This document shows positions 1 to 42,897 of a stretch of 42,897 nucleotides of DNA, one piece after another. The notes beneath the pieces were generated by a model. That model was given only the letters and a program-made list of their open reading frames with translations, made no database searches and was not told the DNA's origin. Within the stretch, counting starts at the first letter, position 1, and the number at the start of each line of letters is the position of its first letter. The stretch lies in assembly GCA_029955215.1 (NCBI GenBank), contig GCA_029955215.1_4351.1. One strand, written 5' to 3'. The stretch is from a phage. The position numbers and the translations under genes are program-made.

Positions 1-99
1 CATATCTCTTAAGTAACTGATTTTCTTAATGTGCCGTAGATTCGCAACCGTAAAAATGTAACGATTATTGGGCAGGCTTAGGGCCTGCCCTTTAGTTAC
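1..99. repeat. Left copy of exact 99-bp direct repeat (identical to 42799-42897); terminal redundancy or circular-assembly overlap
   Basis: Bases 1-99 match 42799-42897 exactly; contains hairpin gggcaggc-ttagg-gcctgccc followed by ttt at about 72-95. Confidence 0.9.
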
Positions 100-162
100 C
101 AAGTAATAAGAATAAAGGCACAACCTCCCCTAAAGAATCACGACGGCAACGTAACTATTCTC

Positions 163-191
163 TTGCACACCCCAACATAATAGGATACTAT
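163..191 (+). promoter_or_regulatory. sigma70-like promoter, class I (TTGCAC-N17-TACTAT) with conserved AATAG-N4-CTATT core
   Basis: TTGCAC 163-168, 17-nt spacer accccaacataatagga, TACTAT 186-191; upstream of first + strand ORF. Confidence 0.6.
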
Positions 192-216
192 TCACTTATC
201 GAAACGAGACAGAGAG

Positions 217-417
217 GTGATGGTTATGTTTAAGAAGGGTCAGTTGGTGAAATGCACCAACGGTAGACACGGCATAGTTGAATTAAAATCTGATTTATTT
301 CCAGGGGAGTACATTGTGATTGTGCAAAATGTGGGAGGAGTAAACTCGGTAATACGCACGCCCGAGGAAGATTTAAAACTCATCGGCAACAATTTTAAAT
401 TCAAAGGGGCGAAGTGA
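217..417 (+). CDS. hypothetical early protein (66 aa; start may be a downstream ATG)
   Basis: ORF downstream of class I promoter; no recognisable motif. Confidence 0.45.
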   Translation: MMVMFKKGQLVKCTNGRHGIVELKSDLFPGEYIVIVQNVGGVNSVIRTPEEDLKLIGNNFKFKGAK

Positions 418-620
418 TGGAAGAATTATTTGAGGAACTGAAACACCATGAGTTCGAGGAAATATATTTTGTAGCTGAACGCTACGAGGTGCATCTGGTG
501 GACGGTATAACGGTTATTACATCTACCAGTGAGCGAATGTTAAATAGCTTACAGGCTATACGAACGGCATCGAATCATGATGCTCGCGCCGACGACTCTG
601 AGGGAGGTTGCCGTAAATGA
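414..620 (+). CDS. hypothetical early protein (68 aa)
   Basis: ORF overlapping upstream stop (ATGA coupling); acidic N-terminus. Confidence 0.45.
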   Translation: MMEELFEELKHHEFEEIYFVAERYEVHLVDGITVITSTSERMLNSLQAIRTASNHDARADDSEGGCRK

Positions 621-808
621 GAATTCGTATAACTGATGTTGATTATGTGCTGCCGCCGTCTTATGGCGACCACCCTTTGCGACACTTTGGGGTTTCGGTG
701 GGTGATGTGTTCTATGTCACCTATCGCAACGACTATGGGTATCTTGTAGAGAAGGATGGTGAAGAACTGTTTATCCGTAACATAGAGGCGGAGATTATCT
801 GTGAATAA
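617..808 (+). CDS. hypothetical early protein (63 aa)
   Basis: ORF with overlapping start/stop coupling. Confidence 0.45.
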   Translation: MRIRITDVDYVLPPSYGDHPLRHFGVSVGDVFYVTYRNDYGYLVEKDGEELFIRNIEAEIICE

Positions 809-856
809 TTACCAGTTTATTTTAATTGTCAGCGCCGTTTATGTGGTGCACGCGTT

Positions 857-1090
857 ATGGGGGTTGGTATGAGAAAACACATAATCAAGGTGGACTATCT
901 GGATGGGGTTAAATTACCGACGAATAAGATAGAAACGTGGTGCGGGGTTACCCCATCGTACGGTGAATGGCTGTTCCAGGATGCTCAACACGCCTTAATT
1001 GCTGTAGAAAACGGATTCAGGCAAGAGCCTTGCGCACAGTGTTTATCCGCTATCGTCCAGATCGCAACTCAGGCATTAAGTGAGGACTAA
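857..1090 (+). CDS. hypothetical early protein (77 aa)
   Basis: ORF in same-strand array. Confidence 0.4.
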   Translation: MGVGMRKHIIKVDYLDGVKLPTNKIETWCGVTPSYGEWLFQDAQHALIAVENGFRQEPCAQCLSAIVQIATQALSED

Positions 1091-1093
1091 GTT

Positions 1094-1237
1094 ATGAGAG
1101 AAGCATTTGAACGGTGGGCCGTAGTCGAGGGTCTGCCGGTTAACAAGGGTTCGAAGAAAGAGTACCTGAACGTTAAGACGCGTCTCGCGTGGCGGGCGTG
1201 GAAAGCTGGTGTGCGAGCGGTTATGAACCGGGGGTGA
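1094..1237 (+). CDS. hypothetical small protein (47 aa, not in ORF track)
   Basis: ATG 1094 four nt after upstream stop; translation MREAFERWAVVEGLPVNKG..., stop TGA 1235-1237. Confidence 0.35.
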   Translation: MREAFERWAVVEGLPVNKGSKKEYLNVKTRLAWRAWKAGVRAVMNRG

Positions 1238-1240
1238 GAT

Positions 1241-1453
1241 ATGGGAGAGTGGATTAAGTGTAGTGAGCGGTTGCCGGAAGATACCAAAATGTTACTGGCA
1301 TTTAGTCAAGGTGAAATCGTGGCGGCATATTGGAACTGGGTTGTAAATCCAATTGATTACAAAAAAAAATATAGGGGGTTTACGTATCTGTCCGGTAATG
1401 AACTTGGCGGAGTAACCCACTGGATGCCGTTACCAGCGCCGCCGGAAGTGTGA
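1241..1453 (+). CDS. hypothetical protein, DUF551-like (W-x-x-x-x-E-R-L-P and W-M-P-L-P motifs)
   Basis: MGEWIKCSERLPED...THWMPLPAPP resembles phage DUF551-type proteins from memory. Confidence 0.45.
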   Translation: MGEWIKCSERLPEDTKMLLAFSQGEIVAAYWNWVVNPIDYKKKYRGFTYLSGNELGGVTHWMPLPAPPEV

Positions 1454-1486
1454 TGTTCAATAGTTTGAGATTTTACTGAGTGACTT

Positions 1487-1520
1487 ACGCTGCTACACAG
1501 CAGCGTATCATTTTTCTCAT
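1487..1520 (+). terminator. rho-independent terminator
   Basis: 8-bp stem acgctgct/agcagcgt with acac loop, followed by atcatttttctcattttt. Confidence 0.6.
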
Positions 1521-1577
1521 TTTTGTTCTATTTCACGAAACGCAACAATCGAAGCGACTATTGCAGGAGATGCAACA

Positions 1578-1754
1578 ATGAAAACGTTCACAGAGAAACT
1601 TATGGAGTGCGTTGCGAAGCGAGATGCTGCAGTCCGCAGCTACCGTAAATGCGCCAACTGCGGCAGCGAGCAGGTACAGTTAATCTCGTACCTCAGCAGT
1701 GAGGTTACGCATAAGTGTAGAAAATGCCATCACGTAAATCGTAGACACCGATAA
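1578..1754 (+). CDS. small zinc-ribbon-like protein (58 aa; CxxC...CxxC)
   Basis: ATG 1578; CANCGSE ... CRKCHH cysteine pairs. Confidence 0.4.
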   Translation: MKTFTEKLMECVAKRDAAVRSYRKCANCGSEQVQLISYLSSEVTHKCRKCHHVNRRHR

Positions 1755-1761
1755 AATTTAC

Positions 1762-1790
1762 TTGCACGCTAAGATAGAATAGGCTACTAT
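1762..1790 (+). promoter_or_regulatory. sigma70-like promoter, class I (TTGCAC-N17-TACTAT)
   Basis: TTGCAC 1762-1767, TACTAT 1785-1790, same spacer family as 163-191. Confidence 0.6.
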
Positions 1791-1820
1791 TCATTTACAC
1801 GAACGAGAGGAGAGACAGAG

Positions 1821-1970
1821 ATGGTTACTTTGATGATTATGGAATTCGAAAACAGCACCGCAACTTACCGTGAGATGGCTATGGCGCAGGCGTACCACCT
1901 GGCCTCAAACGGCAACTTCTACAAGGCCCAAATCATCAATGAGTTCGGGGTAATTGACTATGAATTTTAA
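1821..1970 (+). CDS. hypothetical small protein (49 aa, not in ORF track)
   Basis: ATG 1821 preceded by gagaggagagacagag; stop TAA 1968-1970. Confidence 0.4.
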   Translation: MVTLMIMEFENSTATYREMAMAQAYHLASNGNFYKAQIINEFGVIDYEF

Positions 1971-2232
1971 CAGCTACACTGTGACCGTTGATTTTGAGGG
2001 GCTGGATTTGCCCCTCCCCAACAACTATAGGTATATAACCCGTGACCGTTTCGGTTTTATTCAGGGGTGGAGGAACAAACCAACATACACTGAGTTCGGG
2101 ATGTCAGGAGGAGAAGAGTTGCCAATCACGTTCGGACATCAGAGTAGCAACGAAGAACTTAAAACTGTGATTCGTAAGTATCGTCGCCGCGGTAACACTG
2201 GGTTTATAGCGATAACCGGCGCTCTTGAGTAA
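1960..2232 (+). CDS. hypothetical protein (about 90 aa)
   Basis: ORF track 1954-2232 begins at TTG; first ATG at 1960. Confidence 0.45.
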   Translation: MNFNSYTVTVDFEGLDLPLPNNYRYITRDRFGFIQGWRNKPTYTEFGMSGGEELPITFGHQSSNEELKTVIRKYRRRGNTGFIAITGALE

Positions 2233-2248
2233 GAGAGAGAGGCAGAAG

Positions 2249-2581
2249 ATGGGTAACAAAAACGAAGTATTCGAGTACCTGATTGACCAGCTACGGCAGC
2301 AGGTAAACAACAACCAGTGCGAAGACCTGGCGCACGAGGTGCAGTCACTTAAGAATCAGTTACGTGATGCGTCGGCGCAGATTAGGGATTTGCATGTCGC
2401 CTTGGTTAAAGCTACTGGTGATGTAGAGGCTTACAAAGTTCTACGCAAGTGCGCGAAAGTGCCCGAGCAATCCGGTTGCCGTAAGGAAGACGTGCAGGAA
2501 TGCTGCCACGACTTTGAATACATATACCCCGAAAGTGGGGCGCATCGTCATTGTATTAAATGCGGATGGACAACCGAATGA
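2249..2581 (+). CDS. hypothetical protein with coiled-coil N-terminus and Cys-rich C-terminus (110 aa)
   Basis: ATG 2249 after RBS-like gagagg; C-terminal CCHDF...HRHCIKCGW. Confidence 0.45.
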   Translation: MGNKNEVFEYLIDQLRQQVNNNQCEDLAHEVQSLKNQLRDASAQIRDLHVALVKATGDVEAYKVLRKCAKVPEQSGCRKEDVQECCHDFEYIYPESGAHRHCIKCGWTTE

Positions 2582-2781
2582 CCAGCATCTTATTTATCTG
2601 GGTATTATACGCGGGCCAGATGCAACTAGCGGCATCAGAAACGTTTTACTCGATGGAGGCGTGCCAGTCAGCGGCACGCGCCGCAGAGAACGCGCACTTC
2701 CTGTTTCAGGGAGACAAGCCCAACGATTCAGAGGTGCGCGCTATCTGCTCACCTAAGCGACTTGGTAAACAGGAGAAATAA
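2578..2781 (+). CDS. small protein with N-terminal signal-peptide-like hydrophobic segment (67 aa)
   Basis: ATG 2578 overlaps upstream stop (ATGA); MTSILFIWVLYAGQMQLAAS... Confidence 0.45.
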   Translation: MTSILFIWVLYAGQMQLAASETFYSMEACQSAARAAENAHFLFQGDKPNDSEVRAICSPKRLGKQEK

Positions 2782-2782
2782 C

Positions 2783-2965
2783 ATGGTACAGAGATATAGC
2801 TACAACCCGATGTTCGGGTTTACTCCTGATGTTGAAGGCGGGTTAGTGCTTTACGAAGATTACGTGAAACTCGAAGCCGAGTTACAGAAATACAAAGACC
2901 AGTTCCCGGATTACGTCGAGTGCGCGAACTGTGGGTCAGTTACACATGTGGAAGGGGCGGAGTGA
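2783..2965 (+). CDS. hypothetical protein (60 aa)
   Basis: ATG 2783 preceded by AGGAG 2771-2775. Confidence 0.45.
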   Translation: MVQRYSYNPMFGFTPDVEGGLVLYEDYVKLEAELQKYKDQFPDYVECANCGSVTHVEGAE

Positions 2966-3258
2966 TGTCTTTAGCAACTGACATCCTGAAACGAAGCGGC
3001 CTTGCGCCGCTGTCACCAAGAGCGAACACCAGAATATACAAGCGCCGCCGTAACGCGCTGTTCCCTGAGATTCAGGCCAGACTCAAAGCTGTCCGCGCCT
3101 GTGGATTCCAGAACGGGAAGGCCGTGAATCTCGGTGAGTTTAAAACAAAGGAACGCGCCGCAATCGCTAACCGGTTATTTAATTACTGGAAATCGATGGG
3201 GTACGATGATATTCCAACGAAACCGCAGAGACGACAATACATCTGGAGACATAAATGA
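2965..3258 (+). CDS. hypothetical basic protein (97 aa)
   Basis: ATG 2965 overlaps upstream TGA; RBS gaagggg. Confidence 0.45.
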   Translation: MSLATDILKRSGLAPLSPRANTRIYKRRRNALFPEIQARLKAVRACGFQNGKAVNLGEFKTKERAAIANRLFNYWKSMGYDDIPTKPQRRQYIWRHK

Positions 3259-3695
3259 CTACTATCGCGTTTGACGGAAAGACAATGGCCTGTGACACCC
3301 GTGCTGTTTGCGGGAGTAACTGTTACAGCACAGACACTAAGATATACGAGAATGATTTCTCCGTTATTGGGGTGGCTGGTGATGCGGGGGTCAGCACTAT
3401 GCTTATAGATTGCCCGTATATCCTCCAGGCCAGACCATATGACTTCGATTTCGAAGCCCTGGTATTCGTGAAAGACGCAGAAAAGGTGTATAAAGTAGCG
3501 TTTTATAAATCGTGGGATTGTGCCCTTAGTTCGGTTATTCCGGTTGCCGATAGCTTTTCGGCTGTGGGGTCTGGCTCCCCTTATGCTCTGGCGGCTATGT
3601 ATTTAGGTAATACGGCAACACGTGCGATTACTGTAGCCGCACAATTTGACACTAACACCGGTGGTAAGATTATTACCAAACGACTATTAGGATAA
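3255..3695 (+). CDS. HslV/proteasome-beta-like Ntn-hydrolase family protein (146 aa)
   Basis: N-terminal MTTIAFDG (Thr directly after Met) and internal AVGSGSPYALAAM align by eye with E. coli HslV MTTIVSV... / AIGSGGPYAQAA. Confidence 0.6.
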   Translation: MTTIAFDGKTMACDTRAVCGSNCYSTDTKIYENDFSVIGVAGDAGVSTMLIDCPYILQARPYDFDFEALVFVKDAEKVYKVAFYKSWDCALSSVIPVADSFSAVGSGSPYALAAMYLGNTATRAITVAAQFDTNTGGKIITKRLLG

Positions 3696-3754
3696 ATCCT
3701 AACCGTGCTATCCTCCAGTTACTGCATACTTAATACGCACCTGGAGGATTCATC

Positions 3755-4063
3755 TTGGATAAATTTACTGAAACAGTGACAGGCTGGCTTCTCGCTGCCG
3801 CACTAGCCGGAGGGGTAATCGGACTAAGGCAACATAAGTCCGCTATTTCCGGCCCTATCGACGGATTCTGCTTTATCGCAACTGGCTTCACTTGCGCTGT
3901 ATTTGGCGCACCTCTCGCGGCGCAATGGTTTGGCATTACCGGAGAACGCGAGATAGCTGGCCTGGGCTTCATTATTGCTATTCTCTGGATGCCTATCTAT
4001 TCCCGTCTCTCCGGTATCGTCGCTGGAGAATACATCGCACGTCGAGGAGGCACAGATGAATGA
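3755..4063 (+). CDS. holin-like membrane protein (TTG start, 102 aa)
   Basis: Multiple hydrophobic helices; GGAGGA RBS 3743-3748; directly upstream of endolysin. Confidence 0.55.
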   Translation: MDKFTETVTGWLLAAALAGGVIGLRQHKSAISGPIDGFCFIATGFTCAVFGAPLAAQWFGITGEREIAGLGFIIAILWMPIYSRLSGIVAGEYIARRGGTDE

Positions 4064-4328
4064 GTTATTCTGGTTCGGCGGTATGCTGGCAATTGGAGGC
4101 ACATCGCTGTTTAATGTATACCACCCCAGCGTTGACGACGGGTTATTCGGCCGGGTGCTCTATATCCTGACTGCTATTGTCTGCGCCGCTGGGTGTATCC
4201 ACCTGTTACAGGGCAGCATGTCACCTACGTTGCCGGAGACATTAATCGCATTAGTTGCGCTGCGTCAGGTTCGTCAGGCGTGGCTGTCATACGGAGGACA
4301 TAAGCGTGTCTCGAAACATTTCAGATAA
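4056..4328 (+). CDS. second small membrane protein of lysis cassette (holin/antiholin-like, 90 aa)
   Basis: ATG 4056 after GAGGAGG RBS; two predicted TM segments; ORF track start 3975 is probably too far upstream. Confidence 0.5.
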   Translation: MNELFWFGGMLAIGGTSLFNVYHPSVDDGLFGRVLYILTAIVCAAGCIHLLQGSMSPTLPETLIALVALRQVRQAWLSYGGHKRVSKHFR

Positions 4329-4794
4329 TGGGTTGCATTTTACCGCTGCGTTCGAGGGATTCCGCGGCACTGCGTATCGCGCGACACCAAACGAGAAGTA
4401 CCTGACTATTGGTTACGGAAGTTATGGCCCGCATGTTAAGGTGGGACAGACCATCACGCCTGGTCAAGGCCTCCTGTTACTGAATCGCGATATGGCTAAG
4501 GCCGTAGCTGCGGTTGACGCAGCAGCACACCATTCATTGACACAGGCTCAGTTCGACGCAGTGTGTGACTTGGTTTATAACGCAGGCGCTGGCGTGATTG
4601 CAGCTACTACAGGCACTGGTAAGGCGCTACGCTCAGGCGATATTGCGACGTTGCGGGCTAAGCTGGCACTATTCATCAACCAGAACGGCAAACCATTACT
4701 TGGCCTGCGCCGCCGTACCGCCGGTCGTCTGGCGCTGTTCGACGGTAAACCGTGGCAGGAGGCGGAGGCTATCGGGCGCGCGGTGAAAGGTTGA
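4306..4794 (+). CDS. endolysin, phage lysozyme (GH24, lambda R / P22 gp19-like)
   Basis: TIGYG..., QAQFDAVCDLVYNAG and LRRRTAGRLALF resemble the P22 gp19 / lambda R lysozyme family; GTG 4306 after GGAGGA RBS (start uncertain). Confidence 0.8.
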   Translation: MSRNISDNGLHFTAAFEGFRGTAYRATPNEKYLTIGYGSYGPHVKVGQTITPGQGLLLLNRDMAKAVAAVDAAAHHSLTQAQFDAVCDLVYNAGAGVIAATTGTGKALRSGDIATLRAKLALFINQNGKPLLGLRRRTAGRLALFDGKPWQEAEAIGRAVKG

Positions 4795-4858
4795 CACATA
4801 AGACTAATCCGACGATACTTAAATCACCTCCTGTTCCATCCCTCTGCTCTCCAGTTTT

Positions 4859-4890
4859 ATCCCGGCCCTGACCCAGCCGGGATTTTTTTA
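4859..4890 (+). terminator. rho-independent terminator
   Basis: Stem atcccggc/gccgggat followed by ttttttta. Confidence 0.7.
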
Positions 4891-4911
4891 TCTATTTTCT
4901 GTAATGACTAG

Positions 4912-4940
4912 TTGACTATTACCTACGACCCTATTATATT
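4912..4940 (+). promoter_or_regulatory. sigma70-like promoter (TTGACT-N17-TATATT)
   Basis: TTGACT 4912-4917, 17-nt spacer, TATATT 4935-4940; about 35 nt upstream of ATG 4974. Confidence 0.6.
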
Positions 4941-4973
4941 TACTCCATCGACAACGAGAACGGAGTAGAGAAG

Positions 4974-5123
4974 ATGAAAATCACAGATATCGAAGCATTC
5001 AAAGACGCACAACTGATGGCACGCATCGCCATTAGTAATCCGAGCAACAGCATCGCCGCGGACGCGTTCTGGTTCGCTGCGATGCAGGCACTGAAAGCAG
5101 CATATGCAGGAGAGAAGAAATGA
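4974..5123 (+). CDS. hypothetical small protein (49 aa, not in ORF track)
   Basis: ATG 4974 after ggagtagagaag; stop 5121-5123. Confidence 0.4.
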   Translation: MKITDIEAFKDAQLMARIAISNPSNSIAADAFWFAAMQALKAAYAGEKK

Positions 5124-5281
5124 GCGAACAAGGCCAAGTAAACCAACCACTACGAGTAGGTCGTAAAGTCAGCCACACCCCGTTCCCGACACGCGAGGAA
5201 CTGATGAAACGTGACAGTTTCCCGGGGCCGGACAAGAACAAGTACCTCAATCGCATGTGGGGAGAGCGTAAAAATGACTGA
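5120..5281 (+). CDS. hypothetical small protein (53 aa, not in ORF track)
   Basis: ATG overlaps upstream stop (ATGA). Confidence 0.4.
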   Translation: MSEQGQVNQPLRVGRKVSHTPFPTREELMKRDSFPGPDKNKYLNRMWGERKND

Positions 5282-5471
5282 CCGTGAATATGAAAAGATG
5301 ATGGTAGAGGCTGTTAACGGCGGCGTAGACATAGGCCACGTGATGCACGTCCTTAATACTAAAATCGCGGTAGCTGAGCAAATGGTTGAGTCGCTTTACG
5401 AGACACGCCGTGAACTGATTAACCGCTTTAATCTGAATAAAGCCCAGGGTGATGGGCATGAAAGCGCCTGA
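5274..5471 (+). CDS. hypothetical protein (65 aa)
   Basis: ATG 5274 in frame of ORF-track 5211-5471; coupled to upstream gene. Confidence 0.4.
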   Translation: MTDREYEKMMVEAVNGGVDIGHVMHVLNTKIAVAEQMVESLYETRRELINRFNLNKAQGDGHESA

Positions 5472-5640
5472 ACCGGTAGTTATTGATGGCGTCCTGTGGA
5501 AACCCTACTCGGTCAACCACATCGACGCCGACGGGAAGAAGTTCAGCTTCTACATTTTTGCAATTAGCCGGGAGCACGCCGCCTGTGTGGTCGAAGATAT
5601 ACGAGAAACGGCGTGGCTTGGTGATGAGATAGTGGGGTGA
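5458..5640 (+). CDS. hypothetical protein (60 aa)
   Basis: ATG 5458 overlapping upstream gene end. Confidence 0.4.
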   Translation: MKAPEPVVIDGVLWKPYSVNHIDADGKKFSFYIFAISREHAACVVEDIRETAWLGDEIVG

Positions 5641-5642
5641 GT

Positions 5643-5828
5643 ATGTTCAGCGACATCAACGCAGCAATCGAAGAAGCAATCTGGCGTCGCTACAACGGCG
5701 AACAACAGCGGCACTTCTGTCTTGTGCAACGCGGAAACATGATTGCCGTAGTACAGGACCGTGATAACAAATATCCGAATGCGATGTGGACAACGAGAGG
5801 GTTTAAAAATGCTAGTAAGAATCGATAA
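5643..5828 (+). CDS. hypothetical protein (61 aa)
   Basis: ATG 5643 after ggggtgag. Confidence 0.4.
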   Translation: MFSDINAAIEEAIWRRYNGEQQRHFCLVQRGNMIAVVQDRDNKYPNAMWTTRGFKNASKNR

Positions 5829-6009
5829 GCTGGAACCGGGCATGAAAGTGGTATCTAAGAATGGGCCACGCACAATAACCGGGCTTAAAAGCATGAAGCA
5901 GATGCCGAATGGCCGTGTAGTGTACGCGTGGTTTGCTACGAAGTCGCATCCACGACATGCGAGAACCATAGTAGGATGTGGAGATGTCGTGATTGAGGTG
6001 GTGGAATGA
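5809..6009 (+). CDS. hypothetical protein (66 aa)
   Basis: ATG 5809 after gagggt. Confidence 0.4.
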   Translation: MLVRIDKLEPGMKVVSKNGPRTITGLKSMKQMPNGRVVYAWFATKSHPRHARTIVGCGDVVIEVVE

Positions 6010-6227
6010 GAAGAGTATGTAAAGAGACGTTGCGCCAACAGATAGACCGCCTGGCGTCTAAAGGTAATCCAGAGTTCGGGCTTGGTATGACACTGAACGA
6101 AGAGTTCCAGTTAGAGGCATATCGGATGTTACTAGCGAAACTTAGTATGTGCAAAAACTGTAACCATGAACTAACGGTGGAGGATATCGAATACGACCAA
6201 TGTGGTTTTTGCGGGTGTGATTTATGA
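6006..6227 (+). CDS. zinc-finger-like small protein (CxxC...CxxC, 73 aa)
   Basis: CKNCNH...CGFCGC cysteine pairs; ATG overlaps upstream stop. Confidence 0.45.
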   Translation: MRRVCKETLRQQIDRLASKGNPEFGLGMTLNEEFQLEAYRMLLAKLSMCKNCNHELTVEDIEYDQCGFCGCDL

Positions 6228-6469
6228 TTACCAGCATTCCGAACCTGATTAAAGAATTTGGCACTATGGCGGAGACATGCCGACAAACCGGCATCAATGA
6301 AATGACCATCGCCAAGTACCGCAACGACGTTAACTGTGAGCGCCACGTAATTTATAACAACCGTCTCATGACGCACGTTAAGACAAGCCCGGTGCTATTC
6401 ACGCGCCGAGGTATCACTAAAACAGAGCAACGTATCGCTAAAGAGGAGAGCGGGGAATGCGACTACTAA
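6224..6469 (+). CDS. hypothetical protein, possible HTH DNA-binding (81 aa)
   Basis: ATG overlaps upstream stop; segment ETCRQTGINEMTIAKYR looks helix-turn-helix-like. Confidence 0.4.
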   Translation: MITSIPNLIKEFGTMAETCRQTGINEMTIAKYRNDVNCERHVIYNNRLMTHVKTSPVLFTRRGITKTEQRIAKEESGECDY

Positions 6470-6562
6470 TCATCCCTAACGCCTGGGCTATCGCTGTAGC
6501 TAACGACCATTACGGCGGCGATGGTAAAAGAGCACCGCGACACGGCCTATATAACTGATACA

Positions 6563-6586
6563 AGCCCTCTACGGAGGGCTTTTCTG
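6563..6586 (+). terminator. rho-independent terminator
   Basis: agccctc-tacg-gagggct followed by tttctg. Confidence 0.6.
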
Positions 6587-6679
6587 TACATCCTGCCCAA
6601 TCCCCTTATATAATCCCTTTAGACGCGTAGGGCGCGTCTGGTGCGCTCTGATGGTCAGACGCATATGCAAGGGGATTCT

Positions 6680-7225
6680 ATGAAGCTGAAACTTAAGCAG
6701 CCATCGCCAGAGGTGGTGCAAGCTGCACATGAAGAAGCTGTTAGCGCAAACCGTCGCCGTAAACGACCGCGCGGTAAACAGAGCCTTTATCAATCATCCC
6801 GTAATTCCGCTGCGTTGTGGGACCCGGACTATTGCGACGAATTGATTCGTTTCTTCGACCGCACGTCATGGGAACTTGTGCCTACGTCTAAAGGTGACGA
6901 ACGCCCGCTGATTCAGGATAAACCCCCGTCACTTGCCCGCTTCGCCTTACACATCGGCGTCACTATCCCGATTATTAAGCTATGGCTGCGTGAGATTCCC
7001 GCATTTGCAGAAGCCTATGAAACCGCACAGGCGCTGGAAGAGGCATACTTCACCGAGACAGGGGCCGCGGGTATCTCTGCTACATTTGCTGCCGCGAAGC
7101 TGGGCCTCAGTAAAGAGAAACCGGTTGAATCCACCGAAGAAACAGCACCGACTGAGATTATTTTCAGTGTTGCGGAGCCTGTAGGTAAAATCGTAACAAC
7201 GAATATGGGCGAGGTAGAGGAATGA
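6680..7225 (+). CDS. terS: terminase small subunit (putative)
   Basis: Immediately upstream of and overlapping terL; basic N-terminus, HTH-like segment; ATG 6680 after aagggga. Confidence 0.6.
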   Translation: MKLKLKQPSPEVVQAAHEEAVSANRRRKRPRGKQSLYQSSRNSAALWDPDYCDELIRFFDRTSWELVPTSKGDERPLIQDKPPSLARFALHIGVTIPIIKLWLREIPAFAEAYETAQALEEAYFTETGAAGISATFAAAKLGLSKEKPVESTEETAPTEIIFSVAEPVGKIVTTNMGEVEE

Positions 7226-8472
7226 GTATCCATCTATCCGCCCCGCAGGCGCTGTTCCTGAATTGCGATAACAAATATAAGGCCTATGTAGGCGGCTTCG
7301 GCAGCGGCAAAACATTTGTTGGCTGCCTAGACCTGCTTACGTTTATGCTTAAGCATCCCGGTACACGCCTTGGCTACTTTGGACCAACATATCCGGCTAT
7401 CCGAGACATCTTCTATCCGACATTCGAGGAAGCGGCTAACCTGCTAGGCCTCGATGTGCTTGTTAAATCTGGGGACAAAGAGGTAGTGGTTACCCGTGGT
7501 AAGACAGTGCTCGGGACAGTTATCTGCCGGTCGATGGATAACCCAGGCTCGATAGTCGGCTTCAAAATCGCGGCTGCGGTCGTGGATGAGCTCGATGTAT
7601 TGAGTCGCGAGAAAGCTGAGCTGGCGTGGAACAAAATCGTAGCCCGTATGCGTCTGGTCATCCCGGGCGTAATCAACCACATCTCCGTAACCACGACACC
7701 GGAAGGATTCAAGTTCGTCTACGCCAAGTTCAAAGAGAACCCGACGCCGAGCTACTCTATGGTGCAGGCATCAACTCATGAGAACGCCAGATTCCTGCCG
7801 CCGGATTATATTAGCTCGCTGACAGAGACTTACCCGGCGCAGTTGATTAACGCATATCTTAACGGTGAGTTCGTCAACCTGACATCCGGCAGCGTGTATT
7901 ACGCATACGACCGCCGTAAGCATCGCAGCAAAGAGACAATTCAGCCTGGCGACACGCTGTACATCGGGCAGGACTTCAACGTTACGAAGAATGCCAGCGC
8001 CGTGTATGTGCAACGTAAAGACGGCTGGCACGCGGTAGCGGAACTGAAAGGACTGTTCGATACGCCGGACACCGTGCGCGTAATTACTGAGAAGTGGAAG
8101 TCACAAGGCCACCGCATCGTCGTTTACCCTGACGCCAGCGGCAAGAACCGCAAGACCAACTCGGCGTCAATCTCTGATATTGCATTACTCCAGCAGGCCG
8201 GGTTCGATGTTCGCGCTAAATCCGCCAACCCCCCGGTTAAAGACCGCGTTTTAGCCGTGAATACCGCGTTGGAAAAAGGTAAGCTGTGGGTTAACGACCA
8301 CTTATGCCCTGAGATAGCCAAGACGCTGGAGCAGCAGGCATACGACGATAATGGAGAGCCAGCTAAAGACGGCATCATTGACCATATGGCCGATGCTCTC
8401 GGTTATCCTGTAGTTTACGAGATGCCGGTGGTTAAACCAGTAATCAACATCCCGGTGACTTTTGCACTTTAA
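7222..8472 (+). CDS. terL: terminase large subunit
   Basis: Walker A GGFGSGKT, Walker B VVDELD; 416 aa; precedes portal. Confidence 0.9.
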   Translation: MSIHLSAPQALFLNCDNKYKAYVGGFGSGKTFVGCLDLLTFMLKHPGTRLGYFGPTYPAIRDIFYPTFEEAANLLGLDVLVKSGDKEVVVTRGKTVLGTVICRSMDNPGSIVGFKIAAAVVDELDVLSREKAELAWNKIVARMRLVIPGVINHISVTTTPEGFKFVYAKFKENPTPSYSMVQASTHENARFLPPDYISSLTETYPAQLINAYLNGEFVNLTSGSVYYAYDRRKHRSKETIQPGDTLYIGQDFNVTKNASAVYVQRKDGWHAVAELKGLFDTPDTVRVITEKWKSQGHRIVVYPDASGKNRKTNSASISDIALLQQAGFDVRAKSANPPVKDRVLAVNTALEKGKLWVNDHLCPEIAKTLEQQAYDDNGEPAKDGIIDHMADALGYPVVYEMPVVKPVINIPVTFAL

Positions 8473-8484
8473 GAGGATTATTCA

Positions 8485-9960
8485 ATGTTAACTATGAACG
8501 GTCAGAATCAGGGTGTTAAGACAAAACACCGGGAATGGCTGCATCACTTCAATAAATGGCAGAAGGTGCGACACGCGCTGGAAGGCGACCTTATTCGCTA
8601 TCTGCGCAACGTCGGGAAGAACGAACCTGACCCGACCTACTCGGCCCAGCGCCAGGAAGAATATGAGAACGGCGCTATCTGCTACAACTTCACAAAACGT
8701 ACCCTGGCGGGGATGGTCGGCAGTGTCATGCGCAAAGACCCGGAACAAATTATTCCGCCTGAACTTGAGTACCTGTTACGCAATGCAGACGGTTCAGGTG
8801 TCGGGCTGTGGCAGCACGCGCAGGACACGCTGATGGAGATTGACTCGGTGGGCCGCGGCGGGTTGTTGGTTGACGCCCCGGAGACAGCCGCGGCAACGGC
8901 GGCAGAACAGAACGCCGGATTATTAAACCCGGTCATCGCATTCTACACCGCAGAGAACATCATCAACTGGCGACTCACTCGCGTAGGCTCTGTTAACCGC
9001 GTTACGATGGTAGTGTTGCGCGAGGTATGGGAATACTCGGAACCCGGCGCGGAGTTTGAAACCAAGTTCGGCGAACAATACCGCGTTCTCGATTTGATTG
9101 ACGGGCGCTACCGCCAGCGCATTTACCGCTTCGACGTCGAAGGTGGCGCGCAGGATGAAGTAATCGAGATATTCCCGGAACTCGGTGAACAGTTACGCGG
9201 TAAAATCCCGTTCACGTTCATCGGGGCGAGCAACAACGACGCAACCATAGACGATGCCCCTTTGCTGCCGTTAGCTGAGCTTAATATCGGGCATTTCCGT
9301 AACAGTGCGGACAATGAGGAGTCCAGCTTCGTTGTGGGTCAGCCCACTTTGTTCATCGCCCCTGGTGAGAACATGAGCATGGAACAGTGGAAAGAAGCCA
9401 ACCCCCACGGCGTGCGCATGGGGTCACGTTCGGGGCATAACATCGGTTACGGCGGAAACGCGTTTCTGGTTCAGGCAGGAGAGAATAACCTGGCCAAGCA
9501 GAACATGCTGGATAAAGAGAATCAGGCCATCCAGATTGGCGCGCAGCTTATCACCCCGACGCAGCAAATCACCGCGGAATCGGCCCGCCTGCAACGCGGC
9601 GCCGACACGTCCGTTATGGCTACAATAGCGCGTAACGTAAGCATGGCGTATACCGATGCGTTGCGCTGGGTGGCTGCGATGCTTGGATTGCGCGAAGACA
9701 CTGAGATTGAGTTCAAGCTGAATATGGAGTTCTTCCTGCAACCGATGACCGCCCAGGACCGTGCTCAGTGGATGGCCGACATCAACGCCGGTCTGTTACC
9801 AGCTACCGCTTACTACGCGGCATTGCGCAAGGCAGGTGTAACTGACTGGACAGATGATGATATTCAGAACGCTATCGAGGATACACCGCTGCCGGTTTTT
9901 ACACAGACTACCGGGGAAATTCCGGCTACAGCACAGCGGGATGAAGAGGCGCAGCAATGA
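8485..9960 (+). CDS. portal protein
   Basis: 491-aa ORF directly after terL and before Mu-F-like head morphogenesis gene; AAGAGGA RBS. Confidence 0.75.
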   Translation: MLTMNGQNQGVKTKHREWLHHFNKWQKVRHALEGDLIRYLRNVGKNEPDPTYSAQRQEEYENGAICYNFTKRTLAGMVGSVMRKDPEQIIPPELEYLLRNADGSGVGLWQHAQDTLMEIDSVGRGGLLVDAPETAAATAAEQNAGLLNPVIAFYTAENIINWRLTRVGSVNRVTMVVLREVWEYSEPGAEFETKFGEQYRVLDLIDGRYRQRIYRFDVEGGAQDEVIEIFPELGEQLRGKIPFTFIGASNNDATIDDAPLLPLAELNIGHFRNSADNEESSFVVGQPTLFIAPGENMSMEQWKEANPHGVRMGSRSGHNIGYGGNAFLVQAGENNLAKQNMLDKENQAIQIGAQLITPTQQITAESARLQRGADTSVMATIARNVSMAYTDALRWVAAMLGLREDTEIEFKLNMEFFLQPMTAQDRAQWMADINAGLLPATAYYAALRKAGVTDWTDDDIQNAIEDTPLPVFTQTTGEIPATAQRDEEAQQ

Positions 9961-11012
9961 GCAAGCTATCGCAGATGATTATCAGCCATCAAATATGGCT
10001 ACAGAGACTAGGAACGCAAACAGCGTCGCTGTCCGTCCCCTTCGTCAATAAGATGCGTGCGGAGGTGCGCGACGCGGTGCTTAAGTTCGGTGACGACGCG
10101 CGCACAGTGAAGAAGCTGAATAAATTGCTGACAAGCCTGGATGGCGTGCTGGATGACGTAACCGGCGATTGGAAGAGCACGATAGAGAAGAGCCTTCGCG
10201 AGATTGCCGACTACGAGAATAAGTGGTTTATCCATACGCTGGAGGCCAACACGAAGCCGAAAACGTTCATTACCGGACCTACGGCAGAAGAACTGTGGTC
10301 GCGTATCAAGTTCGCACCACTGGCGATGGGTAACTCACCTGTCAGCGTTATGGACCTGATGTCAGGCTGGGCGCAGACCGAGCGTAACCGCCTTGTGCGC
10401 GGCATACAGACCGGCTTTGTGCAGGGGCAGACAACCCGCCAAATTGTCTCTGCCGTTGTGGGTCCCGGTGGCCTGGCCGATATCTCTGAGCGCAACGTAA
10501 TGACGGTAGTCCGAACAGCAGTGAGCCACGTATCGAACACGGCGCGAGACTCTGTGTACGACAGCAACAGCGATATTGTGAGCAAATATCAGTGGGTATC
10601 TACGCTCGACAGCCGTACTTCGACTGTATGTAAGTCGCGCGACGGCCAGAAATATGACATAGGTAGAGGGCCGATGCCCCCCGCCCATCCGAACTGCCGC
10701 AGTACCACTATCCCGGTAATCGAAGATGACTTCCTGGACTTTCTCGACGAGGGGGCTAAGCGGGCGGCTAAGGGTGCGGACGGCGGTACTCAGGTAAGCG
10801 CAGACACCACCTATTACGAGTTCCTGAAGCAACAACCGGCATGGTTTCAGGACCAGGCGCTCGGCCCTGTTCGCGGTAAGATTTTCCGCGGCAGCGGTAT
10901 ATCGCCGGAAGAGTTTCGCGTAATATCTGTAGATGGTTTCGGGAATCCACTCACGCTTAAGCAGATGGCGGAACTCGATAAACGTGTTGCTGATTATCTG
11001 AAAGGGGAATAA
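9957..11012 (+). CDS. head morphogenesis protein (Mu gpF / SPP1 gp7-like)
   Basis: Position after portal; 351 aa; sequence character of the Mu F family. Confidence 0.65.
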   Translation: MSKLSQMIISHQIWLQRLGTQTASLSVPFVNKMRAEVRDAVLKFGDDARTVKKLNKLLTSLDGVLDDVTGDWKSTIEKSLREIADYENKWFIHTLEANTKPKTFITGPTAEELWSRIKFAPLAMGNSPVSVMDLMSGWAQTERNRLVRGIQTGFVQGQTTRQIVSAVVGPGGLADISERNVMTVVRTAVSHVSNTARDSVYDSNSDIVSKYQWVSTLDSRTSTVCKSRDGQKYDIGRGPMPPAHPNCRSTTIPVIEDDFLDFLDEGAKRAAKGADGGTQVSADTTYYEFLKQQPAWFQDQALGPVRGKIFRGSGISPEEFRVISVDGFGNPLTLKQMAELDKRVADYLKGE

Positions 11013-11473
11013 TGATGGGCTTTTTCAAAGTAACTGATGTACCGTCGCGCCGCGTAGTCCAGTACGCCCGCGTGTCAGGCTCTGGTGAGAACGTGGTGTT
11101 TATTGAAGATGAAAGTGTACTCGGTACACCAGTAGACGATATGCCGTTTGCAGATAAAACTGGTATTGCGCTACCGGCGGCGGGCATGCTTTACGAGATT
11201 CCGTATCTGGCTGATGCTGGTGACGTATATTTCTCTGTGCAACCGAAAGACACGGAACTTGCAGACGGCAGCGCAACTATCGCTGTAGAGGTTAAGGCCG
11301 GCAAAGCGCCATATGCTCTGACCTGGTACAAAGACGGTAAGGAAGTGGTCAACGCCCCGGAAGAGGCTTTGTCCCTGACGGTTAATGCGGCTGGTGAATA
11401 CTTCGTTAAAGTTACCGATGCCAATGGAGTGGAGGCGGTTAGCAAAGCGGCGAAGGTTACTAAGCCAGAATGA
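11012..11473 (+). CDS. Ig-like-domain protein (153 aa), possible capsid-associated
   Basis: C-terminal YALTWYKDGKEV...GEYFVKVTDANG resembles Ig-like fold repeats. Confidence 0.45.
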   Translation: MMGFFKVTDVPSRRVVQYARVSGSGENVVFIEDESVLGTPVDDMPFADKTGIALPAAGMLYEIPYLADAGDVYFSVQPKDTELADGSATIAVEVKAGKAPYALTWYKDGKEVVNAPEEALSLTVNAAGEYFVKVTDANGVEAVSKAAKVTKPE

Positions 11474-11476
11474 TAA

Positions 11477-11504
11477 AAGGCCCCATTATGGGGCCTTAGT
11501 TTTA
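11477..11504. terminator. bidirectional rho-independent terminator
   Basis: aaggcccc-attat-ggggcctt flanked by A-run upstream and agtttta downstream; separates convergent genes. Confidence 0.7.
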
Positions 11505-11726
11505 AACTTCCACGTCTATCACCAAATCATCAGGCATGGTTATGACTATTTTATCGTTTTCATAGAACGGGCTAAGAGGCTCATTTTCAGGCTGCAAACG
11601 TAAAGTTAGCTTTTTATCACCAAAATAATCTATGTAACGAACCCAGTACCACTCGTCGAATACCTGTACCTTTTCTCCGGGGCGTACATCTCTAGCCTTC
11701 TTTTGATTCGTAAATCTAATCGGCAT
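11502..11726 (-). CDS. hypothetical protein (74 aa), lone minus-strand gene in head module
   Basis: Own class I promoter (11753-11781), RBS caggagg, terminator at its 3' end. Confidence 0.55.
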   Translation of the reverse strand: MPIRFTNQKKARDVRPGEKVQVFDEWYWVRYIDYFGDKKLTLRLQPENEPLSPFYENDKIVITMPDDLVIDVEV

Positions 11727-11752
11727 AAATACCTCCTGTTTAAGTTAACTGA

Positions 11753-11781
11753 ATAGTACCCTATTATATTGGGGTGCGCAA
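11753..11781 (-). promoter_or_regulatory. sigma70-like promoter, class I (TTGCGC-N17-TACTAT) on minus strand
   Basis: Minus-strand reading ttgcgc-accccaatataataggg-tactat; near-identical to 21139-21167 and 163-191. Confidence 0.6.
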
Positions 11782-11847
11782 ACTATTTGTTTATGTATTC
11801 CAGTTATTCCACCAAATTGTAAATGTTGGAATAAACTATTCGAATAG

Positions 11848-11876
11848 TTGACTTTTCACTAAAAATATGCTAAGCT
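11848..11876 (+). promoter_or_regulatory. sigma70-like promoter (TTGACT-N17-TAAGCT), preceded by perfect 14-bp palindrome ACTATTCGAATAGT
   Basis: TTGACT 11848-11853, TAAGCT 11871-11876; palindrome 11835-11848; inverted repeat TTATTCCA/TGGAATAA 11804-11834. Confidence 0.45.
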
Positions 11877-12056
11877 CCACCTGAGCTTGTGAAGTATGAA
11901 CAAGCGACCGCGGCGCGGGCAGGTAACGGAGCGGGACGTAAGTCCTGAGTGTAGTTACGCTGACGCGTTCGGAAGGGCCATACTCTATTGCTTGTGTAAA
12001 AAGCAACTGGTTTACTGAGATTACGCCGTTTCTATGTTTAAATGATAAGGACTAGC

Positions 12057-12083
12057 GCCCCGCTTTATGGCGGGGCTTTACTT
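12057..12083 (+). terminator. terminator-like hairpin in leader just upstream of Rz
   Basis: gccccgc-tttatg-gcggggc followed by tttactt; 18 nt before the Rz start. Confidence 0.4.
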
Positions 12084-12100
12084 ATCGAGAAAGGGGAAAC

Positions 12101-12487
12101 ATGAATCTTAAAGCAACTGTCGTAGCGGGAGCATGTTTCATCATCCTGGCCTACGCACACGGCATATACCAGTACCGCAGCGGCTGGAACGAAGGCCGGG
12201 CGAACCTCGTTTCGCAGCAACAGCAGAAAGCACAGACTGAGCTAGCGAAGAAAACACAACGGCAGCAGCAGGATGAATCAAAGGCCGCAGCCGCTGACAA
12301 CGAAGGCAAGACGAAATCAGAGGTGATTACCCGTGAAGTCGTTAAGTACATTAAAACGCCTGGTCGCAGCGTGTGCACTTTCGACCCTGAGCGCGTGCAG
12401 CTCAAGTCCCGCGCCGTCGCAAACGCCAATTCCATCCCCGGATACGACGATGATGCAGCCGCCGTGCAAACTGGCACCGCCAAGTAG
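12101..12487 (+). CDS. i-spanin (Rz-like)
   Basis: N-terminal TM helix VVAGACFIILAYA, Q/K/A-rich coiled-coil region; overlaps the Rz1-like ORF. Confidence 0.6.
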   Translation: MNLKATVVAGACFIILAYAHGIYQYRSGWNEGRANLVSQQQQKAQTELAKKTQRQQQDESKAAAADNEGKTKSEVITREVVKYIKTPGRSVCTFDPERVQLKSRAVANANSIPGYDDDAAAVQTGTAK

Positions 12488-12596
12488 CGACGCTGACGAG
12501 GATTTGGCTGTCGACGTTCAGAACGCCGAATGCGCACGGCAATTGCGCCTGAAAGTGTTCATGTTGCAGGATTACGTGAGGAATATTCTGGAATAG
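12333..12596 (+). CDS. o-spanin (Rz1-like lipoprotein), overlapping Rz in another frame
   Basis: GTG 12333; lipobox L-S-A-C after hydrophobic signal; proline-rich mature region. Confidence 0.55.
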   Translation: MKSLSTLKRLVAACALSTLSACSSSPAPSQTPIPSPDTTMMQPPCKLAPPSSDADEDLAVDVQNAECARQLRLKVFMLQDYVRNILE

Positions 12597-12678
12597 TTGC
12601 CTTGCATGTTGGAATAATTTATTCTTGACATGTAAATCCGGGTGGCCCGGGTTCCAACGTCCAGGGGACATACTGACT

Positions 12679-13380
12679 ATGAATCGTTTTTTACGTTATC
12701 CGTTCCAGGAAGAAGCTGGGGCAGAAGATAAAGCTGGTGGCGGCGACGCGCCGAAAATGTTCACCGCTGAAGAAGTTCAGGCGATTATCGAGAAAGAAGT
12801 TGCCGGGCTTAAGGCTAATCAGGAAGCATTGCTGGCGGAGAAGAAAGAAGCCGCTCGTAAAGCAAAAGAGGCCGAAGAAGAACGGCAGCGCGCACACCAG
12901 GAGGCGTTAAAAGCCGCTGGTAAAATGGACGAGTTTGAAAAGACGATTCGTAGCCAGTATGACCCGGTGTTAGCTGAGAAAGATGGTCGCATCTCCAGAA
13001 TGGCAGAGCGCATCCTCGGCAGCGAACGTAAGGCGGTGTTAGGCTCTTTCGCTGGTGACTTTATTACCCCGGAAGCAGTGGACATCCTTGCGCCGTTCGT
13101 TAAGACTGAGTTTGAAGGCGATGACGTGGTTACTAAGTTTGTCGGCGCAGATGGCAACGTAATCACGACTGACCCGGAACAGTTCCGCAAATACCTGCGT
13201 GAACACAAAGCGTTTTCGCATTTGATTAAAGCAAATGCAGCTTCCGGCGGCGGGGCTTCCGGTGGCAAAGGCGGCGGGGCCGCACCAGCGTTTAAAGACA
13301 TGAGTGAAGCGGAGCGTTTAGCTCTGTATAAATCGAACCCTGCCGAATTTGAACGGCAACTTAAAGCCCTGAGGAAATAA
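12679..13380 (+). CDS. scaffolding protein (putative)
   Basis: Directly upstream of major capsid gene; Ala/Glu/Lys-rich coiled-coil character. Confidence 0.6.
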   Translation: MNRFLRYPFQEEAGAEDKAGGGDAPKMFTAEEVQAIIEKEVAGLKANQEALLAEKKEAARKAKEAEEERQRAHQEALKAAGKMDEFEKTIRSQYDPVLAEKDGRISRMAERILGSERKAVLGSFAGDFITPEAVDILAPFVKTEFEGDDVVTKFVGADGNVITTDPEQFRKYLREHKAFSHLIKANAASGGGASGGKGGGAAPAFKDMSEAERLALYKSNPAEFERQLKALRK

Positions 13381-13382
13381 TA

Positions 13383-14432
13383 ATGGCAATTACCACTATC
13401 GGCGATATCGTAACTGGCAACATCCCGGTCCTGGCGTCTTATATGACCGAGGACCCGGTAGAGAAAACCGCGTTCTTCCAGTCCGGTATTCTGACCCCGA
13501 CCCCGTACGCCGCTGAGATTGCCCGCGGTCCGTCCAACATCGCCAACATTCCTTTCTGGAAAGCGATTGATACCTCTATCGAGCCTAACTACTCGAACGA
13601 TGTGTATCAGGACATCGCTACCCCGCGTAATGTGCAAACCGGTGAGATGATGGCCCGCGTTGCGTACCTGAACGAAGGTTTTGGTCAGGCGGACCTGACT
13701 GTTGAACTTACCAGCCAGAATCCGCTGCAATCCGTGGCGTCCCGTCTGGATAACTTCTGGCAGCGCCAGGCGCAACGCCGTCTGATTGCTACCGCGCTCG
13801 GCCTGTACAACGACAACGTAGCCGCTACCGATGCTTACCACGAGCAGAATGACATGGTAATCGACGTGTCCGCTACTCTGGGCTTCGACTCCGGCGCGTT
13901 CATCGACGCTACCCAGACTATGGGTGATGCTCTGATGGGCAACGGCGGTGAAGTGTTGGGTGCTATCGCGATGCACAGCTTCGTTTATGCGCAGGCGCGT
14001 AAGCAGCAGCTTATCGACTTCATTCGTGATGCTGACAACAACACCATGTTTGCCACCTACCAGGGCTACCGTGTGATTGTTGACGACAGCATGACCGTAG
14101 TCGGTACCGGCCCGAGCCGTAAGTTCATCTCCATCATCTTTGGCAATGGCGCTATCGGTTACGGCGAAGGCTCCCCGGCCAATCCGCTGGCCTACGAGCG
14201 CGAAGAATCCCGCGGCAACGGCGGTGGCGTTGAAACCCTGTGGACCCGTAAGACCTGGTTGCTGCATCCACTGGGCTACAGCTTCACCAGCACAGTAATC
14301 ACCGGTAACGGCACCGAGACTGTCGCACGTTCTGCTTCCTGGCAGGACCTGGCGAACGCCTCCAACTGGAACCGTGTGGTTGAGCGTAAGCATGTACCGA
14401 TTGCCTTCCTGGTAACTGGTGTCGGGGCTTAA
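13383..14432 (+). CDS. major capsid protein
   Basis: 349-aa ORF after scaffold, strong codon bias, followed by stoichiometry-type hairpin. Confidence 0.8.
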   Translation: MAITTIGDIVTGNIPVLASYMTEDPVEKTAFFQSGILTPTPYAAEIARGPSNIANIPFWKAIDTSIEPNYSNDVYQDIATPRNVQTGEMMARVAYLNEGFGQADLTVELTSQNPLQSVASRLDNFWQRQAQRRLIATALGLYNDNVAATDAYHEQNDMVIDVSATLGFDSGAFIDATQTMGDALMGNGGEVLGAIAMHSFVYAQARKQQLIDFIRDADNNTMFATYQGYRVIVDDSMTVVGTGPSRKFISIIFGNGAIGYGEGSPANPLAYEREESRGNGGGVETLWTRKTWLLHPLGYSFTSTVITGNGTETVARSASWQDLANASNWNRVVERKHVPIAFLVTGVGA

Positions 14433-14449
14433 GGTTAAGATATAATCGG

Positions 14450-14475
14450 GAGGGACTTCGGTCCCTCTTTTCATT
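14450..14475 (+). terminator. rho-independent terminator after capsid gene
   Basis: gagggac-ttcg-gtccctc followed by ttttcattt. Confidence 0.65.
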
Positions 14476-14491
14476 TACTAAGAGGTAAATT

Positions 14492-14791
14492 ATGGCTAAG
14501 ACCGGAAAAGGCTTGCCGCGCAGCCTTCAGAACGTCGATTTCGGCGACTTTGACATCCCAGTAACGCCGGCTACTACCAGCGTAGTTGGTGGGGTTAAAA
14601 AGTCAGCTACTGTGGCTGCACCTGCGGCCATTACCGCTGGCGAAGGAGCGCAGTCTGCTGATGCTCCAACTAAGACAGAGTTCGATGCTCTTGTAGCCGA
14701 GTACAACAAACTTCGAACTGATGTTACCGCGCTGCGCACTACCGTAGCAAATCTGTTGACTGCGCTTAAAAACGCAGGAACCGTAAGCTAA
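14492..14791 (+). CDS. hypothetical structural protein (99 aa)
   Basis: ATG after agagg; Ala/Thr-rich. Confidence 0.5.
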   Translation: MAKTGKGLPRSLQNVDFGDFDIPVTPATTSVVGGVKKSATVAAPAAITAGEGAQSADAPTKTEFDALVAEYNKLRTDVTALRTTVANLLTALKNAGTVS

Positions 14792-14803
14792 AGGAGCTTA
14801 AAA

Positions 14804-15154
14804 ATGGTTGATGTAATCAAACGTCGTATTACCGGAGTTTCTGACGATTCTCCTGCCGACGGTCAGGTTGAAATCGACATGGCAAATATCTCACCAGCAT
14901 CTTTTTCTACCGCGCTCGCGGCTACCACCGCAGTTACGGCAGGGCAGACTATGACCCTGACCGTCGCAGTAACTGGCGGTCAGGAGCCATATTCCTACCA
15001 GTGGTACAAGAACAACAATGCCATCGCCGGGGCTACCGCAGCTACCTACGCTAAAGCGTCAACCACTACTGCCGATTCTGGTACGTATAAAGTGGTTGCT
15101 CAGGACGATTATGGTAATATTATCTCGAGTAGCACTGTAGCAACTGTGTCTTAA
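14804..15154 (+). CDS. Ig-like-domain protein (116 aa), possible decoration protein
   Basis: YSYQWYKNNNAI...SGTYKVVAQDDYG; AAGGAG RBS. Confidence 0.5.
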   Translation: MVDVIKRRITGVSDDSPADGQVEIDMANISPASFSTALAATTAVTAGQTMTLTVAVTGGQEPYSYQWYKNNNAIAGATAATYAKASTTTADSGTYKVVAQDDYGNIISSSTVATVS

Positions 15155-15190
15155 TACAACGGCCCTTCGGGGCCGTAATAAGGAAAGGTC

Positions 15191-15370
15191 ATGGCAGATA
15201 ATTATGTAATCCGCGAAAAGTACACTCACGTTGATGTTGTTGACGGTCAGGTGATGCCAGTTCGCGGTGTTGTGGAAGCGGATGAACTGGTTACGACTCA
15301 ACCGGACAGCGAAGAAGCACACAACAACGGCGGTGGTGCCAAGCGACGTCGCCGTAAGTCAGAGGAATAA
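15191..15370 (+). CDS. hypothetical small protein (59 aa, not in ORF track)
   Basis: ATG 15191 after aggaaagg; stop TAA 15368-15370. Confidence 0.4.
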   Translation: MADNYVIREKYTHVDVVDGQVMPVRGVVEADELVTTQPDSEEAHNNGGGAKRRRRKSEE

Positions 15371-15373
15371 TTT

Positions 15374-15886
15374 ATGCCGCTAATCGTGGAAACGGGAGAA
15401 ATCGTCCCTAATGCTGACAGTTACATTAGTCTGGCCGACGCCCGCGCGTTAGCGGCTAATTATGGCCTTGAGTTACCAGCTGACGATACCGCCGCAGAGG
15501 TGGCCTTACGCAACGGTGCCACTTATGTCGGGCTTGCGGAGCCGCAGATGTGTGGTCGTCGCGTGTCCTCCGAACAGTCTCTGGCGTATCCTCGCACCGG
15601 CGTTACGCTAAACGGCTTCCCGGTATCGAACAATGCCATCCCGAAGCAGGTGATTCTTGCGCAGGTAATCGCTGCCGCTACATATGGCGCAGGTACGGAA
15701 GTGCGGGCTAACTCAGACGGTCGTTCCGTGCAGACTGAGCGCGTAGAAGGAGCGGTGACAGTGACCTACTTCAACAACGGCAGCAGTGGTGCTACGACCG
15801 CGATTACCGCTGCGGACGACGCCTTACGCCCGTTACTGTGTGGTGGTCTTAACAATGGCTTCTCATTTAACGTGTACCGGGGTTAA
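15374..15886 (+). CDS. head-tail connector/adaptor family protein (putative)
   Basis: Position between capsid and neck genes; 170 aa. Confidence 0.45.
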   Translation: MPLIVETGEIVPNADSYISLADARALAANYGLELPADDTAAEVALRNGATYVGLAEPQMCGRRVSSEQSLAYPRTGVTLNGFPVSNNAIPKQVILAQVIAAATYGAGTEVRANSDGRSVQTERVEGAVTVTYFNNGSSGATTAITAADDALRPLLCGGLNNGFSFNVYRG

Positions 15887-15888
15887 AA

Positions 15889-16503
15889 ATGGCGAAGACT
15901 AAAACAGAGATATTTACCCTTATAGGCGCTAATCTTCCGGATAACACCGACAAACTTATCACTCCCGCAGCATTGCGCGAGGTAATGACGCAGATGGCCG
16001 ACTCGCCTATTTACGCCACTCCGGGTGTTAAAGAGGTAGAAGTTCTCCGTGCCGCGTCTACCGTGGCGCAAGCGCCTACCGCAGTAGATACAGCGTTACA
16101 GTTAACTTTCGGGGCTGCGCAGGGTAGCACATCCGACCCTGTAATGATTAATGCCGCAGGGCTGGTTACTTTCAACACCGCGGGAAACTATGCCGTTCGC
16201 ATCAAGTTACAGGCAGGGCGCACTGGAGCGAGCGGGACATCCATCCTGTTGTCGCGTATTCTTCTGAACGGCGCTCAATACGGTTCTCCCGCAGCAACTA
16301 AGCTGGTAAGCGCCGACATAACAATTCCTATTGAGTCCCGCGTTGTTATTGGCCCAACCGCAGGCCAGACGTTTGCCGTTCAGATTATGCGGGATAGCGC
16401 CGGGAGTAACTTCGGCGGCGTATATCCGCAAGCGGCTACGGTAACTGCATGGGGTACAGCACCATCTGCGCTACTGGTTATCTCGAGACTGGAGGCTGCC
16501 TGA
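15889..16503 (+). CDS. hypothetical structural protein (204 aa)
   Basis: Structural-module position; Ala/Thr-rich. Confidence 0.45.
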   Translation: MAKTKTEIFTLIGANLPDNTDKLITPAALREVMTQMADSPIYATPGVKEVEVLRAASTVAQAPTAVDTALQLTFGAAQGSTSDPVMINAAGLVTFNTAGNYAVRIKLQAGRTGASGTSILLSRILLNGAQYGSPAATKLVSADITIPIESRVVIGPTAGQTFAVQIMRDSAGSNFGGVYPQAATVTAWGTAPSALLVISRLEAA

Positions 16504-16862
16504 TGAGCACCGATTTCAGTAAACGTATGCAAGGCGTAGGTACGCGCCTGCTAACCAAATTCGGTAGCACGGTATCTCTGGTTCGCGCTGGCTCGAAAGT
16601 GTGGGACGAAGTTCTCGGCGAATACGTCTGGTCTGCGGATGAAGTGTTGCCGTTGAAGGCCGTTCCGGTTCCTGTTAACGCAGGACTGGTAAACGGTACG
16701 ACGATTCAGGCAGGTGACATGATCGTTAAGGCTGATTACAGCGTCGTTCCGAAGATGGAAGACAAGGTGCAATTTGGCGGCGAGCAATGGTCTATCGAAG
16801 CCATTGAGAAGAAGATGGTTAATGATGATGTCGTGGCCTACTTTATCCAGGTGAGAAAATGA
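16503..16862 (+). CDS. head-tail joining protein (putative)
   Basis: ATG 16503 overlaps upstream stop; position. Confidence 0.45.
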   Translation: MSTDFSKRMQGVGTRLLTKFGSTVSLVRAGSKVWDEVLGEYVWSADEVLPLKAVPVPVNAGLVNGTTIQAGDMIVKADYSVVPKMEDKVQFGGEQWSIEAIEKKMVNDDVVAYFIQVRK

Positions 16863-17257
16863 CACCATTTGAACAGTCTATTCAGAATTTTATAAAGAAG
16901 GCCAAAAAGAACCCTGAACTGGTGGTTCGCCAGGTCACGATTAAATTATATTCTCAGATTATAATGGCAAGTCCCGTTAAGACGGGTAGATTCAGGATGA
17001 ATTGGCAGGTCAGTAATAACAAGCCAGCAACGGGTGTTTTAATAGCAGACGACCCTTCCGGGAGCAGAGCTATAGGTCGGATGACAAATTACGTTATATC
17101 ATCTCCTGAGTGGGAAAATTTCTGTTTTACAAATAATTTGCCATATGCGGAAAGGTTAGAATATGGGTACTCACAACAAGCACCTCAAGGCATGGTCCGT
17201 GTGACTGTCGCCAGATTTCAACGTCTACTCAACGAAGCTGCGGCGAGGGCAGATTGA
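16859..17257 (+). CDS. neck protein, HK97 gp10-like (putative)
   Basis: GRFRMNWQ motif region typical of the gp10 family as recalled; AT-rich relative to neighbours. Confidence 0.5.
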   Translation: MTPFEQSIQNFIKKAKKNPELVVRQVTIKLYSQIIMASPVKTGRFRMNWQVSNNKPATGVLIADDPSGSRAIGRMTNYVISSPEWENFCFTNNLPYAERLEYGYSQQAPQGMVRVTVARFQRLLNEAAARAD

Positions 17258-17670
17258 TGGGCTACTTTGAGGACTTAACCAAAGCGTTTGATGTGCCGTT
17301 GGTGGCCTTCGGGACCGCAAACGGCATCAGGGTTGCGCTTGAAAATATCGACGCGCCGACGTCAACCGATACGCCGTATCTGGCGAGTTACATGTTGCTG
17401 GCAGATACGGAACAGGCGGATTTGTTCTTCACCGAGCAACGCTCAGGTGTTTATCAGGTCAACATTAACTACGCGTCGGTGAAAGGTAGCGCGCCAATCA
17501 ATAAAATGGCAGACTTACTTAACACGGTGTTTAAAGCAGGTAAGTCATTTTCACGTAACGACATCTGCGCCGAGGTTCAATCAGTTAGCCTGGGGCCGCT
17601 GATTGTAGAAAACGGATGGGCCAAAAGACCATTGTCAATTAACTTTATTGCATTCACCAAGAGGCTGTGA
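17257..17670 (+). CDS. tail completion / neck protein (putative)
   Basis: ATG 17257 overlapping upstream TGA; position before major tail protein. Confidence 0.45.
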   Translation: MGYFEDLTKAFDVPLVAFGTANGIRVALENIDAPTSTDTPYLASYMLLADTEQADLFFTEQRSGVYQVNINYASVKGSAPINKMADLLNTVFKAGKSFSRNDICAEVQSVSLGPLIVENGWAKRPLSINFIAFTKRL

Positions 17671-17672
17671 AT

Positions 17673-18839
17673 ATGGCTACAACTCCTTTTAAGGGCGCGA
17701 ATACCGCGCAATTCTATGTGGCGGAAGTGACCCCGGGCGTAACACCAAGTAACCCGGTATGGTCGCCGTTGCGTAGCACTGGCGGCGTTCCTGCCGTAAC
17801 CCGCGATGCGCTGACTTCCAACGAACTGGACGGCAGCCGTGAAACTACATCCATCCGCACTGGCAATAAGCAGGTAAGCGGGGAGTATGCCATCGAACTT
17901 AGCTCTCGTAGTCAGGATGATTTCCTGGCTGGCGCGATGACTTCTACGTGGCAGGATGGGGTAGAGATTACGGGTGCCGAAATTACTGTCGCCCCCGCAG
18001 GTAAAACATTCACCCGCGCTGCCGGTAGCTTCATTACTGACGGTGTAGAAGTTGGTGACCTTATTGCGTTCACCGACTTAACCGGCGACAACGCAAAACC
18101 GTTTATCGTGACCGCGGTTTCTGCTCTTGTAGTTACGGGTGCGGGCATTCAGCACACGCTGACAGCAGAGACTGTAACCACCGACGCTAAAACTGGCGAT
18201 AAACTGGAAACCGGTAACGCATGTAAGACGTTCTCCATCCTGACATGGTTCAAAGGACAGTGCGGGAACCCTGACGCGTACATGTTGACCAAAGGCGTGG
18301 AAATCTCCGGTTTCACCATTGAACAGGCCGTAAACGCGATGGTGACAGGCAGCTTCCCGTTCATCGGCCTGAGTCAGGAGATTCTTACCACGCCGCCGTC
18401 TGGCTCTGATTTCTCTCAGGTGACGTTCACGGACGAGCCGTTCTCTTCTGTAGATGTGTCTGTGTTCGACGGTTCTACGCCGTTGCGTTGCGATACTCTC
18501 ACTATCACCAACGATAACGGTGCTTCCGCGCAGTTCGAACTCGGCAACAGTAGCGTCGCGTTCGTGGAACGGGGGCGCGCAGCTAACACCTTTTCCATCT
18601 CCGGTAAGCTGTACGACATGACGATGATTCAGAAGTTTATCAACGAGCAGCAGGTAGAGATTAACTCTATTCTGGCGGGGGTAAACGGGGCTATGTCTTT
18701 CAGTTTGAAACGTGCGGAACTTACGGCGGTTACGCCTGAGATTGGCGGACCTGAGTCAATCACTCAGTCCATTGAAGGCCAGGCTACTGGCAACCAGTAC
18801 CAGTCGTCTATCGTGATTCAACGTATCACCTACGCATAA
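17673..18839 (+). CDS. major tail protein
   Basis: About 389 aa, position before chaperone/tape-measure genes, followed by strong terminator. Confidence 0.7.
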   Translation: MATTPFKGANTAQFYVAEVTPGVTPSNPVWSPLRSTGGVPAVTRDALTSNELDGSRETTSIRTGNKQVSGEYAIELSSRSQDDFLAGAMTSTWQDGVEITGAEITVAPAGKTFTRAAGSFITDGVEVGDLIAFTDLTGDNAKPFIVTAVSALVVTGAGIQHTLTAETVTTDAKTGDKLETGNACKTFSILTWFKGQCGNPDAYMLTKGVEISGFTIEQAVNAMVTGSFPFIGLSQEILTTPPSGSDFSQVTFTDEPFSSVDVSVFDGSTPLRCDTLTITNDNGASAQFELGNSSVAFVERGRAANTFSISGKLYDMTMIQKFINEQQVEINSILAGVNGAMSFSLKRAELTAVTPEIGGPESITQSIEGQATGNQYQSSIVIQRITYA

Positions 18840-18843
18840 AACT

Positions 18844-18868
18844 AAGGCCCCGAAAGGGGCCTTTTTCT
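18844..18868. terminator. bidirectional rho-independent terminator
   Basis: aaggcccc-gaaa-ggggcctt followed by tttctt; convergent gene ends on both sides. Confidence 0.8.
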
Positions 18869-18870
18869 TA

Positions 18871-19044
18871 CTAATTTTTGAAGGGCATTTCATAGAAATT
18901 AGTTAACTGGCCTCGGTCACTTCGTTCTGTCATTTCTTTAGAGGCCTCTTCCTTACTACCGACGGCATAAATATCAACCCACTCGTCCCATTCTTCGTCG
19001 TATACACGGATTACATATATTGTTTTCATAATATTTTCGCTCAT
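18871..19044 (-). CDS. hypothetical small protein (about 57 aa)
   Basis: Last gene of minus-strand cassette; start chosen at internal ATG; overlaps 18974-19267 in another frame. Confidence 0.35.
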   Translation of the reverse strand: MSENIMKTIYVIRVYDEEWDEWVDIYAVGSKEEASKEMTERSDRGQLTNFYEMPFKN

Positions 19045-19267
19045 CAATATTATCCCTGTACTCCCGTAACTTCTCCAGACTCTCAATTGCTTCCGCTAAG
19101 TCGGTTCCTGTGTCCTTGTGCCCCCGCAAGCCCATACACAATAGCTTCTTCAATGCGTGCTGTAACGCCGGGTCGCGGATGTCGAAGGCACGTAGCACGT
19201 CGTAAACGTCTACTGTCATAGTGCTGCCGTGAGTGTTTGTCATTGTGCGGTTGTATTTTGAAGTCAT
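18974..19267 (-). CDS. hypothetical protein (97 aa)
   Basis: ORF downstream of HNH gene in minus-strand cassette. Confidence 0.45.
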   Translation of the reverse strand: MTSKYNRTMTNTHGSTMTVDVYDVLRAFDIRDPALQHALKKLLCMGLRGHKDTGTDLAEAIESLEKLREYRDNIDERKYYENNICNPCIRRRMGRVG

Positions 19268-19280
19268 AAATCAATCTCCC

Positions 19281-19751
19281 CTACTCATGGTTTTCATGAA
19301 AACCGTATTTACTCTCGGCGGCTTTACGCGCGGCAACCGCTACATCAAAATCGTCGTAAAGCCCTAAATGCACTTGTTTGTAGTTAACTTTTATAAACGC
19401 GCGCCACTTACCCGCGGCTTTGTGGAAACTTACACCTGTAGCCCCGGATTTATTTATCTTTCTCATAGTTTTATTTTTACTGCCCCCTGTATTGTCGGTG
19501 GCGCGTAGATTTTCTATTCTATTGTCTAGCCTGTTATGGTTTATGTGGTCTATTTGAGTTTTCCTGTCTAAGTCGCATTTATTATAAAGACACCATGCTA
19601 TGCGGTGGACATACACTGTTTTACCACCCATACCGCAGCACAGATAGCCTCTTACACCAACCGTACCAACCTCAGCACCAGTAGATATCCTGGTAACCTG
19701 CCCCGTCTCAGGGCAGTATTTAAATTGTTTTGAAACATCAAGATACTTCAT
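19281..19751 (-). CDS. HNH homing endonuclease with AP2-type DNA-binding domain
   Basis: H-N-H region IDHINHNRLDNRIENL; C-terminal GVSFHKAAGKWRAFIKVNYKQVHLGLYDDFDVAVAARKAAE resembles an AP2 domain; AT-rich gene. Confidence 0.8.
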   Translation of the reverse strand: MKYLDVSKQFKYCPETGQVTRISTGAEVGTVGVRGYLCCGMGGKTVYVHRIAWCLYNKCDLDRKTQIDHINHNRLDNRIENLRATDNTGGSKNKTMRKINKSGATGVSFHKAAGKWRAFIKVNYKQVHLGLYDDFDVAVAARKAAESKYGFHENHE

Positions 19752-20878
19752 CTTAGCATCTCCGGTGAGATTGAAAGCCTACCTACTTCCCCGAACTCTG
19801 AACTATAGGTTATGACATTAGCGGACCTCTTAGACATCCACCCGCCGCGAGAAGCATATGCATCTTTCGCCGCGAGAGTGCGATGTTGTTCCACTACCAT
19901 ATTCCTACTTTCTACAATCTTTTGATGGTGGAGATGCCCGACATGTGCGTAACTGTACTCGCTTTCGCCAAATGCTTTTCTGAACTTAGCTATCATAATG
20001 GGTTCGACCACCTCAAACCGGCATTTATGCCCGTGTGTAAAGAACAGTGTCGTTTTACCGTGTTGCACCATCTTGTAAACATCCGGCGACGTATCGACGA
20101 ACACACGCGGCTCATTGTCGTACAGCGTACTGAACATCTCAGCCAACCAAATCATTCCGCTTTCGTCGTGGTTCCCTTGCACGATAAGCAAGCGAACATT
20201 TTTATGCTTAACCAGCGCCATACCAACAACACGGCGTACCATACGAATCATGTAGCGGACTAGTTTCTGGTAGCGCGTGTCCGCATCAAGAACATGACCG
20301 CTCGCTGGCGTAACGGCATCCAGACTATCGAAGTGTGCGAAGTCCCCGAGCAGATTAATGACTCCTGTTCCTGCATCTGGCGCTTTCTGGAATGCCGCAT
20401 CGAACCATCGGGAGAACAGGTCTTCAGCAATCTTCATATCCCAGTCGTCGCCGCTCTCGTCGGCCCAGGCCAGCATGCCGAGATGGAAATCAGATACCGT
20501 GTAAAGATTGAGTAGTTTGTCGTCACGTTTGGCTCGAGTCGCTTTAACAGGCGCAACTGGGGTAATCTCTGACTTCATGCCTTCAACCACGGCTTTCATC
20601 AACTCAACCTGACGTTCGGCATCGGTGTCGGTCTTAACCCATTGCAACTTAGTGTTGCCGAACTCGTCTACCAGTGACGACGTTCCTTTAATCTTGTAGC
20701 CGTCTGGCACAAGGTGACTAACATCACGACCATGACCTACGCCTTTCTTCGCCAGCTTCGCTTTACGGATACGAATAACGCGGTCTGAGATGCCGTATTT
20801 ACGGGCAATGTCGATATTCTTCATCCCGACGTTCAATTCTTCCTGTAACTGTTCGTCGGTTATTTTCTTCTGGGCCAT
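19748..20878 (-). CDS. HTH domain fused to calcineurin-like metallophosphoesterase (SbcD/Mre11-like motifs)
   Basis: N-terminal DIARKYGISDRVIRIRKAK; motifs SDFHLG, GDFAHFD, GNHDE, THGH, GHLHH. Confidence 0.7.
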   Translation of the reverse strand: MAQKKITDEQLQEELNVGMKNIDIARKYGISDRVIRIRKAKLAKKGVGHGRDVSHLVPDGYKIKGTSSLVDEFGNTKLQWVKTDTDAERQVELMKAVVEGMKSEITPVAPVKATRAKRDDKLLNLYTVSDFHLGMLAWADESGDDWDMKIAEDLFSRWFDAAFQKAPDAGTGVINLLGDFAHFDSLDAVTPASGHVLDADTRYQKLVRYMIRMVRRVVGMALVKHKNVRLLIVQGNHDESGMIWLAEMFSTLYDNEPRVFVDTSPDVYKMVQHGKTTLFFTHGHKCRFEVVEPIMIAKFRKAFGESEYSYAHVGHLHHQKIVESRNMVVEQHRTLAAKDAYASRGGWMSKRSANVITYSSEFGEVGRLSISPEMLR

Positions 20879-20916
20879 GCTTACTTCCTCGTGTTTAGGA
20901 TTTGTCCTATACTAGC

Positions 20917-21108
20917 TCACTTCTCGTTAACATTCGAGTTGCACGCCCAGATTAAAATAAATACCCACGGCAGCAGAACCCAACCAAGAAACAGGTTAGC
21001 CATGAATATCGCCAACTTCGCTTTATGGTTACGGAAATATGCAACCAGGAAAGGCGCGAAATAAGCGAGCAGTGCAAACAGAATTAAGGAAACTGGTAAA
21101 CTTGACAT
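20917..21108 (-). CDS. small two-TM membrane protein, superinfection-immunity (Imm)-like
   Basis: YFAPFLVAYFRNH...LGWVLLPWVFILIWA; start at second ATG with aagggg RBS (ORF track start 21123). Confidence 0.5.
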   Translation of the reverse strand: MSSLPVSLILFALLAYFAPFLVAYFRNHKAKLAIFMANLFLGWVLLPWVFILIWACNSNVNEK

Positions 21109-21138
21109 TTTAAACCCCTTCATTGTTGGTGTAAGTGA

Positions 21139-21167
21139 ATAGTACCCTATTATATTGGGGTGTGCAA
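21139..21167 (-). promoter_or_regulatory. sigma70-like promoter, class I (TTGCAC-N17-TACTAT) driving minus-strand cassette
   Basis: Minus-strand reading ttgcac-accccaatataataggg-tactat. Confidence 0.6.
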
Positions 21168-21275
21168 GTAATGTGATAGAATAATTTTGCGCCTAGTGTC
21201 GCACACGAAAAGCGGGTGGTTCCCGTCTGGCGCATTTATCGATAACCTGTAACCTCTTAACCAAAGGATTAAAGA

Positions 21276-21695
21276 ATGAAACTTTCTGATTTTTATTTCG
21301 AAGAGAAAGCACTGGTAGGCAAGAAAATGCCGATTCTGCTGCCGAATGGCGAAGACTCCGGCGAGTGGCTTAATGTTGTAAGCCCTGATGCGGATGCCGC
21401 CGTTAAAGCGGGGCGTGCTTTCATTATCGCGTACCGTCGCGGACTGGCGCGTTTTGAAGAACTGGAAAAAACCGCTAAAGCCTCCGGCGACTATACAGAA
21501 TATAACCTGGCGATTAATGAACTGGCGGAAGACCTCAACCGGCAACTCGCGGCTGAAGTCGTAAACGGCTGGAGCTTCGACGACGAGCCTTTCTCTAAGG
21601 AAGCGTTTAACAAATTGCTCGACCAGTTCAAAGGGCTTGGAACCCAGGTAGCCGCGTTCCATAACGCTGAGCGCAAAGCATTACAGGAAAAGTAG
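21276..21695 (+). CDS. tail assembly chaperone (putative)
   Basis: Position immediately upstream of tape measure; acidic 139-aa protein. Confidence 0.5.
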   Translation: MKLSDFYFEEKALVGKKMPILLPNGEDSGEWLNVVSPDADAAVKAGRAFIIAYRRGLARFEELEKTAKASGDYTEYNLAINELAEDLNRQLAAEVVNGWSFDDEPFSKEAFNKLLDQFKGLGTQVAAFHNAERKALQEK

Positions 21696-21727
21696 ACGCG
21701 CTGTACAGGTTCGCCACCTACGAGTTT

Positions 21728-22060
21728 GTGGATAAGCATAAAATCAGAGAGTTTGATTCTATAGCTGACGGACATGAACAGGCGCTTATCGCGATGGGTG
21801 TAATCGATAAGAAAAAACGTGCAGCGCGACGGGGTGGGCCAGAATGCCCGCCCCTTTTCATATCCACCTTTGAGACGTATTGCGACATTAAGTTTACGCG
21901 ACACGTGCGCGAGGACGCTGTAGTATTGTTTGCAAGAGAATCCGTTACGTGGCAAGACCTGAAAGCCTATCTCGACGTTACACAAAAACAGCTTAGCCTG
22001 TTCGAGATAGACATTATCATGGGCTTAGAAGCAATCTTTGAAGGTAGAAATAATGGCTGA
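21728..22060 (+). CDS. hypothetical protein upstream of tape measure (start uncertain)
   Basis: GTG-initiated ORF; no frameshift connection to 21276-21695 found. Confidence 0.35.
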   Translation: MDKHKIREFDSIADGHEQALIAMGVIDKKKRAARRGGPECPPLFISTFETYCDIKFTRHVREDAVVLFARESVTWQDLKAYLDVTQKQLSLFEIDIIMGLEAIFEGRNNG

Positions 22061-24323
22061 TATCGCTAGCTTGATAGTACGAGTATCCGCAACCGGCGTC
22101 GATAAAGTCACATCACAACTGAACGGGCTTACTAAAGCCGCAGGCGCTGCGGCTGCCGCCGTTGTCAGCCTGGAAACCGCTAAGCAGGTGTTCAGTGCGC
22201 TGGTGGACTCCCAGCGAAACTTCGATAAGCTGAACTCCGGCCTCATCACAATGACCGGGAGTGCTGAGAACGCGGCTAAGGCTTTCAGCGTCCTGCAACA
22301 GTTCGCGAAAGAAACCCCGTACGGCCTCAACCAGGCGGTGGAAGGCTTTACTAAACTTGTAGCCCTCGGCCTGAACCCCAGCAAAGAGGCGTTAATCTCC
22401 TACGGCAACACCGCCGCTGCGATGGGTAAAGACCTTAATCAGATGATTGAGGCCGTGGCGGACGCCAGTACATTTGAATTTGAGCGACTGAAAGAGTTCG
22501 GTATTAAGTCTTCCCAACAGGCAGATACCGTTTCGTTCACGTTCCGCGGCGTAACGACCACAGTTAAGAAGAACTCCGAAGAAATTCAGAAATACCTGCT
22601 AAACATCGGTAACACTGATTTCGCCGGGGCGATGGAAACGCGTTCGAAAACCCTTGACGGGCAGTTATCTAGCCTCGCGGACTCCTTTGACGGCCTTGTA
22701 CTTGCGGTGGCGCAATCAGGTTTCGGCGACGCCGTAGGTGAGCAAGCTGCGACAGCGGAAGATGCCATCACGGCCCTAACCGATGCCATCGCGTCTAATG
22801 AGATAGCAGCCACGCTCCAGGATTGGGTGACACTGTTCAATGAATCGTTCAAGTTTATTTCTGACGCTTTGAACGATCTGGCATACGACACCGAGGACAA
22901 ATCCGTGGATATGTCCGACTCGCTGGGGACTATCCCGGACGCTATTCGTGAGTGGTTGCCTGACATTCAGCAGACATTCCACGAGGTTATTGCGTGGTTC
23001 CAGCGCATTGACGATTACGCGGTCGCGTTAGGCCAGACCCTCGCCGACGTGTTCGACCCGAGCAAAACGGCAGCGCTAACATTTAAAAACCTGACCGCAG
23101 AGGCCGACGCCGCATACGCCGCCAGCATAAAACGCGCAGAGGCCGAATCACAGGCTATCACCAACAGGTCTAAGCAGCGTAAGAAAGAAATTGAGGAACA
23201 GCGCAAGCAGTATGACGAGCGCAAGAAGCAAGAAATTGACTTAGCCAGCCTTGTTAATAAAAAGAGCGGAAATGGTGGAACCGGAAATACCAACGACAAA
23301 GACGCGAAAGCCGCCGCTAAGAAAGCGGAGCAATTGCGTAAACAGGCCCAGGATTATCTCGACACTTTGGCCCGTCAGAACAACGACGAATTAAAGGCTA
23401 TTGACGCACAGGAACAGCAGAAACTGGCTAAGGCAAAAGAGTTCTACAACCAGGGCGCGTTGGCTCTGAAAGAATACGAGCAAGCAAAAACGGCTATCGT
23501 CCTCGAAGCCGGACAAGCACGGCAGGAAGAGCTGGATAAGCGAGAGAAAGAACGGCAGGAAAAGCAGCAGAAAGGTGAAGACTTCATGGCTCAGATTATG
23601 GGTCAGAATGCCGCCGAGCTTGAGCTTCTGGAAATTCAGGAACAACAAAAACTGGACGTTGCGGACCGATACCGCGAACAGAACCTTATTAATGAGGAGC
23701 AGTACCAGGCTGCGGTTAATGCCATAAATGACCAATATGCTTTGAAGCGCGCCAACGCTACAGGTAACGCTTTCGGGATGATGGCGGATAACATGAAGGC
23801 CTCACTAGGGGAGGCGTCGTCCGCGTACAAAGCATTCGCTATTGCTCAGGCCACAATCGCCACATACACCTCCGCTATTGAGGCTTATAAATCAGCGTCC
23901 GCTATCCCCGTGATTGGCTGGGTTATGGGGCCAATTGCCGCCGCCGCCGCCGTAGCCGCCGGTATGGCTAACATAGGTAAGATTCGTTCGGCTCGTGAAC
24001 AGGGTGGTCAATTATCCGCGGGCCAGATGTCCACCATCGCTGAACGCGGTAAACCGGAGGTTATCATGCCTGCGGGGGCATCGCGTGTGCGCACCGCGCA
24101 GCAGATGAAAGAGATTATGGGGCAAAACGGCGGAAACTCCGGCGGTGACAGCGTGACAATTGTCAACAACACCACCGGGCGAGTTGATTCTGCGGTAACA
24201 GAACGTGATGACGAAGGGCGTTTACGTATTATAATCAGTGAAACAGTATCGGCGGCGTTACAGGACAGCAACAGCGCAATCTCTAAGTCACGCCGTGCTA
24301 CACGAAACCAGCCGGGGTATTAA
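22053..24323 (+). CDS. tape measure protein
   Basis: 756 aa, long coiled-coil Ala/Gln/Glu/Lys-rich stretches, hydrophobic GWVMGPIAAAAAVAAGM segment. Confidence 0.85.
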   Translation: MADIASLIVRVSATGVDKVTSQLNGLTKAAGAAAAAVVSLETAKQVFSALVDSQRNFDKLNSGLITMTGSAENAAKAFSVLQQFAKETPYGLNQAVEGFTKLVALGLNPSKEALISYGNTAAAMGKDLNQMIEAVADASTFEFERLKEFGIKSSQQADTVSFTFRGVTTTVKKNSEEIQKYLLNIGNTDFAGAMETRSKTLDGQLSSLADSFDGLVLAVAQSGFGDAVGEQAATAEDAITALTDAIASNEIAATLQDWVTLFNESFKFISDALNDLAYDTEDKSVDMSDSLGTIPDAIREWLPDIQQTFHEVIAWFQRIDDYAVALGQTLADVFDPSKTAALTFKNLTAEADAAYAASIKRAEAESQAITNRSKQRKKEIEEQRKQYDERKKQEIDLASLVNKKSGNGGTGNTNDKDAKAAAKKAEQLRKQAQDYLDTLARQNNDELKAIDAQEQQKLAKAKEFYNQGALALKEYEQAKTAIVLEAGQARQEELDKREKERQEKQQKGEDFMAQIMGQNAAELELLEIQEQQKLDVADRYREQNLINEEQYQAAVNAINDQYALKRANATGNAFGMMADNMKASLGEASSAYKAFAIAQATIATYTSAIEAYKSASAIPVIGWVMGPIAAAAAVAAGMANIGKIRSAREQGGQLSAGQMSTIAERGKPEVIMPAGASRVRTAQQMKEIMGQNGGNSGGDSVTIVNNTTGRVDSAVTERDDEGRLRIIISETVSAALQDSNSAISKSRRATRNQPGY

Positions 24324-24326
24324 ACT

Positions 24327-24821
24327 ATGTCTTCTTTAAGGTTCCCAATGTCCCTTCGGCCAATAGTGTCGAAGGGGTACTCCCAAACGCGAGGGAGTAA
24401 TATCTGGCGTACAGAAGTTCAGGGTGGCGTACCTCGCCAGGGGCGTGATACATACTTTGAACCGGTGCCGATTAGCGTTACCCTGGTCGTATCGTCACTA
24501 GGCCGCCAGGCTTTCTATAGCTTCCTGAATAACATAGACGGCGGTGCGTCGTCGTTCATCATGCCCCACGACACCGGGTTAGGTATCGAAGACCACCAGG
24601 TGCTTATTACGTCAGACATTAGTGACAGTACTGATGACGGTAAGAACTGGGTTATTACGTTCACAGCAACAGCAGAACGCACTGCGATTCAGGAAGACAC
24701 ATGTCTTACGAAGAATCTTCCTGATTTGTTCGGTTGCTATGGTGATTGTTTAGGAGGGTTCCTCAAAGCATACGGAACCGCGCAATCAACGTTTCCACGA
24801 ATTTGGTACCCGATGCAATGA
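24327..24821 (+). CDS. minor tail protein (distal tail, putative)
   Basis: Position after tape measure. Confidence 0.5.
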   Translation: MSSLRFPMSLRPIVSKGYSQTRGSNIWRTEVQGGVPRQGRDTYFEPVPISVTLVVSSLGRQAFYSFLNNIDGGASSFIMPHDTGLGIEDHQVLITSDISDSTDDGKNWVITFTATAERTAIQEDTCLTKNLPDLFGCYGDCLGGFLKAYGTAQSTFPRIWYPMQ

Positions 24822-25333
24822 GCCAGGAATCAGTAGAAGCCGCATATCGCCGTAAGCTGGCTTCTAACCCTGACGGCGAAATTGACTACACGACGCTGGA
24901 GATAGTTCACCCGCTTCTTTCGAAGCGGTATTTGCTTGTTCGCGGAACTTCCGACCTAACGGCGACGTTAGAGACTGGTGAAGTCGTTACGTTTGAGGCT
25001 ACGCCTATGGAGGCTAAAGGGGCCGCCAACAATAACGACATGGACCAGCGAGCATCGTTCGCATTGCCCGATATTGGAAACCAGTTAGACGATGAGATGG
25101 ATAGGATACCGCCCGATAATACCGTGTTGCCTAAGTTTATATTCCGCCGTTTTGTTAGTACCGATTTGTCTTACCCGGCTGACGGGCCTGTTGTGTACGA
25201 GTTGCAGTCGATAAACCAGGAGAAGGGGTTATTCACGGCGGATGTTGGCGTTCCTATGTTGAACCAAAGAGCCACTGGCGAGTTAATGACTCCTTCAGTA
25301 ATCCCATTGTTACGTGGTATTTTGTCTACATGA
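24818..25333 (+). CDS. minor tail protein (putative)
   Basis: ATG 24818 overlapping upstream TGA. Confidence 0.5.
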   Translation: MSQESVEAAYRRKLASNPDGEIDYTTLEIVHPLLSKRYLLVRGTSDLTATLETGEVVTFEATPMEAKGAANNNDMDQRASFALPDIGNQLDDEMDRIPPDNTVLPKFIFRRFVSTDLSYPADGPVVYELQSINQEKGLFTADVGVPMLNQRATGELMTPSVIPLLRGILST

Positions 25334-25695
25334 ACATTAATTCTTATACTGGTCTTCCGTATGATTTTCGCCGCCGTAATTGCTGGCACCATGTGTGTAA
25401 CGTTCGCGCGGACGCGGGGCTCCCCACGCCCGAGTTTAACGTCGCTTCGCCAACACAGATTAATGATGCCTTTGAAGAAGGCCATAAAGACACTAAAGGC
25501 CTAGTACACGTAGAAACTCCGCAAAACTTCGATGTCGTTCTGATGGCAACGCGGCACAGAAACCGTGTAATCTGGCACGCTGGCGTATATTATGGTGGTA
25601 TGGTCAGTCATTGCGAGCTAGCTAGTCGCCAGGTACGGTTAGACCGACTGGAAGACTTGCGCGAAACTTATGCGGAGATAGAATTTTGGCGCTGA
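25330..25695 (+). CDS. tail-associated NlpC/P60-family peptidase (gpK-like, putative)
   Basis: NCWHHV (candidate Cys nucleophile) and IWHAGVY (candidate His); 121 aa. Confidence 0.55.
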   Translation: MNINSYTGLPYDFRRRNCWHHVCNVRADAGLPTPEFNVASPTQINDAFEEGHKDTKGLVHVETPQNFDVVLMATRHRNRVIWHAGVYYGGMVSHCELASRQVRLDRLEDLRETYAEIEFWR

Positions 25696-28241
25696 TATTA
25701 CACTACACCCGTAACGAAGACGGTACTTTCGACCGCAAACGGTACAACGTACCGCCGATGGAATACGTCGTTGCTAACATCCCTGACGGGGTGCCGGTAC
25801 GTATTTACCGGGGCGAGATTGGCGAGGATACGGAAGTAACGGAAGATTTCGAAGCGCTGAAAGAAGACGACGTATTCCATATTATCGAAGGTGCTGGTGG
25901 CGGTGGCGGTTTTCTCGGAAAACTGCTTGACCCATTGGGTGTGCTTAAGTTTATCACTAAACTGATTTCCCCGTCGCAGAAAACGCCTAAAACTAGTTTA
26001 GCTAACCAGCAGGCGGAGTCGCCAAACAACAACCTGACGGACCGAAACAATAAACCTCGCCCGTATGAGCGGTCGTATGATATTTGCGGCAGGGTACAGA
26101 CTATCCCTAATGACCTCATGACTACCTATAAAATATTCGATGAATCCGGCCGAATTATCGAGTATGGATACTACGACGCCGGTCGAGGTTACCTGGATAT
26201 CAAAGCAGAAGACATTACTGACGGCGATACTAAAGTACAGGAGATTACAGGTACATCTGTCGCGGTGTATGCGCCGTTTACATCGCCTAACAATACAAAT
26301 ACTCCTCAGCTTCTGGTGGGGGAACCTATCAATCAGAATCTTTATATAACTATCGCTTCTAATGAAGTAGACGGAGCCGTTCTTAAAGCCCGTAACGATA
26401 TAAGGGTTAACCCTAGCGACACGGGCCGTGTGAGATATGACTCTGCTACAAAAATTGGATACCTGTATGATGGCACGGGGGATTCTGGCTTCGCGGAAAT
26501 ATTATCTGTTGGCGATACCGCGTCGTTCAATAACTTTGACGTTCCGGACGTAACAAATACCAACGGCAACTTTCGTGTTCTTTATGTCGATAACTTCGAG
26601 CTGCGGGTCGACACCGGCGGCGCGTCTAACTGGGCTGCTTTAGGTTCAACCACCTATTCACTTTCCCCGAGAAGTGACACGTGGGTGGGCCCTGTGAATA
26701 CGTATGAAAGAACATTAACCGACTGGACCACCTTAAACCGCCTGGAAGTTGAACGAGTAGTTGCTAACATTGCCGCCGCGAATGGCATGTACAAGGACAA
26801 CGGCAGTAAATTGCGCACCGCTGTAACTGTAGAGCTTCAATATCAGCTACTAGATGAATCCGGGGCGCCGTACGGAAGCATTTACTCGAAACAGGCCACT
26901 ATATCCGGGCGGTCCGCAGATTACACCGGGGTCACCATTTACGCCGACCTGCCCGTGCGGTCGAAAGTCAGGGTACGCGCCCGGCGTGTTACCAACCTGG
27001 ACCTCGATTTCGAGGGCACCGTGGTAGACGAGGTTTCCTACATCAACCTTTACGGGCAGGTCCGCGACACTACGCCGCATTACGGCAACCGTACTACTGT
27101 ACACTCTGCACGTAAGCAGACGCCGCGGGCCGCAGAGATTAAGCAGCCGCAGCTACGTATGGTCGCGACGGAGATGGTGTACAAATACCTCGGCAACGGC
27201 GTATTTGACGCGGTTATGACACCTAATACCCAAGCCGTTCAGTCGTTAATACGCCTGGCGCGGGACCCAGTAGTAGGAAACCTCAATCTCACCACGGCTA
27301 ACATGGATAAGTTGTTGGCTACGCAAGCAGAGATTGAAAATTATTTCGGAAATGCTGAGGCTGGGCAGTTCTGCTACACATTCGATGATTACAAAACGAC
27401 TATGCAGGACATCATCAGCACAATAGCTGATGCTATTTTCTGCACGCCATATCGTAAAGGGCAAGACATATTACTGGATTTCGAGCGCCCTCGTATGGGG
27501 CCGGAGATGGTATTCACCCACCGCAGTAAAACAACGGCATCCGAGAGGTGGACTAGGACATTCAACGACGCTCAGGTATACGATAGTCTTAAGTTCTCCT
27601 ACATCGACCCAGATACCAACGTAAAAGAGACTATTAGCATTCCAGCCGAGGGTGGTGTTAATACCGAAACGTATGACTCCAAGGGTATACGTAATTATCG
27701 CCAGGCGTACTGGGCGGCGTACCGCCGCTACCAGAAAAACCTGTTGAAGAAGGTAACGGTATCATTCACGGCGACAGAAGAAGGGATTTTTGCAATGCCT
27801 GGGCGTGCGGTAAGTGTGGTAAAAGGTTCGCGTATGGCTCCACAAGACGGCTATGTAATCGCCGTTAACGGGCTTACGCTTACTCTTTCTCGGCCGGTCG
27901 CGTTTACTCCTGGGGATGACCACTCACTGATTCTTAAGAAGCGAGACGGGGGAGTTCAAAGTGTTGCCGTTGTGCCTGGAAGCCACGACCGTGAAGTGGT
28001 TATGCTATCCGCGCCGCAGGAGGCAATTTACACGGGGAATAGCGCACTAAAAACTGAGTTTTCATTCGGCAACGAAGCAAGGCATAATGCTCAGATGATT
28101 CTTGTTTCTACAGTTGACCCCGGAGATGACAGAACAGTTAAGATTACCGGGATTAACTATGAAGCAGATTTCTATAAATACGACGGCGTCGCGCCTTTCG
28201 GGCGCGGTTTCTCCGACGGATTCAGCAACGGTTTTAGTTAA
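25686..28241 (+). CDS. tail tip / central tail fiber protein (gpJ-like, putative)
   Basis: 851 aa in the distal tail block; poly-Gly linker GAGGGGGFLG; start codon ambiguous (TTG 25686 or ATG 25758). Confidence 0.6.
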   Translation: MALILHYTRNEDGTFDRKRYNVPPMEYVVANIPDGVPVRIYRGEIGEDTEVTEDFEALKEDDVFHIIEGAGGGGGFLGKLLDPLGVLKFITKLISPSQKTPKTSLANQQAESPNNNLTDRNNKPRPYERSYDICGRVQTIPNDLMTTYKIFDESGRIIEYGYYDAGRGYLDIKAEDITDGDTKVQEITGTSVAVYAPFTSPNNTNTPQLLVGEPINQNLYITIASNEVDGAVLKARNDIRVNPSDTGRVRYDSATKIGYLYDGTGDSGFAEILSVGDTASFNNFDVPDVTNTNGNFRVLYVDNFELRVDTGGASNWAALGSTTYSLSPRSDTWVGPVNTYERTLTDWTTLNRLEVERVVANIAAANGMYKDNGSKLRTAVTVELQYQLLDESGAPYGSIYSKQATISGRSADYTGVTIYADLPVRSKVRVRARRVTNLDLDFEGTVVDEVSYINLYGQVRDTTPHYGNRTTVHSARKQTPRAAEIKQPQLRMVATEMVYKYLGNGVFDAVMTPNTQAVQSLIRLARDPVVGNLNLTTANMDKLLATQAEIENYFGNAEAGQFCYTFDDYKTTMQDIISTIADAIFCTPYRKGQDILLDFERPRMGPEMVFTHRSKTTASERWTRTFNDAQVYDSLKFSYIDPDTNVKETISIPAEGGVNTETYDSKGIRNYRQAYWAAYRRYQKNLLKKVTVSFTATEEGIFAMPGRAVSVVKGSRMAPQDGYVIAVNGLTLTLSRPVAFTPGDDHSLILKKRDGGVQSVAVVPGSHDREVVMLSAPQEAIYTGNSALKTEFSFGNEARHNAQMILVSTVDPGDDRTVKITGINYEADFYKYDGVAPFGRGFSDGFSNGFS

Positions 28242-28253
28242 AGAGGACTCTAT

Positions 28254-30344
28254 ATGTCAAGCGGATGCGGTGACGTTTTAAGCTTGGCGGATTTACAAAC
28301 CGCCAAGAAACACCAGATTTTTGAAGCCGAGGTTATCACCGGTAAATCCGGCGGTGTTGCTACGGGAGCTGATATCGATTACGCGACCAACCCTGTTACC
28401 GGCCAGACTCAAAAGACGCTACCCGCCGTGTTGCGTGACGCTGGTTTTTCGCCCGTGTCATGGGACTTCGCCACTGGCGGTACGTTAACAGTTAGTGACC
28501 GCGACAAAGTGGTGTACGACCCTGTAAGTGAAACATGGTACTCATACGCAGGTACACTACCTGTTACAGTCCCCGCTGGTTTTAACCCTGTTGGTAATGC
28601 GGACTGGAAGCCGCAGACAGACCCGGATTTGAGGTCCGATTTAACCGCCCCATCATCGGGTCTTATTGTCGATGCATCCAATATTTTCATCAAAGCTAGT
28701 TCTCCTGGTACAAAGGATGTTCCGTTAAACACATTTGCGGGCCAGATGGTTAGTTTACTTAATTTCCAGGGAGTGGTAGCCGATGGTATAACCGATACAC
28801 GAGCCGGGGTGCAAGCTGCGATAGACGCGTGTGCTCTCGCTGGGGTTACGTTATATATCCCAGACGGTGTGTATGCTTTCGGAAACTTCTTCACCCAACC
28901 TTCTAATTCTAAGCTAGTTTTCGGTGAAAATGCATGGTTTAAACTACTAAATAACACCACCTGGCCTGGGCTTGGCGGTATAGGCCACTTCCACAACACC
29001 GGAACTAACTACAATGATTTCCTTAATACGGACGGTGAAACTATTAAGTATGTAGAAGCTACCAATGTAGTCACTGTAGGAATGAAGCTGGACTGTAACA
29101 ATATTGAGGGTGAAAACGGCATTTCATCAGCATGGGGTTCTAATATCCGCCATATCCGCCCTATAGTTAAGAATACAGTACACACAAACACCGCTCTAGG
29201 CGGTAGGGCGTTTCAGATAGAAGGTGAGCTAAACCAAGATATTGTAGTATCAGATGCCACTATTATTGATTGCTCTATTGGGTGCAATAGCCAAGGTTTA
29301 GCAGGCAGCACAACCGCCAACACCCGCGCAGTAACTTACGACGGTATTTTCATGAAAAATGTTGGAGTACCATTTAACATCGATGGGCAGGTATCCAACC
29401 CCGAAACCGCAGACGGCAGAGTACATTCAGTAACCGCATACAATGTAACATTGCATAATTGTGGCGGGCCGAAAGCACCATTTGCATCCCAATTAGACGG
29501 CGGCATTATTTGCGGGGATCGTGGGGCTGGTTTAGCAATATACGGTCTTCGTTTGATAAATGAGGATTCTTATGGTGGTATAGGCGCGGTGTTTAGAGGG
29601 GTTATTTATAACGTAGCTATACACGACGCAGATTTAACAGCCCCTTATATTAGTGCCATTGTCGACCACACTCCGCCGGGGTTTGGCTCACCATCACTGG
29701 CAGCATTAGGCGGTTTTGTGTCGACAAGGAACGTTAAAGTAAACGCGAATATTGACTACATAGCTAATGGGCCTAACAACAGTATAGGTCCTCACAGCCT
29801 TAGATTAGATATAGATATGGCTAAGGCATCTATTACAACATTGTTTGGTTCGAGCATAGCCTCGGACCCTACCACGCTGGCTATGGTGGAAATATTAGAT
29901 ACCAACACCGGGACAAGTAGTGGGTATCGGTCCTTTGGGGACATATACCGTGAAGGCAACTCCCCATCTGTCTGTATAAAACGAAAAGATTCCATCGGGC
30001 CTGTAGTCCCGGTTGATGCGTCTGGCGCGAGTCTACCCCTTACCCCTAATGGGGTCCAACGTTTTGTTAGAAATGGAAATACCGTCACAATATCTATCGA
30101 TGTAACTTACCCAACCACAGCGGACTCTCGCCCTGCGACCATATCAGGTATTCCGGTTCCAGGAGTAACAGGAGTAAATTATTGCGGCATTGGTACTGTT
30201 CTTAACGGTGCTGCTGTTGGTACTATTGCGGTGGTTAAAGGTGGGGAAAATTTTATAAGACTTTTAACTCCAACCGGCTCCAATACCCTAAACAGTGATT
30301 TATCTGGTAAAAATATTTCTATATCACTTACGTATATGTTCTGA
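28254..30344 (+). CDS. tailspike with right-handed beta-helix (pectate-lyase-like) depolymerase domain
   Basis: 696 aa; GITDTRAGVQAAIDACALAGVTLYIPDGVYAF signature typical of beta-helix tailspikes; AAGAGGA RBS. Confidence 0.75.
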   Translation: MSSGCGDVLSLADLQTAKKHQIFEAEVITGKSGGVATGADIDYATNPVTGQTQKTLPAVLRDAGFSPVSWDFATGGTLTVSDRDKVVYDPVSETWYSYAGTLPVTVPAGFNPVGNADWKPQTDPDLRSDLTAPSSGLIVDASNIFIKASSPGTKDVPLNTFAGQMVSLLNFQGVVADGITDTRAGVQAAIDACALAGVTLYIPDGVYAFGNFFTQPSNSKLVFGENAWFKLLNNTTWPGLGGIGHFHNTGTNYNDFLNTDGETIKYVEATNVVTVGMKLDCNNIEGENGISSAWGSNIRHIRPIVKNTVHTNTALGGRAFQIEGELNQDIVVSDATIIDCSIGCNSQGLAGSTTANTRAVTYDGIFMKNVGVPFNIDGQVSNPETADGRVHSVTAYNVTLHNCGGPKAPFASQLDGGIICGDRGAGLAIYGLRLINEDSYGGIGAVFRGVIYNVAIHDADLTAPYISAIVDHTPPGFGSPSLAALGGFVSTRNVKVNANIDYIANGPNNSIGPHSLRLDIDMAKASITTLFGSSIASDPTTLAMVEILDTNTGTSSGYRSFGDIYREGNSPSVCIKRKDSIGPVVPVDASGASLPLTPNGVQRFVRNGNTVTISIDVTYPTTADSRPATISGIPVPGVTGVNYCGIGTVLNGAAVGTIAVVKGGENFIRLLTPTGSNTLNSDLSGKNISISLTYMF

Positions 30345-30349
30345 TAACT

Positions 30350-30371
30350 AAGGCCCCAACGGGGCCTTTTA
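30350..30371. terminator. bidirectional rho-independent terminator
   Basis: aaggcccc-aac-ggggcctt followed by tttta; between convergent tailspike and minus-strand module. Confidence 0.8.
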
Positions 30372-30372
30372 T

Positions 30373-30513
30373 CTACTCTTCTGATAACTTCTCCAGTACA
30401 AACGCCAGTTGCGCATTAGCGGCGTCTCTTTGCTGCCGTAGTCGTAGAACTTCTTCTTCAAGTTCCTTGATACGTTTTTGCAATGCGGGAATCGGGGCTA
30501 TGATGTTCATCAT
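30373..30513 (-). CDS. small coiled-coil protein (46 aa, not in ORF track)
   Basis: ATG overlapping stop of upstream gene; MMNIIAPIPALQKRIKELEEEV... Confidence 0.4.
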   Translation of the reverse strand: MMNIIAPIPALQKRIKELEEEVLRLRQQRDAANAQLAFVLEKLSEE

Positions 30514-30698
30514 TCGAACTCCACCAAATCACCGTTAAAGAACTCGGCAACTATATAACCAGAATCGGGGTCATAGTCTGCTATACTTTCTGCTCCGCTT
30601 TCATCCACCACTCGGTACTCTATGCCGTTGTAGATGGTCTGGTATTCCTCGCCTTCTATAAAATCATCGATTGTGGAACTTACGCAAAACAGTTTCAT
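30510..30698 (-). CDS. hypothetical acidic protein (62 aa)
   Basis: ORF coupled to helicase gene. Confidence 0.45.
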   Translation of the reverse strand: MKLFCVSSTIDDFIEGEEYQTIYNGIEYRVVDESGAESIADYDPDSGYIVAEFFNGDLVEFE

Positions 30699-32119
30699 TT
30701 CTTACCTCGTCTCTTCATGTAATTAAGCAACTCTTCCTGGACAGATTTCTTCTCGTCCGTACGCGCGGCAACAACCTCGTCCAGCGTGTCTTTAGCGACG
30801 ATATGATAGAGGAACACCGGGCGCTCGTGGCCTGCCTGTTTCTGGCGTACAGGGCCTATACGCTCGACGACCTGCAAATAGTGCTCAAGGTTCCAGCCTT
30901 GCGAGATGAATGCCAGATGATGCCCGCCGTCCTGTAAATTCAAACCATGCCCGGCTGACGCAGGGTGTACGCATAAGATTTCGATTTCCCCGCGGTTCCA
31001 CGCTTCCATCTGCTTATTGCCCTTAGCACCTTTTGCGAACGCCTGCGCCTGCGGGAATCGCTTAAGGATGCGCTCCAGTTCGTGCTTAAACTGATAGGCC
31101 ACCAGTAACGGCGCCCCCTGTAACTCCTCAACAATTGACTCCAGTGCGTCCAGTTTTGTGTCGTGCACTTTCTCCCATTCTTTCGTCGCTTCGCCGTCTG
31201 GCCCCGACACATACACGGCACCGGAGGCAATTTGCAAGCACTTTGACGTCTTCGCCGCGGCGTTAGCCGCCTCAACTTCTCCGCTCTCCAGTTCCGCGAA
31301 TAACTTCTCCTCCATATCTATGTACGCCTGACGTGCTTTCTTCGGCAGGTCGATTTCCACCGGTACGATAACAGGCGCTTCACATCCGAACCACTCGGCG
31401 GCGTCAATCGTGAGACTAATGTCCTTCATCTTCTGGTGAATCTCATTATCCGCACCCGGGCGCGCATGATATTCACGGGCCATAGCTGATTTGCCTTTCT
31501 GTACCGAGTTAAACCAGCGGTCGGTGAATGCCGTATATGAAGAACCAAGACGCTCGCCCGCGTCGATAAACCAGTTCTGCCCCCACAAGTCTTTGAGGCC
31601 GTTTGGTGATGGTGTGCCGGTGAGGTTAATGAATCGCTTGACCTTGCCGAACGCCACTTTACTAAGAGCCTTCGCGCGCTTGCTTCCGCCGGAACGGCTG
31701 CGGAACGATTTCAGCTTCGTGCTTTCATCGGCAACGATAACCGTAAAAGGCCAGTCGTCTTTGCCGTAGTAGTCAATCAGCCACTCGATAACTTCGTAGT
31801 TAGTGCACACCACGTTGGCGTCTGACTCCAGCGCCGCGATACGGCGCTTCTCTGAGCCAGTGGCATCGACGACGCGCAGACACGGGAAACCCCACTTAGT
31901 TTGTTCTGCGGGCCACGTACCAGACGCAACACGTAACGGGGCGAGGATTAACACGCGGTCCTCTTCCGTAAGCTGCCCGTTGCGGAACAGGCGGTTTAGA
32001 ACCCACATCGTTGCGGAACTTTTGCCCGCGCCCATCGAGGCCCAAATATTACAGCGCGGATGCCGTAGCATGAACGAAGTCATGAGTTTCTGGTACTCTC
32101 GCCTTTGAAACTTACTCAT
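30695..32119 (-). CDS. SNF2/DEAD-like superfamily-2 helicase
   Basis: Walker A GAGKS, DESTK box, LTGTPSPNGL motif; start set at ATG after gaggtg RBS. Confidence 0.85.
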   Translation of the reverse strand: MSKFQRREYQKLMTSFMLRHPRCNIWASMGAGKSSATMWVLNRLFRNGQLTEEDRVLILAPLRVASGTWPAEQTKWGFPCLRVVDATGSEKRRIAALESDANVVCTNYEVIEWLIDYYGKDDWPFTVIVADESTKLKSFRSRSGGSKRAKALSKVAFGKVKRFINLTGTPSPNGLKDLWGQNWFIDAGERLGSSYTAFTDRWFNSVQKGKSAMAREYHARPGADNEIHQKMKDISLTIDAAEWFGCEAPVIVPVEIDLPKKARQAYIDMEEKLFAELESGEVEAANAAAKTSKCLQIASGAVYVSGPDGEATKEWEKVHDTKLDALESIVEELQGAPLLVAYQFKHELERILKRFPQAQAFAKGAKGNKQMEAWNRGEIEILCVHPASAGHGLNLQDGGHHLAFISQGWNLEHYLQVVERIGPVRQKQAGHERPVFLYHIVAKDTLDEVVAARTDEKKSVQEELLNYMKRRGKK

Positions 32120-32375
32120 TTTGCAAATCACCTCGTTCTTTGGCGAACCTTAACGCCCTTCTGGCGGCCGATGAGTTTGAAGTATATCTGTGGCCGCATG
32201 TTTTGCATTCTAACTTCGGCGTTCCGTTTTTAGTTTCTCCGATAACAATGACATTACGCCACCTGATAAAGCTACTGTCTCTGTGGCCGTCTCTGGTGGA
32301 AAATGATGACGCAAGCCAGGCGCCCTCCCACTCCCGCAAACACTTAACACATCGCAAGCTATGATGTACTGTCAT
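32112..32375 (-). CDS. zinc-ribbon protein (87 aa)
   Basis: CVKC ... CKTCGH cysteine pairs. Confidence 0.45.
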   Translation of the reverse strand: MTVHHSLRCVKCLREWEGAWLASSFSTRDGHRDSSFIRWRNVIVIGETKNGTPKLECKTCGHRYTSNSSAARRALRFAKERGDLQNE

Positions 32376-32566
32376 TTTGCCACCAGTACCAGTTCTTTAC
32401 GCCCAAACGCTGTAACGTTACCCGTTACATCTTCGATAACCAGTTTACCGTTCGACTCGACGAACACAGTATCAACGGCAACAGGCCGGCGTGTCTTAAC
32501 GTTGAAAATCATGTCGCCAGGTACGATGTCGCGTGCCGGTTTGCGGTCATATTCGTATTTATTCAT
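32372..32566 (-). CDS. hypothetical protein (64 aa)
   Basis: Overlapping stop/start with neighbours. Confidence 0.4.
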   Translation of the reverse strand: MNKYEYDRKPARDIVPGDMIFNVKTRRPVAVDTVFVESNGKLVIEDVTGNVTAFGRKELVLVAK

Positions 32567-32769
32567 TATTCGTCTTCCTCTGTGCAGTAGTTTTCTAGTA
32601 CATAATTCAGTGCGTTACGTTTTGCCTCGTCTATACATATGCACAGTCGGTCAAATTCAAGATCATCTAAAACAGATTCAGCGCCAACTAATCCCTCCAA
32701 TGCGGTTACAATGTCGCCATCATATTTTTCGTACATGTACTTAACGATGTGCGGGTCTAACTTTCTCAT
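32566..32769 (-). CDS. hypothetical acidic protein (67 aa)
   Basis: First gene downstream of class II promoter 32805-32833. Confidence 0.45.
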   Translation of the reverse strand: MRKLDPHIVKYMYEKYDGDIVTALEGLVGAESVLDDLEFDRLCICIDEAKRNALNYVLENYCTEEDE

Positions 32770-32801
32770 TTCTCAATTCCTTATATTGTTGGTGTGTGTG
32801 G

Positions 32802-33086
32802 TTAACTATAATAGTTCACTATTAGGTCGTCAACCTCTTCTTTTGTTCCTACTACAAAAACATTTGCGCCACGTTTACGAAGCCGTTTGTGCTCCCGCAA
32901 CTGATGGTCCTCCGGTTCCGTGTTTTCATCCTTCTTCACCTCTACAAACCATATCACTCCTCCTGGAAGGGCGACTAACAGGTCAGGCGCTCCGTTTCTA
33001 CCCTCGTACGACAGCTTACGAACGAGGCCGCCAATAGCCTCGAATCGGTCTTTTGCGTATTTCTGTATTTTGCCTTCCGGGGTCAT
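32802..33086 (-). CDS. VRR-NUC domain nuclease
   Basis: PDLLVALPGGVIWFVEVK (D...E-x-K) ; start at ATG 33086 (ORF track TTG 33101). Confidence 0.65.
   Translation of the reverse strand: MTPEGKIQKYAKDRFEAIGGLVRKLSYEGRNGAPDLLVALPGGVIWFVEVKKDENTEPEDHQLREHKRLRKRGANVFVVGTKEEVDDLIVNYYS
32805..32833 (-). promoter_or_regulatory. sigma70-like promoter, class II (TTGACG-N17-TATAGT) on minus strand
   Basis: Minus-strand reading ttgacg-acctaatagtgaactat-tatagt; contains AATAG-N4-CTATT core. Confidence 0.6.
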
Positions 33087-33235
33087 TAGCGCAGAACCCA
33101 AGTAAGGAAAGCCCCTCCTAGAACGGCAATACCGACAAACTTAAAGAACAGACCGTAACAGAACATCGCAGCTATTCCCGCGCCGGATAACAGTGCGAGC
33201 ATGGTTACTGTCGTCCAAAATACAAACATTGTCAT
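33086..33235 (-). CDS. micro-ORF c: small membrane protein (49 aa, not in ORF track)
   Basis: ATG overlaps upstream stop; hydrophobic MTMFVFWTTVTMLALLSGAGIAAMF... Confidence 0.35.
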   Translation of the reverse strand: MTMFVFWTTVTMLALLSGAGIAAMFCYGLFFKFVGIAVLGGAFLTWVLR

Positions 33236-33321
33236 AATACGCACCCCTCACGTTTCGTATGCGCAATGCCACAGCGCGGACAGATTCGACAGTCTTCTTC
33301 ATAGAACCAGTAAATTTTCAT
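33232..33321 (-). CDS. micro-ORF b: zinc-ribbon mini-protein (29 aa)
   Basis: CRICPRCG; ATG overlaps stop of micro-ORF a. Confidence 0.3.
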   Translation of the reverse strand: MKIYWFYEEDCRICPRCGIAHTKREGCVL

Positions 33322-33449
33322 TCCAGCACCCACAGATAAATTGCGATTAACATACACAATACGGCAACCATCATTCCGTATTGACCTTCGTGACAGTAAA
33401 CCCCGGCGGCGAATCCCGCCAGCGCCGTAACAATCAGTTTACTTAGCAT
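33318..33449 (-). CDS. micro-ORF a: small membrane protein (43 aa)
   Basis: ATG 33449 after gaggtg RBS, 12 nt after polymerase stop; hydrophobic core. Confidence 0.35.
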   Translation of the reverse strand: MLSKLIVTALAGFAAGVYCHEGQYGMMVAVLCMLIAIYLWVLE

Positions 33450-33461
33450 TAGAACCACCTC

Positions 33462-35639
33462 TCACTTAGCGTACCGGTACATTTCGCTGCCTTCTGCTAC
33501 AAGAGGGAATCCCTCAGCCCATTCAGGTAATTCGCACATCAATCGTTCGAGTTCAGCCACATTGTATTCAGGCGAATCTGGCGTCTCGCAGATAATTTCA
33601 TCGTGTACATGAAGTACAATCGGGTAGCCGTTTGCTTCAACGTTAAGTAGCGCATTAGCCAGCAAGTCACGGCACAGTGCCTGGGTACAGTTTTCCACCA
33701 GTTTCCCGGAGTACGTGTACTGGAAGCCCCACTGACGAGTTAACTGGTTTTCACCTTGGTACTTGATGCGCACGTTAGTAGAAACTTTCCCGTCTTCGTC
33801 CGTCTCTTTCGATACACTTAAACCTACGCCAGGGTAGGACATTACGCGGCCTGACGGCAACGTCATGCGCAACCACCAACCAGCTACCTTGTTGCCGTTG
33901 TTATCTGTTTCTACGTTGCGTGAAAACTTAACGCCACGAGGACCAGCGGTGAACTCTTTCCCTGGATTACGTATTGCCGCCATAGCTGCGTCTTCGATAT
34001 CACGCCAGAAAGCTACAGTCTCAGGGTGCGACTCGCGCCACATGCGCTTGATAGCGTCACATGTACGCCAGACTTTCTTATCCAGAATATATGATGGTCG
34101 GTCATCTTTTTCACCAGGACGCGGTGGCCGCTTGGCTTCCTGAATACGCGCCCACTCGTACCCACGTGCGGTAGCGGCCCAGATGTGGTCAGGGAAAGTA
34201 CCGTCCATTGTTTTAGCCATATCAACCAGGTCAAGGCCGAGGTTCTTGGCGAACTGAACGAAAGCCCCTACGCCGCCAGCGTAGCCGAGTCCCAACTCGC
34301 AAGCTTTGCCTATCTGGCGAAGGTCTTTACGTTCTTTCTTAATGTAATCCGGTTCCAGGCCAAACATCTTGCCCGCCGTTACGCAATAAATATCCAGCCC
34401 GGCCCGGAAAGTATCGAGCGCGGCTTCTTCGCCCGCCAGCCATGCCAGCCCGCGACCTTCAACGTTAGAGTAATCTGCAACAACAAACTTGTGCCCTGCT
34501 TCCGGGATAATGCAGCTGCGCACCGTAGATGCCGTTAGCTTGGCTACATCAAACCGACGATGCGCACGTCCTTTCAGCAACGCAGAAATCCCTTTATCCA
34601 GCTCATCGTCATGATAGTACCCGCGGGCCAGGTTCTGTGGCTGGAAGCCTTTACCGGCGAATCGTAGCGTACGTTTAGCCCCGCCGTACTGGATGCAACC
34701 GCGGCGGCGGTCGTCAGAAGAACGACCCAGCAATAACGGTGTGTATTTCGTTGACGCGGTGGACGCCGCTCCGAGGCGCATTTCGACAATATCACGGGCA
34801 TCGTCGGGTAAATCCTCGTCAGCCAGCAGGTCAAACAACGTTGCTTTTTGCGCGTTATGAATGCGGTTCGCAGGGGCCAGTTCCTGCAATGCCGGTAGAA
34901 AGTCTTTTCCGGTTAATGAACAGCCGAATTTACGTTGCGATTCCTCCTGCAACTCCCCCTTATGCCGTGTTATGGCTTCAATAGCGGCTTCTGCCAGCGC
35001 AATATCAACCTTGAACCCGCGGTCGTTGATTAACTGGTCCAGTTCCAGTACGCGGTCCTCGAACTCAGAGTTGCCCCACGACGGCATTTTTTGAAACACT
35101 TCACGCATCGAAGTGATATCACTAATAGCGTACTTGATGAATAACGCCCACTCCTCCGGGTGCGTCTCAGACGTATAGCGGCGTATTTTGTAATTCTTCG
35201 GGGTCGGCTTGGTGAATCTCTTTATTAACGCCTTACCGCGTTTGTCCTTGGCGTTCTCTGCAGATACTTCCAGCACTTCACACAAAACAGCCAATTTCCC
35301 CGGCAGCGCGTGGCGAAAAGCACAGGTCATTGTATCTATAACGCTGCTTACAGGTATGTCATAGCCCCAGCAGTTGCGGATAACTAAGCGGTCAAACATA
35401 TTGAAGTTATGACCTACAATCTTAATATCCCCTCTCATTGCCTTACGCAGGCCAACTTTCAGGTCGCGCGGCATATCGCTGCCGTCTGTGCAGTCCCAGC
35501 AACGCACCTCGCCGTCGTCGAACGCGTAGGTGCATATCATAATTTCTGTAGATGGGTGTTCGGCGTAGGCATAACTGCCGACAACCGTTATGTCTAATTC
35601 ACAAAAAGTTTCTGTATCAAGATAAAGTAATTCGTTCAT
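33462..35639 (-). CDS. DNA polymerase, family A with 3'-5' exonuclease domain
   Basis: Exo I motif DTETF; motif B RQIGKACELGLGYAGG; motif C VLHVHDEI; 725 aa. Confidence 0.9.
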   Translation of the reverse strand: MNELLYLDTETFCELDITVVGSYAYAEHPSTEIMICTYAFDDGEVRCWDCTDGSDMPRDLKVGLRKAMRGDIKIVGHNFNMFDRLVIRNCWGYDIPVSSVIDTMTCAFRHALPGKLAVLCEVLEVSAENAKDKRGKALIKRFTKPTPKNYKIRRYTSETHPEEWALFIKYAISDITSMREVFQKMPSWGNSEFEDRVLELDQLINDRGFKVDIALAEAAIEAITRHKGELQEESQRKFGCSLTGKDFLPALQELAPANRIHNAQKATLFDLLADEDLPDDARDIVEMRLGAASTASTKYTPLLLGRSSDDRRRGCIQYGGAKRTLRFAGKGFQPQNLARGYYHDDELDKGISALLKGRAHRRFDVAKLTASTVRSCIIPEAGHKFVVADYSNVEGRGLAWLAGEEAALDTFRAGLDIYCVTAGKMFGLEPDYIKKERKDLRQIGKACELGLGYAGGVGAFVQFAKNLGLDLVDMAKTMDGTFPDHIWAATARGYEWARIQEAKRPPRPGEKDDRPSYILDKKVWRTCDAIKRMWRESHPETVAFWRDIEDAAMAAIRNPGKEFTAGPRGVKFSRNVETDNNGNKVAGWWLRMTLPSGRVMSYPGVGLSVSKETDEDGKVSTNVRIKYQGENQLTRQWGFQYTYSGKLVENCTQALCRDLLANALLNVEANGYPIVLHVHDEIICETPDSPEYNVAELERLMCELPEWAEGFPLVAEGSEMYRYAK

Positions 35640-35650
35640 TATTTCGACCC

Positions 35651-35678
35651 TTTGTAAAAAGGCCCAATAAAGGGCCTT
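35651..35678 (-). terminator. minus-strand rho-independent terminator between SSB-like gene and polymerase
   Basis: Minus-strand hairpin aaggccc-tttatt-gggcctt followed by tttttacaaa. Confidence 0.6.
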
Positions 35679-35697
35679 AATTAAACTGATTCAAGTA

Positions 35698-36327
35698 TTA
35701 ACCACGGCGACGACGTTCTCGGCGCGGTGCTTCATCTTCTTCGTCGTCTTCAAGGTCATTGACGCTCGCAGCAACTTTAGAGCCTCCAAACGCTTTACCT
35801 TCGCCGACGTATTTAATCGCCAGCAGGTTAACGCCGAGGACTTTGTATTTCTGGCTGAACCAGATTTCAACGCTTACGTTAGCAACGCAGCCGCTGTAAA
35901 CCTGTTCGCCTTCAATCTGTTCACCGTCTACGTTGAAGTCCTGCTCTACCTGAGTCTCACCTTTTTTAGAGGTTACAATCAGCGGTTGTTTCTGTGCCTT
36001 CGCTTTGAAGTAGAAACCTTCCGGGAAGTCTTCAAAAGGATTATCACGCTCGGCAATGTCTTTAATCGCGCATTTATCCATGTGCTTGCCTTCGCCGTAG
36101 TTTGACTTCATCCACTTCTCGGCAGCGGCGGCACCAAGTGCTTCTTCTACAACCGCATAAACGGTGTCGTACATTTCGTCGATTTGCGCATGGTCAGACG
36201 GCAGGATGATAGTCGCGCTGTACTGACCTTTAGTGATAGAGCCATCGTCGTTTTCACGGTCTTTTTCGCGTTCGAATACGTTAACCCAGGCAGTGTTTAC
36301 TTTACGCAGATTCAGCTTAATACCCAT
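35698..36327 (-). CDS. putative ssDNA-binding protein (DUF2815-like)
   Basis: Acidic stretch DLEDDEEDE near C-terminus; strong promoter; position in replication module. Confidence 0.45.
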   Translation of the reverse strand: MGIKLNLRKVNTAWVNVFEREKDRENDDGSITKGQYSATIILPSDHAQIDEMYDTVYAVVEEALGAAAAEKWMKSNYGEGKHMDKCAIKDIAERDNPFEDFPEGFYFKAKAQKQPLIVTSKKGETQVEQDFNVDGEQIEGEQVYSGCVANVSVEIWFSQKYKVLGVNLLAIKYVGEGKAFGGSKVAASVNDLEDDEEDEAPRRERRRRG

Positions 36328-36388
36328 TTCCAGATTCCTCAGTTTTTAAGTTTCGTTTACTCCGGGAGCTGCCCGGCCAGTGATTAGA

Positions 36389-36417
36389 ACTATAATAGCA
36401 AACTATTCAGGTGTCAA
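36389..36417 (-). promoter_or_regulatory. sigma70-like promoter, class II (TTGACA-N17-TATAGT) on minus strand
   Basis: Minus-strand reading ttgaca-cctgaatagtttgctat-tatagt; near-consensus. Confidence 0.7.
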
Positions 36418-36421
36418 CGAT

Positions 36422-36595
36422 TTATTTAAGTTTCTTTGGCACTACTTTGTAGATGTAGGGTTGTACGGCCTCGTGCTTTGAGTTTTTCTCTTCTGCAATT
36501 TTGTCGGCGTCGGCTCGTTTAGCGTGAACAGAAACAATATCAAGTTCTTGAATAGAGTATCGGCGGTGATACCGAGCGAGAATATAAACCATCAT
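36422..36595 (-). CDS. hypothetical protein (57 aa)
   Basis: ATG overlapping stop of upstream nuclease gene. Confidence 0.4.
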   Translation of the reverse strand: MMVYILARYHRRYSIQELDIVSVHAKRADADKIAEEKNSKHEAVQPYIYKVVPKKLK

Positions 36596-37833
36596 TCTAA
36601 ATCCTCCTCTGTTACCTGATTCCACTCAGGCCGTTTGTCGTCTGCCGTTGCTACACATGGCGCCCCTGGCTTACGGGTGATGAAGTTTTTTAGTTCTTCT
36701 TCTGGGATAACCTTAACCGCTTCGGTCGGTGTCATGAGCACTTGCTTCATTAGCGCGATGCCGTATTTGCTTGCCACTTTCTCCGCGTCTTTCCACGCGC
36801 GATTACCCGGACGACCTTCTACCAGCTTGTAACCCGGCACTTTCTTGCCAGAATGCAACGCGGCAGCCATAGCTTTCTCAACCTTGTCGACGTGCTGGCG
36901 CAACAGCGGCAACTTCTCATATTCGGCTACAAGTTGCTCCGGCGTAAGTTCCAGTGCAAAGTCGTCCTCCAGTTCTTCCGCCAGTACAGAATTAACCGTC
37001 TTTGTACGCGCTGCGCACTGTTCTGAGAACCGACACCACTGGCAACCATCGACCGACGGCTTGAAGTCCGACGCTTTCAGGTTCTTCTTTCCACGGAAAT
37101 AGGCATCAAGGGCCCGCAGCGCTCGTTTCCGTGCGAACTTAGCGAACAGTTCCAGACCTTCAACCGAGATGTCCCACTCCGACGCGCCACCAGCATACGG
37201 CTGGAAGATGACCAGGCGCACTACTGTGATGTTATAGCGTCTCTTGAGTCTGCGATACACACCGAGAGCGTAAAGCATAAGCTGCTTGTTTTCTTTTGCC
37301 TCAACACGATGCCGTCCTGTTTTCAGGTCGCCAATAATCAGCATGTGTTCGTCAGTGTTAGCCAGTTCCTGCACGGCAACAAGGTCAGCGGTTCCGAATG
37401 TCTCAACACCTTCGTATCCCGGATGCAGCACCTCAGTAAGATTGACGCGCATCTCCAGTTTTGCGTAAGTCGCCACGTCGATAATCGCTTTGCAGTGGTC
37501 GGTGTACTTGCGCACCTGCTCAATCATGTCTGCCGTAATCAGTACCGCGCCTTTCATCGGTTTGATTAGCGCCTTAATCTGACCTTTACCCTCATCCAGC
37601 ACATAAGCACCGACTTCACGCTCTAACGGCAACGCAGTTCCGCGGATATAGGCATTTAGGTGCACTTCTGCGATGGTATGGCATGCAGTCCCAGTAACGG
37701 CGGCTTTACCCGATGCGTTAGGAATGTCTTTTTCACATGCCAGTGATGCAGCACAGGTAAGCCACTTTTTGGCGCCCGACGGCGACAGTAAGGCGTGCAC
37801 ATCATTATTGCCGCCGCGTTCCTTTAAAATCAT
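36592..37833 (-). CDS. PD-(D/E)xK nuclease, Cas4/DUF2800-like with Fe-S cysteine cluster
   Basis: N-terminal LSPSGAKKWLTC, GTADLV...IGDLKTG, C-terminal CQWCRFSEQC (C-x2-C-x5-C). Confidence 0.65.
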   Translation of the reverse strand: MILKERGGNNDVHALLSPSGAKKWLTCAASLACEKDIPNASGKAAVTGTACHTIAEVHLNAYIRGTALPLEREVGAYVLDEGKGQIKALIKPMKGAVLITADMIEQVRKYTDHCKAIIDVATYAKLEMRVNLTEVLHPGYEGVETFGTADLVAVQELANTDEHMLIIGDLKTGRHRVEAKENKQLMLYALGVYRRLKRRYNITVVRLVIFQPYAGGASEWDISVEGLELFAKFARKRALRALDAYFRGKKNLKASDFKPSVDGCQWCRFSEQCAARTKTVNSVLAEELEDDFALELTPEQLVAEYEKLPLLRQHVDKVEKAMAAALHSGKKVPGYKLVEGRPGNRAWKDAEKVASKYGIALMKQVLMTPTEAVKVIPEEELKNFITRKPGAPCVATADDKRPEWNQVTEEDLE

Positions 37834-38102
37834 ACCCTGTTCTCCCACTGGTCGATTAAATGTCGTGTCTGGCGGTGGCAATGCATAGCCCAGCCATACA
37901 TAGACTCGAAGACATAAAAGTCAGGCTTGGCGAAAGTCGTGCGCTTAATCTGCGACACGTGACGGCCAATATCTTTGGGTCGCGGTACTTTGCCTAAGTA
38001 CGCCATCTCTTCCATCTGGTGCGCACCGGACGGCGCACGCAACAGCCATAGCGCCTCCGTGTTATCCCGCCTGTCAACGGCTCGATAGAGTTGGTAAATC
38101 AT
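37830..38102 (-). CDS. hypothetical protein (90 aa)
   Basis: ORF coupled to nuclease gene. Confidence 0.4.
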   Translation of the reverse strand: MIYQLYRAVDRRDNTEALWLLRAPSGAHQMEEMAYLGKVPRPKDIGRHVSQIKRTTFAKPDFYVFESMYGWAMHCHRQTRHLIDQWENRV

Positions 38103-38488
38103 TGCGCCTTCTCCTGCATTTCAAGGAAGACAATCATTGCCGCACGTAGGGGGTTTTCGTGCGTACTCTTGGTGAACGATGCAGAGTGATATGCTCTATA
38201 TGTAAACGTATGCCGGTTAACCGTAACGCATTCAATTGATATATGATTGCGAGTAATAATTTGCCACGCAATATCTATGTTGTTGCACGGGTTAAATAAA
38301 TTACCATTAGATGGTCTAAAACCTTTAACAAACGGCATTCTTGTTTGCCATACAGGCCCCATGTCTGAATCATCAGTATCACTATCAAAGTCTTCGACGC
38401 CAGACGGGAAGAACAAATGTTCATTTAAATCTAATGCGACTGCCACCGCACAATTAATTTCAAAATCGCTCATATCTTCGTATTTCAT
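38099..38488 (-). CDS. hypothetical protein (129 aa)
   Basis: ORF with overlapping stop/start. Confidence 0.4.
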   Translation of the reverse strand: MKYEDMSDFEINCAVAVALDLNEHLFFPSGVEDFDSDTDDSDMGPVWQTRMPFVKGFRPSNGNLFNPCNNIDIAWQIITRNHISIECVTVNRHTFTYRAYHSASFTKSTHENPLRAAMIVFLEMQEKAQ

Positions 38489-38531
38489 AATTCTGACCCT
38501 CTATTAAAGCGGCCCGAAGGCCGCGAGATAG

Positions 38532-39032
38532 TTATTCTTCTTCGAAATACTTGTTCTTGATTGCCGTAAGGCGTTCCAGGTACTCAGCAAGGTCTTCGTC
38601 TTTAATCGCGGCAATCTTCATCTTCTTGCCGGTGAACTCTTCCAGCAGTTCATCGGAGTCGTCGCACGCGGCATCGCTAGGACCTTCGTTAATAGCGTCA
38701 TCGATAGCCTGAATCTGGTCACGCAGAGACTGGTAATCGACTTCTTCCTTCTCTTCTTCCGGTTCTGGCGTAGGTTCCTCTACTTTAGCTTTACGCGGCT
38801 TGCGTTTCGGCTTCTCGTCTTCTGCCGGTTTAGTGTCAACAATGTCTTCACCTTCGACCGGGATTTCTTTCGTTACTTCTTCGGTGCACTCGTCTACCGC
38901 TTCTTTGGTATACACTACCGTCTCTACTTCCAGCGGAGCGGCAACCTGAACAACTTGTTTTGCGCTATTAGCAGCAATCAGTTCATGTGCAACTACGAAA
39001 CGTTCCAGTAATACTAAGAATTTCTCTAACAT
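38532..39032 (-). CDS. highly acidic hypothetical protein (166 aa)
   Basis: AGGAG RBS; long Glu/Asp-rich stretches (EPTPEPEEEKEE, DDSDELLEE). Confidence 0.5.
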   Translation of the reverse strand: MLEKFLVLLERFVVAHELIAANSAKQVVQVAAPLEVETVVYTKEAVDECTEEVTKEIPVEGEDIVDTKPAEDEKPKRKPRKAKVEEPTPEPEEEKEEVDYQSLRDQIQAIDDAINEGPSDAACDDSDELLEEFTGKKMKIAAIKDEDLAEYLERLTAIKNKYFEEE

Positions 39033-39056
39033 TTTTCTTTCTCCTGTTTATTTAAG

Positions 39057-39284
39057 TTACTCGCCGTCGCCTTCGGTAAGGCTATCGTCTATTAATTCAA
39101 ATTTACCGTTTGAGTGCTGAATAGCTTCTTGCCCGCAATGGTCGCAAACCACCAGTTTATCGAATCCGTCAAACTCATCCCCGACTACACAAGAAAGTAC
39201 AAATTTATGTTTTGTACACGCTTCTTGCGGTTCACCAAAAATTACCCGGAAACCTTTAGCTATAGCGCCAGTTACTATGTTCAT
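39057..39284 (-). CDS. hypothetical protein with CxxC pair (75 aa)
   Basis: First gene downstream of class II promoter 39313-39342. Confidence 0.45.
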   Translation of the reverse strand: MNIVTGAIAKGFRVIFGEPQEACTKHKFVLSCVVGDEFDGFDKLVVCDHCGQEAIQHSNGKFELIDDSLTEGDGE

Positions 39285-39312
39285 ATCCGCCCCTCTCGTT
39301 TGGTATGGGCTA

Positions 39313-39342
39313 ACTATAATAGCGAACTATTCACGTTGTCAA
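39313..39342 (-). promoter_or_regulatory. sigma70-like promoter, class II (TTGACA-N18-TATAGT) on minus strand
   Basis: Minus-strand reading ttgaca-acgtgaatagttcgctat-tatagt. Confidence 0.6.
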
Positions 39343-39406
39343 TGGGCTTTTCTAAAATAATTAATATGGTACTATTCACATATCAACTGACTAAGGAGTA
39401 ACTGAC

Positions 39407-39622
39407 ATGCAACCATCTGAACTAGGCATTCGTGTAGAACAACGCCGCAAAGAACTCGGCATCTCCCAGCGCCGTCTGGCTGTCCTGACAGGAGTTTCCC
39501 AGGGCGCAATTAACCAGCTTGCGCTCGGTGTAACTCAGGACGTCCGCCCAGCAACGCTGTTTAAACTGGCGGAAGTGCTGGAAGTAGACGCCAAGTGGCT
39601 GGCGTTCGGTGAAGGGGCTTAA
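39407..39622 (+). CDS. XRE-family HTH transcriptional regulator (Cro/CI-type)
   Basis: RRKELGISQRRLAVLTGVSQGAINQLALG classic HTH; AAGGAG RBS; only + strand gene inside the minus-strand module. Confidence 0.75.
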   Translation: MQPSELGIRVEQRRKELGISQRRLAVLTGVSQGAINQLALGVTQDVRPATLFKLAEVLEVDAKWLAFGEGA

Positions 39623-39638
39623 CGCCCCTTTCTTTTTA
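39612..39638 (+). terminator. rho-independent terminator after HTH gene
   Basis: aaggggc-ttaac-gcccctt followed by tctttttatt. Confidence 0.7.
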
Positions 39639-39833
39639 TTGCACCTTTATCGGGTATCTTTTTCGAAACTTACCTAACCCGCAGTACACGCTGTAAGCCT
39701 CTGTGTAACTGTACACAACATGATATCCCCGGCCATAAGGAACTACGTTAAGAACTTCTACTATTTCGCCTCTGTGGTTGGTGTATTTATTACCTTTCAG
39801 TTCGTCGCTTACTTCTTTAAATTTACCGCTCAT
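39636..39833 (-). CDS. hypothetical protein (65 aa)
   Basis: ORF coupled to primase/helicase stop. Confidence 0.4.
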   Translation of the reverse strand: MSGKFKEVSDELKGNKYTNHRGEIVEVLNVVPYGRGYHVVYSYTEAYSVYCGLGKFRKRYPIKVQ

Positions 39834-42070
39834 TCCAAATCCTCCTCCGTCACCACCAGCATTTCATTCGGTTCGTATATCGTCTTCGGTCTTAATCTGT
39901 CACCCATCTTTTCCGGTATCCGGTAGGTACCAGGTATAACTTCACCGTTAACGTCACTTCCAAGCATCAACTCACCGTCTTTCAGCATCTTCTCAAGATG
40001 GTGGTTGGTGATGGCGTGGTCGCCTGAGTTCGCTACTATCTGCCGTTGGGTAAAACCTCGTCCGGTGTCGTCGGACTGTTGCAGGTCTTCCAGCGCGGCG
40101 AGTATTGATTCCTTACGCCCTTCATCCTTCCCGCGTTTTACAGCATTCTTTACGTTTTCTTTACCTTCCTTTGTCAGCCCTTCTTCCCGCTCTTTCTCCT
40201 CGTCAGTTTTGAATGGCTCGAAGCCCCACGGCATCAACACAAGCGCCTTGTGTGGTTCCGGCAGGTCGAGGTTTACGATTGTGCCGTATTCCTCCGTGCT
40301 GCCCAGGAACTCCACCGCGCGGTACTCTTTCGGCGGTGGCGCTTCACGGAACTGTACCGACTCCAGCACCATACCAACCGTCTTCTGTTGAGGCCCGTGC
40401 TTAAATTTAGAGTGGTATACGTTTATCTGACGGTCGGTTGCGCGTTCAATTGTCAGCTCCACGTCGACACCCGCATACAGCGCCCCACTGCCACGGGCTT
40501 TCTTTCCACCCTTCGGGGTATGGTGAACAACGCCCACCGCAGCTTTGGTTGCGTCGCGTACTTCTTTCAGGATGGCAATGACTTTACCCATGCCGATTGC
40601 CGTCGATGAACTGTTCTCGTCGAACTTATCAATCGTCAGGGCCAGCGTCTGGTTGAGGGTATCGAACGCGACCATCCCAATTGGCTCGTCACCCGCGGTT
40701 TCGCGCATCAACTTAATCAGGCTTTTCAGTTTTCCGACTTCGCCCATGTCGATAACATGTACATAACCTTTACCTTCCTCGCCATATTTAGCCGCGAGTG
40801 CGTCGATGCGTGTGCGTGTAGCAGCACCACCCTCACCGTCGATATAGAAATGGTGGCAACGCTGGGTATCTGCCCCTGCAAACCGGTATCCGGCGGCGCT
40901 AAGGTACATCATCCCCAGCGTATAGAACGATTTGTACGTGCCAGATTCCCCGACGATATCCCAGATACAATCCGACGGCATGTACCCTTCAACGACGAAA
41001 TCAGCCTTTACCGGTTCCGGTAGCTCGTCCTCCTCTGAGTCCTCGTCGTCTTCCAGGTCGTCGAGGCTGCATGAAACGGACTCACGTACACCCCATCCAA
41101 TAGCCTCTGCGACTTCACTGAACGGCAGCCCGGTCGCATCGCACGCATACTTCCACACCTCTTTCGGCGACATGCCCTCGGTTGCCGTAATGTCGGTGTC
41201 GTGAATCATGGTTACGTTAGGCGCTTCGTAACCCTCGCGCGGGAAGCACAGCAGGAAGTCATCCGGGCGCGGGGTAGGGTCACTGTAGTTTTCGGCATGT
41301 TCCGGCGTAGCTGGCATCTTAAGGCCGCGCGGGGTCATGATGCCGCCGTACTCGAAGGCCAGTTCCTCAAACGCATCAGTAAACGCAGTGCGCAGTTCTT
41401 CCGGTATCTGGTAGTCGGATGCGCTGCTAACGTCAACGGCGGGGATACCTTCCAGCAACTCGTCCGGGTCAATCAGGTCGTTGCGGCGCGACCAGATAAC
41501 CTGAGAACCAACCGGCGGCAGGTACATCGGCTGCGACAGAGTGAACCCGCTGCGGTCAGCGCCCATGCCTTTGAAGAAGTGCTCAAGCAGTCCGTGGCGA
41601 ACGCGGATGATGTCACCACCCTCAACCGGACGGCCCAACGGCATGACGACACGAAAGCGCGGTGACTCATCGGTATGCGATGCTGTAGTGTAGAGACACA
41701 TCGCCTGGCGGCTGCGCTTAACCAGACGCACCGCTTCCTGATACTCTTCCGGCGTTGCACTGTCGAAGTCAAGATACGCCAGCGACGATTTGCTTACAGA
41801 CGCGTCACAGCGATAGAAAAAGCCTTTACGTGCCTGCTTAAAGTCACCGGTTTCCGGGTCTTTTACGGTACTGTGTGTAGAGTCGCACGCGGCGGTGATG
41901 TAGCCGGGAGCAGTCTTAGGGTTAATCCCATCGCGGACGGCATCGAGCGGCTGGATTAACTCTTTCAGGTCGTCCAGTGTTGCCGCGTGTGTGGTTCTGA
42001 CGTTTATATCCTTTTTCTCTGCCCTCGCGTTGCGACGTGACCACGAGTAGGATAAAATTACATCGGACAT
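39830..42070 (-). CDS. DNA primase/helicase (primase-like N-terminal region plus RecA-like P-loop NTPase)
   Basis: P-loop VGESGTYKS and Walker B-like MVAFDTL; 746 aa; largest gene of replication module. Confidence 0.65.
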   Translation of the reverse strand: MSDVILSYSWSRRNARAEKKDINVRTTHAATLDDLKELIQPLDAVRDGINPKTAPGYITAACDSTHSTVKDPETGDFKQARKGFFYRCDASVSKSSLAYLDFDSATPEEYQEAVRLVKRSRQAMCLYTTASHTDESPRFRVVMPLGRPVEGGDIIRVRHGLLEHFFKGMGADRSGFTLSQPMYLPPVGSQVIWSRRNDLIDPDELLEGIPAVDVSSASDYQIPEELRTAFTDAFEELAFEYGGIMTPRGLKMPATPEHAENYSDPTPRPDDFLLCFPREGYEAPNVTMIHDTDITATEGMSPKEVWKYACDATGLPFSEVAEAIGWGVRESVSCSLDDLEDDEDSEEDELPEPVKADFVVEGYMPSDCIWDIVGESGTYKSFYTLGMMYLSAAGYRFAGADTQRCHHFYIDGEGGAATRTRIDALAAKYGEEGKGYVHVIDMGEVGKLKSLIKLMRETAGDEPIGMVAFDTLNQTLALTIDKFDENSSSTAIGMGKVIAILKEVRDATKAAVGVVHHTPKGGKKARGSGALYAGVDVELTIERATDRQINVYHSKFKHGPQQKTVGMVLESVQFREAPPPKEYRAVEFLGSTEEYGTIVNLDLPEPHKALVLMPWGFEPFKTDEEKEREEGLTKEGKENVKNAVKRGKDEGRKESILAALEDLQQSDDTGRGFTQRQIVANSGDHAITNHHLEKMLKDGELMLGSDVNGEVIPGTYRIPEKMGDRLRPKTIYEPNEMLVVTEEDLE

Positions 42071-42128
42071 GTTGTATTTCCTTTAGCAAGTAATTTGGCC
42101 TCGGCGTTCACCGCGTCGGGGCTTTCTT

Positions 42129-42362
42129 TTATTCCAGGTCTTCTAAAGTAGCGGTCATTCCGCGAACTTCAGCAACAGCGCTATATTTCCCGCCAACATT
42201 TTTCACGACACCGGATTTAACCAGCACGCGCAACGACGCTTCAATAATGGCGGAACTATAGTACTTAAAATAACTTCGGCGCAAGTCAAGAACGCTACAC
42301 GACCCTTTTTTACGTGTAAGCGAAACGACCGCCGTAAATACGCGGGACTGGAACTCGGTCAT
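42129..42362 (-). CDS. hypothetical protein (77 aa)
   Basis: ORF coupled to upstream HTH gene. Confidence 0.4.
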   Translation of the reverse strand: MTEFQSRVFTAVVSLTRKKGSCSVLDLRRSYFKYYSSAIIEASLRVLVKSGVVKNVGGKYSAVAEVRGMTATLEDLE

Positions 42363-42529
42363 TTCACGTTCTCCTTAATCCAGGCTTCCACTTTCTCTGG
42401 GTCGAACGTACCAGGCTGACGGCGGCCCATAATGCGGATACAACAATCTGGGAACTTCCCGCTCTTTAACCAGTTATTCAGCGTGCGACGAGTAACCCCG
42501 ATACACTCAGCTACCTCATTCTGTGTCAT
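42359..42529 (-). CDS. small HTH DNA-binding protein (AlpA/excisionase-like family)
   Basis: MTQNEVAECIGVTRRTLNNWLKSGKFP; start set at ATG 42529 with gaggg RBS (ORF track TTG 42562). Confidence 0.55.
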   Translation of the reverse strand: MTQNEVAECIGVTRRTLNNWLKSGKFPDCCIRIMGRRQPGTFDPEKVEAWIKENVK

Positions 42530-42561
42530 TCTCAAACCCTCATTATCAGTTAACAAAATCA

Positions 42562-42590
42562 AGTATACATTGCGAATAATGGGAAATCAA
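42562..42590 (-). promoter_or_regulatory. sigma70-like promoter (TTGATT-N17-TATACT) for minus-strand early operon
   Basis: Minus-strand reading ttgatt-tcccattattcgcaatg-tatact. Confidence 0.55.
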
Positions 42591-42798
42591 ACATAATCGC
42601 ACCTATTGACATTATGAAAATCTTCGTTTAAGGTGCTTCTATATCTTAGTTACTTTGATTCCTGTTCACCTTGTAAGAATGTTTAACCCGTGCGTTAAGC
42701 AAAGGGTTAAGCACAGGATTACTGAACACTCGAATTATCGTAACTTTCCTTTTCTTAGTATCTCAGTTGCCCTGGGCAAGCTCTATTCTCATCGGCAT

Positions 42799-42897
42799 CA
42801 TATCTCTTAAGTAACTGATTTTCTTAATGTGCCGTAGATTCGCAACCGTAAAAATGTAACGATTATTGGGCAGGCTTAGGGCCTGCCCTTTAGTTAC
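42799..42897. repeat. Right copy of exact 99-bp direct repeat
   Basis: Identical to 1-99; the window ends exactly at the end of the repeat. Confidence 0.9.

Follow-up and report, generated by a model that had tools for sequence, protein, structure and literature searches.

The DNA analysed here (the window, 42,897 nucleotides) is a phage contig of the Kagunavirus-like siphophage type. It contains a leftward accessory operon, which is flanked by the tail-tube and tail-chaperone genes and is composed of imm, exo, an HNH gene and ORFs of 97 and 57 aa. The protein encoded by the HNH gene, designated HEG for homing endonuclease gene below, is identical to NCBI MDI0648254.1, 'HNH endonuclease [Escherichia coli]'. 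The genes around it and the signals at the two ends of the operon are as follows.

18844..18863, no strand assigned: bidirectional terminator-like hairpin, separating the tail-tube gene from the leftward operon
18974..19267, minus strand: downstream resident gene, 97 aa, phrog_2452 (C-terminal part)
19281..19751, minus strand: HNH-AP2 homing endonuclease ORF, 156 aa plus stop, ATG start, intact
19748..20878, minus strand: resident metallophosphoesterase / 'DNA repair exonuclease' gene, 376 aa
21149..21177, minus strand: best sigma-70-like promoter match (10/12, by consensus match only), upstream of the leftward operon

The TGA stop of the exonuclease gene overlaps the ATG of the HEG in the sequence ATGA. 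The downstream gene encodes 76 aa in relatives but 97 aa here, because the stop codon was lost at 19037-19039. When all six-frame ORFs of the window were searched with phmmer and the family HMM, no further HNH genes of the HNH-AP2 family were detected. Across 19040-21846, the window differs from the sister phage Ro145clw by only 3 nt.

Domains of the encoded protein

Two domains were assigned in the protein from Pfam, from profile searches and from a predicted structure.

19473..19616, minus strand: HNH (His-Me finger, I-HmuI-like) domain, residues ~46-93, from Pfam, profile and model
19305..19442, minus strand: AP2-type DNA-binding domain, residues ~104-149, three strands and a helix

The HNH part matched Pfam HNH_3 with an E value of 1.1e-9 (38.2 bits; cut-off, 24.8 bits) and phrog_99, 'HNH endonuclease', with an E value of 6.6e-54. 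HNH_3 corresponds to 'Group 2' of the His-Me fingers (Jablonska et al. 2017, PMC5714182). A search of the PDB with the single sequence returned insignificant matches only, and significance came with the family profile, which matched I-HmuI (1U3E) over residues 27-101 (E=2.7e-8). In the AlphaFold2 model (pLDDT 94.3), the HNH part was predicted as strands 66-69 and 82-85 followed by a helix of residues 87-91. Foldseek with this model placed 1U3E at the top (E=3.1e-5), and then the AP2 domains of TEM1, WRI1 and AtERF1. I-HmuI is the nicking homing endonuclease of SPO1, and its N-terminal nuclease domain is shared with the protein studied here; D74, H75, N87 and N96 of I-HmuI are aligned with D68, H69, N81 and position 90, respectively.

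The elements of the domain are D68-H69 at the end of beta1, N81, and the helix 87-91. Both D68 and H69 were invariant across 78 homologues, as was N81 (78/78), which is aligned to I-HmuI N87. N93 is also invariant and present in this copy. The sequence-only reading had recognized an H-N-H catalytic region in the motif IDHINHNRLDNRIENL, which corresponds to residues 67-82. This description was correct for D68-H69 and N81, which are present, but not for the catalytic set as a whole, in which the predicted metal ligand Asn90 is Gly. Residue 90, the third of the catalytic positions in H-N-H/N, lies outside the quoted motif and had been overlooked.

From this sequence alone, the Pfam match to AP2 was weak (E=1e-3; 19.7 bits, under the 33.3-bit cut-off). 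Among the 78 homologues, 55 matched Pfam AP2, the best of them with an E value of 1.5e-8, and the family profile over residues ~104-153 matched the plant AP2 structures of WRI1 (E=9.5e-7) and TEM1 (E=6e-3). The model contained strands 107-110, 115-122 and 125-132 and a helix of residues 135-148 in this part, and the Foldseek probability to the AP2 domains of TEM1, WRI1 and AtERF1 was 0.98-1.0. The AP2 assignment is solid, because the family profile and the structural evidence back the weak single-sequence score, and the C-terminal AP2-like DNA-binding domain proposed earlier was thereby confirmed.

Insertion site and transfer between genera

The comparison of the window with related phages defined an insertion and, next to it, two parts of the exonuclease gene that are associated with the HEG to different degrees.

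19268..19747, minus strand: 480-bp insertion relative to the empty-site alleles, made up of the HEG ORF minus the A of ATGA, plus a 13-nt 3' spacer
19268..19280, minus strand: 13-nt spacer GGGAGATTGATTT, part of the insert, read directly
19748..19840, minus strand: final 93 nt of the exonuclease gene, heavily recoded and HEG-linked, a candidate target-site immunity tract
19841..20044, minus strand: further 3' tract of the exonuclease gene that entered Jerseyvirus together with the HEG; crossover at 20039-20044

The comparison with relatives lacking the insertion, as suggested by the sequence-only reading, yielded six empty-site phages in two genera, Kagunavirus and Jerseyvirus (Bas74, JSSK01, f18SE, ST1, ER12 and SalM-TTS6). 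Their junctions are exact down to the ATGA overlap, and the site was thus defined to the ATGA, with a 4-bp ambiguity of the same sequence at the insertion junctions. The cassette is placed exactly between the stop codon of the exonuclease gene and the start codon of the 76-aa gene. The insert leaves intact the stop/start overlap to the exonuclease gene upstream, and the spacer GGGAGATTGATTT gives a Shine-Dalgarno-like GGAG to the downstream 76-aa-type gene. The domains, the fold and the empty-site alleles agree in identifying the gene as a free-standing homing-endonuclease gene with HNH-AP2 architecture, as had been proposed.

The HEG was found in 39 phage records with at least 96.7% identity and at the same site in all of them. 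In 38 of the 39, its neighbour is annotated as an exonuclease/phosphoesterase or is an unnamed 'hypothetical protein'; the exception is phage 590B, in which the exonuclease gene is unannotated and the locus is still collinear with the window. The locus overall was matched by ~404 records, and the HEG is missing from ~90% of the relatives. Other occupants of the slot are Pnk plus an ATPase in K1G and ORFs of 66-77 aa in DUEC01, GZMU and fEg-Eco19; these ORFs were not matched by any PHROG and do not resemble the HEG. The 76/97-aa ORF was considered as a remnant of a K1G-type ATPase wrecked by the insertion, and this was rejected, since the ORF is intact and conserved and abuts the exonuclease gene in HEG-free phages. 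In two metagenomic phage contigs, homologues of the HEG with 69-73% identity directly follow an exonuclease gene and overlap it by 4 nt. A scan of IMG/VR for close relatives of the HEG gave only sequences of at most 49% identity in unrelated contexts.

The HEG of the window is 98.1% identical to those of the Jerseyviruses, and the HEG together with the terminal ~293 bp of the exonuclease gene (19268-20044) is 97-100% identical to the Salmonella Jerseyviruses. Only 5 mismatches were present in the exonuclease part of this segment (19748-20044), whereas the identity was ~75% in the exonuclease gene upstream of 20045 and 60-78% in the structural genes. To the right of ~20045, the Jerseyvirus carrier S100 matches f18SE, a Jerseyvirus without the HEG, at 96-100% identity. 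On the left, the junction falls precisely on the ATG of the 76-aa gene, with no tract on that side, and the 76-aa gene of the HEG-carrying Jerseyviruses is the Jerseyvirus allele right to its ATG. These alignments show that the cassette, as judged from nucleotide identity, moved recently between Kagunavirus and Jerseyvirus, and that the ~293-bp end of the exonuclease gene has the form of an asymmetric co-conversion tract. The seven Jerseyvirus carriers examined have one identical tract boundary. A single intergeneric transfer is therefore documented, and for the same reason the length of the tract cannot place the cut. Horizontal acquisition of the gene, as proposed before, is supported by both the empty sites and the ~98% identity between genera with flanks of 60-78%. 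On the other hand, the proposal that the HEG brought the neighbouring accessory genes with it was not sustained: in both genera, relatives without the HEG have the exonuclease, superinfection-immunity and 76-aa genes, and only the 13-nt spacer and ~293 bp from the 3' end of the exonuclease gene moved along with the HEG.

Over its final 93 nt, the exonuclease gene showed 65-69% nucleotide identity to every HEG-free allele, and yet only 6 of 30 amino acids are changed. The recoding includes switches such as CGT to AGG for Arg, AGC to TCC for Ser and TTA to CTT for Leu. At 95% identity or more, this form was found in the 39 records that carry the HEG and in no others, and it presumably shields the carrier allele. 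The adjoining tract of 19841..20044 also occurs in the HEG-free Kagunaviruses DUEC01 and GZMU_E2010 and so is not strictly linked to the HEG. Alternatively, the divergent 3' end could derive from a distant donor and not from selection for immunity. As a more specific source, the lineage of the 69-73% homologues was unsupported, since the 93-nt end is 63-69% identical to L019/L020, no closer than to the HEG-free alleles.

The gene had also been described as AT-richer than its flanks, and its GC content is indeed 43.1%, as compared with 50.5% for the whole window. In a sliding calculation over all 471-bp windows, this value was 1.8 SD below the mean, and 4.3% of such windows were equally low or lower. 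About 10 other regions of the genome are just as AT-rich; the GC dip at the gene is real, but not unique.

Residue 90 and the state of this copy

The difference of this copy from its relatives lies in one codon of the predicted catalytic helix.

19482..19484, minus strand: codon 90, GGC (Gly), predicted metal-ligand position, equivalent of I-HmuI Asn96

Across the 78 aligned homologues, residue 90 was Asn in 76 and Gln in one, and it was Asn in all 15 other variants read from the 90% cluster. In 14 genome-translated copies of the HEG, the codon was AAC (Asn) in 12, GAC (Asp) in Ro145clw and GGC (Gly) here. Nucleotide 19483 is the sole difference between the HEGs of the window and Ro145clw. The D90 state is present in two separately deposited phages, and the G90 state comes from one assembly contig, in which a sequencing error is possible. 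The equivalence of N90 to N96 of I-HmuI is derived from the profile alignment and the predicted model, not from a solved complex, and for the role of the helix Asn we rely on PMC5714182 and PMC6083498; a literature search on 'I-HmuI Asn96' gave no match. In His-Me fingers, the helix Asn/His directly coordinates the catalytic metal (PMC5714182), and the N62D mutant of T4 endonuclease VII, at the equivalent position, is inactive with DNA binding retained (PMC6083498).

The metal-binding Asn/His of the core helix, a feature of the I-HmuI-like family, is thus absent here (Gly90), and this copy is a member of the HNH_3 / I-HmuI-like family by descent, without the helix-Asn catalytic feature. From the alignments and the model, its enzyme is most likely catalytically dead or strongly impaired. 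Present-day homing by this copy is doubtful, because the predicted metal ligand Asn90 is replaced by Gly. Truncated or deleted versions of the same HEG were found in P0005, P0008, P0124 and P0126, and therefore decay of the HEG does occur. The variable sites in the first 8 copies compared were ~12 synonymous and 5 non-synonymous (counted by hand), and this synonymous excess fits a protein that would be under purifying selection.

The explanation that we consider probable as a whole is that of a free-standing HNH(N)-AP2 HEG cassette, spread by intergeneric homing, of which this copy is most likely disarmed. During co-infection, the AP2 domain would bind DNA, and the enzyme would cut or nick an allele lacking the HEG, at some point in the 3' part of the exonuclease gene that reaches from the insertion point to ~290 bp upstream. 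Repair by recombination from the HEG-carrying genome would then copy the HEG together with the intervening exonuclease sequence, and the carrier allele would escape cutting through synonymous recoding. Asn90 would have changed to Asp, as in the sister phage Ro145clw, and then to Gly here, and this HEG would be in the degeneration phase of the homing cycle, with DNA binding by its product retained.

It is conceivable, but rather unlikely, that Gly90 is tolerated and that the window copy of the same HEG is still active, with Asp68 and N87 or N93 holding the metal. Apart from residue 90, the ORF is intact and almost the same as in the other copies, D68, H69, N81 and N93 are all kept, and His-Me fingers often add a polar metal ligand in the helix at +4 or +8 (PMC5714182). 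However, 76/78 homologues have Asn90, as does every other close copy but that of Ro145clw, the equivalent N62D kills the activity of T4 endonuclease VII (PMC6083498), and Gly is helix-destabilising and has no metal-coordinating side chain. In another reading, the protein of the Ro145 lineage would have been domesticated as a nuclease-dead specific DNA binder, the change from N to D to G having been selected rather than arisen by neutral decay. Such a protein could be a regulator of the accessory operon, or could shield the exonuclease 3' target against incoming related HEGs. Two successive changes in one catalytic codon (AAC to GAC to GGC), with a single further amino-acid change elsewhere in the HEG of the Ro145 lineage, are in line with this idea, and AP2 domains have been recruited for DNA binding alone in phages (CasPRs, bioRxiv 10.64898/2026.02.23.707548) and plants. 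If true, it would provide a natural snapshot of AP2 DNA binders arising from homing endonucleases. We nevertheless judge it improbable: the idea is post-hoc and concerns a single codon in a single small lineage, and the same pattern is expected from neutral decay after fixation, with other copies decaying by truncation.

The mobile cassette was weighed against two further readings. An immobile ancestral gene of the Guernseyvirinae, lost repeatedly by clean deletion, would account for the co-divergence of the 69-73% homologues with the adjacent exonuclease in two distant contigs, which indicates a long-term vertical association in some lineages. The HEG with its 293-bp flank is, however, 98% identical between genera whose flanking genes are at 60-78%, the sequence switches abruptly to the allele of the recipient genus on both sides, and repeated loss would not yield identical ATGA-precise junctions in both genera. 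An ancestral gene is thus very improbable. Hardly credible, finally, is a terminase-associated HNH protein for DNA packaging, similar to HK97 gp74: the protein is a small HNH protein of a siphophage, but its gene lies ~17 kb from the terminase-equivalent region, in an accessory operon amid tail genes, it is missing from ~90% of relatives, and the protein is of the HNH_3/I-HmuI group and has an AP2 domain.

Related homing endonucleases

HNH-AP2 homing endonucleases are an already described class (Magnani, Sjolander & Hake 2004, as cited in PMC5714182 and PMC10448857), and a further HEG of this class is routine on its own. The 'IPA-HNH' HEGs of ICP1 (Barth et al. 2023, PMC10448857) have the same arrangement of an N-terminal HNH and a C-terminal AP2 domain, and are likewise free-standing, phage-borne and located at genetic-exchange boundaries of related phages. 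The ICP1 genes are too divergent for Pfam HNH_3 (PMC10448857), whereas the gene studied here is a canonical HNH_3. I-HmuI differs in being intron-encoded and in its helical and HTH C-terminal modules, as compared with a free-standing gene with AP2, and in having Asn96 where this copy has Gly.

The free-standing HEGs SegG and MobE of T4 undergo 'intronless homing' with co-conversion from a distant cut (Liu et al. 2003, as cited in PMC10448857). They are similar to the present gene in their insertion between two resident genes and in the one-sided co-inherited tract of the neighbour. SegG is a GIY-YIG enzyme. For the T4 enzymes, cleavage sites and marker exclusion were measured, whereas we infer the cut site here. 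For the catalytic helix, N62D of T4 endonuclease VII and N118A/N118D of F-CphI (PMC6083498) are mutations of the helix Asn that binds the catalytic metal, and N62D, inactive but DNA-binding, parallels the natural N90D and N90G. Those mutants are engineered, and belong to the EndoVII-motif His-Me subfamily, which lacks the central Asn. Our literature searches found no experimentally characterised HNH-AP2 member at the exonuclease 3' end of Guernseyvirinae.

The locus offers a clean natural record of one homing event, from an E. coli Kagunavirus to a Salmonella Jerseyvirus, with the junctions mapped to a few nucleotides. The 93-nt recoded end of an essential-looking neighbour is a testable candidate for a target or immunity site, and the natural N/D/G allelic series at the predicted metal ligand is usable for tests of activity loss and of the 'homing cycle' in lytic phages that are under development for therapy and biocontrol. 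The accessory operon embedded in the tail genes is a hotspot, with HEGs marking the recombination boundaries. GenBank records of sister phages already name the gene 'HNH homing endonuclease', and the record of S134 mentions both the similarity to 1U3E and an AP2-type DNA-binding domain.

The HNH-AP2 gene and its setting

The homing endonuclease gene (HEG) lies on a Kagunavirus-like (Guernseyvirinae) siphophage contig, whose closest deposited relatives are the Escherichia phages vB_EcoS-Ro145clw and Ro145c2YLVW. It is part of a leftward accessory operon flanked by the tail-tube gene, which runs rightward, and the gene for the tail assembly chaperone.

Features around the HEG (window coordinates)
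17667-18839, rightward: tail-tube gene
18844-18863: bidirectional terminator hairpin, end of the leftward operon
18871-19044, leftward: 57-aa ORF, last ORF of the operon
18974-19267, leftward: 97-aa ORF (76 aa in relatives), after the HEG
19281-19751, minus: HEG ORF, intact, ATG start, 156 codons
19748-20878, leftward: metallophosphoesterase / 'DNA repair exonuclease' gene, directly before the HEG
20917-21123, leftward: superinfection-immunity gene, first gene of the operon
21177-21149, leftward: promoter-like site of the operon
starts at 21276: tail assembly chaperone gene

The chaperone ORF (21276-21695, +) is followed by an ORF in another frame (21728-22060, +) just before the tape-measure gene, and the corresponding pair of phage K1G is annotated as a joined (frameshifted) product. 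Such a joined pair is the usual G/GT-type programmed frameshift arrangement.

The HEG protein has an exact NCBI entry, MDI0648254.1, 'HNH endonuclease [Escherichia coli]', from a single 42,897-bp contig. Residues 46-84 matched Pfam HNH_3 (E=1.1e-9; 38.2 bits, gathering score 24.8 bits), and the motif IDHINHNRLDNRIENL, quoted in the sequence-only reading, corresponds to residues 67-82. The protein also matched PHROG phrog_99 ('HNH endonuclease') with E=6.6e-54, and the single sequence gave a weak match to Pfam AP2 (E=1e-3; 19.7 bits, cut-off 33.3 bits). A search returned 516 homologues; among the 78 taken into an alignment, HNH_3 was matched by all 78 and AP2 by 55 (best E=1.5e-8). The profile of this alignment matched the solved I-HmuI structure 1U3E over residues 27-101 (E=2.7e-8) and plant AP2 domains over residues ~104-153 (WRI1, E=9.5e-7; TEM1, E=6e-3). 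In the AlphaFold2 model (mean pLDDT 94.3), strands 66-69 and 82-85 and helix 87-91 form a beta-beta-alpha unit, after which come three strands and then one long helix (107-148). The top Foldseek PDB match of the model was 1U3E (E=3.1e-5), and the AP2 domains of TEM1, WRI1 and AtERF1 came after it (probability 0.98-1.0). Because Pfam, PHROG, the homologue family, and the profile and structure matches agree, the proposed architecture of HNH plus C-terminal AP2 is real; the AP2 assignment is solid at the family and structure level and weak for the single sequence.

By descent, the HEG belongs to the HNH_3/I-HmuI group of His-Me fingers and, within it, to the HNH-AP2 homing endonucleases, a class set out by Magnani et al. 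2004, as cited in PMC5714182 and PMC10448857. GenBank sister copies are already labelled 'HNH homing endonuclease', the record of Salmonella phage S134 names the 1U3E similarity and an AP2-type domain, and the gene is listed in the 590B genome paper (PMC9787291). A literature search found no experimental work on the enzyme or its target. The HEG is an uncharacterised new example of a well-known class, accompanied by a tidy evolutionary footprint and a natural active-site allelic series.

The GC content is 43.1% for the HEG ORF, 50.5% for the window, 53.7% for the tail-tube gene and 49.7% for the upstream exonuclease gene. Among all 471-bp windows, only 4.3% have so low a GC content (z about -1.8), and roughly ten other places in the genome reach this level. 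The dip is real and consistent with a foreign origin, and alone it is not diagnostic. In 471-bp windows, the other stretches of at most 43.1% GC were located at 1-842, 11323-12174, 16668-17289, 20714-21391, 28829-29385, 30047-30766, 32335-33027, 38030-39502 and 42239-42897.

Insertion site and transfer between genera

Empty sites were found in the Kagunaviruses Bas74 and JSSK01 and in the Jerseyviruses f18SE, ST1, ER12 and SalM-TTS6. In these six phages, the 76-aa gene directly follows the exonuclease gene, with a stop/start overlap of ATGA. The insert, defined by pairwise BLAST and multiple alignments, is 19268-19747 (480 bp, with a 4-bp ATGA ambiguity). The start codon of the HEG (ATG) now uses the ATGA overlap, and the GGAG upstream of it, which had served the 76-aa gene, and the 13-nt tail of the insert, GGGAGATTGATTT, as read, gives the 76-aa gene a new Shine-Dalgarno. 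A flat GC profile without empty-site alleles, named in the sequence-only reading as evidence against recent acquisition, is contradicted on both counts by the GC dip and the six empty-site phages.

The HEG is carried by 39 records of a 50,697-record phage collection (10 Escherichia and 29 Salmonella) at 96.7-99.8% identity, while the locus as a whole is matched by about 404. In 38 of the 39 carriers, the feature annotated beside the HEG is an exonuclease/phosphoesterase gene or an unnamed 'hypothetical protein'; in the exception, 590B, the exonuclease gene is merely unannotated and the locus is collinear with the window.

The window was compared with the Salmonella Jerseyvirus carriers S100, dunkel, S102, SE126_1H4, SeF1, ER21 and S134. 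The structural genes around the HEG are 60-78% identical to theirs, and the region from 19268 to about 20044, comprising the HEG and the last ~293 bp of the exonuclease gene, is 97-100% identical. Beyond about 20044, the identity falls to about 75-80%. S100 follows the HEG-free Jerseyvirus f18SE to the right of 20045 (96-100% identity); left of 20039, it has the window sequence (5 mismatches in 297 nt) and is only 64-84% identical to f18SE. At the other end, the HEG-carrying Jerseyviruses have the Jerseyvirus allele of the 76-aa gene over its whole length, from the ATG onwards. Therefore, the transferred segment is about 773 bp long and strictly one-sided. Such a segment is what double-strand-break repair is expected to leave when the cut lies on the exonuclease side of the insertion, and it resembles the 'intronless homing' of T4, in which co-conversion proceeds from a distant cut (SegG, MobE). 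The tract boundary is identical in all seven Jerseyvirus carriers; they record a single transfer between genera that later spread, and not repeated transfers.

The suggestion that the HEG had brought neighbouring accessory genes does not hold, because phages of both genera that lack the HEG have the exonuclease, immunity and 76-aa genes as residents. Only the exonuclease gene's 3' end travelled with the HEG, and this tract is also AT-richer (47% GC vs 50-53% in HEG-free alleles). Taken together, the initial observation of an AT-rich homing endonuclease gene is confirmed, and its interpretation is partly supported.

The region that follows the exonuclease gene is, in general, a hotspot for the replacement of accessory genes. 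The same slot holds a polynucleotide kinase and an ATP-binding protein in K1G, and unrelated 66-77-aa ORFs in DUEC01, GZMU_E2010 and fEg-Eco19. In K1G-type relatives (K1G 1569-2608; many K1-type Kagunaviruses), polynucleotide kinase/phosphatase and ATP-binding protein genes stand where the window has the 76-aa gene and the HEG. PHROG matches of the 76-aa protein are confined to the C-terminal third of longer families (phrog_2452; phrog_17613, 'ATPase').

At the position of the 57-aa ORF (18876-19039), Ro145clw has a second HNH-AP2 endonuclease gene (1566-2054 of its locus, L002; 162 aa; phrog_99, E=7e-49). It is 38% identical to the first, keeps Asn at the metal-ligand position, and was found in only 5 phage records. 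In the same gap, fEg-Eco19 has another HNH gene (210 aa, phrog_953, + strand), and HEGs thus have a second landing site in the gap that separates the tail-tube terminator from the 76-aa gene. The window is 99.68% identical to Ro145clw over 19040-36437 (17.4 kb) and only 88-96% elsewhere (e.g. 13087-18863); the sharp left edge of this block falls exactly at the second slot (18864-19039). HNH-AP2 genes lie at recombination boundaries in ICP1 phages, and the position of this edge fits published work in which the limits of genetic exchange between phages coincide with nuclease genes (PMC10448857). In the window, the stop codon of the conserved 76-aa gene is lost (the + strand reads TCG in place of TTA/TCA, 19037-19039), giving 21 extra codons, 97 aa and an overlap with the 57-aa ORF; the change falls at the mosaic junction (19037-19039 and 19053-19054).

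HEG-linked recoding of the exonuclease gene

Over its final 93 nt (19748-19840), the exonuclease gene has two forms, split by HEG presence. The HEG-free form, common to both genera, is 88-95% identical among HEG-free phages and is the best-conserved stretch of the gene between genera. The form common to all HEG carriers shares just 65-69% identity with it. No more than 6 of 30 residues differ, and the differences include full codon-family switches (Arg CGT to AGG, Ser AGC to TCC, Leu TTA to CTT). A search with the 94-nt tract recovered the 39 HEG-carrying records, and no others, at 95% identity or more; all further matches were at most 78% identical. The adjacent tract, 19841-20044, is also divergent, and is not strictly HEG-linked because it is present in the HEG-free DUEC01 and GZMU_E2010.

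The enzyme may recognise or cut the HEG-free exonuclease gene somewhere in its 3' part, in which case the recoded carrier allele would be immune. Alternatively, the recoded tract may derive from a distant donor instead of reflecting immunity to cleavage; the carrier tract is no closer to the exonuclease genes beside the 69-73%-identical HEG homologues (63-69%) than to the HEG-free alleles. Those distant homologues, on two metagenomic phage contigs, are located directly 3' of the exonuclease gene with a 4-nt overlap, and in both contigs the exonuclease and HNH genes are about 72% identical to the window throughout. Since they also abut the exonuclease gene, the association of the HEG lineage with its 3' end is old. 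On the contig with the 73%-identical homologue (L019), the same small region has an intein (PF14890) within a Mu-F-like head protein (1468-3327, -), and this is another kind of selfish element.

Residue 90 and probable decay of the HEG

In His-Me (HNH) fingers, the catalytic His lies at the end of beta1, and an Asn/His in the first helix turn binds the metal directly, often as the only direct ligand (PMC5714182). The profile alignment equates I-HmuI D74, H75, N87 and N96 with D68, H69, N81 and position 90 of the HEG, the last within the helix predicted by AlphaFold2 (87-91). Position 90 is Asn in 76 of the 78 aligned homologues (Gln in one), in all 15 other 90%-cluster variants read, and, as AAC, in the translations of 12 further near-identical copies on phage genomes. 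It is Asp (GAC) in Ro145clw and, among the copies compared, Gly (GGC) in the window only. The change to Gly, at nucleotide 19483, is the sole HEG difference between the window and Ro145clw, and one of three from 19040 to 21846 (2.8 kb); the Ro145c2YLVW gene has the same single-mismatch identity (99.8%, nucleotide comparison). The equivalent N62D change in T4 endonuclease VII abolishes activity and leaves DNA binding intact (PMC6083498).

By our count, the first 8 HEG copies compared have about 12 synonymous and 5 non-synonymous variable sites, two of the latter in codon 90. From the synonymous excess, the protein is therefore generally under purifying selection. Judged from its residue 90, the window copy is probably nuclease-dead or strongly impaired, and would have entered the degeneration phase of the homing cycle; that 'disarming' or domestication was selected is an unsupported possibility. 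Public data also contain decayed versions of this HEG (P0005, P0008, P0124 and P0126; truncated, internally deleted or chimeric), which seem to have decayed independently of each other. In one, the N81 region is lost through an internal deletion, one has a chimeric N-terminus, and the others, from Salmonella Enteritidis assemblies, have a C-terminal truncation with a GTV duplication.

Follow-up and report, generated by a model that had tools for sequence, protein, structure and literature searches.

The first gene of an isolated leftward cassette in a virulent Kagunavirus encodes a member of the T4 Imm family that probably excludes related phages

Two small exclusion proteins of virulent E. 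coli siphoviruses, Cor of phage T1 and Llp of phage T5, are lipoproteins that inactivate the outer-membrane receptor. At the inner membrane, HK97 gp15 and P22 SieA, both expressed from prophages, are small phage-encoded proteins for which a block of DNA translocation past the adsorption step has been proposed or shown. A preprint on Imm of phage T4 cites HK97 gp15 and further entry blocks at the inner membrane in which the tape measure is involved (bioRxiv 10.64898/2026.03.06.709160). T4 Imm is described there as one N-terminal helix together with a three-helix hydrophobic core. It excludes alone from a plasmid and co-purifies with the tape measure protein gp29, whose helical-bundle domain is the contact seen by cryo-EM, and exclusion is weakened by the substitutions R33A and W50A (bioRxiv 10.64898/2026.03.06.709160).

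A relative of T4 Imm is also present in the Guernseyvirinae, where a Jerseyvirus orthologue was placed in phrog_1039 along with T4 Imm in a study on Salmonella phages (PMC9409062). The same gene is represented by K1G gp23 ('immunity to superinfection'), Bas74_0023, vB_SenS-Ent1 gp24 and SeF1 Gp_027 (PMC9409062), and is in all cases found between the phosphoesterase and the tail chaperone genes, in the position and orientation described below. The label 'superinfection immunity protein' is used in the records of K1G, Bas74, K1ind1, fTaEco01 and many other phages. The literature that we found on the Guernseyvirinae gene consists of annotation, with no data on exclusion or DNA entry.

Here, we analysed this locus in a phage DNA of 42,897 nt (GenBank assembly GCA_029955215.1, contig GCA_029955215.1_4351.1; hereafter the window), which belongs to a virulent siphovirus of E. 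coli of the genus Kagunavirus, subfamily Guernseyvirinae. The closest genome is that of Escherichia phage vB_EcoS-Ro145c2YLVW, with 96% identity across 89% of the first 25 kb of the window. Around the gene studied here the identity rises to 99.8%, both to Ro145c2YLVW and to Ro145clw, and in the records of these two phages the gene is labelled 'hypothetical protein'. The window protein is 100% identical to that of Bas74 and of phage 26/ZCEC5, 97% identical to that of K1ind3 and 63-77% identical to the Jerseyvirus orthologues. Reading the gene as one for superinfection immunity is thus correct but ordinary, as it is already annotated in this way in close relatives. Elsewhere in the window, a 132-aa neck or tail-completion gene (16859-17257, plus strand) showed about 58-60% identity in nearly all of 36 relatives and 98% identity in L045 only; given this near-unique match, the window carries a rare allele of that gene.

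The open reading frame is located on the minus strand, which the initial annotation had not given, and its translation from an ATG start yields a protein of 63 aa, MSSLPVSLILFALLAYFAPFLVAYFRNHKAKLAIFMANLFLGWVLLPWVFILIWACNSNVNEK. All motifs quoted earlier were recovered, namely YFAP (residues 16-19), RNH (26-28), LGW (41-43) and LIWA (52-55). An alternative in-frame ATG at 21123, 15 nt further upstream, would give 68 aa, as in the open reading frame list and in the Bas74 record. We disfavour this start because the preferred ATG is preceded at 6 nt by AAGGGG, because the upstream ATG is lost and replaced by a stop in three relatives (L007, L017 and L019), and because the Jerseyvirus orthologues start at the Met equivalent to the downstream ATG. 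An alignment of the upstream regions showed that the position of the Shine-Dalgarno sequence is conserved across relatives as AAGG, CAGG or TGAGG. By direct reading, and unlike Cor and Llp, the protein has neither a signal peptide nor a lipobox, its sole cysteine being C56.

Table 1 Positions of imm, its neighbours and the predicted regulatory elements. Coordinates are those of the window unless another locus is named.
Feature	Position	Strand	Remarks
imm-like CDS	20917..21108	(-)	63 aa plus TGA stop, 192 nt; PF14373 (Imm_superinfect) member
Imm residues 1-25	21034-21108	(-)	type co-segregates with the chaperone/tape-measure type (21276-24323)
Shine-Dalgarno AAGGGG	21115..21120	(-)	6 nt before the ATG at 21108; read from sequence
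Predicted sigma-70-like promoter, class I	21139..21167	(-)	-35 TTGCAC (21167-21162), 17-nt spacer, -10 TACTAT (21144-21139)
Class I promoter copies	179 (+), 1778 (+), 11752 (-), 21138 (-; imm)		near-identical 40-nt repeats
Second promoter-like match, ATCACA-N17-TATAAT	21149..21177	(-)	overlapping; 10/12 consensus matches; Kagunavirus only
Palindrome AATAG-N4-CTATT	21138..21151		overlaps the -10 of the imm promoter
Exact palindromes	179-192, 1778-1791, 11752-11765, 21138-21151, 32810-32823, 36394-36407, 39318-39331		
One-mismatch palindromes	4907, 11843, 39363		
Metallophosphoesterase, calcineurin-like, 376 aa	19748..20878	(-)	38 nt downstream of imm; 'DNA repair exonuclease', PHROG 704
HNH/AP2 endonuclease	19281..19751	(-)	within the cassette
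Last small ORF of the cassette, 76-97 aa	18974..19267	(-)	PHROG 2452
GC-rich bidirectional hairpin terminator	18844..18863		closes the tail-tube gene (+) and the leftward cassette (-)
Tail assembly chaperones G and frameshift extension G-T	21276..22060	(+)	divergently transcribed from imm
Tape measure protein, 761 aa	22038..24323	(+)	one hydrophobic segment, aa 620-647
108-aa protein	L091 2758-3084 (K1H gp20); L092 2688-3014 (Bas70_0024)		position equivalent to window 20917-21108

The initial annotation had likened the protein to the superinfection immunity family by a sequence pattern, and a profile search bore this out. The protein scored 48.6 bits on Pfam PF14373 (Imm_superinfect), well above the gathering threshold of 27.9 (E 7.5e-13, positions 2-42 of the 42 profile positions), and matched PHROG 1039, 'immunity to superinfection', with an E-value of 1.1e-22. 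DUF3302 (PF11742) reached 18.5 bits, under its cut-off of 32, and a search of NCBIfam returned a noise match only. At E <= 0.01, none of the PADLOC anti-phage defence models was hit by Imm, by the phosphoesterase or by the small ORF at the end of the cassette.

For a direct comparison, T4 imm was translated from NC_000866 (NP_049660, 83 aa). T4 Imm, which scores 58.2 bits on PF14373, shares both this family and PHROG 1039 with the window protein, and both are small inner-membrane proteins, by prediction for the window, of virulent phages. BLASTP aligned the two over 54 residues without a gap (26% identity, E 8e-10). Common to both are Y16, P19, R26 (T4 R33), W43 (T4 W50), W48 and W54, and R26 and W43, the counterparts of the two T4 residues named above, are invariant in a four-sequence alignment of T4 Imm, the window protein (type A) and types B and C. 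In a family alignment of 44 sequences, W43 is nearly invariant. The window protein is 20 residues shorter than T4 Imm, with no counterpart to its first 7 residues or to its charged C-terminal tail of 13 residues. Their surroundings also differ: the window gene adjoins the tail chaperone and tape-measure genes, whereas T4 imm lies beside genes 42 and 43.

A Kyte-Doolittle hydropathy plot showed two hydrophobic stretches (residues ~4-25 and 32-56) that are split by the basic loop R26-N-H-K-A-K31. The two transmembrane helices predicted earlier are a simplification, since the AlphaFold2 model (44-sequence alignment, mean pLDDT 90.5) contains four short helices (residues 3-16, 18-25, 31-41 and 45-57), of which the third and fourth are joined by a loop that carries W43. 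This predicted arrangement fits the N-terminal helix and three-helix core described for T4 Imm in the preprint. A Foldseek search in BFVD gave five matches, all five annotated as superinfection immunity proteins, with TM-scores of 0.68-0.75 and E-values of only 0.03-0.16, which are weak because the protein is so small. No structure of the family was retrieved by a PDB sequence search with the family profile, where only spurious photosystem peptides appeared (E >= 0.27). The profile matches, the direct alignment with T4 Imm, the conservation of functional residues and the predicted fold together place the protein clearly in the Imm family.

With only 63 codons and a 'hypothetical protein' label in its closest genomes, Ro145clw and Ro145c2YLVW, the frame might be suspected to be a chance occurrence in a non-coding spacer. 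Its distribution and its pattern of conservation refute this, so that practically nothing remains in favour of a chance frame. A tblastn search with Imm recovered 366 phage records in GenBank, the majority of them jerseyviruses of Salmonella and kagunaviruses of E. coli; imm is present in 36 related loci from IMG/VR and 11 metagenome loci, and occupies the same position in Kagunavirus and Jerseyvirus genomes. A word-indexed protein search found 9 clusters, and a profile built from four sequences found 47. Nei-Gojobori counts were made on 32 distinct coding sequences among the 36 relatives and the window. Within each sequence type, dN/dS was 0.05-0.07. For the C-terminal half including the loop, values inside a type were 0.01-0.06 and the comparison of type A with type B gave 0.02, at a synonymous divergence of 0.3-0.8 in that half. 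A dN/dS of about 0.05 across 32 distinct sequences, the Pfam E-value and the conserved start codon and Shine-Dalgarno sequence all argue against a chance frame, and imm is a genuine gene under strong purifying selection.

A small protein with two hydrophobic stretches could also be a holin or an antiholin-like lysis protein, and one paper loosely calls the orthologue 'involved in cell lysis' (PMC12645636). The window does, however, encode two holins, an endolysin and spanins elsewhere (3755-4794 and 12101-12596), and the protein matched no holin family in Pfam or PHROGs. Holins typically have a charged C-terminal tail, whereas the tail read directly from the window protein, CNSNVNEK, is short and nearly uncharged. 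A role as a lysis protein therefore appears extremely unlikely.

The gene opens a leftward cassette of four genes, imm, the phosphoesterase, the HNH/AP2 endonuclease and a small ORF, which is opposed to the surrounding late genes and is set between the tail-tube gene and the tail-chaperone/tape-measure genes. The same arrangement is found in K1G and in the Jerseyvirus vB_SenS-Ent1, for which a terminator equivalent to that at the end of the window cassette is annotated. On the far side of the spacer, the two chaperone pieces (21276-21695 and 21728-22060, plus strand) are arranged as in K1G, whose record joins them by a programmed frameshift. Within the cassette, the HNH/AP2 gene (19281-19751) is absent from most relatives or only about 40% similar; K1G and K1H carry polynucleotide kinase and ATP-binding genes at this position, and Bas74 carries no gene. 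The HNH/AP2 gene is probably a mobile homing-endonuclease insertion.

As the leftward unit is isolated among genes of opposite direction, it needs its own promoter within the 167-nt spacer 21109-21275. A putative sigma-70-like promoter, TTGCAC-N17-TACTAT, is located 31 nt upstream of the imm ATG and has 7/12 matches to the consensus; an alignment of 32 distinct upstream regions showed that it reads TTGCAT-N17-TATTAT in Jerseyvirus. Four sites in the window share about 40 near-identical nucleotides, TTGCAC-N17-TACTATTCAcTTA, and each lies 25-35 nt before a start codon. No conserved ORF was found between this promoter and imm. As the promoter is conserved in Jerseyvirus and repeated at three other sites of the window, the earlier view that imm is the first gene after the cassette promoter is well supported, the promoter itself being predicted. 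The authors of the fBC-Eco01 genome likewise detected the same motif by PHIRE, in seven copies, and annotated a 'promoter' at the equivalent site. The best match in a consensus scan was the overlapping ATCACA-N17-TATAAT, which we set aside because it is not conserved in Jerseyvirus, whereas TTGCAC-N17-TACTAT is both conserved and repeated.

The -10 region of the imm promoter is overlapped by the palindrome AATAG-N4-CTATT. In the window, this palindrome occurs 7 times exactly and 10 times when one mismatch or less is allowed, compared to 1.13 expected (about 9-fold), and none of 100 shuffled sequences reached 10. It appears in the context of two promoter-like classes, TTGCAC-N17-TACTAT and TTGACA-N17/18-TATAGT, the latter with the palindrome in the spacer. 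The palindrome is possibly a shared operator or a promoter signature. A published genome paper called the motif a 'phage RNA polymerase promoter'; the well-annotated relative Bas74 has no RNA polymerase gene listed.

The spacer between imm and the chaperone gene also contains an element at about 21212-21234 (plus strand GCGGGTGGTTCCCGTCTGGCGCA) that is almost invariant across Kagunavirus and Jerseyvirus and, on the minus strand, reads as a short hairpin followed by TTTT. It could be an insulator of the imm promoter or a part of the late promoter of the tail genes. We do not regard Bas74_0024, a small ORF that the Bas74 record places between promoter region and chaperone gene, as a real gene, because the indels of this region among relatives are not multiples of three.

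The initial annotation had expected imm to be expressed early and strongly. Two of the other class I promoters, at 179 and 1778, lie at the head of a rightward series of small ORFs located before the holin genes, and the shared promoter class suggests that imm is co-regulated with such clusters of small ORFs, which we assume to be early genes. In the transcriptome of phage K1B4 (0-120 min), the imm orthologue is not among the 4 'early' genes, and is instead one of 11 genes peaking after 100 min (PMC12645636). This latest-peaking class also holds the DNA polymerase and methyltransferases and was kept apart from the structural genes (PMC12645636). The classification is coarse and hard to interpret, as it counts the DNA polymerase as late, and the supplementary files of the paper contain no per-gene expression values for the phage. 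The K1B4 data are therefore weak evidence against an early expression of imm; they are also evidence that imm is not co-expressed with the surrounding tail genes. Going by the predicted promoter, the cassette would be transcribed in the leftward direction, with imm as its first gene, from a host-type promoter of its own and a predicted start site near 21132.

Next to imm lies the phosphoesterase gene, and the two might act as a pair, with Imm as the membrane partner of a metallophosphoesterase/nuclease, for which it would retain or mark the incoming DNA at the membrane for destruction. Such a pair would be a two-part analogue of SNIPE, a nuclease located at the membrane that acts on DNA while it is being injected and is associated with tape measure proteins (PMC13190303). 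The two genes are indeed neighbours, 38 nt apart and in the same orientation, and the pair is kept in both Kagunavirus and Jerseyvirus. In K1H and Bas70, however, the gene in front of this phosphoesterase (92-94% identical) encodes a secreted 108-aa protein instead of Imm; being equally conserved in phages that lack imm, the phosphoesterase does not need Imm. Moreover, T4 Imm acts alone from a plasmid (bioRxiv 10.64898/2026.03.06.709160), and the phosphoesterase had no PADLOC match and belongs to PHROG 704, 'DNA repair exonuclease'. We give this pairing little credence.

Taken together, our findings make it fairly probable that the gene is the imm of a virulent Kagunavirus, encoding an inner-membrane protein of the T4 family that blocks the DNA entry of later related phages. 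The minimal 63-aa protein would insert into the cytoplasmic membrane of the infected cell, in a predicted topology with the R-N-H-K-A-K loop on the cytoplasmic side and the N-terminus on the periplasmic side. In this membrane, it would keep the DNA of later-arriving phages of the same or a related kind from crossing. It would most likely do so in the way that has been reported for T4 Imm, by interfering with the tape measure protein that inserts into the membrane. By analogy to T4, from which alone it is derived, exclusion would probably consist in stopping the DNA of related phages from entering by way of the tape measure. Also by the T4 precedent, the presumed phenotype would be expected against the phage's own kind rather than against 'unrelated phages', as had been proposed earlier. 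HK97 gp15 and P22 SieA would be analogous in mechanism only, belonging to other protein families and being expressed from prophages, whereas imm resides in a virulent phage. The window tape measure has a hydrophobic segment (aa 620-647), as has T4 gp29. However, the window phage is a siphovirus and BLASTP found no similarity between its tape measure and gp29 (E = 3), so that the target of T4 Imm is not transferable by homology and the tape measure remains a putative target.

The protein may alternatively be a true PF14373 member that has a different job in a siphophage and does not exclude phage DNA, for example protecting the membrane from many adsorbing particles, tuning lysis timing or acting on host membrane proteins. 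The exclusion function was shown for T4 only, whose tail and tape measure are unrelated in sequence. In addition, the family extends to long, probably bacterial contigs, such as that of P0040 on a 511-kb contig, so that the domain may serve functions other than phage exclusion. Of 117 Kagunavirus-like GenBank records, about 34 are without imm and have an unrelated gene, for a secreted protein, in its place, which makes imm dispensable, and the K1B4 data place the orthologue late (PMC12645636). On the other hand, the residues required for T4 exclusion are conserved, and the strongest constraint in Imm falls on the loop and the C-terminal core, the part that contacts the tape measure in T4 (bioRxiv 10.64898/2026.03.06.709160). 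A literature search found no evidence for another role. We therefore consider a different job for the protein credible though unlikely, and favour exclusion of related phages.

The Kagunavirus proteins occur in two forms that are near-identical in the C-terminal half and unrelated in residues 1-25. Type A is that of the window, and type B has the sequence MTGITMFFLIIIVLVYFIPFLVAHM. Synonymous divergence is saturated only in the N-terminal part, which places a breakpoint near codon 26. We compared the A and B types with the types of the neighbouring chaperone and tape-measure genes across the loci L042-L065 and L080-L086. At the chaperone and tape-measure genes, members of type 1 share about 90-99% identity with the window, whereas for type 2 the identity is about 52-58% with the window and 78-79% with Jerseyvirus. 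Bas74 is an example with Imm A, Golestan and XY1-type phages are examples with Imm B. In GenBank, Imm A is accompanied by a type 1 chaperone in 41 records and by type 2 in 4, and Imm B by type 1 in 2 (one phage deposited twice) and by type 2 in 36 (Fisher p = 1e-16, uncorrected for shared ancestry or duplicate records). UTEC10, HSE2, EcoPhCCP1, LM02P1 and fEg-Eco19 are natural recombinants. Counting all 76 kagunavirus records that match only in the intergenic core as 'Imm-A plus type-1 chaperone' was rejected, as the reciprocal search gave 41 and about 34 lack imm. Two loci with type A, L047 and L080, carry a longer tape measure, of 815 aa, in which an unrelated Ala/Thr-rich sequence stands in place of the C-terminal part with its hydrophobic segment.

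In the approximately 34 records lacking imm, the class I promoter precedes the gene of a signal-peptide protein of 108 aa, which belongs to PHROG 14165 and matched no Pfam family, and the chaperone/tape-measure genes are of a third type. The PHROG 14165 protein was found in 99 phage records, of which about 34 are kagunaviruses and 64 Salmonella phages, and may be a non-homologous alternative exclusion factor. The three haplotypes share about 95% identity in the 180-nt intergenic region with the promoter, and 90-95% in the phosphoesterase gene. The haplotype split is not reflected in the alleles of the tail-tube gene or of the genes located past the tape measure, which reassort freely. The three allelic forms of the slot gene, each with its own chaperone/tape-measure type, may be a new observation.

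One reading of this linkage is that the first position of the cassette is an 'exclusion slot' whose occupant is matched to the tape measure of the phage itself. We regard this as doubtful at best. Adjacency alone may explain the linkage, and the hydrophobic segment of the tape measure is the same across types, which counts against a simple version of such matching. If co-adaptation were true, the N-terminal helix of Imm would be the specificity determinant for the cognate tape measure or chaperone, and the secreted 108-aa protein would be a non-homologous periplasmic exclusion factor. A comparison with colicin immunity has been drawn for T4 Imm (bioRxiv 10.64898/2026.03.06.709160).

For imm as such, our analysis changes little: it confirms the existing annotation in this group and provides a correction to the label 'hypothetical protein' of the two closest records. 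Phage cocktails make use of kagunaviruses and jerseyviruses, and an Imm-type gene bears on cocktail design, since it predicts that a cell infected by one member excludes related members; the same point has been raised by others (PMC9409062). The linkage between the slot gene and the tape measure provides a cheap natural experiment on whether proteins of the Imm family recognize specific tape measures.

Follow-up and report, generated by a model that had tools for sequence, protein, structure and literature searches.

Tailspike cassettes determine the host range of O-antigen-dependent phages, and phage and tailocin engineers need exact module boundaries to graft specificity onto other chassis. 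In Kagunavirus, the tailspikes are encoded directly 3' of the J-like central tail fiber gene and are described as enzymatic (PMC11990801). A Virol J 2023 study (PMC10408124) describes an anchor at the genus level, a receptor-binding domain (RBD) at the serogroup level and transfer across Kaguna-, Nouzilly- and Lederbergvirus, with conserved junction motifs for the modules. It places the receptor-binding proteins of Ro145c2YLVW, P818 and the FHI58 prophage in one O145 subtype that is spread by horizontal transfer. The related phage Ro145clw plated on O145 strains only, and its 2019 paper described the locus in comparison with K1G as "tailspike absent, tail fiber ORF_21 present" (PMC6627115). 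When the O145 RBD of FHI58 was placed on an R2 tailocin, the killing was turned to an O145 strain (PMC11762384). The 'big six' non-O157 serogroups include STEC O145, for which an engineering paper (PMC12737597) reports having found no satisfactory tailspike candidate in the literature. Here, we analyze the tailspike gene of a phage contig (the window, the whole stretch of 42,897 nt). With high confidence, the best explanation of the whole is that the gene encodes the only tailspike of a siphophage in the genus Kagunavirus (Guernseyvirinae), built of modules with different histories.

The tailspike locus

The ORF listing returns exactly the reading frame that the earlier note had named as a tailspike, on the + strand and 696 aa long (Table 1). 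The J-like protein encoded upstream has a weak Pfam match to Phage-tail_3, and its counterpart in phage Sciku carries the annotation tip attachment protein J. The tailspike slot 3' of the J-like tail protein is the same in five other Kagunavirus genomes, and the order of J-like gene, spike and convergent replication module is found in the window, phiWAO78-1, ST20, fTaEco03, fPoEco01 and Sciku, in agreement with the placement described for Kagunavirus spikes (PMC11990801). Ro145clw and Ro145c2YLVW, both Kagunavirus, carry the same anchor and cassette at the same locus in what is essentially the same gene, with 99.8–99.9% nucleotide identity over the full length. The window is nevertheless a different strain: of the first 25 kb, 89% align to Ro145c2YLVW at 96% identity, and it has a size of 42,798 bp compared with 42,031 and 42,145 bp for the two Ro145 phages. 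Where the 2019 paper saw an absent tailspike and a tail fiber, our comparison finds one locus with a swapped cassette.

Table 1 Features of the tailspike locus, with positions in the window
Feature	Position	Strand	Description	Basis
J-like central tail fiber / tip attachment protein gene	25686..28241	+	851 aa, upstream of the tailspike gene	ORF listing
Tailspike (receptor-binding protein) gene	28254..30344	+	ATG start, 696 aa, TGA stop 30342-30344	ORF listing
Anchor module	28254..28634	+	Codons 1-127	tblastn breadth, PHROG families, end of Kagunavirus nucleotide homology
Anchor-end stretch	28591..28634	+	44 nt, likely left crossover site	Junction alignments
Linker/neck	28635..28745	+	aa 128-164	Predicted disordered in monomer model
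Right-handed parallel beta-helix	28746..29978	+	aa 165-575	AF2, Foldseek, family profile
C-terminal beta-sandwich head domain	29979..30341	+	aa 576-696	Fold search
Stem-loop	30350..30373	+	AAGGCCCC-AACG-GGGGCCTT then TT(A)TC	Read directly from sequence

The assembly of the window is circular and has a 99-bp overlap at its termini, typical of de novo assembly, and a mosaic gene could in such an assembly come from joining two phages of one sample. The chance of this is negligible: a chimera is refuted by two independently isolated and sequenced phages, the Ro145 phages, which share the gene over its full length at the identity given above, and the identical protein cluster is present on five contigs.

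Module boundaries

That the first roughly 130 codons are conserved, as the earlier note held, is borne out by tblastn with aa 1–132, which matched 608 phage records, mostly Guernseyvirinae (506 of the 608 cover at least 80% of the query), and by matches of the same residues to 11 tail spike/fiber families in PHROGs (best E 7e-49). Amino acid identity is 78–92% to Kagunavirus spikes and approximately 60–70% to Jerseyvirus spikes, and over gene nt 1–380 the nucleotide identity is 82–89%. The first half of the anchor is Guernseyvirinae-specific and is followed by a small Tail_spike_N-like beta domain at aa ~66–121 (AF2 pLDDT 73–89 for residues 66–121; Pfam Tail_spike_N score 17.7, under the cutoff of 25). 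For residues ~56–132 alone, there are further matches to Ackermannviridae spikes and to proteins of Klebsiella phages. Judging by homology and position, residues 1–127 would form a genus-conserved anchor that fixes a presumably trimeric spike to the tail tip; the anchor of Ro145c2YLVW is given as 124 aa (PMC10408124, supplement file 1).

The module boundary is at codon ~127 (window ~28634). Across five other Kagunavirus genomes with five different cassettes, nucleotide homology to the window is lost at 28448–28633, that is, no later than codon 127, and is back at 30344–30350 with 92–96% identity. Between these points, in the region after codon 127, no nucleotide homology to the spikes of the five genomes was detected, and the flanks of the cassette are 77–96% identical to other Kagunavirus.

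The likely left crossover site, as judged from the junction alignments, is the anchor's terminal 44-nt stretch, which occurs once in the window. It is kept in phiWAO78-1, ST20 and L010, each of which diverges right after it, and two Ackermannviridae-like contigs (L011 and L012) have it with three mismatches. It resembles 'motif one' of PMC10408124 in position and length only. Identity to the Ackermannviridae-like copy of the cassette runs through the stretch, which points to it as the crossover actually used. The linker has 93–96% nucleotide identity to L011 but only 50–70% to P818, so the left junction differs among the carriers of the cassette. From the observed boundaries, we infer a crossover mechanism behind the exchange. 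At the other end, the stem-loop downstream of the stop codon is likely a terminator that forms the right edge of the variable cassette; the corresponding site 3' of the spike in Sciku is annotated as a bidirectional terminator, and a consensus terminator scan did not flag the hairpin.

Distribution and composition of the cassette

The cassette (566 aa) has full-length matches in just four records, with amino acid identities of 99.6–99.8% to the Ro145 phages and 93% to P818. At the nucleotide level, it is 92.7% identical to the tail fiber gene of P818, a member of the Drexlerviridae (Nouzillyvirus), and 89% identical to an Ackermannviridae-like contig of 152 kb, in the latter from gene nt 286 onward. 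The anchor that precedes it in the Ackermannviridae-like contig, as in P818, is a different one. More distant copies (37–73% aa identity) are found in T7-like, two-spike and epsilon15-like contexts, with T7-like and epsilon15-like N termini in front of them, and a search of 1.84 billion proteins gave 36 cluster representatives at E ≤ 1e-30. In P818, the shared part runs from aa ~133 to the C terminus and both proteins end at the stop codon, whereas the N terminus of P818 is unrelated and longer (~250 aa), with a coiled fiber-like region. The tail fiber gene of P818 adjoins replication genes instead of a J-like gene and has a different downstream terminator of its own; our literature search found no paper on phage P818. 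Judged from these matches, the cassette is circulating among unrelated phage lineages.

The earlier note had proposed module swapping of the receptor-binding domain, and this is supported by an anchor that is collinear with hundreds of Guernseyvirinae spikes next to a cassette found in other families at 92.7% and 89% nucleotide identity. An even composition together with homology that is collinear with close relatives over the full length, which the note had set against swapping, is seen only in the sister phages Ro145clw and Ro145c2YLVW and not in the rest of the genus. Exchange of the cassette across phage families is real, ordinary and already published for the sister phage, and the locus adds a clean example of it and no new principle. 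The Ackermannviridae-like carrier is new relative to PMC10408124.

Gene nt 1–390 have a GC content of 52.6% (GC3 51.5%) and gene nt 391–2091 of 45.4% (GC3 38.6%), compared with 50.5% across the whole window and a GC3 of 0.54–0.68 in 12 long ORFs of the window. The 1,701-nt remainder lies at the 1.4th percentile of GC among window segments of equal size, and the contrast at the junction has a z of ~2.6–2.7 (two-proportion estimate from GC counts). The AT-richer remainder that had been placed at about 28.9–30.3 kb is real but modest, and it begins at ~28.64 kb. A change-point test on composition only did not recover the module junction and instead placed the change at the final ~100 nt of the ORF, where GC is 29.6% (p ~0.03); hence, composition alone would not have proved mosaicism.

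This composition could also be explained by the codon and amino acid demand of beta-helix RBDs, in a gene that diverged fast in place and has no foreign origin. The cassette is rich in Asn (8.1% versus 2.3% in the anchor) and Ile (8.5% versus 2.3%), which have AT-rich codons, and the GC drop at codon positions 1–2 in part reflects this Asn/Ile-rich helix. Divergence in place would also fit the equally AT-rich cassettes of all five other Kagunavirus genomes (45–47% GC versus 51–56% in their anchors), the lack of an amelioration signal and the change-point that misses the junction. However, GC3, which is not set by amino acid content, falls from 51.5 to 38.6%. The cassette is 89–93% identical at the nucleotide level to genes in two unrelated phage families and has no detectable nucleotide homology to other Kagunavirus spikes despite the conserved flanks, which together contradict divergence in place as the sole explanation and leave it very improbable.

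When the third carrier serves as outgroup to polarize the substitutions, AT-to-GC changes number 22 versus 21 on the lineage of the window, which is no excess; this count gives no amelioration toward higher GC and no direction of transfer. The cassette has 45% GC in all three carriers (window, P818 and Ackermannviridae-like contig). This matches the ~45–46% of the other carriers (46.1% for the P818 genome and 44.7% for the Ackermannviridae-like locus L011) and not the 50.5% of the backbone, which weakly suggests Kagunavirus as the more likely recipient. All Kagunavirus cassettes share this low GC, which counts against reading the direction of transfer from GC.

Fold, specificity and activity

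The AF2 model of the protein has a pLDDT of 78.5, with strands from residue 165 to ~550, values of mostly 80–95 in the helix blocks and values below 50 for residues 123–163. With Foldseek, 125 PDB structures are matched at E ≤ 0.001, of which the top ones are all tailspikes; CBA120 TSP3/TSP1, Det7, HK620 and Sf6 are matched at a probability of 1.0 with 10–15% identity. The family profile reaches the tailspike of Sf6 (E 9e-13, a match confined to the first rungs) and also the beta-helix adhesin PfbA. By phmmer, the full protein has just two weak matches among PDB sequences (the N-terminal part of tail fiber 9lna, and PfbA). The PHROGs search found no family for the beta-helix, and in the Pfam search of the query none of PF12708, PF13229 and PF00295 was above the gathering threshold, with PF00295 (Glyco_hydro_28) coming closest at 19.6 versus 22.9 bits; several relatives carry precomputed PF12708 (pectate lyase-like) matches. 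The family-invariant residues include D280, E287, N288, R318, Q321, E323, Q347, D422 and R423. The helix differs from that of P818 at 70 nucleotides, of which 54 are third codon positions, with only 13 amino acid changes in 410 codons, which indicates purifying selection.

All cassette relatives with a recorded host have an O145 host, among them Ro145c2YLVW (STEC O145) and P818 (O145). The substrate, which the earlier note considered not predictable from the sequence alone, is in this respect predictable by homology. In PMC10408124, a protein belongs to a subtype if its RBD shares at least 30% amino acid identity with that of a validated member, and the RBD of the window is 99.6% identical to that of Ro145c2YLVW and 93% identical to that of P818. 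The direct O145 evidence is that of FHI58, whose RBD is a distant relative of the cassette. The O145-restricted near-identical phages and the O145 hosts of other carriers suggest that the cassette (linker, helix and head, residues 128–696) would recognize the E. coli O145 O-antigen. Bounded by residue ~128 and the stop codon, it is a candidate O145 tailspike for engineering.

The beta-helix is presumed to be the domain that both binds and cleaves the O145 O-antigen, and the cassette probably cleaves as an endoglycosidase. Cleavage would proceed via acidic residues among D280, E287, E323 and D422 and would give the J-like central fiber access to the outer membrane. The solved O-antigen endoglycosidases (P22-like, Det7, Sf6, HK620 and CBA120 tailspikes) are 10–17% identical, with sequence similarity confined to the first rungs; their catalytic residues are not transferable to the cassette. 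Their substrates also differ, given that the O145 O-antigen contains sialic acid (PMC7685785). With no PHROG family, no above-threshold Pfam match and no solved relative beyond the first rungs, it is a tentative possibility that the helix represents an uncharacterized endoglycosidase family that cleaves sialic-acid-containing O-antigen via D280/E287/E323/D422, a chemistry that would differ from that of the beta-propeller endosialidases of K1 phages.

Non-depolymerizing tailspikes exist, and the spike of Dickeya phage PP35 is reportedly a deacetylase. The cassette might bind the O145 O-antigen without depolymerizing it, as a pure adhesin or as a modifying enzyme such as a deacetylase. The activity of the cassette family is a prediction, both the profile and the fold search match the adhesin PfbA, and the choice of the term 'RBP' in PMC10408124 is deliberate, as enzymatic activity is often unknown. 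We nevertheless consider this unlikely: D280, E287, E323, Q347, D422 and R423 are invariant across members that are 28–35% identical overall, which exceeds the needs of the fold, the Pfam search shows neither an esterase nor an SGNH domain, all of the closest folds belong to O-antigen endoglycosidase tailspikes, and Kagunavirus spikes are called enzymatic in PMC11990801.

A true pectate-lyase-type enzyme acting by beta-elimination is harder still to credit. The PF12708 matches of the relatives and a weak match of the family profile to pectate lyase 5olp (E 1.4e-4, N-terminal rungs) are in its favor, but these matches cover only the first rungs (profile ~160–260) and are shared with hydrolases and epimerases, and the top structural neighbors are hydrolase tailspikes. 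Polysaccharide lyases act at uronic acids. For the O145 O-antigen, PMC7685785 names the sugars Neu5Ac, L-FucNAm and GlcNAc, none of which is a uronic acid. The 'pectate-lyase-type beta-helix signature' of the earlier note holds as a fold superfamily (AF2, Foldseek and profile), but its best Pfam match is below the cutoff and the signature is in itself no evidence for lyase chemistry. Nor does the signature extend to GH28, for which the motifs are NTD, G/QDD, GHG and RIK: the 696-aa protein has only a non-conserved NTD at residue 258, and no DD, GHG or RIK anywhere.

For the C-terminal domain, a profile of the domain alone found no relative among PDB sequences, and the assignment as a beta-sandwich comes from the fold search. 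We considered this domain as an independently swapped third module and rejected it, given that it is co-inherited with the helix in 20 of 20 aligned family members. Beyond the cassette family, the domain is also found in short proteins and following central domains of other kinds. In orf157 of Dickeya phage PP35/LIMEstone1 (Limestonevirus, 204 aa), the last 117 aa share 51% identity with residues 577–694; the protein has no beta-helix, and the head directly follows an Ackermannviridae-type N-terminal domain, which resembles that of P0008/P0009. By its appearance, orf157 would derive from a full spike of the cassette family by deletion of the helix.

Results

The phage is a further strain of the Ro145 group, given that the first 25 kb of the window match the closest record, Ro145c2YLVW, at 96% identity over 89% of their length. 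At the nucleotide level its tailspike gene is 99.9% and 99.8% identical to those of vB_EcoS-Ro145clw and vB_EcoS-Ro145c2YLVW, both Escherichia phages (Kagunavirus, Guernseyvirinae). An identical 99-bp repeat at both window ends (1-99 and 42799-42897) is what a k=99 assembler leaves on a circular contig, and the window is therefore a circular assembly of ~42.8 kb (true genome ~42,798 bp). The J-like gene is followed by the spike, a hairpin 3' of its stop (AAGGCCCC-AACG-GGGGCCTT) and minus-strand replication genes; in phage Sciku the site equivalent to the hairpin carries a bidirectional terminator annotation.

Coordinates of the spike locus, the cassette edges and the modelled domains
Feature	Position	Strand	Detail
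J-like tail protein, precedes spike gene	25686-28241		851 aa; ORF listing
Tailspike ORF	28254-30344	+	696 aa; ORF listing
Left edge of cassette, 44-nt stretch	28591-28634		encodes VGNADWKPQTDPDLR
Right edge of cassette, TGA stop	30342-30344
Helicase, in replication-gene block 3' of hairpin	30695-32131	-
Small beta domain	residues 66-121		AF2 model
Linker, low confidence	residues 123-163		AF2 model
Beta-helix	residues ~165 to ~550		AF2 model
C-terminal beta-sandwich head	29979-30341		AF2 model

The earlier note had described the spike as an apparent mosaic of a conserved anchor and a possibly swapped module; the mosaic is confirmed and module swapping is supported. The first ~130 codons are indeed conserved: residues 1-132 matched 608 phage records (tblastn; Kagunavirus 78-92%, Salmonella Jerseyvirus 60-70%) and 11 PHROG tail spike/fibre families, and residues ~56-132 alone further matched Ackermannviridae spikes and Klebsiella phage proteins. 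Full-length matches to residues 131-696 were found in four records only, three from Ro145 phages plus phage P818; the last ~118 residues additionally match a short Dickeya phage protein. Against five Kagunavirus genomes with five different spikes (phiWAO78-1, O78; ST20, host O165:H8; fTaEco03, K1 endosialidase; fPoEco01, K5-lyase-like; Sciku), homology is lost at 28448-28633 and returns at 30344-30350 in all five, with 92-96% identity there. The Kagunavirus sequences part from one another directly after the 44-nt stretch.

Swapping is further supported by the presence of the cassette (residues 128-696) in other phage families. In P818, a Nouzillyvirus of the Drexlerviridae with E. coli O145 as host and a genome of 46.1% GC, the cassette matches at 92.7% nucleotide identity between window position 28650 and the stop codon and follows an unrelated N-terminus of ~250 aa. 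Nucleotide identity is 89% from gene nt 286 onward in a metagenomic, Ackermannviridae-like contig of 152 kb, and likewise in a second sample; the match extends across the 44-nt stretch, with 3 mismatches, and across the linker. Linker identity to the window is 93-96% in this copy versus 50-70% in P818, hence the left junction is staggered among carriers. Inside the helix, identity profiles are patchy, which suggests further recombination. Searching 1.84 billion representatives exhaustively gave 36 proteins at E <= 1e-30. Copies that are more distant (37-73% amino-acid identity) follow an N-terminus of the T7 tail-fibre type, belong to a locus with two spikes or come from an epsilon15-like prophage.

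The AT-richer 3' part reported earlier is real though modest (spike nt 1-390, 52.6% GC and 51.5% GC3; nt 391-2091, 45.4% and 38.6%), but it begins at ~28.64 kb, not 28.9 kb. The window overall has 50.5% GC, nt 391-2091 lie at the 1.4th percentile for GC among same-size windows, and twelve long window ORFs have a GC3 of 0.54-0.68. At codon positions 1-2, the abundance of Asn and Ile in the helix explains some of the decrease. Cassette GC is 45% in all three close carriers; since the cassettes of the five Kagunavirus genomes compared lie at 45-47% too (versus 51-56% for their own anchors), low GC is a property of the shared cassette pool. It is nearer to the carriers of ~45-46% GC than to the Kagunavirus backbone, which favours, without proving, Kagunavirus as the recipient. 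Amelioration toward GC on the window lineage was sought and no bias was seen (22 AT-to-GC versus 21 GC-to-AT changes). A change-point test on composition alone did not recover the module junction and chose the last 100 nt (29.6% GC, p ~0.03); this final stretch (30246-30344) is the strongest compositional break within the gene.

The "pectate-lyase-type" label holds for the fold and lacks support for the chemistry. The AF2 model (mean pLDDT 78.5) has the CBA120 TSP3/TSP1, Det7, HK620 and Sf6 tailspikes as Foldseek neighbours (probability 1.0, 10-15% identity), and a family profile matches Sf6 tailspike (E 9e-13), PfbA, alginate epimerases, a pectate lyase and an exopolygalacturonase, all confined to the first helix rungs. 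No GH28 signature motifs were found in the spike and all its Pfam matches were under threshold, so the label describes a fold.

When a wide range of STEC and Salmonella strains was challenged with Ro145clw, only O145 strains gave plaques (PMC6627115). The receptor-binding proteins of Ro145c2YLVW, P818 and the FHI58 prophage have been assigned to one O145 subtype (PMC10408124), and the receptor-binding domain of FHI58, a distant member, killed an O145 strain when placed on an R2 tailocin (PMC11762384). We infer that the helix cleaves the O145 O-antigen, which contains Neu5Ac, L-FucNAm and GlcNAc (PMC7685785), most likely by hydrolysis. Candidate catalytic residues would be some among the invariant acidic D280, E287, E323 and D422. 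Window and P818 helices differ by 13 amino-acid against 70 nucleotide changes, and the helix is under purifying selection.

Discussion

The window spike is a standard modular tailspike of a kind previously described. Its mosaicism, anchor boundary (124 aa), O145 assignment and sharing with Nouzillyvirus and Lederbergvirus are already covered, and conserved junction motifs have been proposed as recombination hotspots (PMC10408124). Here, we add details only: cassette boundaries placed to the base for the present genome, an Ackermannviridae-like carrier with identity running across the junction motif, low GC common to Kagunavirus cassettes without amelioration, a Det7-like and widely distributed head domain, and a reading of Dickeya phage PP35 orf157 as a helix-less derivative. 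Ro145clw was said in 2019 to lack the K1G tailspike and to have an extra tail fibre (PMC6627115); a single locus whose cassette was exchanged is the better reading.

PP35 orf157 (3746-4360 of its locus, 204 aa), a short "tailspike" without a beta-helix, has an Ackermannviridae-type N-terminal domain fused straight to a head 51% identical to window spike residues 577-694, and resembles what a spike such as P0008, which has the same N-terminus type, would leave after loss of its helix. Many exhaustive-search matches (P0054-P0163) were confined to the ~115-aa head, in proteins of 127-1023 aa, many of them short (130-270 aa) and some with fibre repeats or a different beta-helix N-terminal to it; P0071 reads as having a hydrophobic, signal-peptide-like N-terminus. 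None of ten proteins scanned had a Pfam match over the head.

In both Ackermannviridae-like contigs (L011 and L012, 7400-7470) a +1 frameshift at a run of seven G (TTTAGGGGGGGTT; window counterpart TTTAGAGGGGTT) breaks the O145-type spike into two ORFs. Both samples share the change, for which a sequencing error in the homopolymer, a pseudogene or slippage could account. In the epsilon15-like prophage with the distant member P0014, an Acyl_transf_3 gene (L015, 7406-8410) comes next after the spike and may be an O-antigen-modifying seroconversion gene. Long antisense ORFs over the plus-strand structural genes (12819-14474, minus strand, 551 aa) and within the spike gene (28409-28999, minus strand, 196 aa) are probably by-products of codon bias, not genes. 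In blastn, phiWAO78-1 shows no homology to segment 26297-27026 of the J-like gene and ST20 none to 26492-27026; Sciku, fTaEco03 and fPoEco01 align uninterrupted across the segment. The segment could be a smaller, second patch of mosaicism, located in the central tail fibre gene, and the adjoining ~26600-27300 is the GC-richest part of the region (53-60%).

Follow-up and report, generated by a model that had tools for sequence, protein, structure and literature searches.

The analysed window, a stretch of 42,897 nucleotides of phage DNA (GCA_029955215.1, contig GCA_029955215.1_4351.1), belongs to a Kagunavirus (Guernseyvirinae) and is, at the locus described here, 99.9% identical to Escherichia phage vB_EcoS-Ro145c2YLVW. 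All genes at the locus are located on the minus strand, in the order polA, orf1, orf2, orf3 and VRR-NUC, and the slot formed by them is part of the replication operon, which runs leftward. Upstream in the translational chain is polA (35639..33462), coding for a DNA polymerase I (family A) of 725 aa, which was taken from the ORF list together with the DNA polymerase annotation in MH051334 and relatives and which ends with a TGA at 33464..33462. It is followed by a spacer of 12 nt (33461..33450; GAGGTGGTTCTA), in which the Shine–Dalgarno element GAGGTG of orf1 is present as initially annotated. The three small genes are orf1 (33449..33318, ATG to TGA, 43 aa; MLSKLIVTALAGFAAGVYCHEGQYGMMVAVLCMLIAIYLWVLE), orf2 (33321..33232, ATG to TGA, 29 aa; MKIYWFYEEDCRICPRCGIAHTKREGCVL) and orf3 (33235..33086, ATG to TAA, 49 aa; MTMFVFWTTVTMLALLSGAGIAAMFCYGLFFKFVGIAVLGGAFLTWVLR). 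The last link of the chain is the VRR-NUC nuclease gene (33086..32802, 94 aa), assigned by the annotation of relatives and by matches to phrog_93 and phrog_5702, both of which stand for endonuclease/Holliday junction resolvase. Its product gave a weak match to Pfam VRR_NUC (E 0.018), which is below the cut-off, and is annotated as VRR-NUC in relatives.

In the window, orf1/orf2 and orf2/orf3 overlap by ATGA each, and the stop of orf3 and the start of VRR-NUC share one base in TAATG. The initial annotation had described 33086–33449 as a gap without ORFs of at least 60 aa, occupied by three small ORFs of 43, 29 and 49 aa with overlapping starts and stops. No such longer ORF lies wholly inside the interval, and the lengths and overlaps of the three agree with that description. 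The 12-nt spacer belongs to an insertion of ~23 nt in which GCTAAGT is duplicated and which, among the loci examined, was found in the Ro145 lineage only (the window and L001). At nearly all other Guernseyvirinae loci the ATG of orf1 is located 11 nt inside polA.

Coding status of the three small ORFs

Selection was assessed by pairwise counts on related sequences, not by a phylogeny-aware model, which yielded pN/pS values of 0.22 for orf1, 0.17 for orf2 and 0.23 for orf3 in the proposed frames, next to 0.20 for VRR-NUC as control. The remaining same-strand frames gave values of 0.75–2.2. Substitutions gather at third codon positions (in orf2, 23 of the 29 third positions are variable), and for each of orf1, orf2 and orf3 the proposed frame has the best codon-usage log-likelihood of all six. 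Matches to PHROG profiles covered positions 1–43 of 43 for orf1 (phrog_10404, full length, E 4.2e-30), 5–32 of 36 for orf2 (phrog_38225, E 1.4e-22) and 1–49 of 50 for orf3 (phrog_14925, E 3.9e-31). The genes of the window are members of these families, without difference, and the families are of unknown function.

Three ATG-initiated ORFs, each of ≥25 aa and chained by overlaps of 1 or 4 nt, were obtained in 2 of 5000 dinucleotide-preserving shuffles (p ~4e-4). The three-ORF arrangement is more than chance, and the comparative evidence for this is much stronger than the shuffle test. Judged by the comparison of related sequences, orf1, orf2 and orf3 are real protein-coding genes under purifying selection. 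Conservation of the frames in related phages, named in the initial annotation as a way to check the three ORFs, was found for all of them (pN/pS 0.17–0.23).

Translational coupling and turnover of the slot

In a census of 51 loci, 61 ATGA overlaps (4 nt), 47 polA/orf1 overlaps of 11 nt and 7 one-base overlaps were counted. Overlapping junctions are kept in nearly every arrangement, whatever cassette is present, and the stop/start overlaps noted in the window persist across differing gene arrangements in about 50 related genomes. Starts which overlap or abut the upstream stop, and which are conserved in this way in relatives, characterize a coupled chain, and this is what was found here. In distant relatives the stop of polA overlaps the start of VRR-NUC directly. 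Duplex energies with the anti-Shine–Dalgarno sequence were −10.3 kcal/mol for orf1, −6.0 kcal/mol for orf2, −10.8 kcal/mol for orf3 and −3.6 kcal/mol for VRR-NUC, at a null mean of −2.4 kcal/mol; the strong element of orf3 (GAGGGG) is located inside orf2.

From their sequence, polA, orf1–orf3 and VRR-NUC would function as one chain. As each start has a Shine–Dalgarno-like element in the preceding gene and overlaps the stop of that gene, ribosomes could finish one gene and restart on the next, and VRR-NUC, the own element of which is weak in the window, would probably depend on this relay. A fusion of polA or orf1 to orf2 by read-through or frameshift was considered and rejected, since the frame relation to polA differs among the window, its relatives and the genomes devoid of orf1, the fusion points vary between proteins and the frame is without purifying selection (pN/pS 1.2–2.2). 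The frame of orf2 is open across orf1, and fusion proteins of 68–72 aa exist in metagenome assemblies.

The distribution of the genes was surveyed in 50,697 phage records, with VRR-NUC counted at ≥60% identity. A match to orf2 was present in 445 records (443 with at least 80% coverage), compared with 454 records holding this VRR-NUC, while orf1 was present in 224 and orf3 in 121 records. Where orf2, polA and VRR-NUC are kept, orf1 is missing in about half and orf3 in about three quarters of the genomes. In genomes without orf1, the initiator region of orf1 (MLSKLII) is fused in frame to the core of orf2, and in phage ER12 orf1 carries a deletion and a premature stop next to an intact orf2. By these sequence comparisons, orf2 forms the conserved core of the slot and is retained in practically every Kagunavirus and Jerseyvirus genome. 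The cassettes orf1 and orf3 are optional, being subject to loss, decay or replacement by other small genes or homing endonucleases. The segment from polA to VRR-NUC thus presents itself as a mosaic site for micro-genes. At three loci (L003, L020, L051) a 25-aa ORF stands in place of orf3, from which it may derive by deletion; the alignment is ambiguous.

Since orf1 and orf3 are absent from these fractions of genomes in which the replication genes stay, the membrane peptides are dispensable for replication. Anchoring of replication to the membrane, which the initial annotation had offered as a role for the micro-proteins, is unsupported for the same reason. Homologues of orf1 and orf2 outside the Guernseyvirinae were searched for and none were found, so that no function can be transferred to them.

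Properties of the predicted peptides

The product of orf1 has a GRAVY of 1.44 and contains 3 charged residues only. In the AlphaFold2 model (pLDDT 93.5), it consists of two helices (residues 2–20 and 23–42), joined by a polar turn with the conserved residues Y-C-H-E-G-Q-Y-G, and only a few of 76 sequence clusters depart from a length of exactly 43 aa. With two hydrophobic helices of bilayer length and a short polar turn, it is predicted to be a small integral membrane protein. A fold search with the hairpin returned nothing significant, either in the PDB (best E 5.3) or among viral models (best E 0.4). Many uncharacterised phage proteins of 45–65 aa can be superposed on the hairpin (best E 0.4), as can the Ac protein (T4-type ‘acridine resistance protein’) of Salmonella phage Melville (TM-score 0.85, E 2.2, not significant), but a helical hairpin is too simple a shape for such superpositions to show relatedness. 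The matches are generic transmembrane hairpins, and the functions of the small two-helix phage membrane proteins compared are also poorly known.

The product of orf3 is more hydrophobic still (GRAVY 1.61), with 2 charged residues only and with K32 placed between two hydrophobic stretches; on hydrophobicity it was classed as a putative small membrane protein. Of the two ‘hydrophobic helical peptides’ described initially, both are hydrophobic as stated, and a helical hairpin is backed by a model for orf1. The possibility that orf1 and orf3 are paralogues flanking orf2 was rejected (hhalign probability 0.6%; local alignment z 2.2 against shuffles).

The product of orf2 carries the motif C11-x2-C14-x2-C17-x3-H21-x5-C27, i.e. 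three Cys within seven residues followed by His and Cys, of which C14-P-x-C17-G, H21 and C27 are conserved. Across the aligned loci C14 and C27 never vary, and C17 and H21 hardly do. Because several genomes have R or F in place of C11 and C17, H21 or C27 is lost in single sequences, the set of metal ligands named here is a putative one. By its sequence, orf2 is a soluble Cys/His peptide and a probable zinc-binding one, with a CPxCG knuckle plus H21 and C27. The form found in Jerseyvirus has 36 aa and matches positions 1–36 of the 36-position phrog_38225 profile.

The initial annotation had termed this peptide a CxxC-x-CxxC mini zinc ribbon. A conserved Cys/His motif of putative metal-binding character was indeed found, but neither the CxxC-x-CxxC pattern nor the label applies. 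Two CxxC knuckles make up a zinc ribbon; orf2 has a single CPxCG knuckle (C14, C17), the other conserved candidates being the single residues H21 and C27, so that the term is too specific. Compared with known zinc-ribbon families, orf2 gave no Pfam match at the cut-off, no NCBIfam match and PDB profile matches at E ≥0.2. The latter were solely to rubredoxin-type CPxCG knuckles and zinc ribbons, which share C-P-x-C-G with orf2, namely the C-terminal site of 3-hydroxyanthranilate 3,4-dioxygenase, ribosomal protein S27ae, RNA polymerase subunit M and Nop10; they are not significant and cover 6–16 residues. With the retroviral-type CCHC zinc knuckle (zf-CCHC), orf2 has in common a very small module and the ligand order Cys-Cys-His-Cys within ~14 residues. 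The spacing is however C-x2-C-x4-H-x4-C in zf-CCHC and C-x2-C-x3-H-x5-C in orf2, Pfam gave no match, and orf2 was not placed in this class.

A word-indexed search with orf2 gave 10 matches, all of them close relatives or orf1–orf2 fusion artefacts, and a profile search of 1.84 billion representatives gave only its own family and repetitive Cys-rich proteins. The AlphaFold2 model of orf2 (pLDDT 55) was unusable for a fold search. Descent of orf2 from a Cys-rich 84-aa protein encoded upstream of VRR-NUC in phage VSiP found no support, as only the 10-residue knuckle aligns (hhalign probability 19.5%).

Possible roles and standing of the genes

The reading best in accord with the sequence comparisons, and a highly probable one, is that of real, selected and co-translated micro-genes in a mosaic slot. 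What the peptides do can be suggested more tentatively. The product of orf2 might fold round one metal ion, likely Zn, via C14, C17, H21 and C27. Possibly, it is a small cytoplasmic adaptor which acts on the DNA replication or recombination proteins of the phage itself or on DNA, and it could perhaps be made in step with polA and VRR-NUC. For orf1 and orf3, insertion in the inner membrane as helical hairpins is a tentative assignment. Their roles may conceivably be accessory and host-directed, such as superinfection exclusion or modulation of membrane proteins, rather than in replication itself. The models for anti-phage defence in PADLOC gave no match for the micro-ORFs.

A comparable run of very small, packed genes is found in phage T7, where genes 5.3, 5.5, 5.7 and 5.9 are flanked by the genes for the DNA polymerase (5) and the exonuclease (6), likewise between polymerase and nuclease in a DNA-metabolism operon of a virulent phage. 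Several of the small T7 products have host proteins (H-NS, RecBCD) as their targets, rather than replication itself. In contrast to orf1–orf3, they are soluble, with neither a membrane hairpin nor a Cys/His peptide among them, and it is on the T7 side that host targets are known. The T7 5.3–5.9 products and orf1–orf3 are not known to share sequence similarity.

A dedicated place of orf2 in the DNA machinery, as a trans-acting zinc knuckle which binds DNA or bridges polA and/or the minimal 94-aa VRR-NUC resolvase and without which Kagunavirus and Jerseyvirus would not replicate or recombine normally, was regarded as unlikely. The nearly equal record counts of orf2 and VRR-NUC (445 and 454) argue for it, and so do the position of intact orf2 matches between polA and VRR-NUC wherever the context was examined, the rescue of the orf2 start by in-frame fusion where orf1 is deleted, and unrelated small Cys-rich ORFs directly upstream of VRR-NUC elsewhere (84 aa with CPFCG in VSiP, 76 aa at L064, 83 aa at L071). 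Outgroup phages, however, couple polA directly to VRR-NUC or hold unrelated genes in the slot, and the idea of an obligatory cofactor is weakened since both enzymes work there without orf2. Moreover, orf3, a 64-aa cassette or an HNH gene often lies between orf2 and VRR-NUC, searches of Pfam, PDB profiles and NCBIfam and the profile search linked orf2 to no known polymerase or nuclease cofactor in structure or sequence, and the likeness to the VSiP protein is that of the knuckle alone (hhalign probability 19.5%). It also seems quite unlikely that orf2 is a subfamily-wide, functionally important metal-binding micro-protein of 29–36 residues, made in step with the polymerase and the resolvase, which would represent a new kind of trans-acting accessory subunit for the replication or recombination of phage DNA and might, for instance, serve the minimal VRR-NUC nuclease or the polymerase as a knuckle for DNA binding or dimerisation. 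That about 4 in 10 of the sampled annotated genomes have no annotation for it would then explain why it was overlooked.

That the ORFs are a translational relay only, with functionless peptides and with frames kept open for ribosomes from polA to reach VRR-NUC, could be argued from the overlapping junctions in nearly every architecture, from the weak Shine–Dalgarno element of VRR-NUC in the window and from the free exchange of cassettes, tolerable as long as reading-through alone mattered. Such a relay would, however, let the amino acids drift, whereas pN/pS is ~0.2, equal to the nuclease control, and both residues (the turn YCHEGQYG in orf1; C14, C17, H21 and C27 in orf2) and lengths are fixed; other phages do take the shortest route, a direct overlap of polA with VRR-NUC, which was not adopted here, all of which makes a mere relay very improbable. 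An assignment of orf1 and/or orf3 to lysis, as holin, antiholin or pinholin-like membrane proteins or as depolarising toxins timing the end of infection, would suit two small, very hydrophobic, two-segment products in a size class overlapping that of small holins. Yet both genes lie in the replication operon, opposite in strand to the lysis genes, the annotation of the same genome places holins, endolysin and spanins at other sites (record positions 2231–3270 and 10946–11441), and half or more of the related genomes, which lyse normally, are devoid of orf1 or orf3. The position in a lysis cassette and the charged C-terminal tail by which holins are recognised were not found, the C-termini being …WVLE and …WVLR, nor was a holin family matched in Pfam, PHROGs or NCBIfam, and a lysis function is accordingly held to be most unlikely. 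A non-coding interval (regulatory RNA, promoter or terminator region, homing-endonuclease target) with ORFs arising by chance could be argued from the homing endonuclease genes inserted at the locus in some relatives and from ~60–78 nt inside orf2, which are the most widely alignable DNA of the interval. The three-base periodicity of substitutions and a pS of 0.41 in orf2 place conservation at the level of protein and not of DNA, however, and the interval gave no Rfam match (E up to 1) and no excess of promoter-like or terminator-like sites over shuffles. The shuffle test (p ~4e-4) speaks against this reading as well. Together with pN/pS and with the worse codon usage of the other five frames, the substitution pattern and the negative searches effectively refute a non-coding interval.

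In current records, the micro-genes of the slot are covered unevenly. The nearest GenBank record has orf1 and orf3 annotated, and phage Schulenburg has all three, while orf2 is unannotated in MH051334 and 10 of 23 sampled annotated records hold no feature under the orf2 match. The initial remark that such genes are easily missed by annotation is therefore right in part, for orf2 more than for orf1 and orf3, and all three have PHROG families. Genome reports on Ro145clw, Golestan and other Guernseyvirinae contain no discussion of orf1–orf3, and neither a transcriptome or proteome study nor functional literature on the genes was found. The three genes already have catalogue entries as phage proteins without an assigned function; the initial observation holds but is a fairly ordinary one, and the evidence so far leads no further than to ordinary small phage genes of this kind.

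The practical value is modest. Comparative evidence confirms that orf2, a gene of 29 codons, is real and nearly universal in Kagunavirus and Jerseyvirus, two genera in wide use against E. coli and Salmonella, in biocontrol as well as in therapy. As the slot between polA and VRR-NUC swaps small genes and yet keeps its stop/start overlaps, it is a natural system in which translational coupling and the turnover of micro-proteins can conveniently be studied. Should orf2 prove to be a cofactor of replication or recombination, or orf1 and orf3 to be exclusion factors, this would be of interest to phage biologists. In many deposited annotations, orf2 is missing or bears the wrong name ‘transposase’ or ‘dioxygenase’.

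Organisation of the locus and coding evidence

The 1.1 kb around the micro-ORFs was 99.9% identical to Escherichia phage vB_EcoS-Ro145c2YLVW (MH051334) and Ro145clw, and 83–88% identical to many Kagunavirus genomes (subfamily Guernseyvirinae). Every gene of the micro-ORF region lies on the minus strand, in a long leftward operon comprising primase-helicase, polA (DNA polymerase I, family A), VRR-NUC nuclease and second helicase genes along with the micro-ORFs; the lysis genes are located elsewhere in the genome, on the opposite strand. polA (35639..33462, minus, stop TGA) is followed on the same strand by a spacer (33461..33450, GAGGTGGTTCTA), orf1 (33449..33318, 43 aa), orf2 (33321..33232, 29 aa), orf3 (33235..33086, 49 aa) and VRR-NUC (33086..32802, 94 aa), the junctions from orf1/orf2 to orf3/VRR-NUC being ATGA, ATGA and TAATG. 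The three micro-ORFs, lengths and overlaps described in the initial annotation match the sequence and the ORF table. Dinucleotide shuffling of the interval produced a three-ORF chain with such overlaps (ATG starts, at least 25 aa each) in 2 of 5000 cases. Two genes 3′ of VRR-NUC, a 64-aa ORF (32372–32566, minus) strongly matched phrog_4879 (E 2e-45); its Salmonella phage S4lw counterpart is annotated as ‘CooT family nickel-binding protein’.

Eighty loci were gathered from viral contigs using the VRR-NUC protein as query, and the window and two GenBank loci were added to the 48 that were Guernseyvirinae with orf2, for a comparison set of 51. Conservation of the frames in relatives, the check proposed with the initial annotation, was assessed as pN/pS from pairwise Nei–Gojobori counts over distinct sequences: the proposed frames were constrained, at 0.22 for orf1 (39 sequences), 0.17 for orf2 (44 sequences) and 0.23 for orf3 (23 sequences), against 0.20 for the identically handled VRR-NUC control. 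The remaining two same-strand frames gave 0.75–2.2; the antisense frame sharing the wobble position also appeared constrained, which is an expected artefact. Variable columns were mostly third codon positions (23 of 29 in orf2), and a codon-usage model trained on the window's 17 long ORFs ranked the proposed frame top of six for each ORF. Full-length PHROG matches were obtained (phrog_10404, phrog_38225 and phrog_14925, none with functional annotation), and orf1 had exactly 43 residues in nearly all of 76 sequence clusters from a large protein collection. Based on these sequence comparisons, orf1, orf2 and orf3 are real genes.

Across all arrangements in the 51 loci, 61 four-base ATGA-type, 47 eleven-base polA/orf1 and 7 one-base overlaps were counted, with few non-overlapping junctions, mostly at inserted genes. 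Anti-Shine–Dalgarno duplex energies in the window were −10.3 (orf1), −6.0 (orf2), −10.8 (orf3) and −3.6 kcal/mol (VRR-NUC), where the null had a mean of −2.4 and 10% of random sites reached −6 or below. The region contained no excess of promoter-like or terminator-like sites and no Rfam match. Given the overlaps kept across arrangements, the duplex energies and these null results, coupling of the chain appears well supported. The GAGGTG ribosome-binding site noted for orf1 is present; it is created by a ~23-nt insertion with duplicated GCTAAGT at the polA/orf1 junction (33450–33472, minus) in the Ro145 lineage (window and locus L001). The insertion also sets the orf1 start codon apart from the polA stop; among the other Guernseyvirinae loci examined, nearly all have that ATG 11 nt inside polA.

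Gene turnover between polA and VRR-NUC

tblastn against 50,697 phage records returned orf2 in 445 records (443 at ≥80% coverage), orf1 in 224 and orf3 in 121, with VRR-NUC at ≥60% identity (454 records) for comparison; hosts were enterobacteria throughout, save for one record labelled Pseudomonas phage. All three ORFs were present in 22 of the 51 loci, orf1 and orf2 only in another 22, orf2 and orf3 only in 2, and orf2 alone in 5. In orf1-less genomes (L010, L011, L034, L038, L040, L043 and L049; ~1760–2010 in locus coordinates, corresponding to window 33232–33449) the orf1 body is gone, leaving the seven initial codons (MLSKLII) fused in frame with the orf2 core. The resulting 33–36-aa product keeps its start 11 nt inside polA, and TGATTAT microhomology lies at both deletion endpoints. 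The 36-aa form matched phrog_38225 over its full length, and the fusion is the form on which this family is built. In phage ER12, orf2 is intact and orf1 has acquired a premature stop along with an in-frame deletion.

orf3 was replaced or accompanied by a 64-aa CxxC-containing ORF (phrog_25645), a 25-aa hydrophobic ORF or an HNH homing endonuclease of ~165 aa (159–171 aa). These cassettes (L007, L015, L023, L025, L035, L037, L041, L048; L003, L020, L051; L042, L045, L047, L005; L090) enter at gene boundaries, with start/stop overlaps mostly retained, and by sequence comparison the slot is a cassette hot spot. From record counts, locus arrangements and slot contents, orf2 is therefore assigned as a core gene of Kagunavirus and Jerseyvirus, with orf1 and orf3 optional. 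Partial orf2 matches occurred in only two records, one of them Escherichia phage vB_Eco_AMO_3701M (L086, PQ474795); there polA is broken into three CDS and orf2 contains an indel, which suggests a sequence with numerous frameshift errors rather than true gene loss.

Among outgroup phages, the slot holds a HExxH protein of ~115 aa (phrog_1365) in Serratia phage Otaku (L088, 851–1204), L050 (1610–2011) and L052 (1663–2004), an 84-aa Cys-rich protein in VSiP (L089, 945–1199) and an HNH gene in phiEap-2 (L090); it is empty in L054, L059 and L060, whose polA stop and VRR-NUC start overlap. Further small proteins are encoded directly 5′ of VRR-NUC in L064 (1768–1998), L071 (1747–1998), L056 and L058 (both 1795–2004). 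Outgroup proteins in this position are unrelated and include several Cys-rich ones, one with CPFCG (phrog_4030) and one with a C-terminal membrane helix, as well as a 69-aa two-segment membrane protein. Small Cys-rich or membrane proteins beside VRR-NUC may be a recurring theme.

Predicted products

AlphaFold2 with 32 family members modelled orf1 as a two-helix hairpin (H2–20/H23–42; pLDDT 93.5 for the best model, 71–79 for the other four), and conservation peaked in the polar turn Y18-C-H-E-G-Q-Y-G25 and the A/G-rich face of helix 1. Fold searches with orf1 returned only non-significant generic transmembrane hairpins, among them many uncharacterised small phage proteins and one T4-type Ac protein. 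orf3 exceeds orf1 in hydrophobicity (GRAVY 1.61), places K32 between two hydrophobic stretches and had no detectable relationship to orf1. Both are hydrophobic, as initially described.

orf2 is soluble, with 9 of 29 residues charged. Its segment ...D-C-R-I-C-P-R-C-G-I-A-H-T-K-R-E-G-C-V-L has the pattern C11-x2-C14-x2-C17-x3-H21-x5-C27 and not CxxC-x-CxxC as initially given, the sole error in that description. In the 51 loci, C14 and C27 were invariant, one or two sequences differed at C17 and likewise at H21, and C11 was R or F in several, so C14, C17, H21 and C27 are the likely ligand set; one database variant carries C27R. The label ‘mini zinc ribbon’ is overly specific: by definition orf2 is neither a zinc ribbon nor a CCHC knuckle, and it has only the CPxCG motif (C14, C17) in common with them. 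The orf2 AlphaFold2 model was of too low quality for use, and no search method used found homologues outside the subfamily.

The orf2 frame has no stop across all of orf1 (33321–33449), and metagenome assemblies contained 68–72-aa proteins (P0001–P0005) with the orf1 start followed by orf2 at varying shift points. Because this frame shows no purifying selection over orf1, the fusions probably reflect indel variants or errors of assembly rather than a programmed frameshift.

Interpretation and annotation status

The locus is, with high confidence, described as three selected small genes, overlap-chained within a replication operon, in a cassette-exchanging slot. Ribosomes would pass from gene to gene, so that the peptides would be made along with polA and VRR-NUC. 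That the ORFs are purely a translational relay is contradicted by the amino-acid conservation, and the codon signal likewise contradicts a non-coding element in the interval. A lysis role of orf1 and orf3 is contradicted by their genomic position and dispensability.

For the three selected genes, functions can be proposed tentatively. orf2 might be a metal-stabilised cytoplasmic knuckle acting on the phage DNA machinery or DNA; a role as a hitherto unnoticed accessory subunit of replication or recombination enzymes is improbable. Equally speculative, orf1 and orf3 might sit in the inner membrane as hairpins and play accessory roles directed at the host; among the early small membrane proteins of phages, superinfection exclusion is the most frequent role. 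The micro-genes are similar in kind to the many phage small hairpin membrane proteins, and to the small T7 genes packed between those for the polymerase and the exonuclease. The earlier interpretation is supported in part: it holds for real, selected, overlap-linked genes, and the zinc-ribbon label of orf2 goes too far; the finding is sound but ordinary.

The existence of the three genes is already known, as they are PHROG members and appear as ‘hypothetical protein’ in many records. Phage Schulenburg has all three annotated, along with ribosome-binding sites; in MH051334, orf1 and orf3 are annotated and the intervening 82 nt of orf2 carry no feature. When the 445 orf2 records were sampled at even intervals, 10 of the 23 with annotation lacked any feature beneath the match. 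orf2 is called ‘transposase’ or ‘3-hydroxyanthranilate 3,4-dioxygenase’ in two records, both misnames stemming from the CPxCG knuckle alone.

Follow-up and report, generated by a model that had tools for sequence, protein, structure and literature searches.

The window, i.e. the whole stretch of DNA analysed (42,897 nt), is a complete genome of a virulent E. coli siphophage of the genus Kagunavirus (Guernseyvirinae, ca. 42.8 kb), in which the first 99 bases are identical to the last 99, as the result of either assembly overlap or terminal redundancy. The regulator gene under study encodes an HTH protein of the XRE/Cro type, and both flanking genes are on the other strand; the neighbouring genes code for a primase, a 65-aa protein and a 75-aa protein. 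The last of these (39057-39284, minus strand), which is divergent from the regulator, had no Pfam match and belongs to a PHROG of unknown function. A second HTH protein of the phage, excisionase- or Cox-like, is encoded at 42359-42562 on the minus strand; apart from it and the regulator, no DNA-binding protein was recognisable in the early region. No RNA family was identified by an Rfam scan of the entire window.

The 4-kb region around the regulator was about 90% identical to that of the E. coli phages CR01, fEg-Eco06, BEU33 and other Kagunavirus members, and gave weaker matches to several hundred Salmonella Jerseyviruses. In phage fEg-Eco06 (ca. 90% identical), the orthologue is annotated as "transcriptional regulator cro" and is the single plus-strand gene among about 20 minus-strand genes, in agreement with the preliminary description of the regulator as the only plus-strand gene within a 12-kb minus-strand module. 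The statement that no CI-like repressor or integrase is present was likewise borne out by the related genomes, in which none is annotated; genes for partition or integration are also absent from the annotations of these genomes.

The open reading frame of the regulator (39407-39622, plus strand) matched Pfam HTH_3 (PF01381) over residues 11-65 with an E-value of 2.3e-12 (47.2 bits, cut-off 23), which upholds its initial assignment as a 71-aa XRE-family HTH gene. This single HTH domain covers nearly all of the 71 amino acids, and a C-terminal oligomerisation, dimerisation, S24 self-cleavage or peptidase domain is lacking from the short protein; distant relatives are much longer (239 aa), by an extension that is absent here. 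The best sequence match in PDB was 434 Cro (E = 2e-6, residues 6-68), followed by the N-terminal domain of the 434 repressor and by P22 C2. The single-sequence AF2 model (pLDDT 81.5) contained five helices, and a Foldseek search with this model returned 2CRO at the top (TM 0.73/0.79, 38% identity); the predicted fold is of the five-helix 434 Cro/repressor-like type. The nearest homologues outside Guernseyvirinae, in the Klebsiella phages GZ7 (43.8% identity) and ST16-OXA48phi5.2 (39.3%), occupy the Cro position of CI-Cro-CII modules. Since 434 Cro is the best PDB match for both sequence and predicted fold, and the outside homologues reside in the Cro position, the regulator is a genuine Cro homologue. 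Its recognition helix reads SQGAINQ in Kagunavirus versus SQSLITH in the Jerseyvirus protein, which is ca. 50% identical. The first Gln of the helix was invariant in four aligned Guernseyvirinae orthologues and is present in 434 Cro as well; in published 434 complexes, this residue contacts the initial adenine of the operator.

The Shine-Dalgarno sequence of the regulator was kept in 32 unique related intergenic sequences, with the form AAGGAA in one. At the other end of the gene, a terminator-like hairpin (39611-39631) holds the stop codon in its loop and is followed by CTTTTTATT, i.e. the regulator has a terminator of its own, as originally proposed. The terminator call was based on the hairpin, the T-run and conservation, and folding energy was not part of it (plus-strand folding of the region was unremarkable, z-score -1.04). 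The terminator is one-directional, the minus strand of the hairpin being without a U-tract. In the Jerseyvirus orthologue, a hairpin with a different stem sequence is annotated as terminator. As a monocistronic unit with a separate promoter and terminator, the regulator faces the primase gene in convergent orientation and is not the first gene of the early replication operon. An intact copy was present in each of the 117 Kagunavirus-level records and in ca. 355 Salmonella phage records, with 95-100% protein identity within the genus. Together with its control region, the regulator was found in the same number of Kagunavirus-level records (117) as the primase gene, with an identity higher than that of the primase.

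Transcription of the regulator probably starts from an extended -10 promoter (Table 1), in which the T and G of TGgTACTAT were invariant among the relatives and the "n" base varied (G/A/C). An identical TACTAT is present in Jerseyvirus, 17 bp from TTGCAC. An alternative promoter, TTCACG-17-TAAAAT (39330-39358, 9/12), was rejected: its TAAAAT is lost in lineage L037 and absent in Jerseyvirus, whereas TACTAT is kept everywhere. On the opposite strand, the promoter 39342->39313 shares the highest sigma-70 score of the window with its paralogues at 36417 and 32833, and is predicted to drive 39284<-39057 and the downstream replication and recombination genes. The cores of the two divergent promoters are situated back-to-back, with the -35 regions about 5 bp apart. 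Hence, of the upstream region depicted in the preliminary description, the strong class II promoter (39313-39342, 11/12) was retained and its overlap with the regulator's promoter was not.

Two copies of ACTATTCA had also been reported upstream of the regulator; one was placed correctly (39371-39378), and the other, given as 39325-39332, was off by one nucleotide and is located at 39326-39333. Both reside within an 18-nt direct repeat with a spacing of 45 bp, and the copy in the regulator's promoter takes in most of the likely -10 (TACTAT). ACTATTCA is enriched in the window (8 copies against 1.22 expected; 0/100 shuffles reach 8), but does not stand alone: from the sequence around the eight copies, it was identified as the right half of a 14-bp dyad, AATAG-N4-CTATT. 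The two dyads of the control region, designated O_R and O_L, are listed in Table 1 together with the other sites. Among the 32 unique versions of the 122-bp control region, variability was concentrated in the centre of O_L (CGAA, CTAA, TGAA, CAAA and CGAG among the relatives) and in the stretch of 4-5 nt that separates O_L from the -35.

Table 1. Position of the regulator gene, its expression signals, and the palindromic sites in the window.
Feature	Position	Strand	Basis or context
XRE/Cro-type HTH CDS (regulator), 71 aa, stop codon included	39407-39622	+	ORF, ATG start
Shine-Dalgarno AAGGAG of regulator	39393-39398	+	read from sequence
Likely regulator promoter, extended -10 TGgTACTAT	39367-39375	+	weak -35 CTTTTC at 39347-39352; read from sequence
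Intrinsic terminator of regulator	39611-39641	+	stem 39611-39631, then T-run
Class II promoter TTGACA(39342-39337)-18-TATAGT(39318-39313)	39313-39342	-	promoter scan, 11/12
O_R AATATGGTACTATT, one-mismatch palindrome over regulator's own -10	39363-39376		in 33/33 related contigs
O_L AATAGCGAACTATT, exact palindrome in minus-promoter spacer	39318-39331		half-sites invariant in 33/33 relatives
Exact palindrome, spacer of class II promoter 36417->36389 (-)	36394-36407		upstream of DUF2815 gene, DNA polymerase
Exact palindrome, spacer of class II promoter 32833->32805 (-)	32810-32823		upstream of small genes, helicase
Exact palindrome over -10 of class I TTGCAC-17-TACTAT (+)	179-192		early rightward small genes
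Exact palindrome over -10, class I promoter (+)	1778-1791		downstream small genes, then holins and endolysin
Exact palindrome over -10, class I, minus-strand promoter	11752-11765		gene 11726<-11502
Exact palindrome over -10, class I, minus-strand promoter	21138-21151		superinfection-immunity-like gene, exonuclease, HNH
One-mismatch ACTAGTTGACTATT on -35 TTGACT of promoter 4912-4940 (+)	4907-4920		upstream of packaging/head genes
One-mismatch AATAGTTGACTTTT on -35 TTGACT of + promoter	11843-11856		upstream of scaffold/capsid genes

In an unbiased tally of all 5-N(0-8)-5 inverted repeats in the window, AATAG-N4-CTATT was present in 7 exact copies against 0.03 expected, and other palindromes occurred at most twice each. 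When one mismatch was allowed, the number rose to 10 sites against 1.13 expected, which 0/100 shuffles reached. All of the sites (10/10) were located in promoter-like sequence upstream of ORFs and in matching orientation, and they include the three best sigma-70 matches of the genome. These promoters, as predicted from sequence, were divided into three classes according to the position of the dyad. In class I (TTGCAC-17-TACTAT; 179 and 1778 on the plus, 11752 and 21138 on the minus strand), the dyad lies over the -10 (centre ca. -12.5), and the regulator's own promoter, with its one-mismatch copy and extended -10, was grouped here. Class II (TTGACA-17/18-TATAGT) has the dyad in the spacer (centre ca. 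-18.5) and consists of the three replication-module promoters (39318, 36394 and 32810), and in class III (4907 and 11843), a one-mismatch dyad is centred on the -35 TTGACT. The appearance of one dyad in three registers relative to the -35 and -10 argues for a factor-binding site rather than a part of polymerase recognition. In classes I and II, the left half-site falls within the spacer, a region without sequence-specific polymerase contact.

Among the genes downstream of the class I promoters are small early ORFs and those for a superinfection-immunity-like protein and an exonuclease; the holins and endolysin follow at a greater distance in the 1778 unit. No AATAG-N4-CTATT is present at TTGATT-17-TATACT (42590->42562), the early leftward promoter of the primase operon. 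An unrelated dyad, CATTA-TTCG-CAATG, is located at this promoter and is not conserved in Jerseyvirus. A perfect 16-bp palindrome, AACTATTCGAATAGTT (11834-11849), was discarded as an operator and left uncounted, its half-sites being everted and its binding geometry different.

Scanning of IMG/VR with the alignment of four orthologues returned 63 loci, among them 33 Kagunavirus-type contigs, in which every orthologous site was kept. Across seven orthologous groups of sites, non-consensus bases accounted for 0.2-0.4% at the half-sites, against 8% at the central 4 bp and 10-13% at the 12-nt flanks; the ascertainment bias is small, because nearly every contig covering a position has the site. For the site at 4907, the exact ACTAGTTGACTATT was present in 21/33 of the related contigs, several of the others ending before that position. 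The same element was found at orthologous promoters of Jerseyvirus and Serratia phage Tsm2, and the orthologous site of 36394 in particular was kept both in the relatives and in Tsm2. The promoters of Jerseyvirus PVP-SE2 bear AATAG-N4-CTATT or AATAG-AGTA-CGATT. With the relaxed pattern AWTAS-N4-STAWT, observed versus expected numbers were 7 versus 0.79 in the window, 6 versus 0.70 in PVP-SE2, 5 versus 0.51 in TS6, and 3 versus 0.29 in Tsm2, and no shuffle attained the observed number in any of these four complete genomes. The dyads are very probably functional cis-elements, although part of the conservation of the half-sites may be due to promoter function, as they resemble -10 hexamers (TACTAT, TATAAT).

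In lineages with a divergent protein the half-sites were shifted, to ATTA(G/C) in the TS6 group and to AATAC in lineage L052, and there the recognition helix differs too. In Jerseyvirus the recognition helix is different, yet AATAG...CTATT is mostly kept. The covariation of protein and site in these sequences, which rests on two or three lineage events, is suggestive but not strong. The other HTH protein (42359-42562) was rejected as a binder of the dyads, as homologues of it are missing from the complete TS6 and Tsm2 genomes, where enriched sites remain.

In all lineages examined, the regulator and the DNA-polymerase operon were divergent. A convergent orientation towards the primase gene was limited to Kagunavirus, lineage L037 and Jerseyvirus; in seven other lineages, TS6 and Tsm2 among them, the regulator heads the primase operon. 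Transcription against the replication operon, as it was first described, is accordingly accurate for this phage with regard to the primase, but represents a derived state, given the heading position in the seven other lineages. In the derived arrangement, the primase block has been inverted or replaced and has then gained a promoter of its own along with the second HTH gene. To the left of the control region, many contigs have unrelated genes in place of the one found here, and the conserved unit is the regulator with its bidirectional control region. No minus-strand terminator was found between the primase operon and the regulator, and we infer from this that antisense read-through from the primase operon into the regulator is likely.

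In comparison to known systems, the regulator is most alike to Cro of phage 434 (2CRO, 3CRO, 1ZUG), both being single-domain proteins of 71 aa with no C-terminal domain. The 434 operators and the candidate sites in this phage are 14-bp dyads of 5-N4-5 geometry starting with A, with the half-site AATAG here versus ACAAG in 434. Unlike 434, this phage is without a CI partner, tripartite OR/OL and PRM, its ca. 10 sites are dispersed genome-wide whereas the six of 434 form two clusters, and the gene, in contrast to 434 cro, forms a monocistronic unit with a separate terminator. The CI-Cro intergenic regions of GZ7 and ST16-OXA48phi5.2 contain the 14-bp dyads ACAA-N6-TTGT and ACAG-N6-CTGT, and ATAAC-N4-GTTAT was found for the homologue in Burkholderia phage vB_PL1, which indicates that the protein family goes with 14-bp 5-N4-5 operators beginning with A, in the same geometry as here. 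In the two Klebsiella phages, moreover, cro is divergent from a leftward operon and the 14-bp palindromes are positioned between the divergent promoters; these phages have CI, CII and a lysogeny cycle, whereas here the divergent gene encodes the 75-aa protein and the phage is regarded as virulent.

With regard to its proposed function, the regulator would resemble lambda Cro, a small early repressor which on accumulating damps early transcription together with its own. This likeness is functional only, since the fold of lambda Cro is different (winged, beta-rich), and lambda Cro acts at two operator clusters. One repressor which controls many transcription units through sites scattered over the phage genome is familiar from P1 C1 and from gp71 of mycobacteriophage L5 ("stoperators"). 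These are prophage-maintenance repressors with asymmetric sites, and the L5 stoperators block elongation within transcription units; the sites in the present phage, by contrast, are dyad-symmetric and inside promoters. TgrL of phage phiCbK is an XRE factor of a virulent siphophage with very early expression and represses host genes (PMC10688885). Those are its documented targets, whereas the candidate sites here are in the phage's own promoters. As sequence features, dyads overlapping divergent promoters, typical of lambdoid Cro systems, were found at the locus; a divergent CI gene sharing the operators, as expected of a bistable switch, was not, and neither were a CI-type C-terminal domain, a co-transcribed toxin, or restriction-modification genes with a C-box.

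The 71-aa protein probably binds the dyads, and we infer this binding, and repression as its effect, from the gene and its homology and from the enrichment, placement and conservation of the sites. With a rough probability of 0.55 for the model as a whole, a Cro-type dimer would repress its own gene as well as a set of early and replication promoters spread over the genome, the adjacent one included. In this model, host RNA polymerase would transcribe the regulator from the extended -10 promoter, and the dimer would bind to the 14-bp dyads, occluding RNA polymerase. Binding to O_R over its own -10 would result in negative autoregulation, and the two copies bracketing the regulator's own promoter are the usual signature of that. 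O_L, in the spacer of the divergent replication-module promoter, would be the adjacent target, and further perfect targets would be two more replication promoters and four early-type promoters elsewhere. The perfect sites of classes I and II (early and replication) would be filled first, and the one-mismatch sites, i.e. those in the regulator's own promoter and in the class III promoters of structural genes, only at higher concentration. The expected outcome is negative feedback with a graded turn-down and timing of early transcription, akin to the action of Cro at PL and PR, over ca. 10 promoters.

The geometry of a genetic switch, as envisaged in the preliminary description, is present insofar as operator-like palindromes reside in the regulator's own and in three replication-module promoters, but there is no second regulator sharing the operators, which points to negative feedback and multi-promoter turn-down instead of a bistable switch. 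The early replication promoters which were suggested as targets do carry candidate sites in three cases, but the candidate set is genome-wide and not confined to replication. The candidate regulon probably comprises ca. 8-10 promoters, including those of early rightward operons, of two operons embedded in the structural region, and of the replication module. The site is missing at the primase-operon promoter and imperfect copies precede structural genes, so a simple "early shut-off" is an incomplete account.

Another host or phage factor, or promoter architecture as such, might explain the palindromes as real cis-elements while the XRE protein acts elsewhere, e.g. on host genes; we hold this to be improbable. 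The resemblance of the half-sites to -10 hexamers and the mostly unchanged site in Jerseyvirus despite its different recognition helix would suit such an explanation, but not the use of one palindrome in three registers, nor the position of the left half-sites of classes I and II outside of established sequence-specific polymerase contacts. Although TgrL of phiCbK is a precedent for an early XRE protein of a virulent phage directed at host genes (PMC10688885), here the regulator's own promoter is flanked by two of the copies, 14-bp operators of the same geometry accompany the homologous Cro proteins, and the other HTH protein is missing from genomes which keep the sites. Unlikely, in turn, is that the regulator is foremost a master repressor of the immunity type, with operators in almost every strong promoter, which at high concentration would silence the whole genome, leading to a dormant, carrier or pseudolysogenic state without CI and integrase and to superinfection immunity, lytic timing being secondary. 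If this were true, graded operator quality and the three registers would set the temporal order in lytic growth. Such a role is compatible with the distribution of the sites over early, replication and structural-gene promoters, and with the turbid plaques and the immune, phage-releasing "lysogens" (possibly with an episome) reported for Jerseyvirus SGP-C (PMC8790156), which is phenotypic, weak evidence. Kaguna- and Jerseyviruses are, however, described as strictly lytic in many papers (PMC6627115, PMC9787291, PMC13216507), the protein has neither a dimerisation nor a cleavage domain, the annotations of related genomes show no genes for partition or integration, and the primase-operon promoter is without the site.

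Homology to the Cro genes of temperate phages and the lack of a CI partner could also be read as signs that the gene is left over from a lysogeny module, is decaying and no longer has a function. This is very improbable and was already disfavoured by the intact gene in the Kagunavirus-level and Salmonella phage records, by the protein identity within the genus, and by a region more conserved than the primase gene, with promoter, Shine-Dalgarno sequence and terminator all kept. Least of all is the regulator expected to be an XRE antitoxin (HipB/HigA-like) or a controller (C) protein of restriction-modification: HipB, HigA and C-proteins were among its sequence and fold matches, but 434 Cro outscores them, no toxin or restriction-modification genes are adjacent, and the monocistronic gene with its own promoter and terminator has no co-directional partner. 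The Cro-type reading describes a repressor with dyad operators in promoters, which is a system of a familiar kind and not conceptually new.

A full-text literature search returned no paper defining an operator, a regulon or a genome-wide distribution of sites for the regulator. The gene and its annotation as Cro or repressor are already known, and the multi-promoter operator set is apparently undescribed. Genome papers have variously ignored or dismissed the regulator, called it "repressor DicA", or cited it as evidence of a temperate lifestyle. In SGP-C (93.85% similarity to SETP3), the orthologue ORF49 was named Cro/repressor and an upstream HTH_17 protein was called cI (PMC8790156). In temporal RNA-seq of a Kagunavirus, one HTH gene (either of the two) was among four early genes, and regulation was not addressed (PMC12645636). 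Serratia phage eta, with its "unstable lysogens", was set aside as a parallel, as it shares only the structural module with the group and is uninformative on the regulator.

Few phages are isolated, and proposed for therapy and food biocontrol, as often as Kaguna- and Jerseyviruses. The defined candidate operator and the regulon of ca. 10 promoters make the role of the regulator directly testable, and provide a working model of temporal regulation for a subfamily with an essentially unstudied transcription programme. Moreover, they are relevant to the question of an immune carrier state in these "strictly lytic" phages. In Kagunavirus records, the orthologues are routinely annotated as "transcriptional repressor (DicA)", "cro" or "XRE regulator", and in the record of PVP-SE2 (ORF_17, NC_073186), divergent promoters and a terminator are annotated around the gene.

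In one contig (L005), the orthologue of the regulator, i.e. the 71-aa Cro-type HTH protein, was 100% identical to that of the window, but the helicase-primase (10427-11647) was only about 30% identical to window positions 39830-42070; the primase module is thus swapped among otherwise close Kagunaviruses. On the other side of the regulator, most related contigs carry unrelated sequence in place of the 75-aa gene but retain the control region, in which the regulator's own promoter and the divergent minus-strand promoter lie back-to-back, and this replacement marks a mosaic boundary falling exactly at the regulatory module. The leader of the divergent promoter was also retained between Kagunavirus and Jerseyvirus; it was located after a number of promoters of classes I and II (candidate operator over the -10 element and in the spacer, respectively), and takes in the ribosome-binding site, yet is longer than this site alone requires.

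Features outside the regulator gene. Coordinates are those of the window.
Feature	Position	Strand	Remarks
Second small HTH protein	42359-42562	-	excisionase/Cox/HTH_17-like (PHROGs)
Terminator-like hairpin	42097-42123	+ (orientation)	strong, 11 pairs and T-run
75-aa protein	39057-39284	-	cysteine-rich; PHROG of unknown function; first gene downstream of minus-strand promoter
Conserved leader	39288-39312; 195-215; 1795-1815		contains AACGAGAGG (transcribed strand)
GGAATA-N3-TATTC dyad	11828-11841		directly upstream of TTGACT -35 of capsid-operon promoter
Perfect 16-bp palindrome	11834-11849		AACTATTCGAATAGTT; centre about -41.5, directly upstream of the same -35

The primase operon begins with the gene of the second HTH protein, which occurs in Kagunavirus, in contig L037 and in Jerseyvirus; the complete TS6 and Serratia phage Tsm2 genomes have no homologue of it. 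In the Jerseyvirus SGP-C, this protein has been speculated to be 'cI' (PMC8790156). Since the first 99 bases of the window are identical to the last 99 (42799-42897), the window is a complete genome of ca. 42.8 kb that has either terminal redundancy or an assembly overlap; 42562-42897 joined to 1-217 form a single divergent early control region.

Within 39407-39640, no intrinsic terminator for minus-strand transcripts was found that would separate the regulator gene from the 65-aa gene, which stops at 39636, and transcripts of the primase operon therefore probably pass antisense through the regulator gene, with convergent transcription and interference as a possible consequence. The hairpin that separates the 77-aa gene from the start of the primase gene inside the minus-strand operon is not followed by a U-tract on the minus strand, and could stop antisense transcription that gets past the terminator of the regulator. 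In Tsm2 the regulator and the primase gene run in the same direction, and the regulator's stop codon is still followed by a hairpin and TTTG (L004, 7033-7075), a possible attenuator between the two genes.

At the capsid-operon promoter, dyad and palindrome lie together within 11828-11853, and Jerseyvirus PVP-SE2 carries GGAATA-CTT-TATTCC at the equivalent position. Their geometry is unlike that of the main operator (the AATAG-N4-CTATT palindrome), and they may thus be bound by another regulator or mark the position of an activator.
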